Shown piece after piece: positions 1 through 64,000 of a stretch of DNA of 64,000 nucleotides. The stretch lies in IMG/VR virus record IMGVR_UViG_3300049185_000041; one strand, given 5' to 3'. The DNA comes from an uncultured virus (IMG/VR IMGVR_UViG_3300049185_000041) (taxonomy: Duplodnaviria; Heunggongvirae; Uroviricota; Caudoviricetes). Numbering within the stretch: position 1 is the stretch's first letter; each line of letters opens with the position of its first letter. The position numbers and the translations under genes are program-made. The notes beneath the pieces were generated by a model, which saw nothing but the letters and a program-made list of their open reading frames with translations, made no database searches and had not been told where the DNA came from.

Positions 1-271
1 GCCTAACACCCCCGCCACCCCGCCACCCTGTCACCCGATGCACCCGCCCCATCAAACCCGTGACGCCCAGGCGATCGAATACCTGGCCTCGCGCAATGCC
101 CTCTGGAAACTGTCAACGCCCGTGCCCTGCCTCTTCACAGGGGACCAGCGGCACGGGGAAGCCCTGAGACGGAAGCGCCGTGCAATGGCGTCCCGGTCTC
201 GACTCTCCGCGTGGGCGATCCCGTTCGCCTTTCTATCCTTGAACCGCTAACTACTAGAAACACCGTAGAAC

Positions 272-742
272 ATGAAACTTATCCTGGACTCATCCGCCCT
301 CCGGACCCTTCTGGAGTTAAACCCGGAACTCACCACGGAAATCAGCCAGTCGGTCGCGAACAGCTTCGCAGACCGTTACCTCAAACCGCTGGCCAAGATC
401 CCCGAGATCAAAGCCAGCCTCGACTCAGCGAAAGCCCACCTGGGCGACGCATTCCTTAAACTCCTCGAAGACCAACTCGGTTCGGTCGCCCGCCACTCGT
501 GGAGCAGGGAAATCCGGGCCATCCAACTCCGGCCCGAAGTGAAGCAGTCACTTGAGGAAGCAGCCATCCGAGGGCTCAGGGACCAGCTTGCCGAGATCGC
601 GGCACAGGCGGTCTCCAAGTTTTCTCTGGAGACCTTGGAGGCGGCAGTCGAATCCCGTGTCAACACGGAGATCGAAGAACGGGTGAATGCCGCGGTCGCC
701 AAGAAATTCGAAGCCATCGCAAGGGCAGCCACCACACCTTAG
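272..742 (+). CDS. hypothetical early phage protein (helical)
   Basis: 156-aa ORF with phage-typical codon usage, first of a tightly packed + strand run. Confidence 0.75.
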   Translation: MKLILDSSALRTLLELNPELTTEISQSVANSFADRYLKPLAKIPEIKASLDSAKAHLGDAFLKLLEDQLGSVARHSWSREIRAIQLRPEVKQSLEEAAIRGLRDQLAEIAAQAVSKFSLETLEAAVESRVNTEIEERVNAAVAKKFEAIARAATTP

Positions 743-746
743 CGCC

Positions 747-977
747 ATGCCCCACGAACCCCGCCTGAAAGGTCTCGCCGAACGCCGGGAAGCCCGGTTG
801 CGCGAGCGCCGGCAAGGCAAGTCCGGTCTCCTTGAACTCTGGAAAGTGCCGAAGGGTGAGAAACGCGAGGTCCACCGCGCCCGTGTGTTCTTCGCCACCT
901 TGCCACCTGACGACCTTCTCGCCGCCTACGCGGCGGTCACCAAAGCACTCGAACAACGAAAGAACGACACGCCATGA
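747..977 (+). CDS. hypothetical basic protein
   Basis: ATG at 747, in frame with ORF 687..977; ATGA overlap with next gene. Confidence 0.6.
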   Translation: MPHEPRLKGLAERREARLRERRQGKSGLLELWKVPKGEKREVHRARVFFATLPPDDLLAAYAAVTKALEQRKNDTP

Positions 978-1330
978 AACTCGACCCCAACAGCCCCACC
1001 TTCCCGGTTCCCAATGACGCCAATGTCAACGGGCAACCCGGTCTCCCGCTTCGCGCCCACTTCGCCGGTCTCGCGATGCAAGGTATGCTGGCCAACCCCG
1101 GCACCCTGGATGTCGGCGTTGAACAACTCCTCGTCCACGTCCCGGCGAATTCCGTCAGGATGGCCGACGCCTTGATCACCGAACTCAATAAGGACGCACC
1201 TCCGCCGCGGGAAGCCCGCGATGGTGAGGTCATCGGGTGGGCAGTGAAGCACGGCATCCGGGACCTCTCTAACAAGGACCTCCGGGCAGCCTTTGAAGCG
1301 GCCCGCAACCTCGACCTTAGCAAGCCATGA
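974..1330 (+). CDS. conserved small phage protein (GxxLRxxFAxxAMQG family)
   Basis: FPVP...GLPLRAHFAGLAMQGMLANP...MADALITEL resembles a widespread phage hypothetical family. Confidence 0.8.
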   Translation: MKLDPNSPTFPVPNDANVNGQPGLPLRAHFAGLAMQGMLANPGTLDVGVEQLLVHVPANSVRMADALITELNKDAPPPREARDGEVIGWAVKHGIRDLSNKDLRAAFEAARNLDLSKP

Positions 1331-1587
1331 AACCATATCGCCGCGGCATCTTCCGTGTCGTGAAGAACTTCACCGGCACCGGTTACTGGGTGCAGGCCAA
1401 CAGCGACACCTCAGGATGGGTGCCGATCATGCACCACGACTATCTCGGAAGTGCGAGACTCCGGGTGCGCAACCTCCATGCCGCCTGCTGTTCCATGGTC
1501 GAACTTGCGATGCAGCTTCCGCCTACGGCGCAGCGTTACATCAAGACCGGGAAGCTCCGGAAATCCAAGCCTAGCAAGAAGTCATGA
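1327..1587 (+). CDS. hypothetical protein
   Basis: ATGA overlaps at both ends. Confidence 0.65.
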   Translation: MKPYRRGIFRVVKNFTGTGYWVQANSDTSGWVPIMHHDYLGSARLRVRNLHAACCSMVELAMQLPPTAQRYIKTGKLRKSKPSKKS

Positions 1588-1868
1588 AAACCACCCCTGC
1601 CGCCGAGGCTGCCCGTCAGCGCACCCTCGACCTCATCGAGAGGGCACAGACCCTCCTCTACCAGGCCGCGCAAGCCGCCTGCCCGATCTTCCCGTGGGAA
1701 GACCAATGGACCGACATCGGCAACCACGCCGACGCCACGAAAGCCCTGTGGCACAGAATCAATCAGGCCCCTATGCCGGAGCGCCTTGACAGTGAACCTC
1801 GGAATGCTGCGCCGGTCTCGCCGCGGACCCCGATGGACCTGAAAGCTTCAACCGGGAGGGAAGGATGA
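1584..1868 (+). CDS. hypothetical protein
   Basis: ATGA overlaps at both ends. Confidence 0.65.
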   Translation: MKTTPAAEAARQRTLDLIERAQTLLYQAAQAACPIFPWEDQWTDIGNHADATKALWHRINQAPMPERLDSEPRNAAPVSPRTPMDLKASTGREG

Positions 1869-2062
1869 AATACTTGGTCTCTTACGCCTACCAAAGCGGA
1901 CAGTCTTTACCCGGAGGCCCGTTCTTGCAAATCGGCGACATGCTCACCTCCTACGACGGACCACTCGACCACGAGGGCATTGACGCAATCCGAAGTGCTG
2001 TCTTCCAGAAAGTAGGAGTCCGTGCCGCCATCATCGCCATCACCAAACTCGAAACGCCATGA
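1865..2062 (+). CDS. hypothetical protein
   Basis: ATGA overlaps; GGGAGGGAAGG upstream. Confidence 0.65.
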   Translation: MKYLVSYAYQSGQSLPGGPFLQIGDMLTSYDGPLDHEGIDAIRSAVFQKVGVRAAIIAITKLETP

Positions 2063-2571
2063 ATCCCGAACAATTCCGCGCCGCCGTTGAGCAGATCATC
2101 GGGGTGCCTCCCGAACAGACCGAACTGTTCTACGTGTGGACGCTTCACTTGGGCCCGTTCCCGGCACAGGTCATCTACCGGGAAGACGTGAAGGTCATCG
2201 AGATTCGCTGGAGTCAATACGTCCCGCGCCAACTGGACCAGTGGGGCGCGAACCCCTACAACGGGACGTGGCACATCTGGTTCAAGGACTTCAACAACGA
2301 CCCGGAAGCCGTGCTTCGCGAGCTTGCGCGTCGCTTGGCCAAGGCGGGCTATGATCCACCGGTCTCGCCGGCCGAAGAGAAGCCCGGCGTCCCGGTCTCC
2401 GGATGCGTCATCGGTCTCACCGAAGAGGAGCGCCTGACGCTGTCCCTCCTGCTGGACAAGCGGTTCCGCTATCGTGAGTTCTTCCACCAGAACGCCGGTC
2501 TCGCCGGTACGCAGGAACACGACACCGAGAGGACGCTGGGAGGCATCCGCGACAAACTGAAGAAGCTATGA
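2059..2571 (+). CDS. hypothetical protein
   Basis: 170-aa ORF, ATGA overlaps. Confidence 0.7.
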   Translation: MNPEQFRAAVEQIIGVPPEQTELFYVWTLHLGPFPAQVIYREDVKVIEIRWSQYVPRQLDQWGANPYNGTWHIWFKDFNNDPEAVLRELARRLAKAGYDPPVSPAEEKPGVPVSGCVIGLTEEERLTLSLLLDKRFRYREFFHQNAGLAGTQEHDTERTLGGIRDKLKKL

Positions 2572-2849
2572 AACCCCGCCACAACGAAGAACAGATCCAG
2601 CTCGGCATCGCCCTCTTCAAAAAGGTCTGCTCCGATGCGGTCTCCGCGAAGAACCCCGCCGGCCAAACCTTCTGGTCCGGACACCAGTGCGCCGGAGGCG
2701 GCGCTACCATCCGGCAGCGGCTCAACGAGGACACCATGACCCCGGCGAACGTCGCCCGGGAGTGCGACCTCAAGAGCATCCTGCGTCCGGCCAAGGCTGC
2801 CTACGAGGCGGCCATCCTCACCGCCACCAAGAAATTCCTGGGACAATGA
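2568..2849 (+). CDS. hypothetical protein
   Basis: ATGA overlaps. Confidence 0.65.
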   Translation: MKPRHNEEQIQLGIALFKKVCSDAVSAKNPAGQTFWSGHQCAGGGATIRQRLNEDTMTPANVARECDLKSILRPAKAAYEAAILTATKKFLGQ

Positions 2850-3283
2850 AACTCCGCGGCAAATGGGTCACCGTGAACTCGATCACCCGGTTCGTTCGCG
2901 ACCCGGATCCGATCAAGCCACGCAAGGCCCGGAAGCCGCGGAAGAAAAAGAAACGCCGGAAGCTCCGCCTCGATCGGATTCCCGGACGTCTCTACAGCGT
3001 CCAGCCGAAGGTCCACGCCTACCTCAAGGACCACAATCTCCTCGAACGCCGCCGGGCAGCCGGCGACTACGACACCCCGAAGCTCACCGCCTACGCCCTG
3101 AACCTCATTGCCGATCACGAGACCCCCGGCGACCTGCTCGTCAATCCACTGCCTTCCGGCTGCCGGATGAAGGGCTTCCAGGTCCCGCTCGAAGACAGTT
3201 CCTTCATTTCCTTTTACCTGCTCGGCAGCGCCACGGCTGCCGGGAACCCGCGCCGCCCGTGCGATCATTCGGGCATCTGTTAG
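2846..3283 (+). CDS. hypothetical basic, possibly DNA-binding protein
   Basis: ATG 2846 overlaps upstream TGA; K/R-rich tract KPRKARKPRKKKKRRK. Confidence 0.6.
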   Translation: MKLRGKWVTVNSITRFVRDPDPIKPRKARKPRKKKKRRKLRLDRIPGRLYSVQPKVHAYLKDHNLLERRRAAGDYDTPKLTAYALNLIADHETPGDLLVNPLPSGCRMKGFQVPLEDSSFISFYLLGSATAAGNPRRPCDHSGIC

Positions 3284-3285
3284 AA

Positions 3286-3621
3286 ATGAATACCATGAAT
3301 ACCACCGACATTGACATCAGCAAACTCGACAAGGCCGAAGTCCTTGCCGCCCTCTATAACAACAGCCGTCAGCAGGGCATGGGGTTCCTGCAATCCCGTG
3401 GGAGGGAGGGCATGACCGTTGAGCAGGCTCGCGAGGAGATCGTTGCCGCCAGCGGGATCAACCGTCGCGGCGAGCTGACTATCTGCTTCGACTACTTGAA
3501 CGGCCGGGTGATGAAGGTCGATATTGGCGGCGACACCCTCGCCCCTCACCTCTATGACCGCGACAACGGGCAGGGCGCTGCCGCTGCTGCATTGGAACCC
3601 TTGCTTGCCACCACCACGTAA
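3286..3621 (+). CDS. conserved phage hypothetical protein
   Basis: IDISKLDKAEVLAALYNNS..QGMGFL..FDYLNGRVMKVD..LYDRDNGQGAA resembles a recurrent viral family. Confidence 0.8.
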   Translation: MNTMNTTDIDISKLDKAEVLAALYNNSRQQGMGFLQSRGREGMTVEQAREEIVAASGINRRGELTICFDYLNGRVMKVDIGGDTLAPHLYDRDNGQGAAAAALEPLLATTT

Positions 3622-3642
3622 CATCTCTACATTCCTACACAC

Positions 3643-4017
3643 GTGAGCGCACGCATCGTCATTCCCCCCAAGCGTAGGGGCAACCCCGACTACGGGATCA
3701 TCGTCTCGCAAACCCAGGCGGGGAAGCCCACCTTCCGGCTGACGTTCCGCGAGGATGGCATCAAACGCACCTTCCTGCTCCGGGACGCCAAGACGATCGA
3801 GCAAGCCCGTGAACTGCGCGATATCTTCTACAAGAACCTCCGGCGCAAGTACGACGTCACCACCCGGGTCAAGCTCGGCCGCCCGGCCCGCCCGGGTCGC
3901 AAGGGCATCTACTACCGCAAGCCGTGGTACGTGAAGATCGACGGCAAGCAGATCGGCGAGTTCGACACCGAGGCGGAAGCGAAACAGGCCAAGGCCGCCT
4001 ACCTGAAAAACCGATGA
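3643..4017 (+). CDS. AP2-like DNA-binding domain protein
   Basis: C-terminal KGIYYRKPWYVKIDGKQIGEFDTEAEAKQAKAAY; N-terminal half also has an AP2-like beta-beta-beta-alpha pattern; GTG start. Confidence 0.6.
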   Translation: MSARIVIPPKRRGNPDYGIIVSQTQAGKPTFRLTFREDGIKRTFLLRDAKTIEQARELRDIFYKNLRRKYDVTTRVKLGRPARPGRKGIYYRKPWYVKIDGKQIGEFDTEAEAKQAKAAYLKNR

Positions 4018-4124
4018 ACTTCCTCCTCGACCTCTGGCAAGCCAACCAAGGGATCCTCTCGGCCGGCGGGATCGTCCTTGCCGTCGCAGCGGTCATGACC
4101 CTGAAGAACCCGGACAAGGTATGA
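4014..4124 (+). CDS. small single-TM protein (36 aa)
   Basis: MNFLLDLWQANQGILSAGGIVLAVAAVMTLK; ATGA overlaps on both sides. Confidence 0.5.
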   Translation: MNFLLDLWQANQGILSAGGIVLAVAAVMTLKNPDKV

Positions 4125-4309
4125 AAGAAGTGATTATCGTTAAACCGAAGCTCACGCATGCGCAGATCAACCTTCTCGTAGCCGTCAAGAAATGGATGGA
4201 CCGCATCGTTGACCGGATGCCCGAGCTGCCATCCTCGTTCATGGACAACACGGACCCGACGCCACTAGCGAAGGAGTTCAGAAAGCTCATCAAGGAACTG
4301 AAGCCATGA
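4121..4309 (+). CDS. hypothetical protein
   Basis: 62-aa ORF, ATGA overlap. Confidence 0.55.
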   Translation: MKEVIIVKPKLTHAQINLLVAVKKWMDRIVDRMPELPSSFMDNTDPTPLAKEFRKLIKELKP

Positions 4310-4429
4310 CCCCCAACCCGACCCCAGCGCCCCGGTCGACGCCATGCATGACCTAGCGGAAGCGTTGGAGGCGGAGAATCAAGCTCTACGCGCGGAGATA
4401 GAGAATCGAACGCCCAAGGACGAACCCTC

Positions 4430-5335
4430 ATGAACGGCCCCATCAATCTCGAAGAACTGCTGGTTCCCTACGTCAAGCCGCTGCCGAAATGCCACACCTG
4501 CGGCGAGCCTACCGCGCAGTTGTCCACGAACAAGAAGTGCCCGGCGTGCCTGGAGAAGCACATGGAGAAGATGCGCAATCGCAAGGGCAAGCCCAAGCGC
4601 CGCAAACCATCGGCGCTGGGCGCAGGCTACAAGCTCGCGTTCACCCGTTACCGCAGGCCGGTTCGCCATAAGACTCGGGGCTGGATCTACCGGTTCTTCG
4701 TCCGCAGGAAAGGGGAGACCGAGTATTACCCCGAGATCAAGGTCCTCGACGCGCTCACCGAGGAAGACGCCATCGCCGAGGTCGATGCGTTCATCACCCG
4801 ATCGCTCCTCGCCGGGGCCGTATGGCGCACGAGCCCGGACCAGTTGGACGAAAAGCTCCGGGAGGACTTCCGCCACCGCGAGAAAAACCTCTGCGACCAG
4901 GACGAGCACATCGAATCCTACCCGGTCAACGTCACCCGCTACAAGGTGGTCGTCGCCGGCAAGCTCATCCGCGATAACCTCACCTCACTGGAGAAGGCGA
5001 GGACGATCCGTGACGAGTACCTGCTCGGGGGTGAGCTGAACCCGTGCAAGCTCTGCGGCAAGCGGCCGAAGTGGCTGCCTGCGAGAATGGCCAAGGGGTC
5101 GTTCAGTTTGCGCCACCGCGAGCCCGGGTGCCCGAACCATTTCCACATCAAGAGCCCAGCGATCGACGCATCGTTCAAGGTGCGGGCGTGGAACCTACAC
5201 TTCTCTCAAGGAGAGGACCTCACGCGGAAGGGAGTCCTTGCCGCTGATGATTTGCGCCGGCTCGGCATCCTCGGGTTCAGTGGCAACAAGCGCCGGCGGA
5301 AGGTGCTGACCGAGGAGGAGGCCTTCGAGGTGTAG
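4430..5335 (+). CDS. Zn-finger / AP2-like nucleic-acid-binding protein
   Basis: CHTC..CPAC; RYKVVVAGKLIRDNLTSLEKARTIRDEY; LNPCKLCG (Lar-like Zn ribbon); ends EEEAFEV. Confidence 0.6.
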   Translation: MNGPINLEELLVPYVKPLPKCHTCGEPTAQLSTNKKCPACLEKHMEKMRNRKGKPKRRKPSALGAGYKLAFTRYRRPVRHKTRGWIYRFFVRRKGETEYYPEIKVLDALTEEDAIAEVDAFITRSLLAGAVWRTSPDQLDEKLREDFRHREKNLCDQDEHIESYPVNVTRYKVVVAGKLIRDNLTSLEKARTIRDEYLLGGELNPCKLCGKRPKWLPARMAKGSFSLRHREPGCPNHFHIKSPAIDASFKVRAWNLHFSQGEDLTRKGVLAADDLRRLGILGFSGNKRRRKVLTEEEAFEV

Positions 5336-5345
5336 CCTTTTTCTG

Positions 5346-5374
5346 TTGACCGTATCCTGCGAAACGTGCAGCGT
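5346..5374 (+). promoter_or_regulatory. sigma70-like promoter for the RNA gene cluster
   Basis: TTGACC-17 bp-CAGCGT (weak -10); predicted start near 5381 coincides with the 5' end of a structured RNA. Confidence 0.45.
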
Positions 5375-5380
5375 CCCGTC

Positions 5381-5451
5381 GCTCCGAATGCCCGGCCAGG
5401 GACTACATTCATTTGGCGAACCAACGTCTCGGCCACCTACTTGTCGGAGCA
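5381..5451 (+). ncRNA. candidate structured small RNA
   Basis: GCTCCGA/TCGGAGC closing stem, inner GGCC/GGCC and GGGAC/GTCTC helices, TTGG-CGAA-CCAA hairpin. Confidence 0.45.
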
Positions 5452-5459
5452 CTCTTTCA

Positions 5460-5521
5460 GATGACCTTCACCACTCCAGCTCCTTTTCGAGAGCGACCGC
5501 GACAACAGCGGTGAGATCATC
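5460..5521 (+). ncRNA. second candidate structured small RNA
   Basis: GATGA..TCACC pairs with GGTGA..TCATC; internal GCTC/GAGC hairpin. Confidence 0.35.
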
Positions 5522-5524
5522 CGT

Positions 5525-5598
5525 GGTCTCGTAGTGTAATGGTAGCACTGGTGATTTTGAATCACCCGGCCTTGGTTCGAAGCCAAGCGAGACTGCCA
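5525..5598 (+). tRNA. tRNA-Gln(TTG) with encoded CCA
   Basis: GGTCTCG/CGAGACT acceptor, GGTGA-TTTTGAA-TCACC anticodon arm, CTTGG-TTCGAAG-CCAAG T arm, G-CCA end. Confidence 0.92.
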
Positions 5599-5606
5599 CC
5601 TTCCAT

Positions 5607-5678
5607 GTTCCCATGGTGAAGCGGTTATCACCCCCGACTTTCTATCGGGTATCCCGGGTTCGAATCCCGGTGGGAATG
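5607..5678 (+). tRNA. tRNA-Glu(TTC), no encoded CCA, U at position 37
   Basis: GTTCCCA/TGGGAAT acceptor, CCCGA-CTTTCTA-TCGGG, CCGGG-TTCGAAT-CCCGG, discriminator G. Confidence 0.88.
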
Positions 5679-5687
5679 CTTTCAAAT

Positions 5688-5762
5688 CTGGACATAGCTC
5701 AGTTTGCGTAGAGCGCCTGCCTTGGGAGCAGGAGGCCGCGGGTTCGAATCCCGCTGTCCAGA
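5688..5762 (+). tRNA. tRNA-Pro(TGG), no encoded CCA
   Basis: CTGGACA/TGTCCAG acceptor, CCTGC-CTTGGGA-GCAGG, GCGGG-TTCGAAT-CCCGC, discriminator A. Confidence 0.92.
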
Positions 5763-5764
5763 CT

Positions 5765-6304
5765 TCAGTCCAGCCAGCTATCCTCCCGGACCCCAGTCAT
5801 CGCCCACACGGCTGCCTGCTGCAATTCACGCTTCCTCGCGAGGATTGCCCTCACATTCTCTGGCAACCACCTCTCACGGTTTCCTGCGGCCGAATTGTCC
5901 CCCTTCGGGATGACCCGGACATTAGTGTCCGTGTAGCCGCCCGCCATCAAAATCCGGTCCACGGTCAACCGTTCGGCTTCAGTCTCCGGCTGTTGGTCCC
6001 AGTAACCTGCCTCGTCGGTGATCTCCACGAACCGCTCGAAGCTCAGGGTGAACTCGATTTTCCGCCCTCGGGCATGGTCGCGAAGTGTGGCGAACGCCGC
6101 CTTCTTGCGGTCCCTCTTGCGCCACCGTTTTTGCCAGCAGCGATGGCAGAACCTCACCTCGCCAAGCTTCTTCTTCGGGCAAGCGTGGTGGTTCCGGCAG
6201 TGCTGGACCCAGCATAGCCCGGCTCCCGGGCGGCCCTTGAGCACGAACCCTTCGGATTCAACACGATCGCGGGCGGTCAGCGGTGTTAGGAGGGAGACGA
6301 CCAT
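5765..6304 (-). CDS. HNH-like endonuclease (DRI..GY..N type) with N-terminal Zn finger
   Basis: CWVQHCRN..FCHRC; HARGRKIEFTLSFERF; LTVDRILMAGGYTDTNVRVIPKGDN. Confidence 0.65.
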   Translation of the reverse strand: MVVSLLTPLTARDRVESEGFVLKGRPGAGLCWVQHCRNHHACPKKKLGEVRFCHRCWQKRWRKRDRKKAAFATLRDHARGRKIEFTLSFERFVEITDEAGYWDQQPETEAERLTVDRILMAGGYTDTNVRVIPKGDNSAAGNRERWLPENVRAILARKRELQQAAVWAMTGVREDSWLD

Positions 6305-6939
6305 GGCTTGAGGGTTGGGTGAAAATAGACGCGGGAGAAAAGCAGCAGGTCATACTTCGACCCGAACGCCGTGTGACCCGGCTGCCCGGCGACCATCTCC
6401 ATGAGGGCCTTCTCCGGGACATTCCGGTAGCCGTCGCAGTAACCCTTCCTCCGGTAGCCCTGCCGCTCGCCCGCGGGACCCTGTGGCACGTTCTGCCGGA
6501 GTTCGTGCTTCTGGGCCTCTTCGTCGATCACGGCGGCCGGCAGCACGAGGATGGTGTCGAGGGTGTCCGCCATCACGTTCCAGACGTCGGCGAGCCGCTT
6601 CTGGTTCGTGCAGCGGTGGATCCCGATCACGTAGACCAAGGGCACCCCGCACTTGCGGTCCTTCTCACGTCGCCATTCATAGGTCGGGAGCTTGTTGCCC
6701 TGCCGCAGCGACTTGATCTCGCAGAAGAAGTCCGAGGGCTTATGATGCGCGTCGAACACGCAGTCGTGAGACCCGGAGTTCGGGATGTCTGTTAGGCCGA
6801 GCAGCTCGATGATGATTTCTTCGACGACTTTTCCGTAACGGGTTCTGGCTTCACCATTCTTGGTGAGCGGTTTGTCGGGCAGCACGTCGAGGAGGAGGGG
6901 CTGCTCATGCGACGGCGGGGGCTTGATCGAGAGACTCAT
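6286..6939 (-). CDS. PD-(D/E)XK restriction-endonuclease-like protein
   Basis: YGKVVEEII...VFDA...FCEIKSL matches the E..D..EXK arrangement. Confidence 0.6.
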   Translation of the reverse strand: MSLSIKPPPSHEQPLLLDVLPDKPLTKNGEARTRYGKVVEEIIIELLGLTDIPNSGSHDCVFDAHHKPSDFFCEIKSLRQGNKLPTYEWRREKDRKCGVPLVYVIGIHRCTNQKRLADVWNVMADTLDTILVLPAAVIDEEAQKHELRQNVPQGPAGERQGYRRKGYCDGYRNVPEKALMEMVAGQPGHTAFGSKYDLLLFSRVYFHPTLKPWSSPS

Positions 6940-6956
6940 GGCGTGATATACTAGGT

Positions 6957-7298
6957 TTATAGTAATTCCTCAGCCAGCAACAACGTGTTCCCCTCCGGCA
7001 CCTGCCCGGCAGCCACGGCGACCGCTGCGGCATCGGCCCGCGTGTGGAAGGTGCCCCGGCTGTCCAAAAACCCGCTCTCGAAGTCGTGCGGGTTCTCCAT
7101 CGGGTGCATCTGGGAGAGCATCACCGGGTCGCCGTGGCGGACGCTCGCGATGATCCGGGTGGGGTATTTCAAGTGCCGGAGGGCGGCGCAGACGATGCGC
7201 AACGGGCGCTTGTGAATAAGCGTGGAGGAGTTGTGAATAACTCCGGAGGGCGTTGATCCACAAGGCGTGTCTTCGGATTTTGGGGGTGCCGTTTGCAT
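6957..7298 (-). CDS. conserved phage hypothetical protein
   Basis: IVCAALR..SVRHGD..M..GFLDSRGTFHTRADA..AGQV..LAEELL resembles a recurrent phage family; start uncertain. Confidence 0.7.
   Translation of the reverse strand: MQTAPPKSEDTPCGSTPSGVIHNSSTLIHKRPLRIVCAALRHLKYPTRIIASVRHGDPVMLSQMHPMENPHDFESGFLDSRGTFHTRADAAAVAVAAGQVPEGNTLLLAEELL
7211..7262. promoter_or_regulatory. cluster of DnaA-box-like 9-mers
   Basis: TGTGAATAA (rc TTATTCACA, fits TTWTNCACA) at 7211 and 7232; TGATCCACA at 7254 (opposite orientation, 1 mismatch). Confidence 0.45.
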
Positions 7299-7314
7299 TG
7301 TGATATTGCGGGGA

Positions 7315-7343
7315 AGCTTAACCCAGTGGAAAGGTCGTGCCAA
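7315..7343 (-). promoter_or_regulatory. leftward sigma70-like promoter
   Basis: TTGGCA-17 bp-TAAGCT on the minus strand upstream of 7298. Confidence 0.45.
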
Positions 7344-7478
7344 GGCAATCTAATCGCCTGTGACCATTACGGGGTGAAGGCTTACCCCTAGCAGAATTTC
7401 CGGTCAACTCGCAAATTTGAGAATGAAAAATCTTGCGCGTTTGCAGGCTGCGACGTAACCAATGCGCCGCGCTGCGTT

Positions 7479-7736
7479 ATGCGAACCCTCCCGATAGACC
7501 AGAAAATCCGGCAGTTGATTTCGGCAAGTCCCTTATCTATCAAGGACATCGCCGACGGAGCCGGGGTGAACTACAAGACCCTCTGGCGTTTCGCCGAAGG
7601 ACGCACCCCGACCATCAACGCGGTGTCCGCGGAACTCCTGTTCCACTTCTTCAATGGCCGTACATTTTCAGAGCCGGGCAAGCCGCTTCGCCGGGCACCC
7701 TTCATCGTTCGCAGAGGGGAGGGCAAAGCCGCATGA
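7479..7736 (+). CDS. XRE/Cro-type HTH regulator
   Basis: LSIKDIADGAGVNYKTLWRFAEG HTH; heads the replication operon. Confidence 0.8.
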   Translation: MRTLPIDQKIRQLISASPLSIKDIADGAGVNYKTLWRFAEGRTPTINAVSAELLFHFFNGRTFSEPGKPLRRAPFIVRRGEGKAA

Positions 7737-9340
7737 TCCTGCCCCTGTTGGACGATGTTTTCTGGGCGGCCCTGGCATCCCGGAAGCCCGTGCGATACCT
7801 CTCGCTATGCTCCGGGATCGAAGCGGCCACGGTGGCATGGCACCAGTTCGGTTGGCAGCCTGTCGCCTTCTCCGAGATCGAACCTTTCCCTTGCGCCGTC
7901 CTTGCGTACCACTGGCCACATGTTCCGAACCTCGGCGACATGACCCGATGGCGTGAGTGGCCGGAGGAATTGCTGGCGCAGGTCGATGTCCTTGTTGGAG
8001 GGACGCCATGCCAGGCATTCTCGGTCGCCGGGCTCCGGAACTCCCTCGCCGATGAGCGAGGCAATCTTACCTTGATCTATGCACACCTCCTCGACCACCT
8101 TGATGAAATCCGCCAGCGGCGAGGGCTGCGCCCCGTCATCTGCGTGTGGGAAAACGTTCCCGGAGTCCTCTCCACCAAGGACAACGCCTTCGGATGCTTT
8201 CTCGGAGCGTTGGCCGGAGAAGACGATGCACTTGAGCCGCCAGGGAAAAGATGGACGAACGCTGGTCTTGTGTCCGGACCCCAAAGGTCAATCACGTGGA
8301 GGGCCCTCGACGCCCAATACTTCGGAGTGGCCCAACGCCGCCGTCGTGTGTTCCTTGTCGCAAGTGCTCGAAACGACTTCAGTCCCGAAGAGGTTCTTTT
8401 TGAGTCCGACGGCGTGCGCCGGGATTCTCCGCCGAGCCGCGAAGCGCGGGAAGTCGCTCCCACCATCCCTGCACGCAGCCTTGGAGGCGGAGGCCTTGGA
8501 ACGGACTTCGACTGCGATGGCGGAGTCGTGAAGTGGCCTGTCGAAGTAGCGCCTACGCTCAACGCACACTTCGGGGAAAAGCAGGGTCTTGAAGACCAAC
8601 ATGCCTTCGGCGGCGGCTTGTTTGTCCCCGACACCGCGCATACCCTGCGCGGTGAAGGGTTCGATGCGTCCGAGGACGGAACTGGAAGAGGGACTCCACT
8701 GGTGCCCGTGGCTTTCGCCAACCAAGGAAACTTCGGCGTCCTCAAAGAGGTTTCAGTTAGCGATCCGATTCGGGCCAAAGGCGGCGACACAGGAGGAGGA
8801 GGAGAGTCCTTGATTGCTTTCTCCTGCAAGGACCACGGAGGTGATGCTTCCGAGATCGCCCCGACACTCCGCAGCATGGGCCATCACGGAAGCCATCCGA
8901 ATGGTGGTGGGCAGGTAGCCGTGGCTTTTGCTGCCACCGATTACAAGGAGGGTAAGTTCGAGGAAGTCGAACAGGCCCGACCGCTGACGACGACGGCAGA
9001 CCGAACGCGGGGCGCACCAATCACCCTCGCTTTTAAACCCGGGCAATCTGAAGCCGCAGGCGGAACCTTTGTGACCGAGGAGTTCGCGCCGACATTGCAA
9101 GCCCAGAACAATGGCTCAACGGCAGTCCCGGCAATTTCACGGGCCTCCGCTGTCCGCAGACTCACCCCGACCGAATGCGAACGACTCCAAGGCTTCCCTG
9201 ACAACCACACGCTGATCCCGTGGAAAAAGAAGCCCGCCAGCGCGTGTCCTGACGGCCCACGCTACAAGGCGCTCGGGAATTCCATGGCGGTTCCTTGCAT
9301 GGCGTGGATCGGAAACCGAATCGCCGCCAATCTCCCATGA
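7733..9340 (+). CDS. dcm: DNA (cytosine-5)-methyltransferase with expanded repetitive variable region
   Basis: Motif I SLCSGIEA, IV GGTPCQAFS, VI WENVPG, VIII QRRRRVF, IX RRLTPTECERLQGFPD, X KALGNSMAV. Confidence 0.93.
   Translation: MILPLLDDVFWAALASRKPVRYLSLCSGIEAATVAWHQFGWQPVAFSEIEPFPCAVLAYHWPHVPNLGDMTRWREWPEELLAQVDVLVGGTPCQAFSVAGLRNSLADERGNLTLIYAHLLDHLDEIRQRRGLRPVICVWENVPGVLSTKDNAFGCFLGALAGEDDALEPPGKRWTNAGLVSGPQRSITWRALDAQYFGVAQRRRRVFLVASARNDFSPEEVLFESDGVRRDSPPSREAREVAPTIPARSLGGGGLGTDFDCDGGVVKWPVEVAPTLNAHFGEKQGLEDQHAFGGGLFVPDTAHTLRGEGFDASEDGTGRGTPLVPVAFANQGNFGVLKEVSVSDPIRAKGGDTGGGGESLIAFSCKDHGGDASEIAPTLRSMGHHGSHPNGGGQVAVAFAATDYKEGKFEEVEQARPLTTTADRTRGAPITLAFKPGQSEAAGGTFVTEEFAPTLQAQNNGSTAVPAISRASAVRRLTPTECERLQGFPDNHTLIPWKKKPASACPDGPRYKALGNSMAVPCMAWIGNRIAANLP
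8079..8531 (+). CDS. nested alternative-frame ORF inside the C5 MTase (EcoHK31I beta-subunit-like)
   Basis: SEWPNAAVVCSLSQVLETTSVPKRFFLSPTACAGILRRAAKRGKSLP in the +1 frame. Confidence 0.55.
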   Translation: MHTSSTTLMKSASGEGCAPSSACGKTFPESSPPRTTPSDAFSERWPEKTMHLSRQGKDGRTLVLCPDPKGQSRGGPSTPNTSEWPNAAVVCSLSQVLETTSVPKRFFLSPTACAGILRRAAKRGKSLPPSLHAALEAEALERTSTAMAES

Positions 9341-11913
9341 GCACCCCCATCTATTTCGGCGGCAATGGCGTCCGCGGAGGCCGGATTCGGCGGCTCAATG
9401 CCTCGACGTTCAAGGAACTGGTCGAGCGTTACATCTACATCCCGGTTTCTTTCCCGCTCACCCGGCAGGAGTTCTTCGCGCTGCCGACGGACAAGGACCG
9501 CGATGAGCGGAAGGATGGCCCCTACCTCGTCTGCTCGTCCTACCCATTCGACGAAGGCCACCGCGAGGACGACACCGCGACGTCCTTTCACATGGTCGTG
9601 CTCGACCTCGACGAAGGTGAGTTCGTGAAGGACTTCTTCGAGTCACCCGAGACCCTCGGCGAGCATCTCTTCCCCTACAATTTCACCGCGTTCACGACCG
9701 CGAAGCACACCAAGGAAAAGCCGCGGCTGAAGGTCCTGATCGACGTTCACCCCAGCCATCCGTCGCTGCACCGGAGGTTCGTGAAGTTCTTCCTCCAGCG
9801 GCTCGGTCTGCCGGACACCTTCAAGGGAAGCCGGGAATCAAAGACGCTCTCACTCCCGCAATATCGTCCCCTGGTTTTCAAAGGTGAATCGCCGTCGGCG
9901 GTGATCGCGGCACGCCTCGACGGCATCGCGGCCCGCGAGTCCGACCTGCCGGATGAAGAGGACGAGAACAACGAGGAGTTCTTCGGCCGCACCTATGCAT
10001 TCGATCGCGAGGACGGAGACGACGAGATCGTGAGCCTCGCCTATCTGCCGGTCGCAGGCCTCACGGTCGATGACATCCGCGAACCGCTGTCGAAGATCGA
10101 CCCGGACTGCGAGTATAAGCTTTGGTACGAAACCGCGGCGGCTCTACGCCACCAATTCGTCGAAGAGGAAGATGCCCGCGAGGCGTTCGAGCTATTCACG
10201 GACTGGTCCTCGGCGGGGGTCAAGTTCCAAGGCCGCAGGGATTGCTGGACCAAGTGGAAATCGTTCCGCCCGGTGGCCAAGGGCCGCGCCCCCATCACCA
10301 TTCGTTCGCTGTTCAAGGCCGCGATGGACGCTGGCTGGGAGAACATCAAGATCGCGAAGAAGATCCAGCAGACCGTGCTCGAATGGCTGGAGTCGTGCAA
10401 CGACCGCGACGAGCTGATGCAGGAAGGGGCGAAGCGCATCGCCGCGATGCCGTTCAAGAACGACGTGGTATCCGAGTCGCTGACGGTCGCATGGCGCAAG
10501 CGCATCAAGGCGGTCTGTGACGAGGACATCGACAAGGCCACGCTCAAGAAGGAAGTCTCGAAGATCCTGAAAAAGGAAGCTGCCGCGAAGCAGGAGCAGC
10601 ACCGCGGGCATCTCGACGGCTGGCTCCAGCCGCAGGTGTTCCTCGCCGTCGACGATGTGTTCCATGACTGCTCGTCCGGCGTGGCGCTCAAGCCCGGTGC
10701 CTTCGACCGGAAGTTCGAGAAAGAGCTGATGCCGAAGGAAGAGACGCCCGCCAACGGCAAGCCGATCATGGCACCTTCGGCGTACGCGCTCAACGTCATG
10801 AAGATTCCCCGGGTGGACCGGAAGATCTATTGCCCGCTCAATGCCGGCGACGACTCGATCGTCGAGATTGACGGGCACCTCTTCCTCAACACCTACGATC
10901 GCAACACGATCCCCGTCGAGGACCCCGAACACGCGACAAGGGCGTCAGAGCTGTTCATCGCCCACGTCACCCATCTCGTCGGTGCGGAATACCTCGGAGG
11001 CATTCTCGACTTCATCGCGGTGCAGGTTCAGTTCCCCGGCCGCAAGATTTTGTGGCTGCCGCTGATCCAGTCAGCCGAAGGTGTCGGCAAGGGCCTTCTC
11101 GGCAAGGTCCTCGCACGGGTGCTCGGTGTCGGCAATGTGAAACTGGTGTCGCCGGAAGTGATTCGTGATCGCTGGAACGACTGGCAAATCGGGGCTCAGG
11201 TCGTGATCCTCGAAGAGGTCCACTTCCCCGGCGAGCGCCGCGAGGCGGTGATGAACAGCCTCAAGCCCTTCATCACCGATTCGATCATCACCATCAACCA
11301 GCGCCATGTGTCCGCGCGGAACGAACGCAACTACGCAAACGCCTTCGCTTTCACCAACTACAAGGACGCACTTCACCTCAAGGGACCTGACCGTCGCTGG
11401 CAGGTGATCTTCTCCCCGCTCCAAACCAAGCAGCACGTCCTCGACCTCAACGCTACCGGCCACTTCGAACGCATGGAATGGCTGCTCACTCCGGACGGTG
11501 CCGGCGGCCTCCGCTACTGGCTGAAGAAACGGAAGATCGCCACGGATTTCCCCTTCAACGGGCCAGCCCCGATGACGAAGTTCCGCGCCGCCGTAATCGA
11601 GGAATCCAAGAGTCCGCTGCAAATCCAGATCGAGGACCTGATCGAGGATGCCGTGGACCCGCTGATCGGCCGCGAAGTGATCCATGTCGGCCGCCTGGTC
11701 GAACTGGTGGCGCGCGGCAGGCATTCTGATGCGACGCGGGTGCCACATGTCCTGTCGACGATGGGGTTTGAGAAATACAGCAGCGACCGGGTAAGCTTGG
11801 ATGGCTCAAGGGGCTGCCTGTACACCCACGCCGAAGCATGGAAAAACGGCGTGCCGCCAACGGATTTCCTCAAGGCCAAGCTCCGCGATTTCGAAGACGG
11901 ATTTCTTCTCTGA
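9337..11913 (+). CDS. primase-helicase (primase-like N-terminus, PriCT-2, SF3/DUF5906-type helicase)
   Basis: VLDLDE; IDPDCEYKLW..FTDWS..KWKSF; QSAEGVGKG Walker A; VILEEV; FTNY. Confidence 0.85.
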   Translation: MSTPIYFGGNGVRGGRIRRLNASTFKELVERYIYIPVSFPLTRQEFFALPTDKDRDERKDGPYLVCSSYPFDEGHREDDTATSFHMVVLDLDEGEFVKDFFESPETLGEHLFPYNFTAFTTAKHTKEKPRLKVLIDVHPSHPSLHRRFVKFFLQRLGLPDTFKGSRESKTLSLPQYRPLVFKGESPSAVIAARLDGIAARESDLPDEEDENNEEFFGRTYAFDREDGDDEIVSLAYLPVAGLTVDDIREPLSKIDPDCEYKLWYETAAALRHQFVEEEDAREAFELFTDWSSAGVKFQGRRDCWTKWKSFRPVAKGRAPITIRSLFKAAMDAGWENIKIAKKIQQTVLEWLESCNDRDELMQEGAKRIAAMPFKNDVVSESLTVAWRKRIKAVCDEDIDKATLKKEVSKILKKEAAAKQEQHRGHLDGWLQPQVFLAVDDVFHDCSSGVALKPGAFDRKFEKELMPKEETPANGKPIMAPSAYALNVMKIPRVDRKIYCPLNAGDDSIVEIDGHLFLNTYDRNTIPVEDPEHATRASELFIAHVTHLVGAEYLGGILDFIAVQVQFPGRKILWLPLIQSAEGVGKGLLGKVLARVLGVGNVKLVSPEVIRDRWNDWQIGAQVVILEEVHFPGERREAVMNSLKPFITDSIITINQRHVSARNERNYANAFAFTNYKDALHLKGPDRRWQVIFSPLQTKQHVLDLNATGHFERMEWLLTPDGAGGLRYWLKKRKIATDFPFNGPAPMTKFRAAVIEESKSPLQIQIEDLIEDAVDPLIGREVIHVGRLVELVARGRHSDATRVPHVLSTMGFEKYSSDRVSLDGSRGCLYTHAEAWKNGVPPTDFLKAKLRDFEDGFLL

Positions 11914-11923
11914 ATCACCTGAT
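11907..11923 (+). repeat. 17-bp direct repeat, left copy
   Basis: TCTCTGAATCACCTGAT, identical to 12745-12761. Confidence 0.85.
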
Positions 11924-12770
11924 GAACCCGCTCTTGTTACTCGCCGAAGACGTGATGCCGCGAAAGCCGGAGGTCCGTTGCGACCTGCGTGTGGGGGACA
12001 ACCTCGACCACATGCGGACGCTTGCCGACAAGTCCGTCCACCTTGTCGTCACCTCCCCGCCTTATGATGATCTGCGGACCTATGGCGGGTATTCATGGAA
12101 CTTCGAGGCACTGGTGCCCGAGATCCTCCGCGTCCTGGTTCCCGGTGGCCTCGTGGTCTGGATCGTCAACGACGAGAAGAAGAAAGGCTCGGAGTCCGGC
12201 AGCAGCTTCCGGCAAGCCCTGTTCTTCATCCAACAAGGATTCAAGCTGCACGACACCATGATCTGGCAGAAGCCGAATTTCTCGCATCCGTCGAGCAACA
12301 GCTACCATCAGGTCTTCGAGTACATGTTCGTTTTCTCCAAGGGCCGCCCTCGTTGCTTCAACCCCATCCGCGACCGCAAGAACCTGTATGCGGGCCGCAG
12401 TCCCCTCGGCAAGAATACCGTGTCTAACAGGGATGGCTCGAAAGGCTTGCGACCGGTCAATACCATCGCGGAATTCGGGCAGCGCCACAATGTATGGCTG
12501 ATGAACACGACAGGGCAGGAACGCCCGTGTGCAGGCATCCCGCATCCGGCTACCTTTCCGAAACAACTTGCCGCCGACCACATCGCCACATGGAGCAATC
12601 CCGGCGATGTCGTCCTCGACATGTTCGTTGGCAGCGGCACGACCTGCGTGGCCGCCAAGGAACTCGGAAGGCACTCGATCGGCATCGACGTAAATGCCGG
12701 CTACATTTCGATTGCCAGCGCCCGGTGTAACGAGCCTGAAATTCTCTCTGAATCACCTGATTACCATTGA
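11922..12770 (+). CDS. DNA amino-methyltransferase (beta class; SPPY, probably m4C)
   Basis: LVVTSPPY, HPATFP, VLDMFVGSGTT, IGIDVN. Confidence 0.92.
   Translation: MNPLLLLAEDVMPRKPEVRCDLRVGDNLDHMRTLADKSVHLVVTSPPYDDLRTYGGYSWNFEALVPEILRVLVPGGLVVWIVNDEKKKGSESGSSFRQALFFIQQGFKLHDTMIWQKPNFSHPSSNSYHQVFEYMFVFSKGRPRCFNPIRDRKNLYAGRSPLGKNTVSNRDGSKGLRPVNTIAEFGQRHNVWLMNTTGQERPCAGIPHPATFPKQLAADHIATWSNPGDVVLDMFVGSGTTCVAAKELGRHSIGIDVNAGYISIASARCNEPEILSESPDYH
12745..12761 (+). repeat. 17-bp direct repeat, right copy
   Basis: TCTCTGAATCACCTGAT. Confidence 0.85.
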
Positions 12771-12799
12771 CCTGTTAGCTACATTCCTACAACACTACA
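12767..12799 (+). promoter_or_regulatory. promoter with three CTACA boxes at 8-bp period
   Basis: TTGACC followed by CTACA at 12779, 12787, 12795. Confidence 0.55.
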
Positions 12800-12829
12800 T
12801 CCACATTCGTTAGCCAAACCAAAACTGCC

Positions 12830-13384
12830 ATGTTAGAACAAACGCTCGCCTCCATCGCCGAGGCCATCAACCGCCAAGCCGCCGCCGTCGAAGCCTCCAA
12901 CAAACTGATGGAAGCGGTCCTCGCGTCCCGCGAAGCCGCCGCCGGGAACGTCGTTCCGCTGAAGTCCGCCGCTCCGAAGGAAGAGATCACCGAAGAGACC
13001 GTGCCGACGAAGGTCGCCCCGGCAAAGAAGGCCGGTCGCCCTGCGAAGGCCGCTCCGGCTGCCGAAGAACCGGCACCGGAAGAGGTCGAGATCGAGACCC
13101 CGGTCGCCGCCAATTCGGCATCCAACAGCGAAGCCGGCGACGATCGCCCGGATGTCGATGAGTTCGAGGATCCGGCTGAAGTCACCGCCATCCTCACTGC
13201 CGCGGTCGATGCCGCGAAGAACGGCGCTGCCAAGGCCGGCGACAAGCGCGCCGCGTACATGGCCGCCTTCGAGGACACCCGCGTGAAGCATGGCATCGCC
13301 AAGGGCGAACGCCCGTCGACCGTGATCAAGACCCTCGCCGCCGCACGTGCCTTCAAGGCCGCCATCGAGGCGATTGCCGTCTGA
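12830..13384 (+). CDS. Ala/Pro/Glu-rich protein typical upstream of phage Cas4-like/SSB/polA modules
   Basis: N-terminal helix, low-complexity linker, C-terminal helical domain; strong codon bias. Confidence 0.75.
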   Translation: MLEQTLASIAEAINRQAAAVEASNKLMEAVLASREAAAGNVVPLKSAAPKEEITEETVPTKVAPAKKAGRPAKAAPAAEEPAPEEVEIETPVAANSASNSEAGDDRPDVDEFEDPAEVTAILTAAVDAAKNGAAKAGDKRAAYMAAFEDTRVKHGIAKGERPSTVIKTLAAARAFKAAIEAIAV

Positions 13385-13404
13385 CCGATTTCGCGTCACC
13401 CGAC

Positions 13405-13520
13405 GTGTCCGCCCAACGGAACCAGCGCCAGCCCACCGTGCGCCCCGAGGGTTCCCCGCAAGGGGGTTCATAAGCTAGGTCCCGGCTCCGAGGACTTCAG
13501 AACGGTAGGATCGGGCGGCC
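13405..13520 (+). ncRNA. candidate structured intergenic/leader RNA
   Basis: CCGCCC/GGGCGG closing helix, ACCGT/ACGGT, CCCC-GCAA-GGGG GNRA hairpin, GTCC/GGAC. Confidence 0.4.
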
Positions 13521-13539
13521 CATTTTCACGCCTACAATC

Positions 13540-14532
13540 ATGAAAGCCAAGACCATCAAGTCCAACATCCGTGCCAAGATCAACGAGTGGTTGGCCACCG
13601 TGCCCGAGGAGAACGGCCTCCGCGATCTCCTCGCCAAGAACATCATTGTGACCGGCGGGAGCATCGTCTCCATGCTGACCAACGAACGGGTCAACGACTA
13701 CGACATCTATTTCCGCACGCATGCCGCCGCGCTGGCCGCTGCCAACCACTACGTCGAGCGGTTCAAACTGAACCCGCCCCCGACCTTCAAGGACCATCAG
13801 CAGGAGATCGACATCCGCGTCGACCCGACCGATCACCAGGAGTGCGTGAAGATCGTCATCAAGAGCGCGGGCATTGCTTCCGAAGCGGCCTCGGCCGAGG
13901 ACAACAGCGGCTACGAGTATTTCGAGGCCCTGCCGGATGAAGTGGGCGAGGAATATGCGGGTCGCATCATGGACAACGTCACCGCTGCCGATGACATCGC
14001 GGTGACCTCGATCACGAAGCCCGAAGGCGATGGCAAGGCACCGTATCGCCCTGTCTTCATGAGCGCGAACGCCATCACGCTCGCCAATGGCATCCAGCTT
14101 GTGATGCGCTTCATTGGGGAACCCGAGGTGATCCACAAGTTCTACGACTTCGTCCACTGCACCTGCTACTGGTGCTCGTGGGACGGCAAGCTCGAACTCC
14201 CGGCAGCCGCGCTGGAGGCGATCATCACCAAGGAACTCCGGTACGTCGGAAGCCGGTATCCCCTCTGCTCGATCATCCGCATCCGGAAGTTTGTGGCGCG
14301 GGGTTGGTCGATCAATGCGGGCCAGATACTCAAGATGTGCTGGCAGCTCGCCGAACTCGATCTGAAGGACATCAAGGTTCTCGATGACCAATTGACCGGC
14401 GTGGATGCGCATTACTTCCGCCAAGTGATTGCCCGGCTTCAGGAGAAGCAAGACGAGGCCATTGCCGCCGGGGAGGAACCGAAGCCGATCGACGGCACCT
14501 ACCTGATGACCATCATCGACCGCATGTTCTGA
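13540..14532 (+). CDS. Pol-beta-superfamily nucleotidyltransferase (polyA/CCA-adding-like)
   Basis: VTGGSIVSML..VNDYDIYF (hGG..DxD) and later YDFVHC. Confidence 0.7.
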   Translation: MKAKTIKSNIRAKINEWLATVPEENGLRDLLAKNIIVTGGSIVSMLTNERVNDYDIYFRTHAAALAAANHYVERFKLNPPPTFKDHQQEIDIRVDPTDHQECVKIVIKSAGIASEAASAEDNSGYEYFEALPDEVGEEYAGRIMDNVTAADDIAVTSITKPEGDGKAPYRPVFMSANAITLANGIQLVMRFIGEPEVIHKFYDFVHCTCYWCSWDGKLELPAAALEAIITKELRYVGSRYPLCSIIRIRKFVARGWSINAGQILKMCWQLAELDLKDIKVLDDQLTGVDAHYFRQVIARLQEKQDEAIAAGEEPKPIDGTYLMTIIDRMF

Positions 14533-16044
14533 ATGACCCAAACCCGTGAGATCCCATTCCCGAAAGGCTGCGGTGCCGACGACGTCGTCATCATGCAGGA
14601 AATGCAGAATGGGTATTGGATCGACACCGGGATTCGCAAACTCTCTGACACCACCATGATCTCCGACATCGAAACCGGCCTTACCGGATCGTCTAACACC
14701 CACGCCCGTCTATCCCCTTCAGACTCCCACCGCTGGGGTCACTGCACCGGCTCAATCGCCTTCCAGGAAGCCAATGCCCACCGCGTTCGCAAGGACGACG
14801 GGTCCGTCTATTCCGACGAAGGAACCGAAGCCCATGAGTGGGCCGCGAAGGTCCTGCTCAAACAAATCACGATCGACGAGGTTCCTGAGAAAGGAATGCT
14901 CGGCAATGACCTCCGCATCCATGTCGCTGCCTATGTCGAGCATTGCCTTGCGGCGATCCCCGAAGGCGCGAGCTATGATGTGGAAGTCCAGATTCCTCTT
15001 TTTTACCAGAACGAACAGACCGGCACCGGAGACTTCGCATGGCTGAGTGACGAGAGGGTCGTGATCCGCGATTACAAGCATGGAGCCGGCGTGCTGGTGA
15101 CCTCGCACGAGAACAGCCAGCTCGCCATCTACGCGTACTCGCTGGTGAAGATGTTCGAGGACCTCTACATCTTCGGTCCCGACACCTTGGTGGACATCCA
15201 CGTGTTCCAGCCTCGCCACCGCGAGGGCGCGGAGCAGAAGCCGTGGGTCGTGCCGCTGGCCGACCTTGCGAAGTTCTGCGAGGAAATCGAATACCGGGCG
15301 ATTCAAGCCCGCGAGGGCGCGAACCGCGTGCGCGCGAAGATCGGTGCGCCCGGCCGTGACGTATCGCCGGAGGAGATCCTCGAAGCCGCGCCGGGTCTGG
15401 TGTTCCTCCCCGAAGAGGGTGATGGCGGTTCGTGTCGCTGGTGCCGATGCAAATCCTTCTGCTCCAAACGCCTCGAAGCGAACACCGAGGGCATGGACTT
15501 GCCCGGCCTTCCCGCCGAAGACCTGCTCGCCGCGATGCCGGACCTCGACAAGGAAGAGAAGAAACTCCCAGTCGGGGAACGCATCGCACTGAGGGCGTCC
15601 AAGCTCGGCATCGACCCGTTGCCGGACTCCTACCTCGTCGAGGTCTACGCCCGGATGAAGGGGCTCAAGTCGTGGCTTTCCGACATCGAGGATTTCCTCG
15701 AAGGGCGCTTGCTCGATGGCCATGACATCCCCGGAGTGTGCCTTGCCATGGGCCGCGAAGGCAATCGTGAGTGGGCCAATGAGGAAGCTGCCGACACCTT
15801 CCTCGCCGGCCAGAAGGTCAGCGCCGATGACCGCTACACTCGCAAGCTGGTCAGCCCGACCCAGGCCGAGAAGCTGCTCAAGGGCAAGGAACTCAGCACC
15901 CGCGCGCAGAACCGCTTCGCTGAACTGATCACCCGCTCGCCCGCCAAGCGCACGATCGCACTGGCCACGGACGATCGCCCGGCTGTCGGAGCCGCCATTT
16001 CGGCGATGCCCGATTTGGAAATCGAGGACGCCTTCGAGGTCTGA
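14533..16044 (+). CDS. DUF2800-type Cas4-like PD-(D/E)XK exonuclease
   Basis: HARLSPS..RW..CTGS; EGTEAHE; GTGDF..IRDYKHGAG; NSQLAIYA; FQPR; CRWC..C; true start may be 14656. Confidence 0.85.
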   Translation: MTQTREIPFPKGCGADDVVIMQEMQNGYWIDTGIRKLSDTTMISDIETGLTGSSNTHARLSPSDSHRWGHCTGSIAFQEANAHRVRKDDGSVYSDEGTEAHEWAAKVLLKQITIDEVPEKGMLGNDLRIHVAAYVEHCLAAIPEGASYDVEVQIPLFYQNEQTGTGDFAWLSDERVVIRDYKHGAGVLVTSHENSQLAIYAYSLVKMFEDLYIFGPDTLVDIHVFQPRHREGAEQKPWVVPLADLAKFCEEIEYRAIQAREGANRVRAKIGAPGRDVSPEEILEAAPGLVFLPEEGDGGSCRWCRCKSFCSKRLEANTEGMDLPGLPAEDLLAAMPDLDKEEKKLPVGERIALRASKLGIDPLPDSYLVEVYARMKGLKSWLSDIEDFLEGRLLDGHDIPGVCLAMGREGNREWANEEAADTFLAGQKVSADDRYTRKLVSPTQAEKLLKGKELSTRAQNRFAELITRSPAKRTIALATDDRPAVGAAISAMPDLEIEDAFEV

Positions 16045-16154
16045 TAGATTCTAACCCCGGGTCGCCCTTCAGGGCGATCCTATGACCCGCACGGCACCGC
16101 GGGCAGCATAAATCAGGGCCATTGCAGATACGAAATCCGAAATACGAAAATACC

Positions 16155-16721
16155 ATGAGTGCATTGCAAGAAGGTCAAGTCCACATCCCCGAAGGTCGTC
16201 TCAGCTATCCGAAGCTATATGAGCCGAAGGCAGCCAAGGGAGACCCGAACTCGAAGCCCCGGTATGGTTGCAAGATCCTGATCCCGAAATCGGATGAGGC
16301 GACCAAGGCGAAGATCGACAAGGAGATCGCCCGCCTCATCAAGGCCCACCTCAAGGGTGTGAAGCCGAGGTCCTCCGCCCTGCCCATCGTTGATGGTGAC
16401 GGCGAGGACGGCGACGAATACTCGAAAGGGCATTGGGTCCTGAGCGCCAACCGCGCGCAGTCCCAAGGACCTCCGCAGGTCGTCGACCGGCAGAACAAAG
16501 CCATCGACTCGAAGAACGCGAGCACCGTTTACGCCGGCTGCCACTGCGACTTCATGGTCGGCTTTTTCTTCCAGTCGAACTGGGGTCGCATCTGCTGCGG
16601 CCTTGAGATCGTTCGGAAGAAACGCGACGGCGAATCGTTCGGCGCGGCCCGGCAGGCCGCCGAGGAAGTCATGCCGGAACTCCCGGACGACGAAGAGGAG
16701 GAAGCCGGTTTCGGCGTCTGA
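16155..16721 (+). CDS. single-stranded DNA-binding protein (DUF2815/gp2.5-like)
   Basis: RLSYPKLYEP..YGCKILIPKSD..DGDG..PQVVD..VYAGC..DGESFG; acidic tail. Confidence 0.85.
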   Translation: MSALQEGQVHIPEGRLSYPKLYEPKAAKGDPNSKPRYGCKILIPKSDEATKAKIDKEIARLIKAHLKGVKPRSSALPIVDGDGEDGDEYSKGHWVLSANRAQSQGPPQVVDRQNKAIDSKNASTVYAGCHCDFMVGFFFQSNWGRICCGLEIVRKKRDGESFGAARQAAEEVMPELPDDEEEEAGFGV

Positions 16722-16746
16722 TCCCATCCGGATCGTGAATTGACCC

Positions 16747-16779
16747 GCCTCCGGCTGCCTCGTGCGGCCGGAGGCTTTC
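16747..16779 (+). terminator. hairpin terminator after SSB
   Basis: GCCTCCGGCTGC-CTCGT-GCGGCCGGAGGC-TTTC. Confidence 0.55.
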
Positions 16780-16789
16780 GGGTGCAAGG

Positions 16790-18967
16790 ATGACCCGTAA
16801 AGTTTCCATCGACTTCGAGACGCGCAGCCGCCAGATCCTCGGCAAAAAAGGCAGCGTCGGGGCGTATAAATACGCGGAGTGCCCAAGCACGAAAGTGCTG
16901 ATCCTGGCGATCAAGGAAGGGGGCCTTCATGATCCCGGAGAATACCTGACATGGGACATCCGTCAGCCAATGGAAGGCAACCCGGCGCTGGAGCTGCTCC
17001 GTGACGCGATTGACTTCGACTACGAGATCCACGCATTCAACTCGCAGTTCGAGTGGGCCATCCTCAAGCACGTCTGCCCTCGTCAGTTCGGCTTCAGCGT
17101 CCCGGCCATCGAGCAGATGCGCTGCACCGCTGCCGTGTGCCGCAGCGCGGGTTTGCCGCGGAACCTTGGTGACGTCGCCGCGTTCCTCAAGCTGCCGGTC
17201 CAGAAGGACAAGATGGGCAAGGCGCTCATCGACAAGTTTTCCGCGCCTCAGAAGAAAACCAATCGCTTCATTGAATGGAACGATGACGTCAGCTTCACGG
17301 CCGGCGGGGAGCGAATGACTGCGGGCGAGGCATTCCAGCGATTCGTGGATTACTGCGTCACCGACGTGAAGACCGAGGTCATGGTGGCGGACGTGATGAA
17401 GCCTTTCGCCCTCCAAGGATTCCCGCTTGAATGGTTCCTGCTCGACGCCCGTCTCAATGACCGCGGGGTGCCCGTCGATCGGCAGGCACTCCAGAATGCC
17501 TTCGATCTCTACCGCAGCCACGAGCGCCACATCAACGATGAATTCCGCAAGCTCACCGGCCTCGGTCCAAAGCAAAATGCCAAGGTCCTTGAATGGCTCA
17601 AGGCGAGGGGCTACCGGGGATCGAATCTGACCAAGGCAACCCGCGAAGCTTTCGGCAACGATGATTCGATGACGGACGAGGCGAAGCGGGCGCTCAACCT
17701 CGCCGCCGAACTGAGCTTCGCCGCGGTGAAGAAGATTCCTGCGATGCTCTCCCGCGTTATGGCCGACGACCGCATTCGCGGGTCGTTCATGTGGTGCGGT
17801 GCCCAGAAGACGTGGAGGTGGACCTCCGAGGGAGTGCAATGGCAGAATTGTAAGAAGCCGTCGAAGAAGCTCCGCAAGGTCATCGAGCAAGCGTTCCAGG
17901 ACGTCCGCAACGGCATCGACCTCGAACTGTTGGAGTCGATCTACGGCAACCCCTACGAGCTGATCGCGAGTCTCGCCCGTTATTTCGTCCGGTTCGAGGA
18001 CATGAACATCTACGACCTCGACTATTCGTCGGTTGAGGCAAAGATCCTGCCGAAGCTCATCGAATGCCAGCGCATTCTCGATCGCTTCGATAGCGGCGAG
18101 GACATCTACACAACCACCGGGCTTTCATTGAACAAACTCCTCAAGGAAAAGTTCAAGGTGGACTTCGACATCGACCGCGACATGGGCAAGACCGTCGTGC
18201 TCGCGACTCAGTTCCAAGGCGGCTGGAACGCAGTGTACACTGCGACCGGCGAGAAGTGGAACCGGCAGTGGTGCGAAGCTGCGGTCAAGGTCGTGCGCGA
18301 GGAAAACCCGGAGTTCCCGAAAGCGTGGCGGAAGTTCCAAGACACCTTCGTCGAGGCCATGGATCGACCCGAGCGGTGGCACCCGGTCACACCCTACGTC
18401 TCGTTCGGATACACCATGAAAGGTCCGTTCCCGCGGATGCTGATGCGGCTCGCGAGCGGTCGCTCGATCTGCTGGCCGTTGCCGGAGAAGGAACCGATCA
18501 CCATGGCGAAAATCGCCACTCTGGACAAGAAGACCGGCAAGGAAAAGAGCACCCGATGGGAACGCGTGAATGGCCACTTCGATTCCAACGAAGACGTTGC
18601 ACGGCACCTCGGCATCGGGGACGCATTCCTCAACCCTAACACCGCGCTGAAGTCCACATTCAGGACTTGGGAAATTACCTTCTACGGACACGTCGACAAC
18701 GGACGTTACGGACGAGTGAAGACCTACGGCGGCGACGCGCTTCAGTCCGCCACCCAAGGAACAGGGGCCGACCTGCTCGCCTATGGAGCAATCGAAGCCG
18801 AGAAGCGCGGGTTCGAACCGTTCTTTCTCGTACATGATCAATGCCTCAATCCCGCAAAGGGGGACCGGGAGGCTTTCCGCCAGGCAATGTGCGTCGTTCC
18901 AAACTGGTTCAAGGGGTTTCCGCTCTCCGCGGACGCAGACGAAGTCCGTAGCTACTGCAAGAACTGA
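16790..18967 (+). CDS. polA: family A DNA polymerase with 3'-5' exonuclease
   Basis: IDFETRS, HAFNSQFE, YCVTDV, LNDRGV, motif A DYSSVEAK, motif B RDMGKTVVLATQF, motif C VHDQ. Confidence 0.9.
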   Translation: MTRKVSIDFETRSRQILGKKGSVGAYKYAECPSTKVLILAIKEGGLHDPGEYLTWDIRQPMEGNPALELLRDAIDFDYEIHAFNSQFEWAILKHVCPRQFGFSVPAIEQMRCTAAVCRSAGLPRNLGDVAAFLKLPVQKDKMGKALIDKFSAPQKKTNRFIEWNDDVSFTAGGERMTAGEAFQRFVDYCVTDVKTEVMVADVMKPFALQGFPLEWFLLDARLNDRGVPVDRQALQNAFDLYRSHERHINDEFRKLTGLGPKQNAKVLEWLKARGYRGSNLTKATREAFGNDDSMTDEAKRALNLAAELSFAAVKKIPAMLSRVMADDRIRGSFMWCGAQKTWRWTSEGVQWQNCKKPSKKLRKVIEQAFQDVRNGIDLELLESIYGNPYELIASLARYFVRFEDMNIYDLDYSSVEAKILPKLIECQRILDRFDSGEDIYTTTGLSLNKLLKEKFKVDFDIDRDMGKTVVLATQFQGGWNAVYTATGEKWNRQWCEAAVKVVREENPEFPKAWRKFQDTFVEAMDRPERWHPVTPYVSFGYTMKGPFPRMLMRLASGRSICWPLPEKEPITMAKIATLDKKTGKEKSTRWERVNGHFDSNEDVARHLGIGDAFLNPNTALKSTFRTWEITFYGHVDNGRYGRVKTYGGDALQSATQGTGADLLAYGAIEAEKRGFEPFFLVHDQCLNPAKGDREAFRQAMCVVPNWFKGFPLSADADEVRSYCKN

Positions 18968-19272
18968 TGCACGCCATGATCTCCTTCCGCGACTACAAAC
19001 CCGACCCCCGATTCGCCCTCGATCCGACGCCGATCCAGAACGCCATCCGCGCACGCACGGAGTTCGTCGAACAAACCTACCGGAACGCAATTCTCACTCA
19101 CCTCGGCTACTGGCCGGATGACGAAACGATCAAACGCCACGCTCACGAATTCGTGACGCCGGACGGCACTCGTCATCTGGCATGGCTGGAGACGAAGCCT
19201 GCCATCGGGGAGAAAGCCGACCTCACGAAGACCATCGCCACTATTCAACCGATCTATCGAAACACGCCATGA
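18967..19272 (+). CDS. hypothetical protein
   Basis: TGATG overlap with polA. Confidence 0.65.
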   Translation: MHAMISFRDYKPDPRFALDPTPIQNAIRARTEFVEQTYRNAILTHLGYWPDDETIKRHAHEFVTPDGTRHLAWLETKPAIGEKADLTKTIATIQPIYRNTP

Positions 19273-19745
19273 TCCTAACCTGCACCGGCCACCGAGCCCC
19301 GCTCGGTTCCTACGACCTGGAGCCGCTCATTCCGATCGCACGGGATGCTCTCATCCACCTCAAACCCGATGTCGTGGTCTGCGGCCTCGCTTTGGGGTGG
19401 GATACCGCCGTCGCCATCGCGGCAATCGAACTCGGCATCCCGCTTCATGGTTACATTCCGTTCGTGGGGCAGGCCGACACGTGGCCGAAGCGATCAGTCG
19501 AGCGGTATTGGTGGCTGCTCGAACGCTGCGCCAAGAAAGTCGTCGTCAGCCCCGGCGGCTACGCCCCGGAGAAAATGCAGATCCGCAACGAAGCAATGGT
19601 CGATGCCTGCGACCGCGTGCTGGCGCTGTGGGACGGCGAGGAGAAAGGCGGGACGTGGAACTGCGTGAAATACGCGATGAAACGGAAGAAGCCGATTGAG
19701 AACGTCTGGGAATCGCTGGTGATCGAAGACCCGTTTGTCGTGTGA
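19269..19745 (+). CDS. YspA/SLOG-family (DUF1273-like) protein
   Basis: TGHR, GLALGWD, IPFVGQ..W, MQIRNEAMVD..LALWDG..GGTWNCV. Confidence 0.85.
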   Translation: MILTCTGHRAPLGSYDLEPLIPIARDALIHLKPDVVVCGLALGWDTAVAIAAIELGIPLHGYIPFVGQADTWPKRSVERYWWLLERCAKKVVVSPGGYAPEKMQIRNEAMVDACDRVLALWDGEEKGGTWNCVKYAMKRKKPIENVWESLVIEDPFVV

Positions 19746-21148
19746 TCCCTCTCAGAAACTACCAGCAACGCATCGACGACGAGGTCCATTTCCACCTCGG
19801 CCTCGGCATCCGCAACCCGCTGGTGGTGTCGCCCACCGGCAGCGGCAAGACCCGCGTGATGGCCAACCTCGCGGACACACTGCCCGGCAACGTGTGGATC
19901 CTCGCCCACCGGCAAGAGCTGATCTCGCAGTCCTCCAACACCCTGCAATCCTTCGGAATCGACCACGGGATCGTGAAGTCCGGGTTCGAGCAGAATTATC
20001 GGCGACGGGTTCAAGCGGCGTCGGTGCAGACCGTCGCCCGACGTCTCGATTCACTGCCGCCGCCGGCCCACATCATCACCGACGAAGCCCACCACATTTC
20101 TCCGACTTATAGGCGAATCTACGAGCGATTTCCTGAGGCGAACCTGATCGGGTTTACCGCCACCCCATGCTTGCTCAATGGCAAGGGCTTGGGTGAAGTC
20201 TATGGCGCGATGATCCTCGGCCCCACGGTTTCGTGGCTTCAAGAGAAGGGTTTTGCCCCGCGGCTGAAATACTACGCCCCGCCGCCGAAGGCCGACACGT
20301 CCGGACTTCCGGTTCGCGGTGGTGACTACGCCACCAAGGAATCCGAGGAGGTGATGAACAAGGAGGTCATCACCGGCGATGCCATCGAGCACTACCGAAG
20401 AGTCTGCGAGGGCGCTCCGATGCTGGTGTTCTGCACCTCGGTCAAGCACGCCGAGGATGTCGCCGCAGAGTATCGTCGCGCCGGCTACCGGGCGGCGTCT
20501 GTCGATGGGTCCTTGGATGACGATGAGCGGGCCGACCGGATCGGCGGACTGGAAAGCGGAAAATACCAGATCGTCACGTCCTGCGATCTCGTCGGCGAAG
20601 GGCTCGACGTGCCAGTGTGCGCCGCGGTCCAGCTCCTCCGCCCGACGGCGTCCCTCGCGCTTCACCGGCAAATGCTCGGTCGTTTACTCCGGCTCGACAG
20701 CCTGTACGAGGTGAAATACGTGCTCGACCACGTCGGCAACACAGGGCGGATGGTGCGCGGCAAATGGGAGCAGAAGCATGGCTTTGCCGAGACCGAATAC
20801 GAGTGGTCTCTCGAAGGGGTGAAGAAAAAGAAAAAGGAACCTGGCGAGCGGCCGATCTCGGTTCGTACCTGTTCGTCGTGCTTCTCGGTCCACCAGCTCG
20901 CGAGATCATGCCCTTACTGCGGCTTCGAATATCCGGTAAAGGTCCGCGGTTCGCTCGATGTCGAGGACGGTGACCTGATGGAGATCATGCCTACGAAAGA
21001 GCAGGCCCGGGAACTCACGGCGAAGGCAAAGACCTACGCAGAATTCTTCGCCATCGCGAAGGCGATGAAGTATGAGCGTCCGCATTTCTGGGCACTGAAA
21101 AAATGCGGTCGCCTGAACCACATGGCAGCGATGCCAAAACTCCGATAG
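19742..21148 (+). CDS. SF2 DEAH helicase with C-terminal Zn ribbon
   Basis: PTGSGKT, DEAHH, GFTATP, EGLDVP, QMLGRLLR, CSSC..CPYC; GTG start. Confidence 0.92.
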   Translation: MIPLRNYQQRIDDEVHFHLGLGIRNPLVVSPTGSGKTRVMANLADTLPGNVWILAHRQELISQSSNTLQSFGIDHGIVKSGFEQNYRRRVQAASVQTVARRLDSLPPPAHIITDEAHHISPTYRRIYERFPEANLIGFTATPCLLNGKGLGEVYGAMILGPTVSWLQEKGFAPRLKYYAPPPKADTSGLPVRGGDYATKESEEVMNKEVITGDAIEHYRRVCEGAPMLVFCTSVKHAEDVAAEYRRAGYRAASVDGSLDDDERADRIGGLESGKYQIVTSCDLVGEGLDVPVCAAVQLLRPTASLALHRQMLGRLLRLDSLYEVKYVLDHVGNTGRMVRGKWEQKHGFAETEYEWSLEGVKKKKKEPGERPISVRTCSSCFSVHQLARSCPYCGFEYPVKVRGSLDVEDGDLMEIMPTKEQARELTAKAKTYAEFFAIAKAMKYERPHFWALKKCGRLNHMAAMPKLR

Positions 21149-21150
21149 TT

Positions 21151-21522
21151 ATGCTCGAATCAAACACCCAGAAGAGAATTCGTCTGCGCTTGTCCGCGCT
21201 GCGCACGAACCTGTTTTTGAGGTATAATGTCGGGACTTTCCTGACCATGGACGGACGCCCGGTGAAGATCGGCGAGCCTGGAGTGAGCGACCTTATCGGT
21301 GTGGTGTCGCACGTGATTCGGCCCGAAGACGTCGGCAAGACCGTTGGCGTGTTCGTCGCCATGGAAACCAAAAAGGAAGGCCGGGACACCACCTCGAAGG
21401 AACGCCGGGAGAGTCAGGGGAATTTCCTCGCCCGGGTGCGGGCGCTCGGCGGGATTGCCGGAATCGTGCGCTCGGAAGAGGAAGCCCTCGCGCTGGTGGA
21501 AAAACGCTTGCAAGGCCAGTAG
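21151..21522 (+). CDS. VRR-NUC nuclease
   Basis: ESNTQ..RYNVG..GVSDLIG..AMETK..Q..F..GGIAGIVRS. Confidence 0.85.
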   Translation: MLESNTQKRIRLRLSALRTNLFLRYNVGTFLTMDGRPVKIGEPGVSDLIGVVSHVIRPEDVGKTVGVFVAMETKKEGRDTTSKERRESQGNFLARVRALGGIAGIVRSEEEALALVEKRLQGQ

Positions 21523-21551
21523 TGGTGTAGCAATGTAGCGACCTCACGCCT

Positions 21552-22520
21552 ATGAATACTGAAATTACCTACGACCAACTGAAGCCGCACCTCACCAAGG
21601 AGAACCTCCTGTGGGTGGAGGACGACGCGACCCGAGGCACTGAGGGCCACGAAGGGGACTTCCAAGCATGGCAACGTCTTTTCGGGAATCCGATTGCTTT
21701 CGAAAAACTCCACCTACGGTTCTACCACGGGGACTGCGGTCACGATCTGTATGCAAGCGGCCGAATTCGTTACTGGGCTTTCGACTCCAACGAAATCTAT
21801 CGACTCCCGGAAGCCGCGATGCGGGAACTCGGGCTGCTGGCGGCAGACGACCACAAGACCCATGTCAAGGCGAGTCTCACCGCAGCCGAGGAACTTCGGG
21901 AAGCCTTGGGCGACGATGCCCCGCTCCCAGCAGCGGTGAACACGCCTCTAGTGAACCTACTGGAGACGATCTCCGACATGCCGTTGTTTTACACCTGTCG
22001 AACTCTTCTCGATCGTTCGGAATTTTTCGCTTGGCCAGCGGCGATCACCCATCACCACAACCGGGAAGGCGGCTTGATCGAGCATACCATCGAAGTCGCG
22101 GACATCGCGCTCCACATCGCCTCGAAGTTCCCCGGCGTGAACCTCGACGTCCTGATCGCCGCGGCCCTGTGGCACGACTATGGGAAACTGTTCGAATACG
22201 TGGTCGTCTTCAACGCATCCATCTCGTTGAACGAACTCCCGGAATACTCCCTCGTGAAAACCCGGGATGAAGCCGGCACCGAATACTGGGAACGGGACAA
22301 GAAAGCCGTCCACCACTGCATCAGTTCCGCGCAGGAGTTCATCGTGGCGGCCCGGCAGCACGGTGTCGATCGTGCCACCGAGGACGCCGTCGTCCATTGC
22401 ATCCTGTCCCACCACGGGCCGGTCAAGGAGTGGGGGTCGCCGGTTGCGCCGGAGAGTCTGGAGGCGATCATCCTTCATCAGGCGGAGTACCTCTCGGCCA
22501 AGGCCGGGGCAACCAAGTGA
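21552..22520 (+). CDS. HD-domain phosphohydrolase (YhaM/Cbf1-like) with unrelated N-terminal region
   Basis: PAAITHHH..GGLIEHT, WHDYGK, ILSHHG..EWGSP..EAIILHQAE. Confidence 0.8.
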   Translation: MNTEITYDQLKPHLTKENLLWVEDDATRGTEGHEGDFQAWQRLFGNPIAFEKLHLRFYHGDCGHDLYASGRIRYWAFDSNEIYRLPEAAMRELGLLAADDHKTHVKASLTAAEELREALGDDAPLPAAVNTPLVNLLETISDMPLFYTCRTLLDRSEFFAWPAAITHHHNREGGLIEHTIEVADIALHIASKFPGVNLDVLIAAALWHDYGKLFEYVVVFNASISLNELPEYSLVKTRDEAGTEYWERDKKAVHHCISSAQEFIVAARQHGVDRATEDAVVHCILSHHGPVKEWGSPVAPESLEAIILHQAEYLSAKAGATK

Positions 22521-22524
22521 GGCC

Positions 22525-22962
22525 ATGAGCACAATCTCCCTCACCACGAAGTTGACGCTGCGGGTCTGCCCGGATTGCGGAGGCCACTTCGCCATCGCGC
22601 AGGATTACATCGACCGTTGCCTTGAACTCGGGAACTTCAGGCAGACGTGGGCTTGCCCCTACTGCAAGACAGTCCGCGGCTACGGCGAAGGGAAGCAGCA
22701 GAAATTGCAGAAGCAGCTCGCCGCGGCAGAACGCGAGAAGCAGCGACTCCAAGAGGCAGCCCTCTATCAGCAGCAACGGAAGAATGAAGCCCTCGCTGAA
22801 GCCAAGCACTTCCGGAAGTCCCGCGACGGGATGAAGGGGCAGCTTGTGAAGGTCAAGAAAGCCATCGCGAACGGCGTGTGCCCATGCTGTCACCGCCACT
22901 TCAAGGACCTCCATCGCCATATGATCGGGCAGCATCCGGACTTCCACCAAGAGAACGCATGA
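22525..22962 (+). CDS. Zn-finger coiled-coil protein
   Basis: CPDC..CPYC, coiled coil, NGVCPCC..HRHM..QHP. Confidence 0.75.
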   Translation: MSTISLTTKLTLRVCPDCGGHFAIAQDYIDRCLELGNFRQTWACPYCKTVRGYGEGKQQKLQKQLAAAEREKQRLQEAALYQQQRKNEALAEAKHFRKSRDGMKGQLVKVKKAIANGVCPCCHRHFKDLHRHMIGQHPDFHQENA

Positions 22963-23216
22963 GCCCCATCACCATCAAAGCACCTGTCGAACTGGAACCC
23001 GACGACATCTGCGAATCGCTGTCTATCGGCGAACTGGTTGGCCTGATTTCCTACGCCGCCAATTACTTCGCCGAAAAGAAACCAGGAGACTTCCACGATC
23101 GCCGGTTCGCTATCGAACAAATCGACGACCACCTCTCCGAGAATGGCCGCCGGTTCATCGGCGAACTCGCAGGATGCGTCTATGCGAAGGACCGGAGGAA
23201 AGAGACCACGCCATGA
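22959..23216 (+). CDS. hypothetical protein
   Basis: ATGA overlaps. Confidence 0.6.
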   Translation: MSPITIKAPVELEPDDICESLSIGELVGLISYAANYFAEKKPGDFHDRRFAIEQIDDHLSENGRRFIGELAGCVYAKDRRKETTP

Positions 23217-23599
23217 ACCGACCCATCGACCCCGATCTCGACGGCTACCCGGACACCCGGAAGATGGACTCCCCGGCGCTGCGCAAGGCGTTGATGCATG
23301 CCATCCGTGAAGCCGCTGAAGAGAAAACCGAGAACCGTCGGCTCCGCAGAACCATCGCGGCCGTGCGCTCCAAGCTGGAGGACATCGTCTGCACGGAAGG
23401 CGAGGATGCCGGAGTCATACTTTTATCAACCGAGGCCCCTTACGAACCGGAACAGGTGAACGGGATCCCCGTCTATCAGCTTGAGTATTTCACTCCGCTC
23501 GGGGAAGCCCTGATGGCGGCGTGGAAACTGACCGGACCCCAGGAGGCCACGTTGCAAGACATCGCCGAAACCCAACCACCGAGATTCCCCGAGCCATGA
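23213..23599 (+). CDS. hypothetical protein
   Basis: ATGA overlaps. Confidence 0.6.
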   Translation: MNRPIDPDLDGYPDTRKMDSPALRKALMHAIREAAEEKTENRRLRRTIAAVRSKLEDIVCTEGEDAGVILLSTEAPYEPEQVNGIPVYQLEYFTPLGEALMAAWKLTGPQEATLQDIAETQPPRFPEP

Positions 23600-23808
23600 T
23601 TACTGACGACGAAATGCACCTGATCGCGCAGTGGCACCATGCCGTTCGCATGGACGCCGAGGTCCCCGGGATGAAGGGTTTCGCCGCCCATTACTACCGT
23701 TCGTTGAAGGGCGCGGACAAGGACCTCGTGGACCACTTCGAACGGCAGCGGATCCAAATTGCCGGAGAACAGTTGGAACTTCACGAGAAACACGACTCCA
23801 AGCCATGA
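23596..23808 (+). CDS. hypothetical protein
   Basis: ATGA overlaps. Confidence 0.55.
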   Translation: MITDDEMHLIAQWHHAVRMDAEVPGMKGFAAHYYRSLKGADKDLVDHFERQRIQIAGEQLELHEKHDSKP

Positions 23809-24158
23809 GAACCCGCTTCCCCGAAGACGAACCCGTCCCGGACACCCGGATCATCAAACCCGGGGAGACCTGTGGTGCTCTCGCGGTTCAGGGGATCACG
23901 GAGATCTACCTCCGCGAGCTTTCCGACAAGGAGCGCACGATGGACCTGAAGCCCGGCGACCTCCGCCGCCCGAAGTTCGAGGTCCGCACCGGCATCGCGA
24001 TCTTCGGCCACTACAACTCCGGGGAGGCCATCGAAAACCCCTTCCACCCGATGTTCCGCAACAACTGGGCCTCGGGCACCGGCAACACCGAGGAGGAAGC
24101 CCTGGAGTCGCTGCTGGCGGACATCCGGGGGACCAGTGAAATGATTCTAACGATATGA
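23805..24158 (+). CDS. hypothetical protein
   Basis: ATGA overlaps. Confidence 0.6.
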   Translation: MRTRFPEDEPVPDTRIIKPGETCGALAVQGITEIYLRELSDKERTMDLKPGDLRRPKFEVRTGIAIFGHYNSGEAIENPFHPMFRNNWASGTGNTEEEALESLLADIRGTSEMILTI

Positions 24159-24373
24159 AACGAAAACTCGGATTCTGGATATTAACCAAACTGGGGTGGC
24201 GGCCCCCGGTGGTGACATTGGAGATCAGCGGCGTTCTAACACCGAAACCACAGGTCTGCGTAAGCTTAGACGGACAGTCAGGAGGTATGACCCTCGAAGC
24301 CTATCCCCGTGAAATGCCGCTCGACCAAGCCCTTGCCCGCGGCCGGATGTGGCATCTAACTAGCAAGGCTTGA
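24155..24373 (+). CDS. hypothetical protein
   Basis: ATGA overlap; lower GC. Confidence 0.5.
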   Translation: MKRKLGFWILTKLGWRPPVVTLEISGVLTPKPQVCVSLDGQSGGMTLEAYPREMPLDQALARGRMWHLTSKA

Positions 24374-24386
24374 CGCCCGAGACACG

Positions 24387-24680
24387 ATGAAACGAACCTA
24401 CCTATTCATCGGCGGCCCCGCCGACGGGCAGCGCATCGAAACCGACGGGCAACCTGAGATCCCGATCCCGTGGGTCTCCAGAGTTCCATCGCTAGCGCAG
24501 GCTGCGGCCTCCAAGTTTGGCCATACCTCCGATCTCAAGATAACCGAATACGCCCTGCGAATATTGGTCGGCGGCGTTCAGTTCTACGCTGAAAAAGGAA
24601 TCGCTCCCGAGGACGCTCTCCAGATGCTTGTGGAAGGCTATCGCGTGCCTTCAAGCCTCCAGCAGTGCCCTTCCGCGTAA
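24387..24680 (+). CDS. conserved small phage protein (FIGGPxDG)
   Basis: YLFIGGPADGQ..LVEGY; converges on and overlaps the last late gene. Confidence 0.65.
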   Translation: MKRTYLFIGGPADGQRIETDGQPEIPIPWVSRVPSLAQAAASKFGHTSDLKITEYALRILVGGVQFYAEKGIAPEDALQMLVEGYRVPSSLQQCPSA

Positions 24681-25261
24681 GCCGGCCGCTCGTTTCCCTC
24701 GGCCTTGTCGAGGGTCTTGTTAGAGATGAGGCATTTCACCGGGAGGTAGCAGCCACACGCCCCGCAGACCCGCTTGTCCTCGGGGAACAGGCTGCCACTG
24801 CTGGAAACCAGTTCGTCCACTTTCTTCAGCAGTGACGCACAGGACTTGCACCCCCCGATCTCGCCCGTCGCCAAAGGGCAGGCGAGGCAGATCGCGGCGC
24901 GGCGTTCCGCCTCTTCCTGCGACACGAACTCGCGGCGGCGGATGACCTGCCACATCGTGGCCAGAAAGCGATTCACGCGGATCAGCGTGAGTGCCGGGTG
25001 CTTCCCCGCCACCGGTTTCGGCTTCCGCTTCGAGCACCAGGACCCGGGCGGCCGGGTTTCGCAGCAGGCACCGTGCTCGACGATCTCGCGGAAGTCGTCA
25101 CCGACCTCGATGCCGTTGGCAGCGTAGTGGGACTGGACTTTTTTCCAGAGACCCCGGAACCATCCGTCGGTGATCGTCACGCCCGTCTGCGGCACGGTGA
25201 ATTTCCACCCGCCCGGTGGACTCTCGATGTCGCGCACCACGGCTAACAGGTCATCATTCAT
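24638..25261 (-). CDS. Cys-rich protein at the end of the late operon
   Basis: PPGGWKF; EAERRAAICLACP..CKSC..CGACGC..CW. Confidence 0.75.
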   Translation of the reverse strand: MNDDLLAVVRDIESPPGGWKFTVPQTGVTITDGWFRGLWKKVQSHYAANGIEVGDDFREIVEHGACCETRPPGSWCSKRKPKPVAGKHPALTLIRVNRFLATMWQVIRRREFVSQEEAERRAAICLACPLATGEIGGCKSCASLLKKVDELVSSSGSLFPEDKRVCGACGCYLPVKCLISNKTLDKAEGNERPAYAEGHCWRLEGTR

Positions 25262-28200
25262 TGAGTCGTTCTTCACGTTCCTTGCGCAGTTGTTCCATCT
25301 CGGCCCGCAGCTCGGCCCACTTCGCCTTGTCACCGGAGAAGTCGCCTGCGGTGACGTTCGCGCCGCCGAGCAGCAGCGCGGACACCGCCGTCGCGGTTGC
25401 CGGGTCGGTCTCCGCGTAAATCTTCTGAAGGTCGTCGATGATGATCATCGAGGTGGCCTCGTCGACCAAGGTACTGAACACCACCGGTTTGCCGCCGAAG
25501 TATTCTCCGTGCATGGTGTCGAGCCCGTAGCGCACCAGCATGTTCATCTTGCCGGCCGCGAAATTCCGGAGGTCGTCCGACTTCTCGCGCGGTGTCATGA
25601 CATGGGTCTGACCGGTTTTCTGGTCCTGCACGGTGCCGGTGATCTGGCGGAATCCGGCGTGGAAGAACTGGTTCAAGCCGCTCATCACGTCGAGCTTGAG
25701 GGTCGGGGTAATGCGGACCCGCAGGAAGTCCTTGCTGCGGGGATTGAGCACCACGCCGGTATCCTGCGGATCGTCATCGTCCGCCTTGCCGAAGGCTATG
25801 GCCAGCAGCGCGATCATCGCTCCGCGGACGGTCGCTCCCTTGGCGTAGTTGGCGGCGATCTGGACCCGGGTCGCGCCGGACATCGGGCCGCTGTAGAGTG
25901 GCTGGCCGACCAGCGTGAGAATGCGGGAGAGGTAGTACCGCGGCGCGAGCAGGATGACATTCGCCCCCGGCATCATGCCCTCCAGTTTTTTCAAGCTACC
26001 GCGACCGGTGGCGGTCATGACGCTCTTGGCGAGCGCCTTCGCATCATCAGTGGTCAGGCCGCCCGGGTGGTTGTCCACCAGTTGGTCGAACATCATCGCG
26101 CGGACCTCGTTGGTCATCGCCCGTTGCGCCCGGTCGATCGCCATGAGGAGCGGCTTCTGCGCCGACGAGATACCGATCAGCGCCGCCGCCTTGGTGGCGG
26201 TCAGGCCCACGGCGGCAGCCACAACCGGATTGCTGGCGATCAGGGCGACCTTGCCGGTCGCGAGGATCGGCCAGATGTACCATGGCCATTTTTCGATCAG
26301 GTTCGCGGCGGGCAGGTCTTCCTTGTTGCGGCTGTCGGTTTCGAAAGGGGCACTGTAGACCATCCCGGCCGTCTTGTCCCAACCGGCGTTCGGGCGCTTC
26401 ATCAGCTCCTCGAAGCGGGCCTGCTCCTTGGCAGGATCCGCAAATGCCTTGGCCCCGGCCTGAACCATCCGGAGAAGCTGCGAGTCCGCCGCGCGGGCGC
26501 GACGACCGACCTCGCCCGGCGCGAGCTTGAGCGCGTCGTTGGCGACGGCTTGGACGGTGGCACCGCCGAGGTTGCGCAGGATCACGCCGACGTCGCCGCC
26601 GAGGGTGAGAAGCTTCTGCGCCGCCGCCACGGTCTTGACGTTGTGGATGAACCGGTCGCTGCGGGAGGCGTTCTTGTAGAGGTAGGCTTGCCGGGCCTCG
26701 GCATACTCGCCCTGGAGCTTGGCCAGCTCGAAGGATGCGTCGCGCGACGCCTTGGTATTCACCGGCACCGGGGCGGCCTTCTTCGAGAAATCGCTTTCAC
26801 GCAGACGCCGGCGGAGTTCCTCGCCGCGCTTGCGGATCGAACCCAGTGCGCGGGCTTCGCGCGCCGCATCCGAGTAAGGACCGATCTTGGCCTCGCGGCG
26901 ACGGGCGTCGAGCTGCCGGTTGAGTTCCTTGATCTGGGTGCGGACTTGCTCGACCGCCCACGGCACCGCGGCCGGGACTGGCGCTTTCACCGCAAGGTCA
27001 TTGGTGGCGAGCTTCTTTTCGATTGAGGCGAGGGTCCGCTCGGCGGCTTCCAGCAGCCGCTTTTCCTTGGCCGCCTGTTGCTCGGGTGTCGCAGGCAGCG
27101 CCCGGCGCATTTCCTTGACCTGATCGGCCAATACCTCGCGGGCGTCGATCAAGGCCCCCAGCTCCTCATCAGGAGTGATGGAGGCTTTCTTTTTCACCCG
27201 CACGTCATTGCGGGCGATCATGTCGGCAAGCCGCTCGATCGAATCACGGACCCGCTGCTTGGCTTGGTCGAGGGCCGTCTCCGGGTGCGCGGCCGCGTAC
27301 AGGTCGCGGCGGTGCTTGCGCATCTGGGCGAGCTGGTCGCGCTTCGCCTCGATCGCTGCCGAGGACACCGGGTTCCCCTTGATCTTCGCCAGAATGCCGT
27401 CCTTGAGCATCTGCTCCTCTTCGGCGATGGCGCGGTCGAGATACTTTTCGACAGCAGCGATTTTCTTCTCCTCGGCGGTGCCCTTGTCGAAGGTCTCGGC
27501 GTATTGCTGCCGCAGCCCTTCGAGCTTGGACCGCAGCGCCACCGCATCCTCGTCCATGGGGACCGGCGTGCGAACCGCATCCGTGCGCGGCGTCATCGAC
27601 TTCAGCGCCCGCTCGATCTCCTCGATCTCGTTCCGCATCCGGCGCTTCACCGCGCCGAGGGCGGACTTCAGCCGGCGCTCGTTGTCTTCGAACGGAACGC
27701 CCTGCGCCCGCATCCGGTCTTCGAGCTGCCGGTATTCCTCGCGGAACTGCTTTTCGAGTTCGCGGATTTCGGCGTCCTGCTCGCCGCGCTGGAAGCCGGT
27801 GCGTTTCGGCATCTTGCCATCACGGACGTCCTTCAGCTTGAGGCCGATCCGTTCAAGGGTCTTGACCCGCTGGAGTTCCTGCGTGGTCTCGTTCTTCGAC
27901 GGGTAAGTGACCTTGCCGTAGTCGGTGAACAGCTCGGCGACCTTCTCGCGGGTCAGGTCGGGGTAGAGTTCCGTGAGGTCGCGGGTGACATTGTCGAGCA
28001 CCGCATTGCCGCGGGCACCGGCAAGCACGTGCGCGCGGGCCAGCGACCACACGTCAGCGCGATCGAGCGGTTCGTCGCTGTCGATCGAATCAATGACGTC
28101 CTGCGGAGTGGGCGCGGCCTCGCCGGTCACCGACGCGGCAGTTTCGCGGAACACGCGCTGGGCCTCGCCGAACACCCATTCACCGAACTCGGCGAACTTC

Positions 28201-31200
28201 TGCCCCATGTCGCCGATCAGAGATTGGGTCGCCTTGGAAAGATCAAAGGCCCCGTCGACCAGTTTGTCGGCGAGGATGATGGCATAGTCGCGAAGGTCTT
28301 CCAGCAGCTCCGGCGGCGGGCCGGAGTACATGACCGAAACCTCGGGGTCATCCGGGCCGCCCTTGCGGCGGCGCTCCTCGATGCGGGCACGTGCGGCGTC
28401 CGCGGCGGGGCCGAGCTTCTCCTTGAGCTTCTTGCGCAGCGCCGGTTGCCGGACCTGCGCCTCGGCTTTCTTCTGCGCTTGCTCGACGTCGGCGGTGAGT
28501 TGGACGATGAGCTGCGACTGCTCGTCATTGGCGGCTTCAAGTTCATCGACCCGCTGCTTGGCGGCCTGCCACTTGCTGAACCACTCCTCGGCCTTCTTCT
28601 GGTCGGCCGCGGTCCACTCGACCGGCTTGTCGGACTTCTGGTTCTTGGCGGCTTTCAGCTCGTTGACCACCCGCGCGAGCGTGAAGTCGCGATTGACGAT
28701 CATCTTCTGCGCCTGAAGCGAGATACCGGAAGCGGTACCGACAGAGCGAAGGTATTGGGTGAGCAGGTCGTAGTTCTCCTGCGCCTTGGCCGCCTGCGCC
28801 TGGTAGTCCTTGCGGGTCGCATCCGAAGCGTCCGCGCCGAGGTTGTTGAGATTGTGGTAGGCGGCGTCCGCCGACCCTTCCGCGATCAGCAGCTCGTGCA
28901 GCAGCAGTGCCTTCTCCAGCTTGTCGAGGGCTCGCGGCGGTTGGGTGATGAGGGAGTTGAAAAGATCCCAGCCCGCACGACCCGGCTTGCCTGCGGCGCG
29001 GTGCGCCTGTTCAGCGGCGAGCGCGGCGTCCCACGCATCCGCGTCGGTAAGCTGCGGCTTGCTCATCAGCGGCGGCAGTCCGCGGCGGGCGCGGCCATCG
29101 TCGATGAAAGCGTGCATGATCGACACGTGGTCGCCGTCCGGGGTGCCGTCGTAGCCGGGCGGCTCGACCGGCGGAACGCCCTGCGGCTGACCCTCGAATG
29201 CCATCGCTTCGATGTCTCGCACTTGGGTTTCGAGCTGCTCCGGGGTCTGGGCGGCGACCTCGTCTTGGAGGGTTTCGGGGACTGGTGTTGCGTCTTTTTC
29301 GCGAGCCCTTACAAGCGCGGCCCGCATGTTGTCCGGGAGTGACTCGGGGTCTTGAGACTCCAAAACCTTGCGAGGATCCAACTTACCTGACACAGGCACC
29401 TCAACGAGAGGGATCATGCCTACCGTCTCGCCTTCGGGGGACTTCACCACGATGGCATCGTTGCCTGTCTTCTCGAATAGCCATTTGGCCACTTTGGGAA
29501 GCGTCCCGGATTCATCTTTCGGGGCCTCGCGAGTGAGCCTCACGAGTTCGTTCTCGGCTTTCCCGACATCGTATCCCTGAATTACAATGGGGTTCTTGGG
29601 CGTGAACCGAATTTCGTTCACGTCCCCAACGAAGTCCTCCGTCAGATCGTAGTTGACTTTGGTAGTATAGCCCGCCGACCAAGCAGGGTTTTGCGTGAGC
29701 ATGGACCCCGGTTGCACTGCGTCCAATGGCCCCGGCGATCCGTGGTAGAGCGGCTTGGGGTCTACTTCGACCGGAACGCCTTCGACGGCTTCACGAGTCT
29801 CGCCTTCTGGAGTAGCTCCAGCAACCGGCGCGTTTCTGACTTCTGCGGCCGGGGTTCCTGCTGCGGGGGCAGACCCAACGGCAGAAAGAGCCGCATTGGT
29901 GGCTGGGGTTTTGGGGTCATAGCGGAATTTGTTTCCTCCGATTTCCGTGAAGCCATTCTTTTTATAGAAAATGGACGGCACCTGCCCTTGGTGATCAATG
30001 TCTTCCGCCAGCAGGATCACTGGCTTCCCGGTTTCATTTGCGAGCGTTTTGAAATCCTCAAGGACCTTGCTTCCGATGCCTTGGCCACGCTGGTTTTCGG
30101 GGACCCGGAGAATGGTCAACTCCACGCCGTCCGCAGTATCCGTAGACACCACTTCGACGCCGTCGGCTTCCCACGTCTCCTCGATCGTATTGAGGCGCTG
30201 GCCCAAAGGATCGGCGGCGCGATCTTCCCGGCGGGCCTTGGTCTTGGCTTCCTTTCGAGAACGTACGAACTCGGCGTCCTCTTCCTCTGGCGTCAGTGCA
30301 ATAGGTTCGCCAATAGCAGCATCAATTCCCGGTTCCGCCTCACCAACTCCCGGATCGACTCCTCCTTGCTCAACCACAGGCGCAACACCCGGCTCCGGTG
30401 CCGTTCCCGCTTCAGCGCGATCAACAGTCGTTTCCGGTCGGAGTTCATCTGTCGTCAGGGTAGAAAGGTCATCAACGGTCGCCGCAGCCGCCGTCGACGC
30501 GGCCGGAGCAGACGTAGGAACCACAGCAGCCGGTGGAGTCGTTTCTTCATCGCCTTCGAGATCGCGGGTAGTAGCCGCCGCAGTGGCGGCAGCGGCGGGG
30601 GCGTGGTCTTGCGCGGCGACCGCGAGCTGCCGTGCCTCGGCCACGACCGGGTCGCTCTTGGCCAGTGTTTGGGTCGCCACCGGCAAACCGCCGCCGACGA
30701 CGCCGCCCATCCAAGCGCCCTTGAAAGTCTCCTGACCGATCTCGTCCCAGGTTTTGTCGGGATCGGCTCCGGCCTTGGTGATGACGCCTTCGAGGTATTG
30801 GTTGAGCCCTTCCTCTAGCGCTTCGTCCTTGAACCCGACCTTGCCGGCCTCGTACGCCTGCTTGGCGAATTCCTTCAGCTCCGGCTTGATCGCCGTGATG
30901 GCGGCACGGACTCCGTCGGCACCATACTTCTGCCGGAAGGCGGCCAGCACGTCGCGACCGGTCATCGCGCCGGCCTCGGCGGACAGTCCTTTGAAGGCGG
31001 CGCGCTCGGTACCTTCGCCGAGCAGTTTGGAGAGAATGGCCGTCTGGAATCCGTTGGCCAGCGCGGCACCCTGCGATCGGGAAACCGTGTCGTCGATCTC
31101 CTGCGGCGTCAGTTCGCGGCCTTCCTGCTCGGCCTTGCGATCGGCGGTTTCGAGCGCGGTCTGCATCAGCGAGGCATAGCCCTGTGCCCCGGCGTAACCA

Positions 31201-32450
31201 TAGACCGAGGTGCCTGCCGTGATCTTGCCGAGGATCTGCCGGGCGGCACTGGCTTCCGCGCCGCCGGCGATCAAACGCCCTGCACCGGCCCCCGCGAACA
31301 TCGGGGCCATGTCGAGGACGGTGGTGCCGAGTTCTTTGCCGGTGCCGGTGATCGCACCTTCCTGACCGCGGGCTGCCGCGATCTCGCGGTTGAACTGACC
31401 CTTCTGACCGCTCTCGATGATGTCCTTGCCGATCCGGGCCACGTCTTCCGTGTCACCCATCGCGTTCGCGATGCCCAGCGCAGGGGCACGCACGATGGTG
31501 TTGTAGATGTCCCGGCCCGACTGCGACACGGTGTCGCGGACGACATCCCAACTATTCTCGATCCAGTTCCGGTTGAGGCCCGGCCACGAGAAGAAGACCT
31601 GCTCGGGGTCGGTGACGCCCTTCGCGGCTTGCTCCGCCGCATACTTCCGGTAGTCGGCGTCGTAGCTCTTGGTCTTCTCGTCGAGTGCCTTGGCGGCCAC
31701 CTTGCGGGCCGTGAGGAACCGCTGGGTTTCGCGCTCACGGGTGGCGTCGTCCACCGGGGCGGACTGAATGGCCTTGATGCCTTCCTGCGCGTCCGGCAGC
31801 GCCACGAACTTCGGGTTGACCCGCAGCGTGCCGTCGGACAGCACCCGGGCCTTGTCATCGGAGGTCGCATCCCAGTTGTTCTCGGCGATCGAGTCCTTGA
31901 GGATGGTCATCATCTCCTTGCCGTCGGTGACGCCGTTGCCCTCGAAGTAGCTGACGAAATTGTCGAGGACCTGCTTGGTCTTGGCGGGGTCGGCATCATC
32001 CGTGTACCACGACCCTTTGAAATTGTCCCGGTAAGACCGGAGGTCTTCGGCCGCCTTGCCGCCTTCCGCCCCCTCTCCGAACAACTTGTTCATAGAGAAC
32101 CTCTCGGTTGCGGTGAATGGATTCGTGATGGCTTCACTCAGAGCTTCGGTAGCCGCACCAAGCACTCCTTTGCCTTCGCGCAGTGTTCCACCAATGACTC
32201 CCGAGGAGTTGTCAGCAACGGTTCGCTGAACCCGTGGGCTCAGGCGGCCCGCATCATTGAGCATCTTGAACGACTCGCTGCGCAGCCGGGGCAGTGGATT
32301 CTCCGCCTGTGGAACGTCAGCGGTTCCACGTGGAACATTTTGTTCCATGGAGATGTCGTCGAAAATATCCCGCTTCGGAGTCTCTTCGATCTCGTCGAAG
32401 ATGTCCTTCGCGGGAGCCTCTTCGTCGAGGGTGTCGAAGATGTCGGGCAT
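25254..32450 (-). CDS. very large internal virion/ejection protein, polyvalent (GNAT and ART-like domains)
   Basis: 2398 aa; N-terminal DIFD x3; EALEEGLNQ; RVPENQRGQGIGSKVL..FYKKNGF; LYHGSP..MLTQNP..Y..KNP..GNDAIVV. Confidence 0.8.
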   Translation of the reverse strand: MPDIFDTLDEEAPAKDIFDEIEETPKRDIFDDISMEQNVPRGTADVPQAENPLPRLRSESFKMLNDAGRLSPRVQRTVADNSSGVIGGTLREGKGVLGAATEALSEAITNPFTATERFSMNKLFGEGAEGGKAAEDLRSYRDNFKGSWYTDDADPAKTKQVLDNFVSYFEGNGVTDGKEMMTILKDSIAENNWDATSDDKARVLSDGTLRVNPKFVALPDAQEGIKAIQSAPVDDATRERETQRFLTARKVAAKALDEKTKSYDADYRKYAAEQAAKGVTDPEQVFFSWPGLNRNWIENSWDVVRDTVSQSGRDIYNTIVRAPALGIANAMGDTEDVARIGKDIIESGQKGQFNREIAAARGQEGAITGTGKELGTTVLDMAPMFAGAGAGRLIAGGAEASAARQILGKITAGTSVYGYAGAQGYASLMQTALETADRKAEQEGRELTPQEIDDTVSRSQGAALANGFQTAILSKLLGEGTERAAFKGLSAEAGAMTGRDVLAAFRQKYGADGVRAAITAIKPELKEFAKQAYEAGKVGFKDEALEEGLNQYLEGVITKAGADPDKTWDEIGQETFKGAWMGGVVGGGLPVATQTLAKSDPVVAEARQLAVAAQDHAPAAAATAAATTRDLEGDEETTPPAAVVPTSAPAASTAAAATVDDLSTLTTDELRPETTVDRAEAGTAPEPGVAPVVEQGGVDPGVGEAEPGIDAAIGEPIALTPEEEDAEFVRSRKEAKTKARREDRAADPLGQRLNTIEETWEADGVEVVSTDTADGVELTILRVPENQRGQGIGSKVLEDFKTLANETGKPVILLAEDIDHQGQVPSIFYKKNGFTEIGGNKFRYDPKTPATNAALSAVGSAPAAGTPAAEVRNAPVAGATPEGETREAVEGVPVEVDPKPLYHGSPGPLDAVQPGSMLTQNPAWSAGYTTKVNYDLTEDFVGDVNEIRFTPKNPIVIQGYDVGKAENELVRLTREAPKDESGTLPKVAKWLFEKTGNDAIVVKSPEGETVGMIPLVEVPVSGKLDPRKVLESQDPESLPDNMRAALVRAREKDATPVPETLQDEVAAQTPEQLETQVRDIEAMAFEGQPQGVPPVEPPGYDGTPDGDHVSIMHAFIDDGRARRGLPPLMSKPQLTDADAWDAALAAEQAHRAAGKPGRAGWDLFNSLITQPPRALDKLEKALLLHELLIAEGSADAAYHNLNNLGADASDATRKDYQAQAAKAQENYDLLTQYLRSVGTASGISLQAQKMIVNRDFTLARVVNELKAAKNQKSDKPVEWTAADQKKAEEWFSKWQAAKQRVDELEAANDEQSQLIVQLTADVEQAQKKAEAQVRQPALRKKLKEKLGPAADAARARIEERRRKGGPDDPEVSVMYSGPPPELLEDLRDYAIILADKLVDGAFDLSKATQSLIGDMGQKFAEFGEWVFGEAQRVFRETAASVTGEAAPTPQDVIDSIDSDEPLDRADVWSLARAHVLAGARGNAVLDNVTRDLTELYPDLTREKVAELFTDYGKVTYPSKNETTQELQRVKTLERIGLKLKDVRDGKMPKRTGFQRGEQDAEIRELEKQFREEYRQLEDRMRAQGVPFEDNERRLKSALGAVKRRMRNEIEEIERALKSMTPRTDAVRTPVPMDEDAVALRSKLEGLRQQYAETFDKGTAEEKKIAAVEKYLDRAIAEEEQMLKDGILAKIKGNPVSSAAIEAKRDQLAQMRKHRRDLYAAAHPETALDQAKQRVRDSIERLADMIARNDVRVKKKASITPDEELGALIDAREVLADQVKEMRRALPATPEQQAAKEKRLLEAAERTLASIEKKLATNDLAVKAPVPAAVPWAVEQVRTQIKELNRQLDARRREAKIGPYSDAAREARALGSIRKRGEELRRRLRESDFSKKAAPVPVNTKASRDASFELAKLQGEYAEARQAYLYKNASRSDRFIHNVKTVAAAQKLLTLGGDVGVILRNLGGATVQAVANDALKLAPGEVGRRARAADSQLLRMVQAGAKAFADPAKEQARFEELMKRPNAGWDKTAGMVYSAPFETDSRNKEDLPAANLIEKWPWYIWPILATGKVALIASNPVVAAAVGLTATKAAALIGISSAQKPLLMAIDRAQRAMTNEVRAMMFDQLVDNHPGGLTTDDAKALAKSVMTATGRGSLKKLEGMMPGANVILLAPRYYLSRILTLVGQPLYSGPMSGATRVQIAANYAKGATVRGAMIALLAIAFGKADDDDPQDTGVVLNPRSKDFLRVRITPTLKLDVMSGLNQFFHAGFRQITGTVQDQKTGQTHVMTPREKSDDLRNFAAGKMNMLVRYGLDTMHGEYFGGKPVVFSTLVDEATSMIIIDDLQKIYAETDPATATAVSALLLGGANVTAGDFSGDKAKWAELRAEMEQLRKEREERLNE

Positions 32451-32453
32451 GAG

Positions 32454-33944
32454 TTAATTGAGCTTGAAACCGCGCTCCTTGGCAAGCTGGCGAGCCCTTT
32501 CCTTGTCTCCGCCGGCTTCCTTGAGCAGGGAGCGGGCGGTGTCAGCATCCAAGGATTTCGCTTCTGCCGACTCATCCGCAAACACGCTCTTTCCTTCCGC
32601 GATACGGCCCTTTGCATGTTGGATGGCCTTCTGGATGATCGGTTCCGGGATGTCCTTCCGGTTAGGAATGATGTCGTTGACCATCTGGTCGACTTCCTCT
32701 TTGGAGAGGGTCGGGACGAGCGTTGGGAAGTCGATCTGCTTGCCGTCCTTCTGAACAGCTTGCGACTGCATCGTGTATTCCGTGGCTACGCCGCCATCCG
32801 GAAGCTTCAACTCGCCAAGCCAGCCTTTGCCCTTTGGCGTCCCGTCAGGTCGATTGCCGTAACTGGGGGCAGCTTCCTCAGCTCCATTGCCCATGGTCTT
32901 ATGGGCGGCTTCCCAGACCTTCCGGCGGAGTTCCTTCTGATCTTCGGTGAGCGTGACCTGGCTGCCATCGGGTAGTGTCTTGCCATTCACCAGATTGACG
33001 TATGCCTCTTCCGAGGGGGAGTTCATCGCGCTGCCAAGCTCGGCTTCGAGCTGCTTACTGTCGTACTCGCGGGCAGCCCGGTAGCGATCGGGCACCTTCT
33101 TCTTGAGGGTCGCGTCGTCGAGCTTCGGGAACTCGCGTTGCAAGGCGTTCATCTGCGTCGGGAACACTTCGAGGTTTCCGAGAGCGGCTTCCACATCCTT
33201 GCCGATGGGGTCCTTCCGAATGTGCTCGGCAGCCTGCGCCGCCGTGCGGGCGGCTTGGCGACGATCATATTCCTCGTTGCGGTCCTTGATCTTGTTGTCC
33301 TCCCGCTGGCGCTTGAAGCCGCCTGCCAAGTACATCAGCTCCTCTTCGTCGACCTCATTGGTGATCGGGTCGCGCGGGAAGTCCTTGGGGTCGATGCCCG
33401 CCTCGGTGGCGCGGAGGACTGCCCGCTTGCGGGCGTCAGCGCGGCGGCCTGCGATGGCTTCATCCCGGCGACGATCCATTTCCGCATTCGAGCGACGCTC
33501 GCGGGCGATGGAATCGTTCGACGTCATGATCGACCGGAAGGCATCGTCATCCATCACGCCTTTCGGCAGGGACGTGAGCAGCTCGTCGCGCTGTTGGTCG
33601 TAGTCGTCCGAATGGGGGTCGAGCTTGCCTGCGGCTTTCAGGAAATCGCCGCGGGACCGCTCAAGGTCTTTCTTCGCCGCGTAGTCGGCATCCTCGCGGT
33701 GCCAGATTTCCCGCTGCCGATTCTGGCGCTCCATGTCATACGGCGACAAATGACGGCCGCCACCAAGGCGATCCTCGCGGGACCGGCGCAGCCGAACCGC
33801 TGATTCGGCGAGCCTGTTGCTGTCGTCCAAGCCGATGCCAGCGTTCCCGTAGCGAGCGATGATGCTCTGCCCGGGCGCGGGGTCGAGGAAGTTGGTCCGT
33901 GGCGGGACGAAGCGGTCGGCGACGGCGGAGAGAGGGTCGGCCAT
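32454..33944 (-). CDS. internal virion protein
   Basis: Helical, charged; precedes the giant protein; start MADPLS at 33944. Confidence 0.7.
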   Translation of the reverse strand: MADPLSAVADRFVPPRTNFLDPAPGQSIIARYGNAGIGLDDSNRLAESAVRLRRSREDRLGGGRHLSPYDMERQNRQREIWHREDADYAAKKDLERSRGDFLKAAGKLDPHSDDYDQQRDELLTSLPKGVMDDDAFRSIMTSNDSIARERRSNAEMDRRRDEAIAGRRADARKRAVLRATEAGIDPKDFPRDPITNEVDEEELMYLAGGFKRQREDNKIKDRNEEYDRRQAARTAAQAAEHIRKDPIGKDVEAALGNLEVFPTQMNALQREFPKLDDATLKKKVPDRYRAAREYDSKQLEAELGSAMNSPSEEAYVNLVNGKTLPDGSQVTLTEDQKELRRKVWEAAHKTMGNGAEEAAPSYGNRPDGTPKGKGWLGELKLPDGGVATEYTMQSQAVQKDGKQIDFPTLVPTLSKEEVDQMVNDIIPNRKDIPEPIIQKAIQHAKGRIAEGKSVFADESAEAKSLDADTARSLLKEAGGDKERARQLAKERGFKLN

Positions 33945-33948
33945 GGGG

Positions 33949-34452
33949 TTAGAAACGGTTACGATCCCACCAGTTGCCGCGGCGGAAAATCGAGGAGGGC
34001 GCGGGCGCTGCCGTTTGCTCGTACGCGAGGCGCGGGCTTGCGGCTGAAACGCGACCGGGGGCGTTGAGGGCATCTAGCTCCTCTTCGACCAAGGTGCGAT
34101 CGAGCTGTTGGGCACGCTCGCGGTCGACGGCACCTTGCTCAAGCGAGAAGGCGCGGCCGGCGATCCCGGCGTCGAACTCGTCGCGGCGGCGGATGCCGCC
34201 TGGACTGAACCCCGCCGCATTCGCTTGATCGCGCAGTTGCACCGCCTTGATCGCAGAACCGGCGTCGCCGCGGCGGCCTTGGCGGCGCAGGATCCGCATC
34301 GCGGTATTGTAGTCCTCCTGCTGGCGGCGATACTGCTGGCCGACGACGCCGGACACCGGGCTCGGGTTCAAGGACGAGCTTTCGCCGAACGGGGTCCGCT
34401 GCATGCGGTCCTGACGGTCGAGTCCTCGGAAATCTCGGGGATAGGCAGCCAT
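33949..34452 (-). CDS. small internal virion protein
   Basis: Start MAAYPR at 34452; position in the ejection-protein triplet. Confidence 0.6.
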   Translation of the reverse strand: MAAYPRDFRGLDRQDRMQRTPFGESSSLNPSPVSGVVGQQYRRQQEDYNTAMRILRRQGRRGDAGSAIKAVQLRDQANAAGFSPGGIRRRDEFDAGIAGRAFSLEQGAVDRERAQQLDRTLVEEELDALNAPGRVSAASPRLAYEQTAAPAPSSIFRRGNWWDRNRF

Positions 34453-34460
34453 GGTGTGGA

Positions 34461-35132
34461 TTAGCGGAAATTCTGGATGCGCCGGATGCCGGGGCCGACG
34501 GGTTTGAACACGGCGGATTGACGGGCTTCGCCGCGGCGGGACTTCTCGCGGGCGTCGAGGCGACGATAGGCGTCGGAGAAATAAGCGCGGGCGTTGCCGG
34601 GGTCGCCTGCTTCTTCGTAGACCACAGCCAGACACCCCAGCTTGAGCGCCCCCATATCGGGGCAAAGGGTCTCGGTCACCGCCTCGGCGGGAACGTCGGA
34701 GTCCACTATGTCCGGGTCGTAGAGCACCACCGGGGCCTTCAGGACGAGGCAGTCGATGGTCTCGCCGTCGTTGAGGTGACCGGCCACCTTGTAGGTGCGC
34801 TCGCCCGCATCGTTGAGCCCTTGGTCGATCAGGCGGGTGCCGCCGACGCCGACTGGGATGTCCCCTTCGCCATAGGGCATGAACTCGTGCTCGACCGCGC
34901 GGATGTCGGCGGCGAAGTCATCGACCTGCACCCCCAGAATGGAGGCATACTCGGCCGGCAGCGTGACGTAGCCGCTCGCCGGGGTCAGCGTGACCCGGGC
35001 CTTCGTCCAGCCGTGCCGATTGGCTTCGAGCAGGCGCGTGTCGACCTCCTGCAAGATTCGCAGGAATTCGCCATCGTCCCCAGGGGCAATCTGGGCTTGG
35101 AATTGCGCCTTGCAGGCCGCGACCGTGGGCAT
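34461..35132 (-). CDS. tail adaptor/head-tail connector-like protein
   Basis: 223 aa, GYVTLPAEYASILGV pattern; TCGACT-16-TATCCT promoter-like sequence upstream. Confidence 0.55.
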   Translation of the reverse strand: MPTVAACKAQFQAQIAPGDDGEFLRILQEVDTRLLEANRHGWTKARVTLTPASGYVTLPAEYASILGVQVDDFAADIRAVEHEFMPYGEGDIPVGVGGTRLIDQGLNDAGERTYKVAGHLNDGETIDCLVLKAPVVLYDPDIVDSDVPAEAVTETLCPDMGALKLGCLAVVYEEAGDPGNARAYFSDAYRRLDAREKSRRGEARQSAVFKPVGPGIRRIQNFR

Positions 35133-35169
35133 GCCGCAGGATATTTAACCAAGCCGGAAAGTCGAGAGA

Positions 35170-36753
35170 TTACTTGACACGGATTGCCGCCTCCCACGGT
35201 GCGGGCTCCGGCAGCAATTCTGTTAGCGCCCGCTTCATTTCGGTGGTCAGGTGCCGGTCGGCGCAGTTCAGCCATGTGGCATCGCCGAACGGCAATTCCT
35301 GAGTCCGCATCGCCCCAAGCGGCTGCGGGTCCTTGCCGTGGAGGTGGAACAGCGCCAGCTCCAGCGGGAACTTCTCGAACACCCCGAATTTCGCAAACAC
35401 GTCGAGAACCTTCTCCCGCTCGTAGACGTAGGGGGTGTGGGTGGAGAACACCTTCTGCTCTGTGACCCCCATCTCGGCGAGCTTCTTGAGCACGTGGATG
35501 ACACCGCGCCGCCATGGGTTTGTCTGGGTTTCCGCCTTGTCGAGGAACTCCGGTCCCACCTCCTTGAGGTAGCGCGGCACCGCGCATTCGGCCCATGTGG
35601 ACGGCTTGAGGAACCAGATGTCGTCGTTCATCCACAGCACCTTCTCGGCGACTTGCAGGCCCTTCTCCAGTGCTTGCCGGTAGGTGAACGCGCCGATGTA
35701 GTGGACCCGGTGTTTGAACTCGTTGAGCCAATCCGGCCGGCGGGTGCCCATGATGAAGATCGGGCAGGTTTTGTCCTCGAAGAACTTCTCGACCGAGCGC
35801 AACGAGTACCGCAGTTCATCCCATCGCGCCTGATCGGCGTGCCATGGGTAGACGATCGCCCGGTCGAGCTTGGGCGGGTCCTTCGGCATCACCGTGCGAA
35901 TCTTCACTGGTTCATGGACCGGCCGGGAATCCTTGCCGGTGATGCGGATCCGCTGCCACCGGTCAGGGGCCGGTTTCCAATCGCCATAGCTGCCGGGCTT
36001 GTGGTGCCAGATTTCCGGCACGCAGACCGGGCCATTCTCGCCGAGCCACGCGCCCCACCATCCGAAGGTGGAGTTGCTGATAACGGCGGCGTCGCAGCTC
36101 GCGATTGTCCGCAGCCCGGTGATCGAGTCCTGCGGCGGCATGACCGTCACGTCGAGCTGGGTGCGGAAAATCCGCTGGCAGTAGAACGGGTCGTCCGAGA
36201 CGACGATGAAGTGCGGGTTCGCATAGCGTTGCCGCATCCATTCCATCGCGTTGAGGTAATACTCGGGCGTGCAGACATCCAGGCGTGAGTGACCGACGTA
36301 GTCCGTGCGGCGGACCTGCACGGCAATGGGCGTGGTGTTGACCGGGTTTGGCAGTTCGATCGGTTCGAGCTTGAAGAGTTCCCGGATCTCGTCGGCGACG
36401 TCGATGAAGCACGACTCCTCTTGGAACGGGCAACTGATGCCGACCACCTTCTCCTTGGACTCGGTGATGCGGCGGATCGCCAGCTCGACATGCGCCCGGT
36501 TGCCTTGGCCGACCTTGTTCATCACCAGCGGGACGCCCTCGCGATGTGGCGGCACGGGGACGCCGAAATGGACCAGCTCGAACTCGCGCTTCTTGGAAGG
36601 AATCCAGCTCAGTTCGAGCGGAATGCCGAGCTTCTTGGCGATGCCGTAGGCTGCCGCGTACTCAAAAATCTGGTTTGCAAGCCCGCAGTCTCGAACGAAC
36701 TGATAGACCAAGGTCTTGCCGTTAGATGCCTTTTTCATCCGTGTATTTCTCAA
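35170..36753 (-). CDS. GT11 (alpha-1,2-fucosyltransferase-like) fused to a Stealth-like sugar phosphotransferase
   Basis: GLANQIFEYA, VQVRRTDY, VSDDP, SNSTFGWWGAWL; then ELRYSLRS, WMNDDIWF, HTPY; start may be 36738. Confidence 0.8.
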   Translation of the reverse strand: MRNTRMKKASNGKTLVYQFVRDCGLANQIFEYAAAYGIAKKLGIPLELSWIPSKKREFELVHFGVPVPPHREGVPLVMNKVGQGNRAHVELAIRRITESKEKVVGISCPFQEESCFIDVADEIRELFKLEPIELPNPVNTTPIAVQVRRTDYVGHSRLDVCTPEYYLNAMEWMRQRYANPHFIVVSDDPFYCQRIFRTQLDVTVMPPQDSITGLRTIASCDAAVISNSTFGWWGAWLGENGPVCVPEIWHHKPGSYGDWKPAPDRWQRIRITGKDSRPVHEPVKIRTVMPKDPPKLDRAIVYPWHADQARWDELRYSLRSVEKFFEDKTCPIFIMGTRRPDWLNEFKHRVHYIGAFTYRQALEKGLQVAEKVLWMNDDIWFLKPSTWAECAVPRYLKEVGPEFLDKAETQTNPWRRGVIHVLKKLAEMGVTEQKVFSTHTPYVYEREKVLDVFAKFGVFEKFPLELALFHLHGKDPQPLGAMRTQELPFGDATWLNCADRHLTTEMKRALTELLPEPAPWEAAIRVK

Positions 36754-37417
36754 AAGCTTCCATCAGTCCGGCTTCCTGCTCCGGCGGGACGGCTTGCCGG
36801 TAAACCCCCGCGCCGATCTCCGGGAAGCGACGGTCGCCGCGTTTGAGGATCTTCAGGCAGTTCACCATCACCTTGCGTTCGAGGGCTTGGAGGCGAAGGT
36901 GAACGTCCATCAGGGTATCGCCCTTCACCACGAGGCACTCCTCCGCATAGACCTCCCGGCCTCGGTCGATGCGATGGTCGATCAGGTGGCCGGTGACGAA
37001 TTGTGGCAGGCCATTCAGGATGGCATGCTTCAGGTTATCCAGTCCGCGGTTCTCTGGAAGCTTCCCCGGATGCATGTTGAGGATACCGACGGTGGCAGCC
37101 TCGATCAGCGGGCGCTTGAGAATCCGGGCACCGAGGATCACCGCAACGTCGATCTCGTATTTTCGGAAGATTTCAACCGCGCGGATTGAGTCGTGCGGTG
37201 CCGTGTGGAACGGGATGCCGTGGCCGAGGGCGAGATCGGACGGCGACATCGTCGGGATCGCCTGCGGAGCGATGCGGACCTTGCTGCGGTAAAAATCGAG
37301 GTGGACCGGCGGGGCCGCGAGGATCACATCCGGTTTGAATCCAGACGCCACGAGATGGTGGACCCCCGCTTCGATCTTCGGGGTGCTGAAGGTGTAGGTC
37401 AGGGCGGCGATTCTCAC
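36722..37417 (-). CDS. formyltransferase (probably sugar N-formyltransferase)
   Basis: ILNMHPGKLPENRG..VTGHLID..IDRG; GTG start. Confidence 0.8.
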   Translation of the reverse strand: MRIAALTYTFSTPKIEAGVHHLVASGFKPDVILAAPPVHLDFYRSKVRIAPQAIPTMSPSDLALGHGIPFHTAPHDSIRAVEIFRKYEIDVAVILGARILKRPLIEAATVGILNMHPGKLPENRGLDNLKHAILNGLPQFVTGHLIDHRIDRGREVYAEECLVVKGDTLMDVHLRLQALERKVMVNCLKILKRGDRRFPEIGAGVYRQAVPPEQEAGLMEAFEKYTDEKGI

Positions 37418-38175
37418 AAGGTCTCGATCAGGTGTTCAATGACGTCGCGCTCGTCGGGCGGCAGGGGGCGATGCGCGTGGAGTTCGGTATTTTCGCCGAT
37501 GTAGAGTTTCGCCCGCACCGAACGGCATCCGCGGCCGCGACGATGGGCATTCCAATCGTCGAACCAGTGCTTCCCGAACACCGCTGGCTTCACCCCGGAC
37601 TTGGCTAGCAGATGCCCAAGCACTGCTTCGTCCATGCCCCAGCCGACGGCGTGATCCGGCCACATCACCTCATAACCTTGCGCCCATGCCCAGCGCAGGA
37701 ACTCGGGGAAATCCTTCGGTGCCGGAGCCATCACCCGTTCCCACAGGTCGTAGCGCGCGACTACATGCGAGGACGGGTAGTAGCGGACGCCGTCGAACAG
37801 CTTGTCGTAGCTTCCACCAATGCCTCCGAAGGCTACCACGAAGGCATCGTCCGGCACCTTGTCGAGGTGGTTGATGAACGCCCGACTCATCGGGAACTGG
37901 TCAATCCCGGAGACCATGATCGTCTCGCCGGGGAACAAGCGCGGCCCATGCAGCAGGGCCATCGTGGATTTCCAGTTCCGGCCGCCGGGAGGGTCCTGCG
38001 GCAGCTCGTTGTCGGTATCCAGACGGATCGAGCCCGGCATGTCGGGGACCGAGTCGCCGACGATCATCAGGGTCGCCTGGATGCCGAGCTTCGCCCACAG
38101 GCGGCGTTGCAGCTCGAACATCCCGGAATAGTCCGGATGCCCGTCGTAGCAGAAGATAACGCGGTCGATCGTCAC
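37414..38175 (-). CDS. GT-A-like glycosyltransferase
   Basis: VIFCYD.HPDY..W, SGIDQFPMS, WGMDE; GTG start overlapping upstream stop. Confidence 0.55.
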   Translation of the reverse strand: MTIDRVIFCYDGHPDYSGMFELQRRLWAKLGIQATLMIVGDSVPDMPGSIRLDTDNELPQDPPGGRNWKSTMALLHGPRLFPGETIMVSGIDQFPMSRAFINHLDKVPDDAFVVAFGGIGGSYDKLFDGVRYYPSSHVVARYDLWERVMAPAPKDFPEFLRWAWAQGYEVMWPDHAVGWGMDEAVLGHLLAKSGVKPAVFGKHWFDDWNAHRRGRGCRSVRAKLYIGENTELHAHRPLPPDERDVIEHLIETL

Positions 38176-38834
38176 TGGAGAAGCTGTTTGATGATTGCCT
38201 TGTTCTCGTGGAACGGCGTGTGACTCCACATCTGGTGGATAGTCTCCGGCGGAAGTTCGTCCTTCGATGTGTCGATCCAGTGGAACCTGTCTCGGTGATG
38301 AAGCCACGCGAACGTACCCATGATGTTGAACTCGCTATGCCGCCCTTTGTCGAAGACGTATTGCTCGATGGTCTTTCCGTGCTGGAACTCGCACCAATCC
38401 CGGATTTCCTTGAGCAGCCATCGGGGCACCATGAAGGGATGCCTTCGCATTGTCTCGTATTCGGGTTCCTGCCCGAAGAACTCGGCGACCACTGAGAACC
38501 ACGCCTTGTGGCAGTCGCTCCCTTCGAGGTCTCGAAATGGAGTTTTAAGCCATACCGGCTTGCCGTCACGCAAGTAAGTCTCCGGTGTGACCGGGGTTTT
38601 AAAGAGGGCGTCCGAATCCGTGAACAGGATGAAATCCGCGTCCGTGAACTGATCTGCGCAGTGCTTAGAAATTTGTTGCGAGGCGTAGCCTATGGCCGGT
38701 GTCGCGTCCTCCTTGCTCACGATCACGACCTGACGAAAGCCGGTGCAGAACTTCGTGATCGAGCGAAGCGCGTAGTGCAGATACTCGTGGTCTTTCGAGT
38801 AGGTGCGGAGGAAGATGTCAACTACGGGGTTCAT
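38172..38834 (-). CDS. GT-A-like glycosyltransferase
   Basis: IFLRTY.KD.EYL.YALRS..F; ILFTDSD DxD; SEFNIMG. Confidence 0.65.
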   Translation of the reverse strand: MNPVVDIFLRTYSKDHEYLHYALRSITKFCTGFRQVVIVSKEDATPAIGYASQQISKHCADQFTDADFILFTDSDALFKTPVTPETYLRDGKPVWLKTPFRDLEGSDCHKAWFSVVAEFFGQEPEYETMRRHPFMVPRWLLKEIRDWCEFQHGKTIEQYVFDKGRHSEFNIMGTFAWLHHRDRFHWIDTSKDELPPETIHQMWSHTPFHENKAIIKQLLQ

Positions 38835-38839
38835 AGTAG

Positions 38840-39514
38840 TTACTCGGGGATGTAGAGTGCATCGAGCTGATCATCGCTCCACTTCGCCTTGGCCGGGTAG
38901 AGTATGGCCTCGCGGTATCCGAGCGAGCGAATCTGCTCATCAAGGGCTTCCGGGGTGCAGCCATTCGCCGCAAGGGCTCCGCGGTTCATTTCGAACATCA
39001 GAATCGGCTTGTGACGGGTGATGGTGCCCGCCATACCGGTGAGCGCCATCGGCTCCCAGCCTTCGATATCGCACTCGATGAAGCCGGGGGTTGGCAGGTC
39101 GGGATGATCATCGAGCGGCACTGCCTCAATGCTCCATTCGCCGTCCGGACGGATGCGGGATGCCCCGATGTTCTCACAGGTCATCAGGTTGACCGAGCCG
39201 CGAACATCAGACGCCGCGAGGTTCAGGCACAGGGCCTCGGGGACGTTGTGGCGCAGGCATTCGAAAGTGATGGGGTGAGCCTCGATCGCAACGACCCGTT
39301 TTCCTTGACGGACATAGTGGAGAGCATGGTCACCGATATTCGCGCCGATCGACCACGCGGTTTCGACGTCCTTCAGGTAAGGATCGAGAAACTGGAACAG
39401 ATGCGGATCGGTGACGATGTCGCCCTTCTGCTTTGCCCAAGCTCCGAGGTGAGTATCGCCTTCGACGATCCACTGCCCATTAGGGAGAACCTCGATTCCG
39501 GGATGCGGGTTCAT
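38840..39514 (-). CDS. FkbM-family methyltransferase
   Basis: IGANIGDH, VAIEAHP..F..L..N, ECDIEGWE..L.G..TI..KP..FE. Confidence 0.88.
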   Translation of the reverse strand: MNPHPGIEVLPNGQWIVEGDTHLGAWAKQKGDIVTDPHLFQFLDPYLKDVETAWSIGANIGDHALHYVRQGKRVVAIEAHPITFECLRHNVPEALCLNLAASDVRGSVNLMTCENIGASRIRPDGEWSIEAVPLDDHPDLPTPGFIECDIEGWEPMALTGMAGTITRHKPILMFEMNRGALAANGCTPEALDEQIRSLGYREAILYPAKAKWSDDQLDALYIPE

Positions 39515-40293
39515 AGGATGGTTGCCACCGGTTCCGAAGGACCGACGTATTTTGCTTTAAAGTTACGATACTTCGACCGGTGTTCTCGATCGCACCAACG
39601 CTTGAACGCATCCTCGGGCGTATCATTCGTCTCCATGTTACAGGAGGTTCTTATGGTGCCGCCCTTCCAGCTCCCTTTCTCCGGCCCCATCTCTTCGCTC
39701 AGGTTGATGCGGAGAGAACGATGGATGATCGGCTTGGAGAAATGCCGCAGCCACTTGAACCATCCGCGGCCCCGATGCCACTCGCGTTCTTCGATGGTGC
39801 AGGCAGCAACAATCCGGGTTCCGTCGTAGTCCTCGAAAGCAAAGTAAGACTTCGGACATGTCTTCTCGATCTCATAGAACTCCTTCCAGTCTTTTTCGAC
39901 GGCGAACGATTGACCGTTGGGCCGATAAATTTCTCGACGAACGTGGTCCCACTCGGTCCATGGGAAGGTCTTGTACCAACCTCTTTCGGTCGAGCTGTCC
40001 ATGCTCTGGAGGCCGAATGAGATGTGGATCGAATCGAAGCCTTTGCTGCTGCCGACGGTGTCTCGTTGATCGGTGAGCGAGAAGCCCCACTCCCGCTCGT
40101 GCTCACCATACTTGCCGCCCGGCTTGAGCCAGCGGCCGAGTCGAACCCGGAGCGCCCAACCGAAGCCGACGAACAGGAGGTGGTTTTCGGGGTCTTCGTC
40201 GTCCCCGGTCGAAAAGTGGGCGGAAAGCCGTCGCTCCCATCTGGCAAAGGTGAAAGGCCCCCAATTTCGGTCGTTGTCGGTCAGGCGTGTCAT
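39511..40293 (-). CDS. Trp-rich hypothetical protein with its own promoter (moron-like)
   Basis: 260 aa; EEREW..G.GWFKWL; GPEKGSWKGG; TTGACG and CTACA boxes directly upstream; lower GC. Confidence 0.7.
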   Translation of the reverse strand: MTRLTDNDRNWGPFTFARWERRLSAHFSTGDDEDPENHLLFVGFGWALRVRLGRWLKPGGKYGEHEREWGFSLTDQRDTVGSSKGFDSIHISFGLQSMDSSTERGWYKTFPWTEWDHVRREIYRPNGQSFAVEKDWKEFYEIEKTCPKSYFAFEDYDGTRIVAACTIEEREWHRGRGWFKWLRHFSKPIIHRSLRINLSEEMGPEKGSWKGGTIRTSCNMETNDTPEDAFKRWCDREHRSKYRNFKAKYVGPSEPVATIL

Positions 40294-40326
40294 CCGTGCA
40301 GTTGTAGCGTTGTAGCGTTGTCCGCG

Positions 40327-42255
40327 TCAAGTGTCGTTTCCCCGCTGCACGCAATCCGCGCCAACCTCGGTGATCTTCCGCCGCGGCTGATACCAGTCCC
40401 GCTTCTCCCGGCGGCGCAGATCCTCGAACGCCTCGTCCACCAGCATTTTCATCCGGTGGAAGTAATGGTCGTAGAAACGATAGATGCCCGACCTGTCCCA
40501 CATGGTCGCTCCCATCCCCTGCCCATTGACGCAGCACCGGTCGAGGACGCCGGGCTCGATCACCTCGTCAATCATTCCGTCGAAGCGCCGATTCCAGTGC
40601 AGCCTCATCGCCTTCCAGCCCGCCGGCAAGGCGCACCACGCCCGCCAGAACATCTCATTGAAGTCCGGCTCGAAACGAATGTCGTCCTCGAAGACGAACA
40701 GGAAATCGTCAGATCGGATCAGGCTTTCCTTGAGGATGTCGATGTGATCGCAGGTCGCCGCCCACCAGTGCGGACGCTGCCGCAGCTTCTTGAAGCTCGG
40801 CGGGCAGTAACACTCGCTCACCGGGGTTCCTTCGCGAAGCTCGAACTCCAGGTCGTTCAGGAAGCCGCCGTTCTTCTTGAACGACTCCATGAAGCCCTCC
40901 CGCCGCTTGAGGTAGTGCTTCGCCGACAGCAGCACCACCCGTCCTTTGCCTCGCAAAGTCGGGAGTTCTTGCCTGCCGACGAACCCGTCCCACGGGTCGT
41001 GCGCCGGGAAACCGCTGCCTTCCTGTGACGAATGGATCACGGCGTCCTTGCCGAGCACCGGCCACACTCTCTCGGCAAGCCAATCCTCGTCCGCCCCATA
41101 GTGCGCGGTGGCCGATTCGGTAACCGAGCGGAGCACCTCCGCGTGGCTGCCGAGGACGCCCCACATCCCGCCCATCATGACCTTGCGGTGCTTCGGATGG
41201 TCGCGCATCACGTGCAGCGGCTTCCCGGTGGCCAGCCATTCGTTGACTGCCACAGCCTCGCGAGGGTTGACCCTGCTGTCGGCGTCCCGGAAGCAGACGG
41301 CCTCGTAGCCTTCGAGCGCGGTCTCATAGCGCCACTTCATCCCGGCGTGTCCCTCGGCCGGCGCGTGCTCGATCACCCGCGCCCCGGCAGCCGTGAGGCG
41401 GCGGTTGGCGTAGTGGCCGCGCTGGGCATGCACCACGACCTCCCAGCCGGGGTAATGCCGGGCCGCGAGGGTGACGTTGTCTAACAGCACCGCCGGATAG
41501 ACTGCCTTGTCGCCATAGAGGCTGAAAGACAGCGCCCGCTTGGCCTGCCGGACTTCGATCCTCGGTGCTGGGTTCACCACGTTTGCCTCGTAGGCCGACG
41601 GCTCGGGGTAGCGATTGGCCAGCCACGCTTGCAACTCAGGCGTGAAGCCGTTGTCGCAAAAGTTCATGAACACGGCATTCTCCGGCGGCGGACCATTGAA
41701 CCCCCCATAGTACTGCTTGACCACATGATGGCGACATGGCCAGCGGCGCTTGTTGAGAATCCATGTCTCGAACGGGAACTTCCCCGCCATCCCCGGCCAG
41801 TCCTCGAACGCTTCGTCGATCATGGCCTTGGTGAACCAGTAGGGGCCGTGCGGCCGGGAGTAGTCGAAGCACTGGAAGCCCTCTGCGGTAAGCCGCCCTC
41901 GGACTTTCTCCAGCCACTCCGCCCACTCGGTCGTCACCCTGCCCCAGCCGGCGTTGGCCGGGGTCATCTGGAGCTGCCCTGGATTCTGGTCCTTGAGCAA
42001 GATGCAGTCGTCATACCACCAGAAGAAGCCGTCGGGGAACCGGCGGGCTGCCATGACCAGCGTGGTCTTGAGCCCTTGGCCGCCGTCGTCGATCCATTCG
42101 ATGCCTTTGGCCCACCCCGGCAGTGCGCGTGACGCGATGGCCAGATGGAAGCCGCCGAGGACGTGCTTCTGCATCGCCCGTACGGCGTATTTCGCTTCGG
42201 TGTCGTTGCCAAACTTCCCACCCTTGGGGTGGAGTGGAATCACGATCGGGATCAC
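40327..42255 (-). CDS. tri-domain glycosyltransferase (Stealth-like + SFSLYG/RDADS GT-like + GT25-like)
   Basis: EAKYAVRAM..WWYDD..HGP; SFSLYGD..FRDADSR..REAVAVNEW..MRDHP.H..MGGMWG..D..L; H..IL..VFEDD. Confidence 0.75.
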   Translation of the reverse strand: MIPIVIPLHPKGGKFGNDTEAKYAVRAMQKHVLGGFHLAIASRALPGWAKGIEWIDDGGQGLKTTLVMAARRFPDGFFWWYDDCILLKDQNPGQLQMTPANAGWGRVTTEWAEWLEKVRGRLTAEGFQCFDYSRPHGPYWFTKAMIDEAFEDWPGMAGKFPFETWILNKRRWPCRHHVVKQYYGGFNGPPPENAVFMNFCDNGFTPELQAWLANRYPEPSAYEANVVNPAPRIEVRQAKRALSFSLYGDKAVYPAVLLDNVTLAARHYPGWEVVVHAQRGHYANRRLTAAGARVIEHAPAEGHAGMKWRYETALEGYEAVCFRDADSRVNPREAVAVNEWLATGKPLHVMRDHPKHRKVMMGGMWGVLGSHAEVLRSVTESATAHYGADEDWLAERVWPVLGKDAVIHSSQEGSGFPAHDPWDGFVGRQELPTLRGKGRVVLLSAKHYLKRREGFMESFKKNGGFLNDLEFELREGTPVSECYCPPSFKKLRQRPHWWAATCDHIDILKESLIRSDDFLFVFEDDIRFEPDFNEMFWRAWCALPAGWKAMRLHWNRRFDGMIDEVIEPGVLDRCCVNGQGMGATMWDRSGIYRFYDHYFHRMKMLVDEAFEDLRRREKRDWYQPRRKITEVGADCVQRGNDT

Positions 42256-42674
42256 GGGATGAACAGGAAGAGAGCGCCGTTGCAGTCGTTGAGGATGGTG
42301 ATAGTTCCTCCGTCATTCGGGAGGACCGTGGTCAGCGAGACCCCGGCACTGCCGCCCGCCAGCACGGTGAACGGCGGCGTCGGCGCGACGGTCGGCGTTG
42401 CCACGTCGAGGCCGATGTCGGTGACCTCCACGTCGGTCGACCCGTCGTTGACCAGCGTGAAGGTCACGAGGTTCGACGAGAAGACGATCAGGTCAGTCGC
42501 GAACAGGTTGCACTCTCCGGAACTTCCTGAGCTGCCGCTGGACCCGCTGCTCGACCCGGTGCCGGGGATGCTCGGCGCGCTGCCGCTGGAGAACATGCTC
42601 GACGCCGGGCTGCTGACCGCGGAACTCTCGGACACTCCGCTCGACGTCTTAGGGCTGCCGGGGGTTGCAGGCAT
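42252..42674 (-). CDS. Ser/Gly-rich small virion protein with Ig-like C-terminus
   Basis: SSGVSESSAVSSPASSMFSSGS..SSSGSSGSSGSSG then beta-rich TFTLVNDG..V.VTDI. Confidence 0.6.
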   Translation of the reverse strand: MPATPGSPKTSSGVSESSAVSSPASSMFSSGSAPSIPGTGSSSGSSGSSGSSGECNLFATDLIVFSSNLVTFTLVNDGSTDVEVTDIGLDVATPTVAPTPPFTVLAGGSAGVSLTTVLPNDGGTITILNDCNGALFLFIP

Positions 42675-43759
42675 CAGTGGTTGCCGAGGTTGAGGCGGCG
42701 CTCGTTGGCATCAAACTCGGCGCGGGTGGCCTCGGTGAGCTTGACGCCGAGGAAGCCTTTCCGGATTGCCGAGATGCGGACCTGCACGGTCGTCGGCCGG
42801 CGGCGCTTGTCCGGGTTCGCGTGGATGTGTAGGAGCGGCGGCTTCACGGTAAACCCGACCGTGTGGTGCGTGTCGGCGCTCCACCCGACGACCCGGAGCG
42901 TCTCGACGTGGACGCCTTCGATCACTCGCGGGTCGATGCGGAAGGTGCTGGTCTTGCCGCGCACCTTGAGGTCGGTGAAAGTGTCCTCAAAGCGCACGTC
43001 GGCGGCCTCCATGGCGAACCACTTGAGGAAGCCGAGACGCGAGATTTCCGACGGCACGATGCCGGAGTCCTTGCTCGACCCCTGCGACGAATTTGCCGAA
43101 CTGCCGGAACTCCCGGAGGACGGATTCGACTCATCCGACGGCGAGGACTCGGTGTTGCCGCGGAAGATGACCGGCGACCAATAGATGTCGGACGAGACGA
43201 TCTGGTCGACCGGGCTGCCGTTGTCGACGGTGCCGATCTTGATGTAGTAGGTCCCTGAGACGGTGTCGCGGGACAGCTCTTCGGTCAGCTCAGAGATATT
43301 CTGACCGGAAGGCGTCGAAGGGCCGGTGATGTCGAAGTTGGTGACCGTGCCTTCCTCATCACAGTCCCACTGGGCGTAAACGTCACCATACCACCCGAGG
43401 TGGGTTTGCTTGAGCTTGTCGGTGTCAAGCGAAGCCGCCTCATGGACCGCGATGTTCTGGATCTCCGGCTGGAGGGCGAGGCCATTGACCTTGGTTCCCG
43501 AGATCGTCAGCCGCTTGAAGCTCGCCGTGGTGATCGAGGTGATCAGGACGCCCCACCAGATCGACGCGCCACCTTCGCCATGGGCGAGGGCGAAAGCAAA
43601 CGGTTTGCCGCGTTGCCGGTGCCGGGCGCTGACCGGGAGCTGCGGCTCCTTGACCAGAGGTCCGTAGTTATCCGGCGGATGGATCTTCCTCGGCGGCGTG
43701 CGCAACGGCAAGCTGCCTTCGAGTGGGTTTGCCCCTTGGACTGATGGCTTTCCCGTCAC
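42674..43759 (-). CDS. tail/structural protein with Ser-rich linker
   Basis: Beta-rich body, SSPSDESNPSSGSSGSSANSSQGSSKDS, C-terminal IVP..AMEAADVRFED..RKGF domain. Confidence 0.65.
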   Translation of the reverse strand: MTGKPSVQGANPLEGSLPLRTPPRKIHPPDNYGPLVKEPQLPVSARHRQRGKPFAFALAHGEGGASIWWGVLITSITTASFKRLTISGTKVNGLALQPEIQNIAVHEAASLDTDKLKQTHLGWYGDVYAQWDCDEEGTVTNFDITGPSTPSGQNISELTEELSRDTVSGTYYIKIGTVDNGSPVDQIVSSDIYWSPVIFRGNTESSPSDESNPSSGSSGSSANSSQGSSKDSGIVPSEISRLGFLKWFAMEAADVRFEDTFTDLKVRGKTSTFRIDPRVIEGVHVETLRVVGWSADTHHTVGFTVKPPLLHIHANPDKRRRPTTVQVRISAIRKGFLGVKLTEATRAEFDANERRLNLGNH

Positions 43760-44985
43760 GGTTCGTCGATCACGATGGTGGTCCGCAGGTAGCCGCCGCG
43801 GAACGGCTTCTGATCATCCACCGCGGTCACCGAGGCGGGACGGGATGCCGGAGAGGTCGCAGGGAAATTCCGTGAGGATCCCACGTTCTGCTTGTACACC
43901 GGATCGCTGGTGCCGATGTCGCAGATCACGTTCAGGGAGGCATGCAGGCACTCGGGGACGTTGAGCGTGAAATAGGGGCTGCCGTAGTAAATCCGCTGCG
44001 GCTCCATCGTGTCGATCGTGAGCCCGCTATAGGGCGTCGACTTCCACTGGATCGTCACCTGCGCGGTGCAAGGGCCGTTGTAGCCTTCCGGGTCGAACAG
44101 GATGCGCGGGAAAATTTCCTCACCGCCTTCGCGCTTCTCCCAGTCCATCAATTCGAGCGTGTCGAGGACTGGCGGCCAGTAGTGGTTCTCGGTGGTCTCG
44201 TAGTTGGAGATGATCAGGCCTCCGCCAGACGGCGTTCCGCTGATAACCTGCGCGGTGGTGACGAGATACCAGTGGTCGGAAAGCTGCTCGCCTGACCGCT
44301 GGGTGCCGTTGGTTTGGATGCCCCAGAACGAGTTCGTCGTGGCGGCGAAAAGCTGCAAGGTCGTCAGGCCGGTTCCCCCGACATTGGTCTCGGTCTCGTA
44401 GTAGAGCGTCTCGTCCTTGTAGAGCGTCCGGCCGTTCAGGTCATCGACGCCGATCGTCCGGATGGTGGTCCGCTTGACGTAGGTGTGGACCTCGGTGACG
44501 AACAAGCTGTCGAGAACCTGATCTTGGCTGCGCCGCTGCTCCTTGTCGGAGAAGACGTAGCCAGAGAACAGGCCCATTGGGACGTTCGGCATCGCGTCTC
44601 CGGGCGCGGGTGTCGCGGCGTCGAAGCCCGAACGCAGCGTGACGTAGGTCCGGCGAACCGCATCGAATTTCCGCCCTCCGATGTCCGCGGTGGACAGCTC
44701 CCAGTTGTAGTCGTCCTGGTCTGCGCGCGATAGCGCGTAGTACCACCGCGACCACATCTCCGGCGTCTGGTCGGAGACGTAGACCAGCTTGTGATTCGGG
44801 TATTTCGTCTTCGGCGCACCGATCGGGGCCTCCCCGTAGGTCCACTGCTGATTGATCGGCAGGTCGCCATCCTTTTCGACGTAGAAAACGATGTCCTGCC
44901 GCCCCTTGGGTGTCGGGAACGAAAACACCGGCACGACGCTCGCCGCGGGCGTCCGTGGTTTCGGGTAGTCGTCTTTTTCGGCCAC
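43756..44985 (-). CDS. virion structural (tail) protein
   Basis: 409 aa, T/P/Y-rich beta composition; GTG start; TTGCGG-17-TGTAAT upstream. Confidence 0.6.
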   Translation of the reverse strand: MAEKDDYPKPRTPAASVVPVFSFPTPKGRQDIVFYVEKDGDLPINQQWTYGEAPIGAPKTKYPNHKLVYVSDQTPEMWSRWYYALSRADQDDYNWELSTADIGGRKFDAVRRTYVTLRSGFDAATPAPGDAMPNVPMGLFSGYVFSDKEQRRSQDQVLDSLFVTEVHTYVKRTTIRTIGVDDLNGRTLYKDETLYYETETNVGGTGLTTLQLFAATTNSFWGIQTNGTQRSGEQLSDHWYLVTTAQVISGTPSGGGLIISNYETTENHYWPPVLDTLELMDWEKREGGEEIFPRILFDPEGYNGPCTAQVTIQWKSTPYSGLTIDTMEPQRIYYGSPYFTLNVPECLHASLNVICDIGTSDPVYKQNVGSSRNFPATSPASRPASVTAVDDQKPFRGGYLRTTIVIDEP

Positions 44986-45030
44986 GACAGGATTACAACA
45001 GGTTTCCTAACTTTCCGCAACCACTCCGAT

Positions 45031-45654
45031 TCAGGGGGCCAAGCTGTGGATTCCGTCCAGCAGGATCGTCGCCTGTGACGAGTCCGGCAGCGGCGGCTCC
45101 ACCGTGATTAGGAACATGCCGTGGGCGTTGTCCGGGGCCTCGAAAACCACAGAGTGAACTTCTCCGGGACGGATCGTCCATGTCTCGCCGGGCATGTAGC
45201 TCTTGCCCGAGATGAAATCGACCATGCGCCCTTGGACGACGAAAACCGACTCCTCGCCGATGTGGGTATGGCGACGAATCCGGGTGCTGTTAGACACGCG
45301 CAGGTAGTAGGACGTGGAGTTCATCCCAAACTGATCGCCCATGATGTCGCAGCCGGGGAGAATGGTCAGCCACGTGTCGCGGATCACCGGCACCCGCAAC
45401 GGATTCACCGGCGGCCCGACGAAGGTGATGTCGATGATGCGGGTGTTCTCGGGTCCGGCCTTCGCGGCAACGGCTTTGAGGTGGGCTTTGACCAGCGAGA
45501 AATACTGGTTATCGATCGTCTGAATCATCCGGTCGTTCGACCGCTTGATGATGCTGCGCACGACGGTGAAGATGAACCCGCCGAAGGCTGCGGCACCAGT
45601 CAGCAAAGCCGCCCAATCGGCGGCCGTGATGTTGAACAGGGAGGAGACGATCAT
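45031..45654 (-). CDS. membrane-anchored cupin-domain protein
   Basis: N-terminal TM WAALLTGAAAFGGFIFTVV; cupin HTH..EESVFVVQG..IRPGEVHSV. Confidence 0.7.
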   Translation of the reverse strand: MIVSSLFNITAADWAALLTGAAAFGGFIFTVVRSIIKRSNDRMIQTIDNQYFSLVKAHLKAVAAKAGPENTRIIDITFVGPPVNPLRVPVIRDTWLTILPGCDIMGDQFGMNSTSYYLRVSNSTRIRRHTHIGEESVFVVQGRMVDFISGKSYMPGETWTIRPGEVHSVVFEAPDNAHGMFLITVEPPLPDSSQATILLDGIHSLAP

Positions 45655-45676
45655 GGGGAGAGACCGGATGGGTTTG

Positions 45677-46369
45677 TTAGGGAGGTACGAGTGATTTCTC
45701 GACGAGGCGGGCTTCGGCTTCGCGGCGACGGAGGAGACCGTCAAGACCTTTGCCAACCCAGAGGCGTTTCATTGAGCGGATGTGACCCGGAATGGCACGG
45801 ACATCCTCGCGTTGGATGTCGTCGCGAATCTGCCGCATCTCCAAGCGACTGCCGCCGGTCATCGAAGATCCCCGGTTGAAAACGATCGAGAGCAACGAAC
45901 CCTGCACATGCGAGTGCGTGGCGGTGACTCCGGGAAAGGTGTTCCCCGTGTCCTTGCCGAAGCGCGGCATCGTGTTCGCCGTGAATACGTCCTCGGCGGT
46001 CTGCCATGGCACGACGATCCACTTCAGGGCTGCCGCCTTCGGCTTCGCCGCAGCACCCTTCACCCCCGCGGCCGAGGCGAGCGCATTCCGCGATCCCTCC
46101 GGCAGCGCCTTCCAATCCATTAGAACCTGTTGGCGGGTGTTGTACCCGATGTCATAGCCGAGCCCGATGGTCACGCCAGACGCTCCTCCGGGCCATGTCG
46201 GGGCTTTCAGTCGCTTCTCATAGTAGGCCTTCCCGCCAGTCTCGAACTCGGTGATGAGATCGACCGCTTCGCGCGAGACGGACAGCGGGCCGGCGGAAGT
46301 CGTCGCGACCTTCACCGACCCGATGCCGAACAACGCACTCAGGATGATACCAAGGAAAGCGAATTTCAT
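45677..46369 (-). CDS. endolysin (lysozyme-like muramidase) with N-terminal signal/SAR segment
   Basis: LITEFE..PTWPGGASGVTIGLGYD..SIVFNRG..GLLRRREAEA; MKFAFLGIILSALFG. Confidence 0.85.
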   Translation of the reverse strand: MKFAFLGIILSALFGIGSVKVATTSAGPLSVSREAVDLITEFETGGKAYYEKRLKAPTWPGGASGVTIGLGYDIGYNTRQQVLMDWKALPEGSRNALASAAGVKGAAAKPKAAALKWIVVPWQTAEDVFTANTMPRFGKDTGNTFPGVTATHSHVQGSLLSIVFNRGSSMTGGSRLEMRQIRDDIQREDVRAIPGHIRSMKRLWVGKGLDGLLRRREAEARLVEKSLVPP

Positions 46370-46719
46370 GCGGCCATGCAGAGGCCCGCGACAATGGCGA
46401 GCACCGCCGCGGCAGTTAGGGAGATCTTGGACTGCTGGTCCGTGGTGAGGGCCTTCCACCAATCATCGAATGCCGATCCGACGATGTGTCGGTTCGCCTC
46501 GGGATAGGTCACCGCGAGTCCGAACCACACGAGGATCAGCGCCATGGCGAAACGCAGGCCGCCCATCGCGAGCTGGACCAGGCCGGTGACAACGAGGTCA
46601 AGCGCCGGATTGTCGTGAACCTGCTTGGACCCCAGTAGCAGGAACAGGAACGTGACGATGCTGAAGGCAAGGACGCCGATCAGCACCTCGCGCCAGTTGG
46701 ACAGGAATGTTTTCATCAT
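46366..46719 (-). CDS. holin-like membrane protein
   Basis: Three or more hydrophobic segments, adjacent to endolysin. Confidence 0.65.
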   Translation of the reverse strand: MMKTFLSNWREVLIGVLAFSIVTFLFLLLGSKQVHDNPALDLVVTGLVQLAMGGLRFAMALILVWFGLAVTYPEANRHIVGSAFDDWWKALTTDQQSKISLTAAAVLAIVAGLCMAA

Positions 46720-47360
46720 AGGAACCGGGGTTTAACGAGCAGGTAGGTGAGCAGAGCTGTCGAAATGGTGGTGAGCGTCGCCCAGCCGAAGAATCGCCAC
46801 TTCCAAGTGCGCTCGGTGGCCGTCTTGGCTTTCTCAGCCTCGACCTTGACCGTGGCGACCTGCGCGGCCTCGGCAGCAGCTTGCTGGAGATTGGTGAGGG
46901 CGATGATCCGGCCGTTGGCGACCTCGACGTCCTTGCGAAGGGCTTCCTTGTCGACTTCCCCCAGTTGGACCTCGATCGTCTTGTCAGCGACCGTGAGCTG
47001 CAAGGCCTCGATCGACTTCCGCTGCTCGGCCTGGATCCGCTCGCTCTCGGTGAGCGCCCGCTCGGTGGCTTTGCCGAGGTCAGTCAGGCGGTTCCACTCT
47101 TCAATGGTGGCGACCCGGCCGGCTTCGAGCGTCTTGAGCTTCTTGTTCAGCTCGTAGATCGACTGCTTGCCCTCGACGATTTGCTGATAGAGCTGCCGGT
47201 TCGACTCGGCGACGGGGCCGAGGTCGCGGCTGACCGGGGCCAGGTCGACCGGCTTGGACGCCGGCCGCACCGGCACCGTTGGAGCGATGGGCACCGCCAC
47301 CGGGGGCTTCTCCGCGCAGGCGGCGAGGAGCAAAGCGGTGATGGCGATGAGGGTTTTCAT
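46716..47360 (-). CDS. unimolecular spanin candidate
   Basis: Lipobox MKTLIAITALLLAA-C, Pro-rich linker, coiled coil, C-terminal TM FFGWATLTTISTALLTYLLV. Confidence 0.7.
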   Translation of the reverse strand: MKTLIAITALLLAACAEKPPVAVPIAPTVPVRPASKPVDLAPVSRDLGPVAESNRQLYQQIVEGKQSIYELNKKLKTLEAGRVATIEEWNRLTDLGKATERALTESERIQAEQRKSIEALQLTVADKTIEVQLGEVDKEALRKDVEVANGRIIALTNLQQAAAEAAQVATVKVEAEKAKTATERTWKWRFFGWATLTTISTALLTYLLVKPRFL

Positions 47361-49501
47361 GCGGGGCGATGTTTGATGTCGCGGAAACGTGCAGTCTTGC
47401 TGCCTCCGCTCGTGCCCGGGTACATCTTCACGTGCGACCACTTGCCCGTGTAAGTAGAATCCGTGGCGGTGCCGAACGCCACCCGGTTTGCTTGGAACGT
47501 GGCCGAGGTGTTCAGCCAGAGGTTATCGGAAAGCCGCTGGAGATACGCGCTGATGGCCGTTCCGACGCATCGCAATTCCAAGTAATACTCCTCGGACACG
47601 GTCAGGCCCACTGTGCGTTGGGCCAGCGAGGTAAACGCGAATCCTGTGGTGATCTTGCCGAGATAAACGTCGGTCGCGGTGATGTCGATCGTGTAGCCGT
47701 CGCAGGCGTTCGAGCCCACCCGCCAGTCGATCGTCCGCGTGCCGATAGACACGCTAGTGCTCCCCGCGAGTGTCGTAGGGAGCTTGACGATGCACGAGAA
47801 TACCACATCCGTGCTGACCATCGCCCCGCCTCCGTAGATGCCGTGGATCGAACCCTCGTTATCGGTTCCCGTGATATTGTAGGTATCCGGGTTCCGTGCG
47901 TCCCGGGTGATGAGGTTTGTCAGCGAGTTGCCGCGGACAATATCGAAAATGTTGGAGTTCTTGACATCCAACCGCGTAATCGCCCCGCTGCTCGCAAGCG
48001 TGGCGTTGCCGGCAATGTGCTGGGCGGCGACCCCGTTGATCACCAAATCTGTGATGGCTGCGGTGCTCTCCACGGTAACCAAAGCTCCAATCGGCTGGGT
48101 CTTGGACGAGCGGCGTTGGACCGTGGTGTTCCGGACCCGCATCTTCGACACTGTCGCATTCCCGCCGACCACGATGGTCGTGGTGAGCGGCGTGCTTTCA
48201 GTGCCGGTAGGCCCGAGCAGTTTGAGGTTGTCGATTGAAAGATCGGAAATCGCACACACGACACCCGTGCCGGTGGTGCCGATCTTGATCGGCGGAAAGT
48301 CAACGCCGGTTTGGTCGTAAGCCAACGTCATGTTGCGCAGGGTCAAGCTCTCGATCGTGGCCGAAACGAACACGATGGCCTGCTTGTACTGGCTGACCCC
48401 CGTGCAAGAGACGTTCACGCCATCGAGGACCACGGTGCCGATGTTACCTGCGCCGGCATTGCGCAGTGCGGTGGTGTCCTCGGTGTAGTTGTCGATCAGC
48501 AGCAAATGGCCGCCGTGAACCCCGGTGATGTTCCGGAGGGTGATGCGGTCGACGCGCGCCTGGCCTGACAGAATCCGAACTCCATAACGGCCTTCCGCGA
48601 GGTTCAAACCATCCACGATGACGTCATTGATCGGGCCGAAATTGGCGTAGGGGCCGAAGACGCTCGGGGTGACGCCGCCTTGGTGCTCAAGATCGTCGGC
48701 GTTGATGCCGACAGCATCGTCCCAAGTGCGCTCGTTGGCGTGGATGATCTGGATCCGCTCGCAGTTCCCGTTGATGTGGATCCCGTCGCGATTGACGACG
48801 CTGGACGCGCCGCAGTCGATGTGGGGTTCGCGGATCAGGACGTCCGATGCGTTGCACAGGTGGATCGCAAAGGTCCGTGGGTTCAGCACGGTCACCCGGT
48901 CGAGGGTGAGCCGCTCCACGTTGAAGAACCGCAGGCCGACGTGCCAGCCCTCCTCCTCGGAGTCGTGGTCCTGTTCGCCACCGTTTCCGTGCCAGATGCC
49001 ACCGATGACCTCGATGTCATGGTCCTTGGTGATGGCGTCGAAATTCGGGTTGGTTTCCCAGTCGGGCTGCTCTGCGCCCGCCGCATAGGATGCATTCGAA
49101 AGGATCGGGGCATTCGCGCCGTCAGGGAGCTTCGCACCGCAGCCGGGGAGCGTGTCGATCCGGGTGTTGGAGTAAGCGAGAAGTGATTTGGCGGTCACCG
49201 CCACGTCCCATGTGAGGTTCAAGGGGCGAACCAAAGCGAGGTTGAGGATGGGCTGGATGAGCGCGCTCTGGTCGACTCCTGTGGTTGCACCTGTAAGTGT
49301 CAAATCGGTGTCGCTGCTGATCACCGAAGAAAGAGCTACGTTCCACCGTCCTCCGGAAGCTTGGACCACCGCTGAGTTTCCATTCGGGAGCCGCAGAACC
49401 AGTGATTCTTGCGCCCGGTCGTAGAACAGGTCGACATTCCCCTGCGGCGGGGTCTCCGGCTTGGGGTTGGTGCGGAGGCGGAGGTAATCGGAAGAGTTCA
49501 T
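47357..49501 (-). CDS. tailspike/depolymerase (pectin-lyase-like beta-helix, GH28-like motifs)
   Basis: GGIWHGN, NRDGIHI, DDAVGIN, GVRI; beta-helix periodicity; lectin-like C-terminus. Confidence 0.8.
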   Translation of the reverse strand: MNSSDYLRLRTNPKPETPPQGNVDLFYDRAQESLVLRLPNGNSAVVQASGGRWNVALSSVISSDTDLTLTGATTGVDQSALIQPILNLALVRPLNLTWDVAVTAKSLLAYSNTRIDTLPGCGAKLPDGANAPILSNASYAAGAEQPDWETNPNFDAITKDHDIEVIGGIWHGNGGEQDHDSEEEGWHVGLRFFNVERLTLDRVTVLNPRTFAIHLCNASDVLIREPHIDCGASSVVNRDGIHINGNCERIQIIHANERTWDDAVGINADDLEHQGGVTPSVFGPYANFGPINDVIVDGLNLAEGRYGVRILSGQARVDRITLRNITGVHGGHLLLIDNYTEDTTALRNAGAGNIGTVVLDGVNVSCTGVSQYKQAIVFVSATIESLTLRNMTLAYDQTGVDFPPIKIGTTGTGVVCAISDLSIDNLKLLGPTGTESTPLTTTIVVGGNATVSKMRVRNTTVQRRSSKTQPIGALVTVESTAAITDLVINGVAAQHIAGNATLASSGAITRLDVKNSNIFDIVRGNSLTNLITRDARNPDTYNITGTDNEGSIHGIYGGGAMVSTDVVFSCIVKLPTTLAGSTSVSIGTRTIDWRVGSNACDGYTIDITATDVYLGKITTGFAFTSLAQRTVGLTVSEEYYLELRCVGTAISAYLQRLSDNLWLNTSATFQANRVAFGTATDSTYTGKWSHVKMYPGTSGGSKTARFRDIKHRPA

Positions 49502-49525
49502 GGCGGGAGAAAATTGCGGAAGTCT

Positions 49526-50116
49526 TTAACGAACGCGGCGGGCCGAAACGCTGCCGAACCCGTCAACTGCGCCGGCGGAATAGCTGATCTGACCGACCAA
49601 ATAGACGGTCCCGTCCGCAGCCAGCGAGATGCGCTTGCGGGCTACCACCAGTGACGTCTTGGTGGAAGTGGTGGTCGTGCTGCGGTGGTTGTAGACCTCG
49701 GTCCCGTCGGCGACGAGGGACGCTGACGTGTGGATGCACGCCGTCCGGGCGGTGACCGTGGCGGCATTCTCGTCAAACGAAAACACCCCCTCCACGTCCC
49801 AGTCGCCGGCCGTGAGCGCGAGGGCAATGACCCCGGGTGTCGCGGAGGACATCACGAACGCATCCCCAAGCTCAACCAACGTGGTCTTGTATTCTCCGAG
49901 TCCGCCCGCTGCGGCGCTTCCGTTTCCGGGCTCCGTGGTCAGGTCCCCCGTCGAAACCGCGCCGCCGGAGGCATTGAACAGCACCTCCGCGTCGGCCGCG
50001 TTCTTCGCATGGATCTTCCCCGTTTCAGGGTCGAAGAACAGATCGACGAAGTTACTCCGGGGCGGACCTTTTTCGGGCGGCCGGGCATTGAGACGAAGGA
50101 AGTTCCAGGTGAACAT
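49526..50116 (-). CDS. short fibre/decoration protein
   Basis: GEY..LALTAGDWDVEG..RISL..TVYLV..SARRVR terminal domain; N-terminus resembles the tailspike's. Confidence 0.65.
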   Translation of the reverse strand: MFTWNFLRLNARPPEKGPPRSNFVDLFFDPETGKIHAKNAADAEVLFNASGGAVSTGDLTTEPGNGSAAAGGLGEYKTTLVELGDAFVMSSATPGVIALALTAGDWDVEGVFSFDENAATVTARTACIHTSASLVADGTEVYNHRSTTTTSTKTSLVVARKRISLAADGTVYLVGQISYSAGAVDGFGSVSARRVR

Positions 50117-50119
50117 CGT

Positions 50120-50347
50120 TTATTCGAACGGGATGCTGATATTCGAGGAGTCGGTGCGGTCAGGCATCTCGCCCATCTCCTCGGTTTCCTCCTCCATCAT
50201 CTCTTCTTCGGGCATCGGCATGCCGTCGAGGGCGGCGATGTCGAAGGTCCCGTCATCGGACGGCTGGATGGTGGCGACGACCTCGAACGCTTCGCCGGGG
50301 CGGGCGTTCTCGGGCATCGGGAAACCGTCGGGCAGGATGATTTTCAT
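50120..50347 (-). CDS. small acidic protein downstream of the capsid gene
   Basis: LPDGFPMPENARPGEAFE..ALDG + acidic tail. Confidence 0.65.
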   Translation of the reverse strand: MKIILPDGFPMPENARPGEAFEVVATIQPSDDGTFDIAALDGMPMPEEEMMEEETEEMGEMPDRTDSSNISIPFE

Positions 50348-50354
50348 TCAGGTG

Positions 50355-50391
50355 AAAAGTAAACCGGGGAGCCCCTTTCGAGGCTCCCCGG
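50355..50391 (-). terminator. intrinsic terminator after the major capsid gene
   Basis: CCGGGGAGCC-TCGAAAGG-GGCTCCCCGG-TTTACTTTT on the minus strand. Confidence 0.8.
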
Positions 50392-50400
50392 CGGAGAGGC

Positions 50401-51627
50401 TTACACGAAGAACGAATCGCCGGAGCCGAGATCGCTTTCGTCGCCAGCGGTGGACTCAGGGCAGGCCTGGGCACCGATGTCGGACGGGCAGCGGAGGTGG
50501 CGGATGACGATGCCGAACTCGGGGTGGATCGGCTTCGTGGCGCTCATGAGCAGCGCCCGGTAGAAGCCCCACGCGTTGTCGGGGTTGTAGTAGCTCGACG
50601 CCGAATCGACGTTCTGGACGTTGAGCCACTTGAAGTCGCCGACGTAGGTCTGCGGCTGGAAGCTGGTGCCGGAACCGACCGAGGAGATCGGCTTGGGGTG
50701 CTTGAACGCCATCACCGACGGCAGGAAGATCACCGAGTCCTGATATGGCGCAGCCATGTAGTCCGGGTTGAGCTTCTGCTTGACCCCGGTGGAAGCGGCG
50801 ACCTCGATGTAGGGCAGCACTTCCGTGTAGACGCCACCTGCGAAGGTGTAGCGGCGGGGCAGGTTGTCGATGGTGTGGTAGAAGCCGCGGAAGCCGCGAT
50901 CCACGCCGAGCGGCGAGAGCAATTCCGGGACCCGCTTGCCGTTCCAGAGGAAGGCATTGTTGGTCGCGTCCTCGCGCATGATGGCGTCCGAGGTCTCCGC
51001 GTCGGTGACGAGGATGAACTGCGGGCGGCCGTCCTGCATCCCCAGCGAGCCGCCATCCAGCTCCGCGGAGTTCTGGATGAGGTACTGGTAGTAAATGTTG
51101 AGGATGCGCTGGGTCAGCATCGAGGTGGCCGCGATGCCGGGGAAATCGCTGTCGTTGAACGGCAGGCCGTTGGCGGCGACGACCTTGTGCTCGGCGATGC
51201 GGGTGTATTCCAGCATGCCGCGGCGCTTCCACGTGTAGGAAACGACGTTGCGCAGGTTGGTGAACACCTTCGCGATCTGGTCATTGACCATGTAGGCGTT
51301 GCGGGTGTCGTTCACGCAAATGCGATCCGACTCCTGCGCCTTCTGGGTGAGCTGGTAGGTCCGCTCGGTGTTGCCGCGGGGCACGATGTCCGCTGTCGGG
51401 GCACACGAGTTGGAGTTGCTGTTGACGTCGACGTCGTTCCAGTCGTCGATGTTATCCGGCAGGTTGCGCTCGACGGTCAGGACGCGCTGGACGTCGGACA
51501 AGCCGTCGGTCCACTCTTCCTTCGGGATGAGCTTGTTCCAGACCGAACGGTTGATCGTGGTCTGGTAGATTTTTCCGGCGAGATTGTTCTCGTTGCGGGC
51601 GAGGCGGTCATTGAGGGCAAGGGCCAT
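50401..51627 (-). CDS. major capsid protein
   Basis: 408 aa, strong codon bias, portal-scaffold-capsid synteny, own promoter and terminator. Confidence 0.8.
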   Translation of the reverse strand: MALALNDRLARNENNLAGKIYQTTINRSVWNKLIPKEEWTDGLSDVQRVLTVERNLPDNIDDWNDVDVNSNSNSCAPTADIVPRGNTERTYQLTQKAQESDRICVNDTRNAYMVNDQIAKVFTNLRNVVSYTWKRRGMLEYTRIAEHKVVAANGLPFNDSDFPGIAATSMLTQRILNIYYQYLIQNSAELDGGSLGMQDGRPQFILVTDAETSDAIMREDATNNAFLWNGKRVPELLSPLGVDRGFRGFYHTIDNLPRRYTFAGGVYTEVLPYIEVAASTGVKQKLNPDYMAAPYQDSVIFLPSVMAFKHPKPISSVGSGTSFQPQTYVGDFKWLNVQNVDSASSYYNPDNAWGFYRALLMSATKPIHPEFGIVIRHLRCPSDIGAQACPESTAGDESDLGSGDSFFV

Positions 51628-51810
51628 GGTATAGTGCGGCCCACTGAACCGGGGCCTGGGTGTCTAGAAATTGAGGTGGAATGGCTCCGACAAGGGCACA
51701 TGCCCAAGCGGCTCAACAGTTCCTCCCCGGACCCAGGCGAGGCCGGCACGAATGCCGGGGTTTCTGTCCAAAATGGTTTCCGGAATTAGAAGTCCGGCCT
51801 TCGGGAGCGA

Positions 51811-51839
51811 GAATCACACTATTCCTGACAATCCGTCAA
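51811..51839 (-). promoter_or_regulatory. capsid gene promoter followed by a ~180-nt structured leader
   Basis: TTGACG-17 bp-TGATTC. Confidence 0.5.
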
Positions 51840-51849
51840 TGGAAATCTA

Positions 51850-51886
51850 ACGAACAGAGGCCCGCGGCGTGAACCGCGGGCCTCTG
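51850..51886 (-). terminator. terminator after the scaffold gene
   Basis: CAGAGGCCCGCGG-loop-CCGCGGGCCTCTG-TTCGTT. Confidence 0.7.
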
Positions 51887-51912
51887 ACACACGCAAACTC
51901 TACCCCGGAAAA

Positions 51913-53139
51913 TCAGCCGCCCTGCACGACCGGAATCGAGTGGGACAGGCGGGCCGCCGGTTCGGAAATGTCGAACAGGTTGTCGTCGTCACCTGCCGCG
52001 GCCGGAGCCGGGTCGACTTTCCCTTCCGATTTCGGCTTGAGATTGTTGGTCTTGCTGACCCGGGCCTTCAGTTCGGCGACCTCGGCCAGCAGCGCGCGGT
52101 TCGCCTTGATCAGGTTCGGCAGCTCCAGCGCGGCGGCGGCGGCGAATGCCTTGCTCCGGGGCGACTGGGAGTCGAAATCGACTGCGGCGAGCTTGTCGGT
52201 GAGCCGGGTGTAGCGGTCATCCTCGGTTTCGCCGTCGGCGATCGGGGTGAACGGGATTTTCTCGCGCATCGACTTCACCGCGTCCGAGGTGGCCGCCTTG
52301 AACTCATTGCGGGCGGTTTCCTTGGCCGCGGCGGCGCTCTTGGCGGCGAGTTCCTCGCGCTCCTTGGCCGTGGCGTGGGCATTCGCGCGCATCGAGTCCT
52401 GCTTGTCGAACAGCTCGCGGGCGCTCTTAACCATGCCCCAGCCTTCCGCTTGGTCGACTTGGTCCCAGCCCGAGGTGAGTTCCTTGAACGCGGCCCGCTG
52501 CTTGGCCGGATCGGCTTCCTGGACCATCCGGAAGAAAGCGTCGACATCCGTGCCTTCGTTGGACTTCACAAGGGTGTCGATCGCGGTGTCGAGCGCCTTG
52601 AACGGCTCGGTGATCGCCTTCTTGTATTCCGGCGTGGACTCGATCTTGTAGACCGCCATGTCGGCTTCGATGGCTTTCAGCTCCTTGAGCTGCTCCTCGT
52701 ACTCGGGGACCTTCGCCGCCTTACTGCGGAGATCAGCCAGCTCGGCTTCGACGGCTTTGAGGCGGGTGTCGCGCTCGGCGATGGCGGTGTCCTTCTCAGC
52801 GACCTGCGCCTTGTAGTTGTCGCCACGGGCGCGGAGCTTATCCCAGCTCTCTCGGGTCGCCTTCGCCGCGCTCGCCGGAAGCTCGGGGAGTTTTTCTTCG
52901 TCGCTCTCCGCAGCCTGCGTTTCGGCGGCCGGGTCTTCCTTCTTCGGCGGATCCTCTTTCGCCACCGGTTTTTGGTCGCCCGGCTTCTGGACTGGAAGGT
53001 CCTGCGTCAGTTCGGCAGCGAAGTCGGTGAGCAGGTCTCCGGCGGGGTTGTCGCTCGTCGAGGTGTCCAAGCCGGCATTGATTGCGGCTTCGAGGCTCCC
53101 CGGGTCGGCCGGGGGTGCTGGTGTTGCGGTTTCGGCCAT
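51913..53139 (-). CDS. capsid scaffolding protein
   Basis: Acidic disordered N-terminus, long coiled coil, upstream of the capsid gene. Confidence 0.7.
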   Translation of the reverse strand: MAETATPAPPADPGSLEAAINAGLDTSTSDNPAGDLLTDFAAELTQDLPVQKPGDQKPVAKEDPPKKEDPAAETQAAESDEEKLPELPASAAKATRESWDKLRARGDNYKAQVAEKDTAIAERDTRLKAVEAELADLRSKAAKVPEYEEQLKELKAIEADMAVYKIESTPEYKKAITEPFKALDTAIDTLVKSNEGTDVDAFFRMVQEADPAKQRAAFKELTSGWDQVDQAEGWGMVKSARELFDKQDSMRANAHATAKEREELAAKSAAAAKETARNEFKAATSDAVKSMREKIPFTPIADGETEDDRYTRLTDKLAAVDFDSQSPRSKAFAAAAALELPNLIKANRALLAEVAELKARVSKTNNLKPKSEGKVDPAPAAAGDDDNLFDISEPAARLSHSIPVVQGG

Positions 53140-53153
53140 ATGGATTGGTTATT

Positions 53154-54122
53154 TTATCGAAGGTGGCGGATGACGACCCCTAGTTCGGGGTAGACGGGTT
53201 TGGTGGCGGCGATGAGCAGCGCCCGGTAGAAGCCCCGCGCGTTGTCGGGGTTGTAATAAATGCTATCCGGGTCGTTGTTGGCGATATTAAGCCACTGAAC
53301 GTCCGCGAAGTAAGACTGAGGGTCCCAATCTGGGTTGTCCCTCTCGCGGACGGGTGGCGGGACCACGAATTTCATCACGGACGGCAGGAAGATGTGAGAG
53401 TCCTCGACCTGCGCACTGACCCATTCCGGATTAATCCGCAATTTCTTATCCTCTTCCAGATAGGGGTCGATTTCAACCCATTTGCAGTTCTCGATCTTCC
53501 ATCGGCGAGAGAGGCTTTCCGGACATACCAAAAACCCGTCACGGGGCGACTCATCTCCCGACATGAGCAGGAACCGCGACTTGCCTTCGACGATGTCTGC
53601 GGCTCCTCCATCTATGTTCGCGCCGTTTGCCATGAGGTAGGCATACGCGCCCCCGAGCGCCTTGTCGGTAAGCCTGTCTGTCGGCATCTCAACCGGGAAG
53701 TCCTCTGCCCCACGGAACCACTTATTGCCGAGAAACTTGTTCTCGGCCAGCCGGGTGTAGTCTATGATAGCACGACGTCTCCAACGATGGCCGATGATCG
53801 CCTCGAAACTGCGGACGGTTGCGGCGATTCGATCCTCATCGCGCTGTCCTTTCTCGACTGAGATCCAGTCGGATTCGACGGCAGCCTGTGTCAGGCTATA
53901 CGACCGGACAGTGCCCCCCTCCGCTAGGGACAACCGCTCTTGCGCATCCGCCGAAGATGCCTTGTCGAAATCTTCCAGAGGAAGGGTCCACTTCTTCCGC
54001 TTCACCAGCGTCAGCCACGGGGACCTGCCCGCAGGCGTCCCGGCAATAGATGAGGGTAGACCGCGAGCCGCTTCGGCAAGCCGTCGGTTGAGTGCTTCGT
54101 CAATTTCGATTTTCGTTTCCAT
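53154..54122 (-). CDS. second, diverged major-capsid-protein paralogue (322 aa)
   Basis: Collinear similarity to 50401..51627, e.g. YYNPDNARGFYRALLIAATKPVYPELGVVIRHLR vs YYNPDNAWGFYRALLMSATKPIHPEFGIVIRHLR; ATG at 54122. Confidence 0.85.
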   Translation of the reverse strand: METKIEIDEALNRRLAEAARGLPSSIAGTPAGRSPWLTLVKRKKWTLPLEDFDKASSADAQERLSLAEGGTVRSYSLTQAAVESDWISVEKGQRDEDRIAATVRSFEAIIGHRWRRRAIIDYTRLAENKFLGNKWFRGAEDFPVEMPTDRLTDKALGGAYAYLMANGANIDGGAADIVEGKSRFLLMSGDESPRDGFLVCPESLSRRWKIENCKWVEIDPYLEEDKKLRINPEWVSAQVEDSHIFLPSVMKFVVPPPVRERDNPDWDPQSYFADVQWLNIANNDPDSIYYNPDNARGFYRALLIAATKPVYPELGVVIRHLR

Positions 54123-54133
54123 GGCGTGGTCTG

Positions 54134-54436
54134 TTATTCCTTCGGTAAATCTTCGACGGTCTTCGCCAGCGTGCGGCCCTTGGGTGCTTTCACTTCCCGG
54201 GGTTCCTTGGAGAGGGCGCGCAGCCGCTTGAGCAGTTCGTTCGCCCCGGCGACCTGGTGCATCTTCGCCGCGGCGACGGCTACGTGGACATCCGCCTGGG
54301 TGCCGGTCTGCGGCTCCATCTGGTCCTCGACGATGTCGAGGGCTTCGACGAGCACGGGGTCCTTGAGCAAGGCGGCGAGCTTGTTGCGCCGGACGGTGTC
54401 CTTGATAAATTCGGCGGCGGGCGAGTCTTCGGTCAT
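54134..54436 (-). CDS. small head-assembly protein downstream of the portal
   Basis: 100-aa helical protein, ATGA overlap with the portal. Confidence 0.65.
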   Translation of the reverse strand: MTEDSPAAEFIKDTVRRNKLAALLKDPVLVEALDIVEDQMEPQTGTQADVHVAVAAAKMHQVAGANELLKRLRALSKEPREVKAPKGRTLAKTVEDLPKE

Positions 54437-56730
54437 GATGCTTTCTTTTTCGCGGCAGTCTTCTTCGCCGCCACGGTGTGCTTCGCGACGAAGTTCTTGC
54501 GCTGGATGTCGGCGGCGGCGGAGGCGTCCTTGATCGCGCGATTGGTCTGGGCGTCGTCGATCTTGATCTGGCGGGCGGTCGCTGCATCGGCTTCCATCCG
54601 GCGGATGTTCGCCCGTGCTTCTTCGAGTTTAGCAACACTCTCCGGCGATGGCCCTGCCTGCGCTTCCTGCCCTGCGGCCTCGGCATCCTGGGCGGCTTGT
54701 TCCGCCTCCTTGACGCCGTTGTGGATGATCTCGCCGACGCGCTGGAGCATCTCGTTGTAGCTCGCGACCTCCTCGACGACGGCTGCGTCGCCGGAGATGG
54801 CTTGGACGTGCTCGACGGTGTGGGTGTAGAGGTTGAGATAGGTCGTCGCCGCTTCGGCAAGACCCATCTGACCGCCTTCGGCGAGCTGGTACATCTCCAG
54901 CAACGGCTTGATGTGCTCGCGGGCGTGGGCGAGGTGCTTGTCGCTCGCCAGCACCGGGCATTCGCCGCCGTGGGTGAGGATGAAATTCTGGTTGATCGCG
55001 ATCTGGGTGTCGACCGTGGTGCGGAACTGGCGGTCCTTCGGGAAATAGCGATCGGCTCCGGCGGTGCCGAGAGCGTCGATCGCCACATCGCGGTTGTAGG
55101 TCTGCTGGCCGACGTCGTCCATCCGGGGGTACATGTCGCCCATCCGCTGGAGACCGAGGGTCTTGGCCGCGGCGGAGCCGGAGCCCATCACCCGCACGAC
55201 CCGGGTGCGCTTCCAGTCGATCTTGTAGAACGCTTCGAGCGGCACGCCGCGGCGCAGCAGCCGCAGCTTGAGGTCGGCGATCTCGGGACCGCCGGGGTCG
55301 ACCGGCAGGTAGTCGCGACGGGTCATCCGGCGCACGACCTGTTGGAAGGCGCGGTCGCCCGGCTTGTAGAAGAACCCGAGCGCGGAGTCGGACAGCTCGG
55401 CGGCCTGCTCCAAGTGGGCCATGACCTCGGCCTTGGTCTTGCGCTGGTCGCCGTCGAAGACGTTCTCAGACGAATAGCCTGAGGTGCGCTCGCTGACGAG
55501 GCGGTCCATCAGCTCGATTGCAGGCATGACGCTGCGCTGGAGGTCGGGCATCGGGATGTTCGGCGCCGTGACGCCCGGCGGCAGCACCGCGAGGTCTCCG
55601 TAGTAGGTCAGGCCGATATTGGCCATGTCCGTCTCGTCGGAAGCTTGCAGCATCAGCGTGGACGCCTGCATGCCCTTGTCGATCAGCCGGCCGATCGAGC
55701 GGTTGCGCTGCTCCTCGAACGGGAACATCTTGTAGCCGAGGCCGCGGATGCCGTGCAGCAAGGTGTTGGTGCCCGCGCCATAAGGGAACAGCACCAACGC
55801 CTCGGTCATCGACTTGTAGACGTTCCGCTCGCAGTACATGAAGCCCGACTCGTCGCAGTCGGCTTCCGGGACCATGTAGTGTGAGACCGTGCCATCCATC
55901 TCCTTGACCCAACCGTGGATCACACGGATCACCGGCAGGTTGTTGCCGACGAACAGGTCGTTGTTCTTGACCTCGGCGACGAGGCGTTCCCAGTCGGCGT
56001 AATTCGGGTCGGCGCTGGTCGCCTTGCGAATCGCCGCCATGGTCGCCTCGACATTCCAGCCGTGCTTTTCGGCGTTCTCTGGGTCCTTGATCTTTTCGTA
56101 GAGATCGGTAATCGAGAACTCCTCGATCGCGGTGACGACGGACTGCTTGGACTCGGTGGCGGCGACCTTGCGCGGGAAGTAGAACTGGCCGAGCCCGCCG
56201 CCCTTGTAGCGCCAGTCGATGTCATCGGACCAGTGGAGGATGCCGACGCCGTCGAAAACGTGCTTGTGGATGAGCCGGTCGGTCTCGTACTCGAAGGTGT
56301 CGCCGTCGCGGATAGTCTTCGAGATTTCCTCGCTCATCACCGCTTCCCAGTCCGCGCGCTCGTCCTCCTGCCCGAACAGCGTTTTCACCGCGACCAGCTC
56401 CTCGGCCGCGGTCAGCAGCCGGTAGTAAGGGGCTTTCGCCCGCTCCAGCCGCTCCTCGGCCCCGCCGAAGTTCAGGTTGGTGGTGTCCGGCTGATTCGCG
56501 GCGTCGAGTTCGGACTGCACGTAGGGCGGCTCACCGTCGAGCTGCGACTGGCACAGCGCCCGGTTGCGGGCATTGATCCGGTCGTCGTCGAAGAGACGCA
56601 TGTGGATCGACCGGAGCTTTTTCGGGTCGGTCAACCGCTCCTTGGGGACCTCGTTGGTCTTGGAGATGGTTTCGAGTTCGAGGTCGTCGAACTCTTTCGT
56701 CAGGTCGTCGGAAGGGGCGTAATTCATCAC
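54433..56730 (-). CDS. portal protein
   Basis: 765 aa, DGEPPY..NLNFG, HGIRGLG, C-terminal coiled-coil; position between terminase and scaffold. Confidence 0.75.
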   Translation of the reverse strand: MMNYAPSDDLTKEFDDLELETISKTNEVPKERLTDPKKLRSIHMRLFDDDRINARNRALCQSQLDGEPPYVQSELDAANQPDTTNLNFGGAEERLERAKAPYYRLLTAAEELVAVKTLFGQEDERADWEAVMSEEISKTIRDGDTFEYETDRLIHKHVFDGVGILHWSDDIDWRYKGGGLGQFYFPRKVAATESKQSVVTAIEEFSITDLYEKIKDPENAEKHGWNVEATMAAIRKATSADPNYADWERLVAEVKNNDLFVGNNLPVIRVIHGWVKEMDGTVSHYMVPEADCDESGFMYCERNVYKSMTEALVLFPYGAGTNTLLHGIRGLGYKMFPFEEQRNRSIGRLIDKGMQASTLMLQASDETDMANIGLTYYGDLAVLPPGVTAPNIPMPDLQRSVMPAIELMDRLVSERTSGYSSENVFDGDQRKTKAEVMAHLEQAAELSDSALGFFYKPGDRAFQQVVRRMTRRDYLPVDPGGPEIADLKLRLLRRGVPLEAFYKIDWKRTRVVRVMGSGSAAAKTLGLQRMGDMYPRMDDVGQQTYNRDVAIDALGTAGADRYFPKDRQFRTTVDTQIAINQNFILTHGGECPVLASDKHLAHAREHIKPLLEMYQLAEGGQMGLAEAATTYLNLYTHTVEHVQAISGDAAVVEEVASYNEMLQRVGEIIHNGVKEAEQAAQDAEAAGQEAQAGPSPESVAKLEEARANIRRMEADAATARQIKIDDAQTNRAIKDASAAADIQRKNFVAKHTVAAKKTAAKKKAS

Positions 56731-57329
56731 TTCTCCGGGGCGTAAGGACGGATGTAAGCGGCTTCTTGTGAGCCGATGGCGTCCGTTTTTACACCGAGGT
56801 TGACCATTTCGGAAGCAAGATATTTTCGCCAGTGCTCGTTGTCCGGCAGGAAGTCCAGCAACCGCGATTTCGCCGGGTAGCTCTTGGCGAGAATGACCGG
56901 TCCCTCGACGGGTGACCCATCAACGAGGTTGCCGAACACCACCGGGGCGTTCTGGAAGTAGTATTCCGCCTGAAGCTCATCGAGCCAGCGGTTCTTGACC
57001 GGTCGCCACGACGGGTCGTAATAGAGCATCGCCGGATCGGCGATTTCCTTGCGGTCGGGCGCGTATTCGTGCAGCGCCTTGCACGCCGCCAGGAACATCC
57101 GGTTCGAGTGCTTCAGGGTGGTCCCGCGATCGTCCGGCACCACCGACAGGAAGTGCCGGTGAAACATCCCCGCGAGCCCCATGGCGAACGAAAACGCCTG
57201 CTCCTCGTGCTGCTGGAGCGTCACCACCAACAGGGTGTGGTTGGGCATGCTGCCCTTGCGCTTGAGGTGACCGGCGAACTTATCGTAGTCGACCGGGGAT
57301 GCCGGGTGGAACGGGAGGCAAAGAATCAT
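56727..57329 (-). CDS. hypothetical protein, possibly degenerate GT-A-like
   Basis: SNRMF..MLYYDPS.RP....WLDELQAEY. Confidence 0.6.
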   Translation of the reverse strand: MILCLPFHPASPVDYDKFAGHLKRKGSMPNHTLLVVTLQQHEEQAFSFAMGLAGMFHRHFLSVVPDDRGTTLKHSNRMFLAACKALHEYAPDRKEIADPAMLYYDPSWRPVKNRWLDELQAEYYFQNAPVVFGNLVDGSPVEGPVILAKSYPAKSRLLDFLPDNEHWRKYLASEMVNLGVKTDAIGSQEAAYIRPYAPEK

Positions 57330-57340
57330 ATCTGTGAAAA

Positions 57341-58573
57341 TCAGGGAGCCCGAAGGCCACACTTCTCAATGAGGCGTTGTTGGACCGTGGCCATGGAGAC
57401 GCCTTCTGCCGTCCATTTGCGGGCGCACTCGGCAGCCTCGCCGTTGAGACCGAAACGACGGCACAACTCCAAGGTCTGGTCATGGTCGGCATTGACGAAC
57501 CCCCACTGCCGGTCAATGCGGCCGGGGCGGATGAGGGCTTTCTCGATCACCTCCTTGCGGTTGGTGGTCCCGATGATGACCCTCCCCTCGGGAGTCGCCG
57601 CCCCGTCAATCGCGTTGAGCAGCCCTTGCAGCGTAGGGGCGTCTTTCTGTGGTTTGCCGTCTTGGGTCTCCCGATCGCGGGTGGCACTGGTGCAGTCGAT
57701 GTCCTCGATCAGCAACACGCCGTCGCGGCTGACCTGCAAGATCGCTTGAAGCATTTTTTCGTCATTGAGGCCGTCCAGCGGCAGAACGTAGATGTCCTTT
57801 TTGAACCTCGCGGCTAATGAAATCGCGGTGGTGGTCTTCCCGGATCCGGGGATGCCGTGGAACAGGTAACCTCGTCGGTAGGGGACTCCGACGGACTGAT
57901 ACCAGCCTTCGTTCTCGAAGAACCACTTCATGTCCTCGAACATTTCGTCGAGGATTCCCTGGGGGAGCACCGGCATGCGGTTCGTAGGGGCCTTGCGAAC
58001 TTCAGCCCAATCATCCCAGCGACCGCGAACAAATACCCGAGCGACCCGTTCTTCGCCCTCCGGTCGCGTTCCCGTCTCGTGGATGGCCGTGAGCAGGCGC
58101 TCCACCGAGTCCATATCGCGAGTGGTGCATGACAGGGTGACGACACGGCGGAGCACATATTCGTCCTTGGTTGGTTCGCCTCGCTCGATGTTCAGCGTGA
58201 GATTTTCGAACCGGTAACCATGGAAATTCTCAGGAATGAGCGCCCATGACTTGCGGTCGCTCTGCGGAATGCAGTTGCTTTCCAGATTGGCTACTACAAA
58301 AGACCGACCACTGGTGTCGCTTTCGATTTTTGGTTGCTCGGAAAGCCAGCGGCAAAGCCATTGGTACTGCGCCGTCCCCTCTTCAAAGCGCAGGGCGACC
58401 GTCCTTTTCTGACGCCTGCGCTCTTGGAGCGCCTTGACGCCGCTGACCACAGCGGACCCGACCAGGTAGCCCACCGCGATCATCTCCGCATACTTGTTCT
58501 GGCGGGACGACCGGATCATTGAATACAGGCTCGGGCCTGCGCTCGGTTCGGCTCCGTTTGTGAAAAGACTCAT
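57341..58573 (-). CDS. BCS1-like AAA+ ATPase with N-terminal membrane anchor
   Basis: WY..GVPYRRGYLFHGIPGSGKT, LLIEDID, TLQGLLNAIDG, TTN..ALIRPGRID. Confidence 0.85.
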   Translation of the reverse strand: MSLFTNGAEPSAGPSLYSMIRSSRQNKYAEMIAVGYLVGSAVVSGVKALQERRRQKRTVALRFEEGTAQYQWLCRWLSEQPKIESDTSGRSFVVANLESNCIPQSDRKSWALIPENFHGYRFENLTLNIERGEPTKDEYVLRRVVTLSCTTRDMDSVERLLTAIHETGTRPEGEERVARVFVRGRWDDWAEVRKAPTNRMPVLPQGILDEMFEDMKWFFENEGWYQSVGVPYRRGYLFHGIPGSGKTTTAISLAARFKKDIYVLPLDGLNDEKMLQAILQVSRDGVLLIEDIDCTSATRDRETQDGKPQKDAPTLQGLLNAIDGAATPEGRVIIGTTNRKEVIEKALIRPGRIDRQWGFVNADHDQTLELCRRFGLNGEAAECARKWTAEGVSMATVQQRLIEKCGLRAP

Positions 58574-58575
58574 CG

Positions 58576-58618
58576 TGTAGCTGGGTAGCGTTGTTACTTT
58601 GTAGCGTTAGAATGTCAA
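58576..58618 (-). promoter_or_regulatory. promoter with four CTACA-like boxes at 8-bp period
   Basis: TTGACA-TTCTAACG-CTACA-AAG-TAACA-ACG-CTACC-CAG-CTACA-CG-ATG. Confidence 0.6.
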
Positions 58619-61600
58619 TCCCGCTTGTTCAGCGATTTGCGGTTCGTCAAGGCTTTCGCCCGATTCCGCAACGCCTGCCAAGCGGCTCGCCCGACAGATG
58701 TCGCCACGTTGTTCTTCGCCACCTCTTCGCCCTCGGTCGATCGCAGTCCAAGCCGGGTCTTCGCCACCTCGACGAGCCCGAGGAAGCTATCGGCGTTGTC
58801 CGGGGACCGGCCTTCCCTGTCCTTGTAACTCTTTTTTGGCTCGACTTTCAGCACTCTTGCGTCACCTTCGCTCCCTTTCGCGTGCTGGCGGCTGCACAGC
58901 TCCTTGGCCAGTTCTTCATTGACGCCGCTGATCTGCCGCGACCGGAATAGCTTCTTCGCGCCATACCACAGCTCGGTGGCCTTGTTCGCAAACCGTTCGT
59001 GGGCCAGCACCGGTTCGGTGGTGCCGGGCTTCTTGCCGGGCTTCTTCTCGCCCGTGGGCGTCTTCGAGGCAGGGCCTGCGGAGGTGATGCCGAGCACCGC
59101 TGGTGACCACTGCACCTTCACGATGTCGCCGAACGGTTGGCCGCCTCCAGTGGAGTCGTATCCAGCGTTCTCGGGCTTGATGCCGCGGGCGATGCACATC
59201 GCCTTCCAGCCGCGCACGATCTGATAGCTCGGCGGGACGTTGACGTCGTTGACATTCACCTTCACCGCCTCGCCGCCGGTACGCACCAGACGCATGACAC
59301 CGTCGATGTCCTCGCCGCACAGGCCGAAGGTCGCGTACGCGCGGTCACCGCCGGCCGTGAACGCCGGGTCGAGGAAGCTGCACTTCTCTGGCGGCCGGAA
59401 CCCCCACACCACGTCGTCGGGAGACTGGCGGGCCCCGGACAATTCGATGTCGGCCGGGGTGTAGATGCCGGATCCCGCACCGGAAAGGCACCACGTCCCA
59501 AGCACCATCCGGTGGTAGAACAGCGAGTCGCGGCCATAATCCTTCTCCATCTGGTCAATCTCGGCCTTCCGGAGCATCCACGAGTAGCGGTCGTTGCCCT
59601 CGGTGATGCGGGGGTTTTTCTCCCCGTTGAAACGAATGCACAGGCCCCCGGACTCGGTCCTCCACTCCTCATCACGGATCAGATCGACCTTGTCCCAGCC
59701 GCCTTCGGGCTTGGCGGCGAGCCCGAAGGTGTCGTAGGGCAGGTTCGGGTTCCCCAGATAGATGACTTGGCAGTGCCCGACATTGCCGGGCTTGAGGTTG
59801 GTCTTGACCGCGGTCAGCACCGCCTCGGCGACGCCGGTCGCCTCATCGACGATCAGGATGATCTTGCCGATCCGGTCCTGGCTGATGTTGTAGAGTCGGG
59901 GAACGAGGTCGCGCAGCGTGGCCTCGTCGAAGTGATTGGCGAGGTCCGCGAACTCGGGGTGAGCCATCAGCCCTTCGAAGCTTTCGTCCGGCTCCCCGGT
60001 GCGGGGTGCCTTCATGCCGATGAGCTTGTTCACCGCTTCCTTCTCGGACCCTTGCTCGGCGGCGAGCAGGAAGATGCCGGTCGATTCCCCGAAGCTGTCG
60101 CCCTTGTAGTTGAGCCCGCGAATTTCGTTGGTCGCCCACGCGGGTTTGCCGGGCAAGAAAGGGATTCCTTCCCAGTACTCGCGCACGGTCTTCCAGATGC
60201 GCTTCTTCGCCTCCTTGATCGAGGTCGACATCACCAGCACCAGCGTGTGCGTCGGATCGGTCGTGTAGCTCACGACGCCGTAGAGGGCGGCAGGGTCACT
60301 GTTGTGGACGACGGTGAAGTCAGCGAGCAGGAAACGGTGGTTACCGTCGACGGAGAAGCCGACCCACGGCATATCCCCGGCGGGGGTGAGTTTGACCCCC
60401 GTGCAGTCCGAGTTCTGCCTGAGCTTTTTCTCGCGGCACTTCTTCCGGAGCGTCGGGATTTCGACGACGTTACCGAAGATCGTGATGCGCCACGAAGGGA
60501 ACTGCTTGCCTTGGCAGGTCGCCATCCGATGCACCGTCGAGACCCGGAATCCTAGTGACCGAGCGAGGAACGCGATGTCGTCCTTCAGCCCGGTGAACTT
60601 TGTCGCGATCTCGAAGTAAGTCCCTGCGGCATGTCCGTCGGTGTCGATCAGGCCTGCGAGGAGAAGCATCCGGTTTTTCCGGGAGTTCAGCAGGTAGTGG
60701 CGGGGGATCCGCTTCTCCATGTCATCCATCGACGACTTCAGAAACCGCCACAACGGATTGTTAGACATTCCGGCCGAAACATCACCTTCAGGGAAAACGG
60801 CGAAGGTCGGGCAAGTGAGATGCTCGTGGTCATACTCACGCATCTCGTAGCCCTCGTGCTCGCACCATGCTTTCACATAGCTGAAAACCTCGGGTTCCGA
60901 CCGCGGGATCGAGATCCGACACCGATGGCGCGCGCCGTCCCCCAGCCAGATTCCAAACAAGCGCGGATCCAGTTCGAGTTTCTTCTCGGGGAAATCGACA
61001 CCAACGCAGAACTGCTTGTAATTGGTGCGGGTTTGTCCACTAGCCGTGTGGTAGTCTTTTGCGGGTATCTCAATGATCTCTCCGAGACGTCGGCGACTCC
61101 TCCCCGAAGCGATCGCTCTCTTCAGGACCAACACATGATCCTCCGTGCAGAACCACGGTTCGCCGTGGACCGGGGTCACCTTAAACATCGGCCCGACACC
61201 GGAATGCACCTCTTGCACGATCCGGGGCGCACTGTCGTCGCCCATCAGGCGATCTCCGGGCTTTACTTCATCCGCACGCTTGGTAGAACCGTCGTGCATT
61301 AGCACTAAGTCGTTGACTGACAAGCACTTACCCGCACTCGTGCATCCTGCGACGCATAGCTCCGGCTCCTCGCACATCTTCCGGAACATCCGGTTCGCCC
61401 AAGGGTTCCAGATGCACCGCTTCATCGACCCCGATGCGGGGTTGTTCCACGTCAGATCTACGTATCGCTGGAAGTGGCTAAAACGCCCCAGCCCGCCCTC
61501 GTGCTCCTCGTGGCCGATGCGGAAGCACAGCGCCTCGATCTGGATCTGGTCACGGGTGCGATCCCCGGTGAGCTGGAAGTAATCCTCGCCGAAGCCGAGG

Positions 61601-61656
61601 CGCTGGAGGCCGTACCACTGGAGCGGCGGTTGGTCGGGTGCGGGTGCGACGGGCAT
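58615..61656 (-). CDS. terL: terminase large subunit (intein-containing)
   Basis: GCTSAGK|S Walker A, ILIVDEA Walker B, LGNP, LDPAFTAGGD, YDSTG, NKATELW, SPDNADS. Confidence 0.9.
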   Translation of the reverse strand: MPVAPAPDQPPLQWYGLQRLGFGEDYFQLTGDRTRDQIQIEALCFRIGHEEHEGGLGRFSHFQRYVDLTWNNPASGSMKRCIWNPWANRMFRKMCEEPELCVAGCTSAGKCLSVNDLVLMHDGSTKRADEVKPGDRLMGDDSAPRIVQEVHSGVGPMFKVTPVHGEPWFCTEDHVLVLKRAIASGRSRRRLGEIIEIPAKDYHTASGQTRTNYKQFCVGVDFPEKKLELDPRLFGIWLGDGARHRCRISIPRSEPEVFSYVKAWCEHEGYEMREYDHEHLTCPTFAVFPEGDVSAGMSNNPLWRFLKSSMDDMEKRIPRHYLLNSRKNRMLLLAGLIDTDGHAAGTYFEIATKFTGLKDDIAFLARSLGFRVSTVHRMATCQGKQFPSWRITIFGNVVEIPTLRKKCREKKLRQNSDCTGVKLTPAGDMPWVGFSVDGNHRFLLADFTVVHNSDPAALYGVVSYTTDPTHTLVLVMSTSIKEAKKRIWKTVREYWEGIPFLPGKPAWATNEIRGLNYKGDSFGESTGIFLLAAEQGSEKEAVNKLIGMKAPRTGEPDESFEGLMAHPEFADLANHFDEATLRDLVPRLYNISQDRIGKIILIVDEATGVAEAVLTAVKTNLKPGNVGHCQVIYLGNPNLPYDTFGLAAKPEGGWDKVDLIRDEEWRTESGGLCIRFNGEKNPRITEGNDRYSWMLRKAEIDQMEKDYGRDSLFYHRMVLGTWCLSGAGSGIYTPADIELSGARQSPDDVVWGFRPPEKCSFLDPAFTAGGDRAYATFGLCGEDIDGVMRLVRTGGEAVKVNVNDVNVPPSYQIVRGWKAMCIARGIKPENAGYDSTGGGQPFGDIVKVQWSPAVLGITSAGPASKTPTGEKKPGKKPGTTEPVLAHERFANKATELWYGAKKLFRSRQISGVNEELAKELCSRQHAKGSEGDARVLKVEPKKSYKDREGRSPDNADSFLGLVEVAKTRLGLRSTEGEEVAKNNVATSVGRAAWQALRNRAKALTNRKSLNKRD
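60301..61326 (-). mobile_element. intein with LAGLIDADG homing endonuclease (342 aa)
   Basis: Starts CLSVND..MHDG, block B CTEDHVL, GIWLGDG and LAGLIDTDG, ends VVHN followed by Ser. Confidence 0.93.
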
Positions 61657-61659
61657 GGG

Positions 61660-61788
61660 CTATTTGTAGCTATCGGGCAGACCCTTCCAAGTCGCCCACA
61701 GGAGCAGGACGATGATCCCGAACCCGATCAACGGCTCCCAGCCGGTCGGAGTGTTCATGAACTTCAGGTATGACTCGTAGAGGGTCAT
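61660..61788 (-). CDS. small single-TM protein (42 aa)
   Basis: MTLYESYLKFMNTPTGWEPLIGFGIIVLLLWATWKGLPDSYK; read manually, ATGA overlap. Confidence 0.55.
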   Translation of the reverse strand: MTLYESYLKFMNTPTGWEPLIGFGIIVLLLWATWKGLPDSYK

Positions 61789-62054
61789 CGGTTCCGAAGG
61801 TGTTCCTGGAGCCGGAACTCCGCATTCGTGACCCGCGCTTCAAGCGAGCAACGTCGTTTATAGGCCGCGGTGCTGGGGAATCTCAGGTATTCAGGATCGA
61901 TTCGCTCTCCGCCGTTTTCGGAAGGCAAGAAGAAAGGTTCGATGATTATATCATAGAGGGGCAGGTATGCATCGCGCTCCTTGAGCGCCGTGGCAAGCTC
62001 CTGCCGAAGCTTCCGGGCGCGGAACCTCCAAATCAAATGACTGATCCATCTCAT
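61785..62054 (-). CDS. hypothetical protein
   Basis: ATGA overlaps at both ends. Confidence 0.55.
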   Translation of the reverse strand: MRWISHLIWRFRARKLRQELATALKERDAYLPLYDIIIEPFFLPSENGGERIDPEYLRFPSTAAYKRRCSLEARVTNAEFRLQEHLRNR

Positions 62055-62380
62055 CTCTTTTTCGGCGGATGCCGGAATCCGTTCGCGCCGGGCACGATGA
62101 TCTTCGGCCCCGGATCCTCGACCGGTTTGAGCAATTCGTCGTCGACGAACGCCGGCGACAGCGGGCCGTGTTCGCGCTGGATGCCGATGACCCACGTCGC
62201 CACTTCCTCGCGGCAGGTCTGCGCCGGGTTGCCGGTGCGCTTCATCTCGAAGAGGATCAGCTTGCGCAGCGAATAGACGAAGCGCGGCGGGGCGTGGAGA
62301 TCGACGAGTGCACCCAATAAACAGGCGTCGTATGCTTCCGCGAGGCGCGCGGCCTGGGGTTCTGGAGTCTGATCGGTCAT
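62051..62380 (-). CDS. conserved phage hypothetical protein
   Basis: AEAYDACLLG..RFVYS..K..P.FV pattern. Confidence 0.65.
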   Translation of the reverse strand: MTDQTPEPQAARLAEAYDACLLGALVDLHAPPRFVYSLRKLILFEMKRTGNPAQTCREEVATWVIGIQREHGPLSPAFVDDELLKPVEDPGPKIIVPGANGFRHPPKKR

Positions 62381-62595
62381 TCGGGCGAGGAGTCGGAAGT
62401 GGGTTCGGGCGGTGGTGGCTGCGTGGCGGCGATCCGCTGCTCGATCATCGTGCCGATGCTGGCGATTGCTTCGGCGCGGGTCGGTGCCGTGGCTTCGCCG
62501 ACGGGGATCACGCCGCGGGTGTAATCGTGGACCTTGGCCAGCACGATGTCGCCGTCGTCGATCAGCTCGATATTGAATTTGCGTCGGTTCGTCAT
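62377..62595 (-). CDS. hypothetical protein
   Basis: ATGA overlaps. Confidence 0.6.
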   Translation of the reverse strand: MTNRRKFNIELIDDGDIVLAKVHDYTRGVIPVGEATAPTRAEAIASIGTMIEQRIAATQPPPPEPTSDSSPE

Positions 62596-62909
62596 ACGTC
62601 AAAAGCGTCTCCGTCGTAGCCGTGGGTCACGACCGGGGTCTCATCGCCCGTGGTGTGCTTGGCCATCTCGACCGGCCACGGTTTGTTGCGGATCTTGTAG
62701 TAGGCCGCCCGCAGCGAGCGTTCGGCGACATCGGCAGGTTCGAGGTTGCCCTTCGAGACGACCTGCCGCACCGAGGCCGCGACCTCGTGCCCGCGTTCAA
62801 CGAGACCGCGCACGATCCATGCGTACGGCACCCACTGCCCGTGGGTGGCACGGTAGCGGGGTTCGCCAAGACCTTTGGCGATCTCTTTGATCGCTGCATC
62901 AATGTTCAC
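62592..62909 (-). CDS. hypothetical helical protein
   Basis: Probable GTG start at 62909 just after a CTACA promoter; ends DGDAFDV. Confidence 0.6.
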   Translation of the reverse strand: MNIDAAIKEIAKGLGEPRYRATHGQWVPYAWIVRGLVERGHEVAASVRQVVSKGNLEPADVAERSLRAAYYKIRNKPWPVEMAKHTTGDETPVVTHGYDGDAFDV

Positions 62910-62950
62910 GGCCGTAAATGTGTAGCGATGTAGCCGCCGGGTCAAGTATC

Positions 62951-62989
62951 AAAAGAAACCCCGCCGCCGGACGAACCGGGGGCGGGGTT
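62951..62989 (-). terminator. intrinsic terminator
   Basis: AACCCCGCCCCCGG-TTCGT-CCGGCGGCGGGGTT-TCTTTT on the minus strand. Confidence 0.75.
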
Positions 62990-63050
62990 GTTAGATTCAC
63001 GCCAATGAATCGAAACTCAGGCTGGAGGATGCGCCGGGGTGGCGGGGTTG

Positions 63051-63752
63051 TCAACCTCCGGCTTTCGGGTCCCCACCGGTTCCGAAGGCGTCAGTTCCCG
63101 CGTCGCGGTTGTACGCCTGCTGACCGGCGTCGTCCATCCGAGGGTGGTCGCTAGCGACCGTGAACCGGGGCTCCTGGTCCGGATAGACGTGCCTGCTGAG
63201 ATCAAGCATCCACTGCACGACGCGCTGGACCTCGGCTTCGGACGGCGGGGCGGTATCGCTCACGAAGTCGCCCATCGGATTGCTCTTGCGCTTCGCGAGG
63301 CATCCGTCGAGGAACTCTGCGAGGATGAAGTCCGATGTCTTGAGTTCGACGTCCTTCGAGTGACAGTTCAGGACGAGCGCGAGGTCTTGCTTGAACGTGG
63401 TGCGGCTGGGCCGGACGACCGGCCTCACGCAGTTCGCGACGTAGCGCCATGCGTCGGCTTGCTTCTGCTTGTTCGGGTCGGCGGCAAACTCGTCCCACGT
63501 GGGCAGTTTGTCACCGTTGTAAGCCACGCCTCCGACGCCGGCAGAATAGGCCGAGTAGAGGTAGCTCGCGATTGCCTCGGTGTCGCCGCCTGCGACCTCG
63601 GCGAACTTCAGGGTGGTGATTGCCTGCCGGATCTCCGCGGCCTTGGTGGCGCAGAGGTCCGCCTGTTCGATGTTCCCTTCCTTGCGGTGGATGGGCTCGT
63701 TGTTCCCCAGCGTGGAGAGTGTGATTTCGAGTTCAGCGATTGCGTGTTTCAT
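63051..63752 (-). CDS. hypothetical mosaic phage protein
   Basis: 233 aa; segments GGVAYNGDKLPTW and LNCHSK..TSDFILAEFL..CL resemble separate small phage families. Confidence 0.65.
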   Translation of the reverse strand: MKHAIAELEITLSTLGNNEPIHRKEGNIEQADLCATKAAEIRQAITTLKFAEVAGGDTEAIASYLYSAYSAGVGGVAYNGDKLPTWDEFAADPNKQKQADAWRYVANCVRPVVRPSRTTFKQDLALVLNCHSKDVELKTSDFILAEFLDGCLAKRKSNPMGDFVSDTAPPSEAEVQRVVQWMLDLSRHVYPDQEPRFTVASDHPRMDDAGQQAYNRDAGTDAFGTGGDPKAGG

Positions 63753-63764
63753 GGTGTTGGTAGA

Positions 63765-63998
63765 TCAGATTTCCCGGAGCCCTTCCCGCTTGATGTGGGT
63801 GAGCACCTGGTCAAGGAAGATGCCCGCCGGGTAGCAGACATTCTCTTCGGGGTTGTGGACATCGGCGAAGGGTCCTTTGCCCCGTGTCCGGTAGTCCCAT
63901 GCGAAGCCGACGTGGTTGGCTTCATGCCCGAGGATCTCGGCGGTCAGGTCGCCCTCGACGAGGCAGACGATGCAGAAGTAGCGGCGATCGACTTCCGC
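63765..63998 (-). CDS. partial HExxH zinc-metallopeptidase-like protein (runs off window)
   Basis: Manual translation ..EILGHEANHVGF..NPEENVCY.. Confidence 0.55.
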   Translation of the reverse strand, partial: AEVDRRYFCIVCLVEGDLTAEILGHEANHVGFAWDYRTRGKGPFADVHNPEENVCYPAGIFLDQVLTHIKREGLREI

Positions 63999-64000
63999 GA

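Follow-up and report, generated by a model that had tools for sequence, protein, structure and literature searches.

A strict, strand-polar word selected at the nucleotide level in the small genes of an uncultured tailed phage and its relatives

Why should a phage write one short word, nearly always facing the same way, thirteen times into a run of small genes? The question is raised by a 64,000-nt stretch of DNA (the window) from an uncultured soil virus of the Caudoviricetes (IMG/VR record IMGVR_UViG_3300049185_000041), near the start of which the hexamer GGTCTC is clustered. A sequence-only reading had pointed out this cluster and had suggested that it might be a Chi-like site near a genome end, a set of loading sites for a protein, an antitermination signal, or a decoy array for BsaI/Eco31I.

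A polar word within coding sequence

A recount found the 13 plus-strand copies and the one minus-strand copy exactly where they had been reported (Table 1), as well as the C that precedes 11 of the 13 and the 12-mer CCGGTCTCGCCG, whose only three occurrences are at 1812, 2359, and 2495. Apart from this 12-mer, the flanks of the copies are unrelated. The word itself proved longer and stricter than had been claimed, with CC in front of 8 of the 13 copies. At the rate of the rest of the window, 0.90 copies of GGTCTC per strand would be expected in the cluster region, and the longer forms CGGTCTC and CCGGTCTC are present there 11 and 8 times, against 0.31 and 0.04 expected. None of the 18 one-mismatch variants is enriched, indicating that the word is exact. 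Only one other copy of CCGGTCTC lies in the window, on the minus strand at 45660. The whole-window total of 55 GGTCTC is close to the 52.9 expected by shuffle, so the excess is local; outside the cluster, the hexamer is neither depleted nor enriched within the window under a codon null.

Table 1. Features of the window that bear on the word
Feature	Position	Strand	Description
Small ORF	38..250	+	Site at 195 read as CGG TCT CGA
Polar (C)CGGTCTC array	195..2644	+	13 GGTCTC, 11 CGGTCTC, 8 CCGGTCTC
GGTCTC starts	195, 610, 771, 825, 1040, 1067, 1814, 1876, 2361, 2394, 2413, 2497, 2639	+	Word search of the window
CCGGTCTC starts	193, 823, 1038, 1065, 1812, 2359, 2392, 2495	+	
Chain of eight small ORFs	272..2849	+	Stop/start overlaps; 7 of 8 carry the word
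Chain members 1–4	272–742, 747–977, 974–1330, 1327–1587	+	
Chain members 5–8	1584–1868, 1865–2062, 2059–2571, 2568–2849	+	
Lone reverse GGTCTC	629..634	−	6-bp inverted repeat with the copy at 610, 13-nt spacer
16-mer CGGTCTCGCCGGCCGA	2360..2375	+	Agrees at 15 of 16 positions with the 16-bp unit CGGTCTCGCCGGTCGA of the G004 tandem array
Candidate reader	3643..4017	+	124 aa; two beta-sheet-plus-helix modules, Arm/AP2-like (profile and model)
Second candidate reader	4430..5335	+	301 aa; Arm/AP2-like family profile, weak
Primase-helicase	9295..11913	+	PriCT_2 + DUF5906; query for relatives

These counts bear on whether the cluster is related to restriction, as a decoy or target for an enzyme of the Eco31I/BsaI type (GGTCTC) or the EcoP1I type (AGACC), or as a set of sites for the phage's own methyltransferases. 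GGTCTC is the Eco31I/BsaI recognition site, the phage encodes two DNA methyltransferases (C5 and N6/N4), and four distant relatives (L022, L024, L091, and L009) have no GGTCTC in 15–21 kb, where 4–6.5 copies would be expected. However, selection reaches bases outside the hexamer, which makes the decoy proposed earlier a poor fit, and counts over the full window show neither avoidance of the site nor preference for it. Because GGTCT is found on both strands of the cluster region (14 on plus, 7 on minus), orientation would give no protection against a Type III enzyme, and we know of no benefit that a cluster of restriction sites would bring. A restriction-related role is therefore extremely unlikely.

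All 13 copies lie inside ORFs, at irregular spacings of 19–747 bp across 2.45 kb of coding DNA, with the densest sub-cluster, 2361–2497, holding four copies within 137 bp. The genes of the cluster are all on the plus strand, and none of the ORFs in 272–2849 has a known function. The earlier count of eight word-bearing ORFs stands (eight of nine), but the two reading frames reported become three, with six copies read as Gly-Leu, six as Val-Ser, and one as Arg-Ser-Arg. The proposal that the signal is at the nucleic acid level is borne out by two codon-aware nulls, which give 1.6–1.9 copies against the 13 observed. When synonymous codons were permuted, the mean number of GGTCTC was 1.90 and the maximum 8; when codons were drawn at the frequencies of 28 other genes, the mean was 1.57 and the maximum 7. 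The enrichment survives both, with none of 5000 trials in either null attaining 13 copies. Gly-Leu is written as GGTCTC in 6 of 7 instances in the cluster versus 4 of 75 in the 28 other genes, and Val-Ser as GTCTCN in 6 of 6 versus 13 of 59. The 13 copies are thus placed in the small genes through synonymous codon choice.

Could the cluster nevertheless be without function, a by-product of composition, amino acid content, or shared ancestry? High-G+C coding DNA has heavy-tailed k-mer statistics, and the second most locally clustered strand-specific hexamer of the window, AAGCTC (scan statistic p 3.4e-7), is such a by-product: it is a plain single-frame Lys-Leu codon pair, and 9 of the 10 copies that make up its cluster lie in frame within called ORFs. 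GGTCTC, which ranks first (p 1.9e-9), is read in three frames and amid unrelated flanks, at a density that the codon-aware nulls never attain, and relatives show the pattern again in genes that are not homologous as well as in a non-coding tandem array. A functionless origin is close to refuted.

Recurrence in relatives and a tandem array

The word is common to relatives of the phage, as well as strict, polar, and selected at the nucleotide level. L005 and L038, with primases 57–60% identical to that of the window, carry co-oriented word arrays upstream of the primase gene. Plus-strand gene chains are present in all three phages, and GGTCTC is distributed between plus and minus strands as 13:1 in the window, 7:0 in L005, and 8:1 in L038; for CGGTCTC, the ratio is 6:0 in L005 1–2900 (P 9e-7) and 5:0 in L038 2400–10000 (P 1.5e-3). 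In the window, the density is local rather than uniform along its length. The small genes of the close relatives are mostly unrelated, with 9 of 14 window proteins having no tblastn match in any locus. Sites turn over: L005 and L006 have the 771 site in the homologous position, but in the L038 homologue it lies ∼30 nt upstream. The ORF at 38..250 has a conserved counterpart in L038/L042 (58.6% identity) that retains CGGTCTCG amid differing flanks. The word is present in relatives at the same G+C content (62%) and absent at 50–54%.

Other signals in related records did not prove to be arrays of this kind. The top words of L007, L012, and L032 are simple tandem repeats, and L006 has (TCCAA)n runs between genes; none of these is a dispersed array. 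At the end of record G001, a group of plus-strand sites lies within a conserved late gene, antisense to it, and does not extend the array. IMG/VR single-protein scans with the primase and with ORF 2059–2571 gave no match, and a genome-collection scan returned four weak loci only. In a cultured-phage collection, there was no DNA match to 1–4200, and polymerase relatives were below 30% identity.

A different arrangement is seen in G004, a distant relative (primase 41% identical, 57–58% G+C). Here a non-coding segment of 150 bp holds 13 copies of CGGTCTC, of which 8 follow one another without a gap, one every 8 bp. This array lies ∼20 nt after the sole promoter-like site found, a weak one (1 found versus 0.7 expected), and is followed by a chain of genes on the same strand; the small genes downstream of it have no sense-strand copies. 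Within IMG/VR, the exact 24-mer tandem array is found in G004 only. A gapped three-copy pattern occurs in at least 119 loci, and their periods, mostly multiples of 3, suggest coding repeats. Among the matches listed, only L160 has a clear homologue of a window protein (32% identity, E 2e-113), and the replication-protein matches in L135 and L185 are weak, at about 25%. The 16-bp composite unit of G004 has a close match at a single site of the window, and the likeness, being one match only, is anecdotal.

The contiguous direct repeats of G004, which are followed by a moderately A+T-rich stretch, look origin-like, and the words could be iterons or loading sites, within an origin zone, of the phage primase-helicase, which joins PriCT_2 to a D5-like helicase. 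Satellite phage P4 has octamer repeats of this sort (the P4 alpha iterons), and parvovirus Rep binds tandem repeats at its origin. The resemblance to such SF3-helicase initiator origins extends to the short direct repeats with a D5-like primase-helicase nearby. The four closely placed copies at 2361–2497 also fit, and of all proteins the primase-helicase is the most conserved among the phages that carry the word. Unlike in those origins, the window copies are dispersed irregularly over coding DNA, which is not origin-like, and they keep a uniform polarity to genes that dispersed iterons would not need. No A+T-rich unwinding element adjoins the window cluster, and L007, with an equally similar primase (58%), has no word array (0 plus-strand and 2 minus-strand copies in 22 kb). 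An origin function is thus unlikely.

The position of the cluster bears on the Chi-like site proposed earlier. A 75,102-nt contig (run X1), whose positions 66274–62275 correspond to window 1–4000, extends 8,828 nt further upstream, showing that the cluster is not at a known genome end and that its apparent confinement to the "first 2.7 kb" is a product of where the window starts. In L038, too, the homologous gene has more small plus-strand ORFs ahead of it. DNA contigs from four runs are 100% identical to the window, and no long repeat links the two ends of the window. Under a Chi-like reading, a host nuclease of the RecBCD/AddAB type would recognize the word in one direction, and the word would protect DNA or stimulate recombination. 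In phages LLS, MD8, and P1, Chi sites are exact, short, asymmetric, and over-represented and form co-oriented, terminal clusters within genes (PMC12315714), and the window reproduces the exact, asymmetric, over-represented, co-oriented, clustered, and coding features of the LLS/MD8 pattern. The restriction of the word to relatives of the same G+C content would also fit. Against this reading, no known genome end is nearby, and the contiguous non-coding array of G004 has no role in a Chi model. The phage also encodes its own PD-(D/E)XK exonuclease, whereas the Chi-rich lambdoid phages are reported to be without recombination modules (PMC12315714). A Chi-like function therefore fits poorly and is very unlikely. 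Across 401 Actinomycetota genomes, CCGGTCTC is commonly 2- to 10-fold over a reversed control, a crude measure; because this excess is phylum-wide, it points to composition rather than a species-specific signal and gives no pointer to the host.

What might read the word

That an exact, one-way word recurs as a tandem array in a distant relative indicates that something reads it. A phage protein governing the small genes is the most likely reader. Tentatively, we take (C)CGGTCTC to be the site of a sequence-specific factor kept in the clade, most likely a polar operator of the stoperator kind; of the options raised by the sequence-only reading, loading sites for a protein come nearest to this. 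In the mechanism that we infer, which covers the reading on DNA, the identity of the reader, and the block to transcription, each asymmetric word would be occupied by one monomer of a small two-domain phage protein (candidate 3643–4017). Occupied words, being co-directional with transcription, would act as obstacles that stop or slow RNA polymerase across the small genes, and the run of genes would be switched off as a unit, as with the stoperators of cluster A mycobacteriophages. In G004, a single dense tandem array shortly after a promoter might serve this purpose, and in the window phage and its two closer relatives the words dispersed through coding sequence by means of synonymous codons might do so. 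The genes concerned are presumably early, since they lie upstream of the replication genes. Scans for promoters and terminators in 1–8000, 56000–64000, and L038 gave results at chance level.

The protein encoded at 3643–4017 may read the word. Its match to Pfam Arm-DNA-bind_3 (E 0.018) falls short of the cut-off, and it belongs to a family of 266 representatives; 75 members scanned at E ≤ 0.01 gave 8 matches to AP2, 4 to Arm-DNA-bind_3, and 1 to Arm-DNA-bind_4, with a best E of 1.4e-6. Its structural model (pLDDT 75.6) has two sheet-plus-helix modules, and the top fold match among 48,161 chains is an arm-type binding domain (3jtz_A, Z 5.2, rmsd 2.9 over 56 residues), a weak match, too low to rule out a common arrangement. 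The matches to 3jtz, 1z1b, 2wcc, and 2gcc together span Z 3.8–5.2 and are all weak. A Foldseek search with the model gave no match at E ≤ 0.001, and a word-indexed homologue search with the protein found its own cluster only. Integrase arm-type sites and the GCC-box of AP2/ERF proteins are likewise short, asymmetric sites that come as multiple direct copies, each read by a monomeric three-stranded-sheet domain of the sort that the candidate resembles. Unlike tyrosine integrases, the locus shows no integrase catalytic domain and no attP context, and the likeness in fold is weak.

A second candidate reader, at 4430–5335, matches the Arm/AP2-like profile at E 5.6e-4 over profile positions 34–111 and has homologues in L005, L006, L038, and L061. 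Genes of the two-module family adjoin the word arrays of the window, L038, G004, and L005, which has two copies. The family is also present in the wordless relatives L049 and L040/L041 (0 CGGTCTC), so the presence of the family does not predict the word.

Because all genes of the cluster are on the plus strand, reading of the word on DNA is indistinguishable from reading on mRNA. The antitermination signal suggested earlier, or some other RNA-level signal, may apply: (C)CGGUCUC in early transcripts could be bound by a protein, a nuclease, or a small RNA, through which a phage or host factor would shut off, stabilize, or time messages. Analogies are T4 RegB, which acts on GGAG, and TRAP, which acts on tandem leader triplets. 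Sense-only orientation in all three phages would follow automatically. The sites are also independent of frame and irregularly spaced, and a strict match of 7–8 nt is reminiscent of a seed or of recognition in single-stranded form. The G004 array would also fall within a transcribed leader, provided that the promoter-like site is genuine. However, the 13 sites share no common fold (mean pairing probability 0.66 versus a background of 0.59 ± 0.23), and neither an RNA-binding protein nor a complementary small RNA came to light. Elsewhere in the window, the sense-strand word occurs 11 times versus 12.4 expected, indicating that stray copies are not selected against. On balance, we consider reading on RNA rather unlikely.

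Comparison with stoperators and broader meaning

The polar operator that we favor has its closest counterpart in the stoperators of cluster A mycobacteriophages (L5 gp71 and the TipsytheTRex repressor). There, a monomeric repressor with two DNA-binding domains binds more than 20 copies of one asymmetric word, and the orientation of these sites to transcription is essential (PMC9283540). The array considered here is alike in having many transcription-oriented copies of one asymmetric word and an adjoining protein with two modules that is predicted to bind DNA. The differences lie in placement, length, and fold. Stoperators are 13 bp, occur genome-wide, and sit in promoters or short intergenic gaps; here the core is 7–8 bp and confined to ∼2.5 kb, all 13 window copies are intragenic, and only those of G004 are non-coding. 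The stoperator reader has a helix-turn-helix and a Stoperator domain (PMC9283540), whereas the present candidate is Arm/AP2-like, another fold class. No lysogeny genes were found among the window proteins scanned.

A more speculative proposal, and one we hold to be doubtful, is that these phages represent an undescribed class of lytic-phage switch, in which asymmetric 8-bp operator words, put inside the first-expressed genes through synonymous codons, would be read by small two-module Arm/AP2-type proteins to stop polymerase in one direction only, with leader arrays and scattered words being freely swapped.

Overall, the locus demonstrates that a strict regulatory word can be held by selection inside coding sequence, in three frames and in non-homologous genes, and it cautions against taking such arrays for Chi by default. 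The 8-bp word and the 124-aa protein form a concrete, cheaply testable pair. To our knowledge, the stoperator principle has so far been described in one group of temperate mycobacteriophages, with 13-bp intergenic sites. If a phage protein does block transcription directionally at the word, that principle would be extended to intragenic sites and to another DNA-binding fold, and would reach uncultured phages of soil and freshwater. Should the proposal of an undescribed switch also hold, it would point to a general level of timing control over phage genes that has been overlooked.

The phage and the place of the window in its genome

The window comes from an uncultured tailed phage with a G+C content of about 62%, and no cultured phage is close to it. 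Several runs labelled as soil metagenomes have contigs with DNA nearly identical to the window. In a 75,102-nt contig, positions 66274–62275 correspond to window 1–4000, leaving 8,828 nt upstream of window position 1. Because of this extension, and because the last ORF is truncated at 64000, the "first 2.7 kb" describes the window and not the genome, and the sequence-only reading's placement of the word cluster near a genome end is not supported. All three tRNAs (see table) read A-ending codons, which suggests that the host has a higher G+C content than the phage; the tRNA-Gln gene begins GGTCTCG. The domains present in the large terminase show that it is interrupted by an intein-like insert. 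For the 2398-aa protein, a distantly related viral record, G004, offers a comparable 7.5-kb ORF at 12998–20584. Restriction-site avoidance is strong, with several palindromic hexamers nearly missing from window 1–64000 relative to order-3 Markov expectations (GGCGCC, 2 versus 113; CTCGAG, 0 versus 87; CAGCTG, 0 versus 47.5). In relatives, GGCGCC, GCCGGC, CCGCGG, and CGATCG are depleted in much the same way.

Genes encoded in the window
Feature	Position	Strand	Remarks
Family A DNA polymerase
DUF2800 PD-(D/E)XK exonuclease
PriCT_2/DUF5906 primase-helicase, plus a helicase
C5 and N6/N4 DNA methyltransferases
tRNA genes (n=3)	5525-5763	+	Gln-TTG, Glu-TTC, Pro-TGG
2398-aa protein	25254-32450	-	Weak GNAT-like match
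Large terminase	58615-61656	-	1013 aa; Hint and homing-endonuclease domains

A local, strict, and polar word

A recount returned the same 13 + strand copies of GGTCTC, from 195 to 2639, and the same single reverse copy at 629 that had been listed from sequence alone. The whole-window total of 55 (34 +, 21 −) matches the shuffle expectation of 52.9, and thus the excess is purely local: 13 of the 34 + strand copies fall within 2.5 kb, and GGTCTC ranks first for local clustering in a scan of all strand-specific hexamers (Poisson p 1.9e-9). The next independent clustered hexamer, AAGCTC (p 3.4e-7), has no extended consensus. By arithmetic on coordinates, nine of its ten clustered copies are in-frame AAG CTC (Lys-Leu) in called ORFs, and it was set aside as a by-product of that codon pair.

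The copies are spread over eight of the nine small + strand ORFs of region 38–2849, the same number of ORFs as first reported. Both of the frames claimed for them, GGT CTC (Gly-Leu) and G GTC TCN (Val-Ser), are present with six copies each, but a third, CGG TCT CGA (Arg-Ser-Arg), with one copy, had been missed. The proposal that the signal lies at the nucleic-acid level survives two codon nulls of 5000 trials each, in which all protein sequences were held fixed. Synonymous permutation within the region gave a mean of 1.90 copies (sd 1.27, maximum 8), a draw according to the codon usage of 28 other window genes gave a mean of 1.57 (maximum 7), and no trial of either null reached 13. Gly-Leu pairs are spelled GGTCTC in 6/7 cases in the region versus 4/75 in the reference genes; all six Val-Ser pairs of the region are GTCTCN with a preceding G, and GTCTCN accounts for 13/59 in the reference genes. 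Outside the cluster GGTCTC is neutral, with 11 sense copies versus 12.4 +/- 3.4 expected and 17 antisense copies versus 19.8 +/- 3.5 in 41.9 kb of reference genes.

The word extends beyond GGTCTC, and it is strict: across the region, not one of the 18 single-mismatch variants of GGTCTC is over-represented. The preceding base is C in 11 of 13 copies, as counted before, and the preceding two are CC in eight; CGGTCTC occurs 11 times versus 0.31 expected and the 8-bp form CCGGTCTC eight times versus 0.04, with a single copy (minus strand, 45660) in the other 61.3 kb. On the 3′ side, G or C follows in 11 of 13 copies. A BsaI/Eco31I target or decoy, as once suggested, fits poorly, leaving unexplained both the selection on flanking bases and the neutrality of GGTCTC elsewhere. 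Nor would orientation give protection from an EcoP1I-type enzyme, since GGTCT lies on both strands of the region (14 +, 7 −). Spacing between copies is irregular (19 to 747 bp), and no common RNA secondary structure was found at the sites (mean pairing probability 0.66 versus 0.59 +/- 0.23 at random positions). Because all cluster genes run in the same direction as the word, reading on DNA is inseparable from reading on mRNA; a signal read on mRNA, which we consider the less likely, would of itself give this co-directionality.

Other features of the region were also observed. A terminator-like hairpin (GAGATCGC...GCGGTCTC then CAAGTTTTCT) at 593–615 (+), inside ORF 272–742, has the GGTCTC copy at 610 as its 3′ arm. 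The small genes at 974, 1327, 1584, 1865, 2568, and 2846 start with an ATGAAA that overlaps the preceding stop (ATGA), and CATGAAAC is likewise enriched among the small genes. This start style recurs in two fetched loci of relatives, L038 (ACCATGAAA) and L079 (TTTATGAAA).

The word in related phages

A word-indexed search gave 91 primase-helicase homologues, and loci were fetched around 31 IMG/VR and 74 metagenome relatives. The sequence-only reading asked for the word in related phages, and it is there. Loci L005 and L038 (with L042), equal to the window in G+C, show the same arrangement upstream of their primase genes. In the first 2.9 kb of L005, whose primase is 60% identical, CGGTCTC stands on the + strand at 143, 259, 475, 1020, 2476, and 2822 and nowhere on the − strand (expected 0.31, P 9e-7). 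All five copies between 2606 and 9917 in L038 (primase 57%) are on the + strand (expected 0.81, P 1.5e-3); L042 (primase 58%) is its near-duplicate. The +:− ratio of GGTCTC is 7:0 in L005 and 8:1 in L038. The arrays of window and relatives sit in largely unrelated genes: of the 14 proteins that the window encodes from 38 to 5335, 9 gave no tblastn hit to any of the fetched loci. In shared genes, the word behaves as a selected site would. The L038 homologue of ORF 38–250 keeps CGGTCTCG, rare TCT codon included, with differing flanks on both sides. In the ORF 747–977 family, L005 and L006 have the site in the homologous place, and L038 reads GGAGCTGG there and has a copy about 30 nt upstream instead.

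In relatives of 50–54% G+C (e.g. L007, L009, L040/L041, L049) the word is almost entirely absent. GGTCTC and its complement number 0–1 versus 4.3–6.5 expected in L022, L024/L087, L091, L009, L049, and L081 (14–21 kb each), and are about 2-fold over-represented on both strands in L008/L047 and L061. Non-homologous tandem repeats lie upstream of the primase genes of L007 (1–145, 17-bp units), L012 (15–130, 6/9-bp), and L032 (4138–4360, 24-bp); those of L007 and L012 are at the contig start, and the L007 record (G410) is of the direct-terminal-repeat class in IMG/VR. L006 has (TCCAA)n at 13 places on one strand of 511–4010 and none on the other; several directly precede gene starts, and the runs resemble a recurring leader or promoter element. 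In an unrelated viral contig of 64% G+C (L118, 2035–9481; IMG/VR record of 110,308 nt), CGGTCTC occurs 21 versus 3 times by strand in 11.5 kb, with some runs at 13-bp spacing; this contig may be a further user of the word.

The distant relative G004 (43.6 kb, 57–58% G+C, primase 41% identical) packs 13 copies of CGGTCTC into 150 bp of non-coding DNA; eight are contiguous, spaced by 8 bp, and three 16-bp units CGGTCTCGCCGGTCGA come after them (Tandem Repeats Finder: period 8, 15.1 copies). The array lies upstream of a small-gene chain, in the strand and orientation of those genes, and starts about 20 nt past TGAACA-17-TATACT, the sole sigma-70-like hit in the intergenic region and a weak one (1 found versus 0.7 expected). 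The window 12-mer CCGGTCTCGCCG is the start of the 16-bp unit, and window 2360–2375 matches that unit at 15 of 16 positions. A second distant relative, L160, linked to the window by a 765-aa structural protein (32% identity), likewise carries an 8/16-bp array in non-coding DNA, built of ACCGGTCTC-type units. Beside the G004 array (locus L111, 2460–2800, − strand), the longer element CCCCTGTTAGA(G/T)GGTCTCC and the element CC(C)(T)ATACTATGGNCGG each occur twice and look like further control sites of the intergenic region. Overall, the word array is real, replicated, selected, and polar.

These arrangements fit poorly with a Chi-like site, the first inference drawn for the cluster. The Chi model leaves no room for a contiguous tandem array next to a promoter-like site, and no known end lies at the cluster. 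Furthermore, Chi-rich lambdoid phages lack recombination functions of their own (PMC12315714), whereas the window phage encodes an exonuclease. Across 401 Actinomycetota genomes (15 unpublished; no taxon labels), CCGGTCTC broadly outnumbers its reversed control, a pattern uninformative as to the host. For the G004 array, a role as an origin served by the primase-helicase is a less probable alternative to an operator.

A candidate reader and a possible directional operator

The arrays of L005, L038, and G004 each have a homologue of the 124-aa protein of window 3643–4017 (+) beside them, L005 having two copies. When 1.84 billion representatives were searched with a profile, 266 family members came up at E <= 1e-3; among 75 scanned, eight matched AP2 (Pfam), four Arm-DNA-bind_3 (best E 1.4e-6), and one Arm-DNA-bind_4, and the window's own protein falls short of the cut-off (Arm-DNA-bind_3, E 0.018). 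Its AlphaFold model (pLDDT 75.6, six-sequence alignment) predicts two modules, each a β-sheet followed by a helix, with a disordered linker between. Among 48,161 chains compared with the model, an arm-type binding domain, that of HPI integrase, scores highest (3jtz_A; Z 5.2, rmsd 2.9 Å, 56 residues), with λ integrase arm domains and a GCC-box domain lower (Z 3.8–4.3). Scores of this size do not prove the fold, and Foldseek returned nothing at E <= 0.001. Arm-type and AP2-like domains read short asymmetric sites as monomers, and such reading would suit an 8-bp word and its 16-bp double unit. Counting against the link, members of the family occur in L049 and L040/L041, which are without any CGGTCTC, and none was found in the L007, L012, and L160 records; members would thus need to differ in specificity. 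The protein is a candidate reader of the word, a lead and not a result.

We tentatively favor, as a possibility short of even odds, a stoperator-like directional operator: copies of the word would act as the operator, and the phage Arm/AP2-like protein may be its reader. Stoperators of cluster A mycobacteriophages are the best documented system of this type. There, a monomeric repressor with two DNA-binding domains binds more than 20 asymmetric 13-mers, whose orientation correlates with transcription and whose reversal abolishes repression (PMC9283540). The window word resembles them in its asymmetry and its uniform orientation with transcription and differs in its length of 7–8 bp. The 8-bp asymmetry, strictness, polarity with respect to transcription, interchange of leader and scattered arrangements, and conservation across G+C contents suggest that the reader is conserved within this phage clade and that the process is directional.
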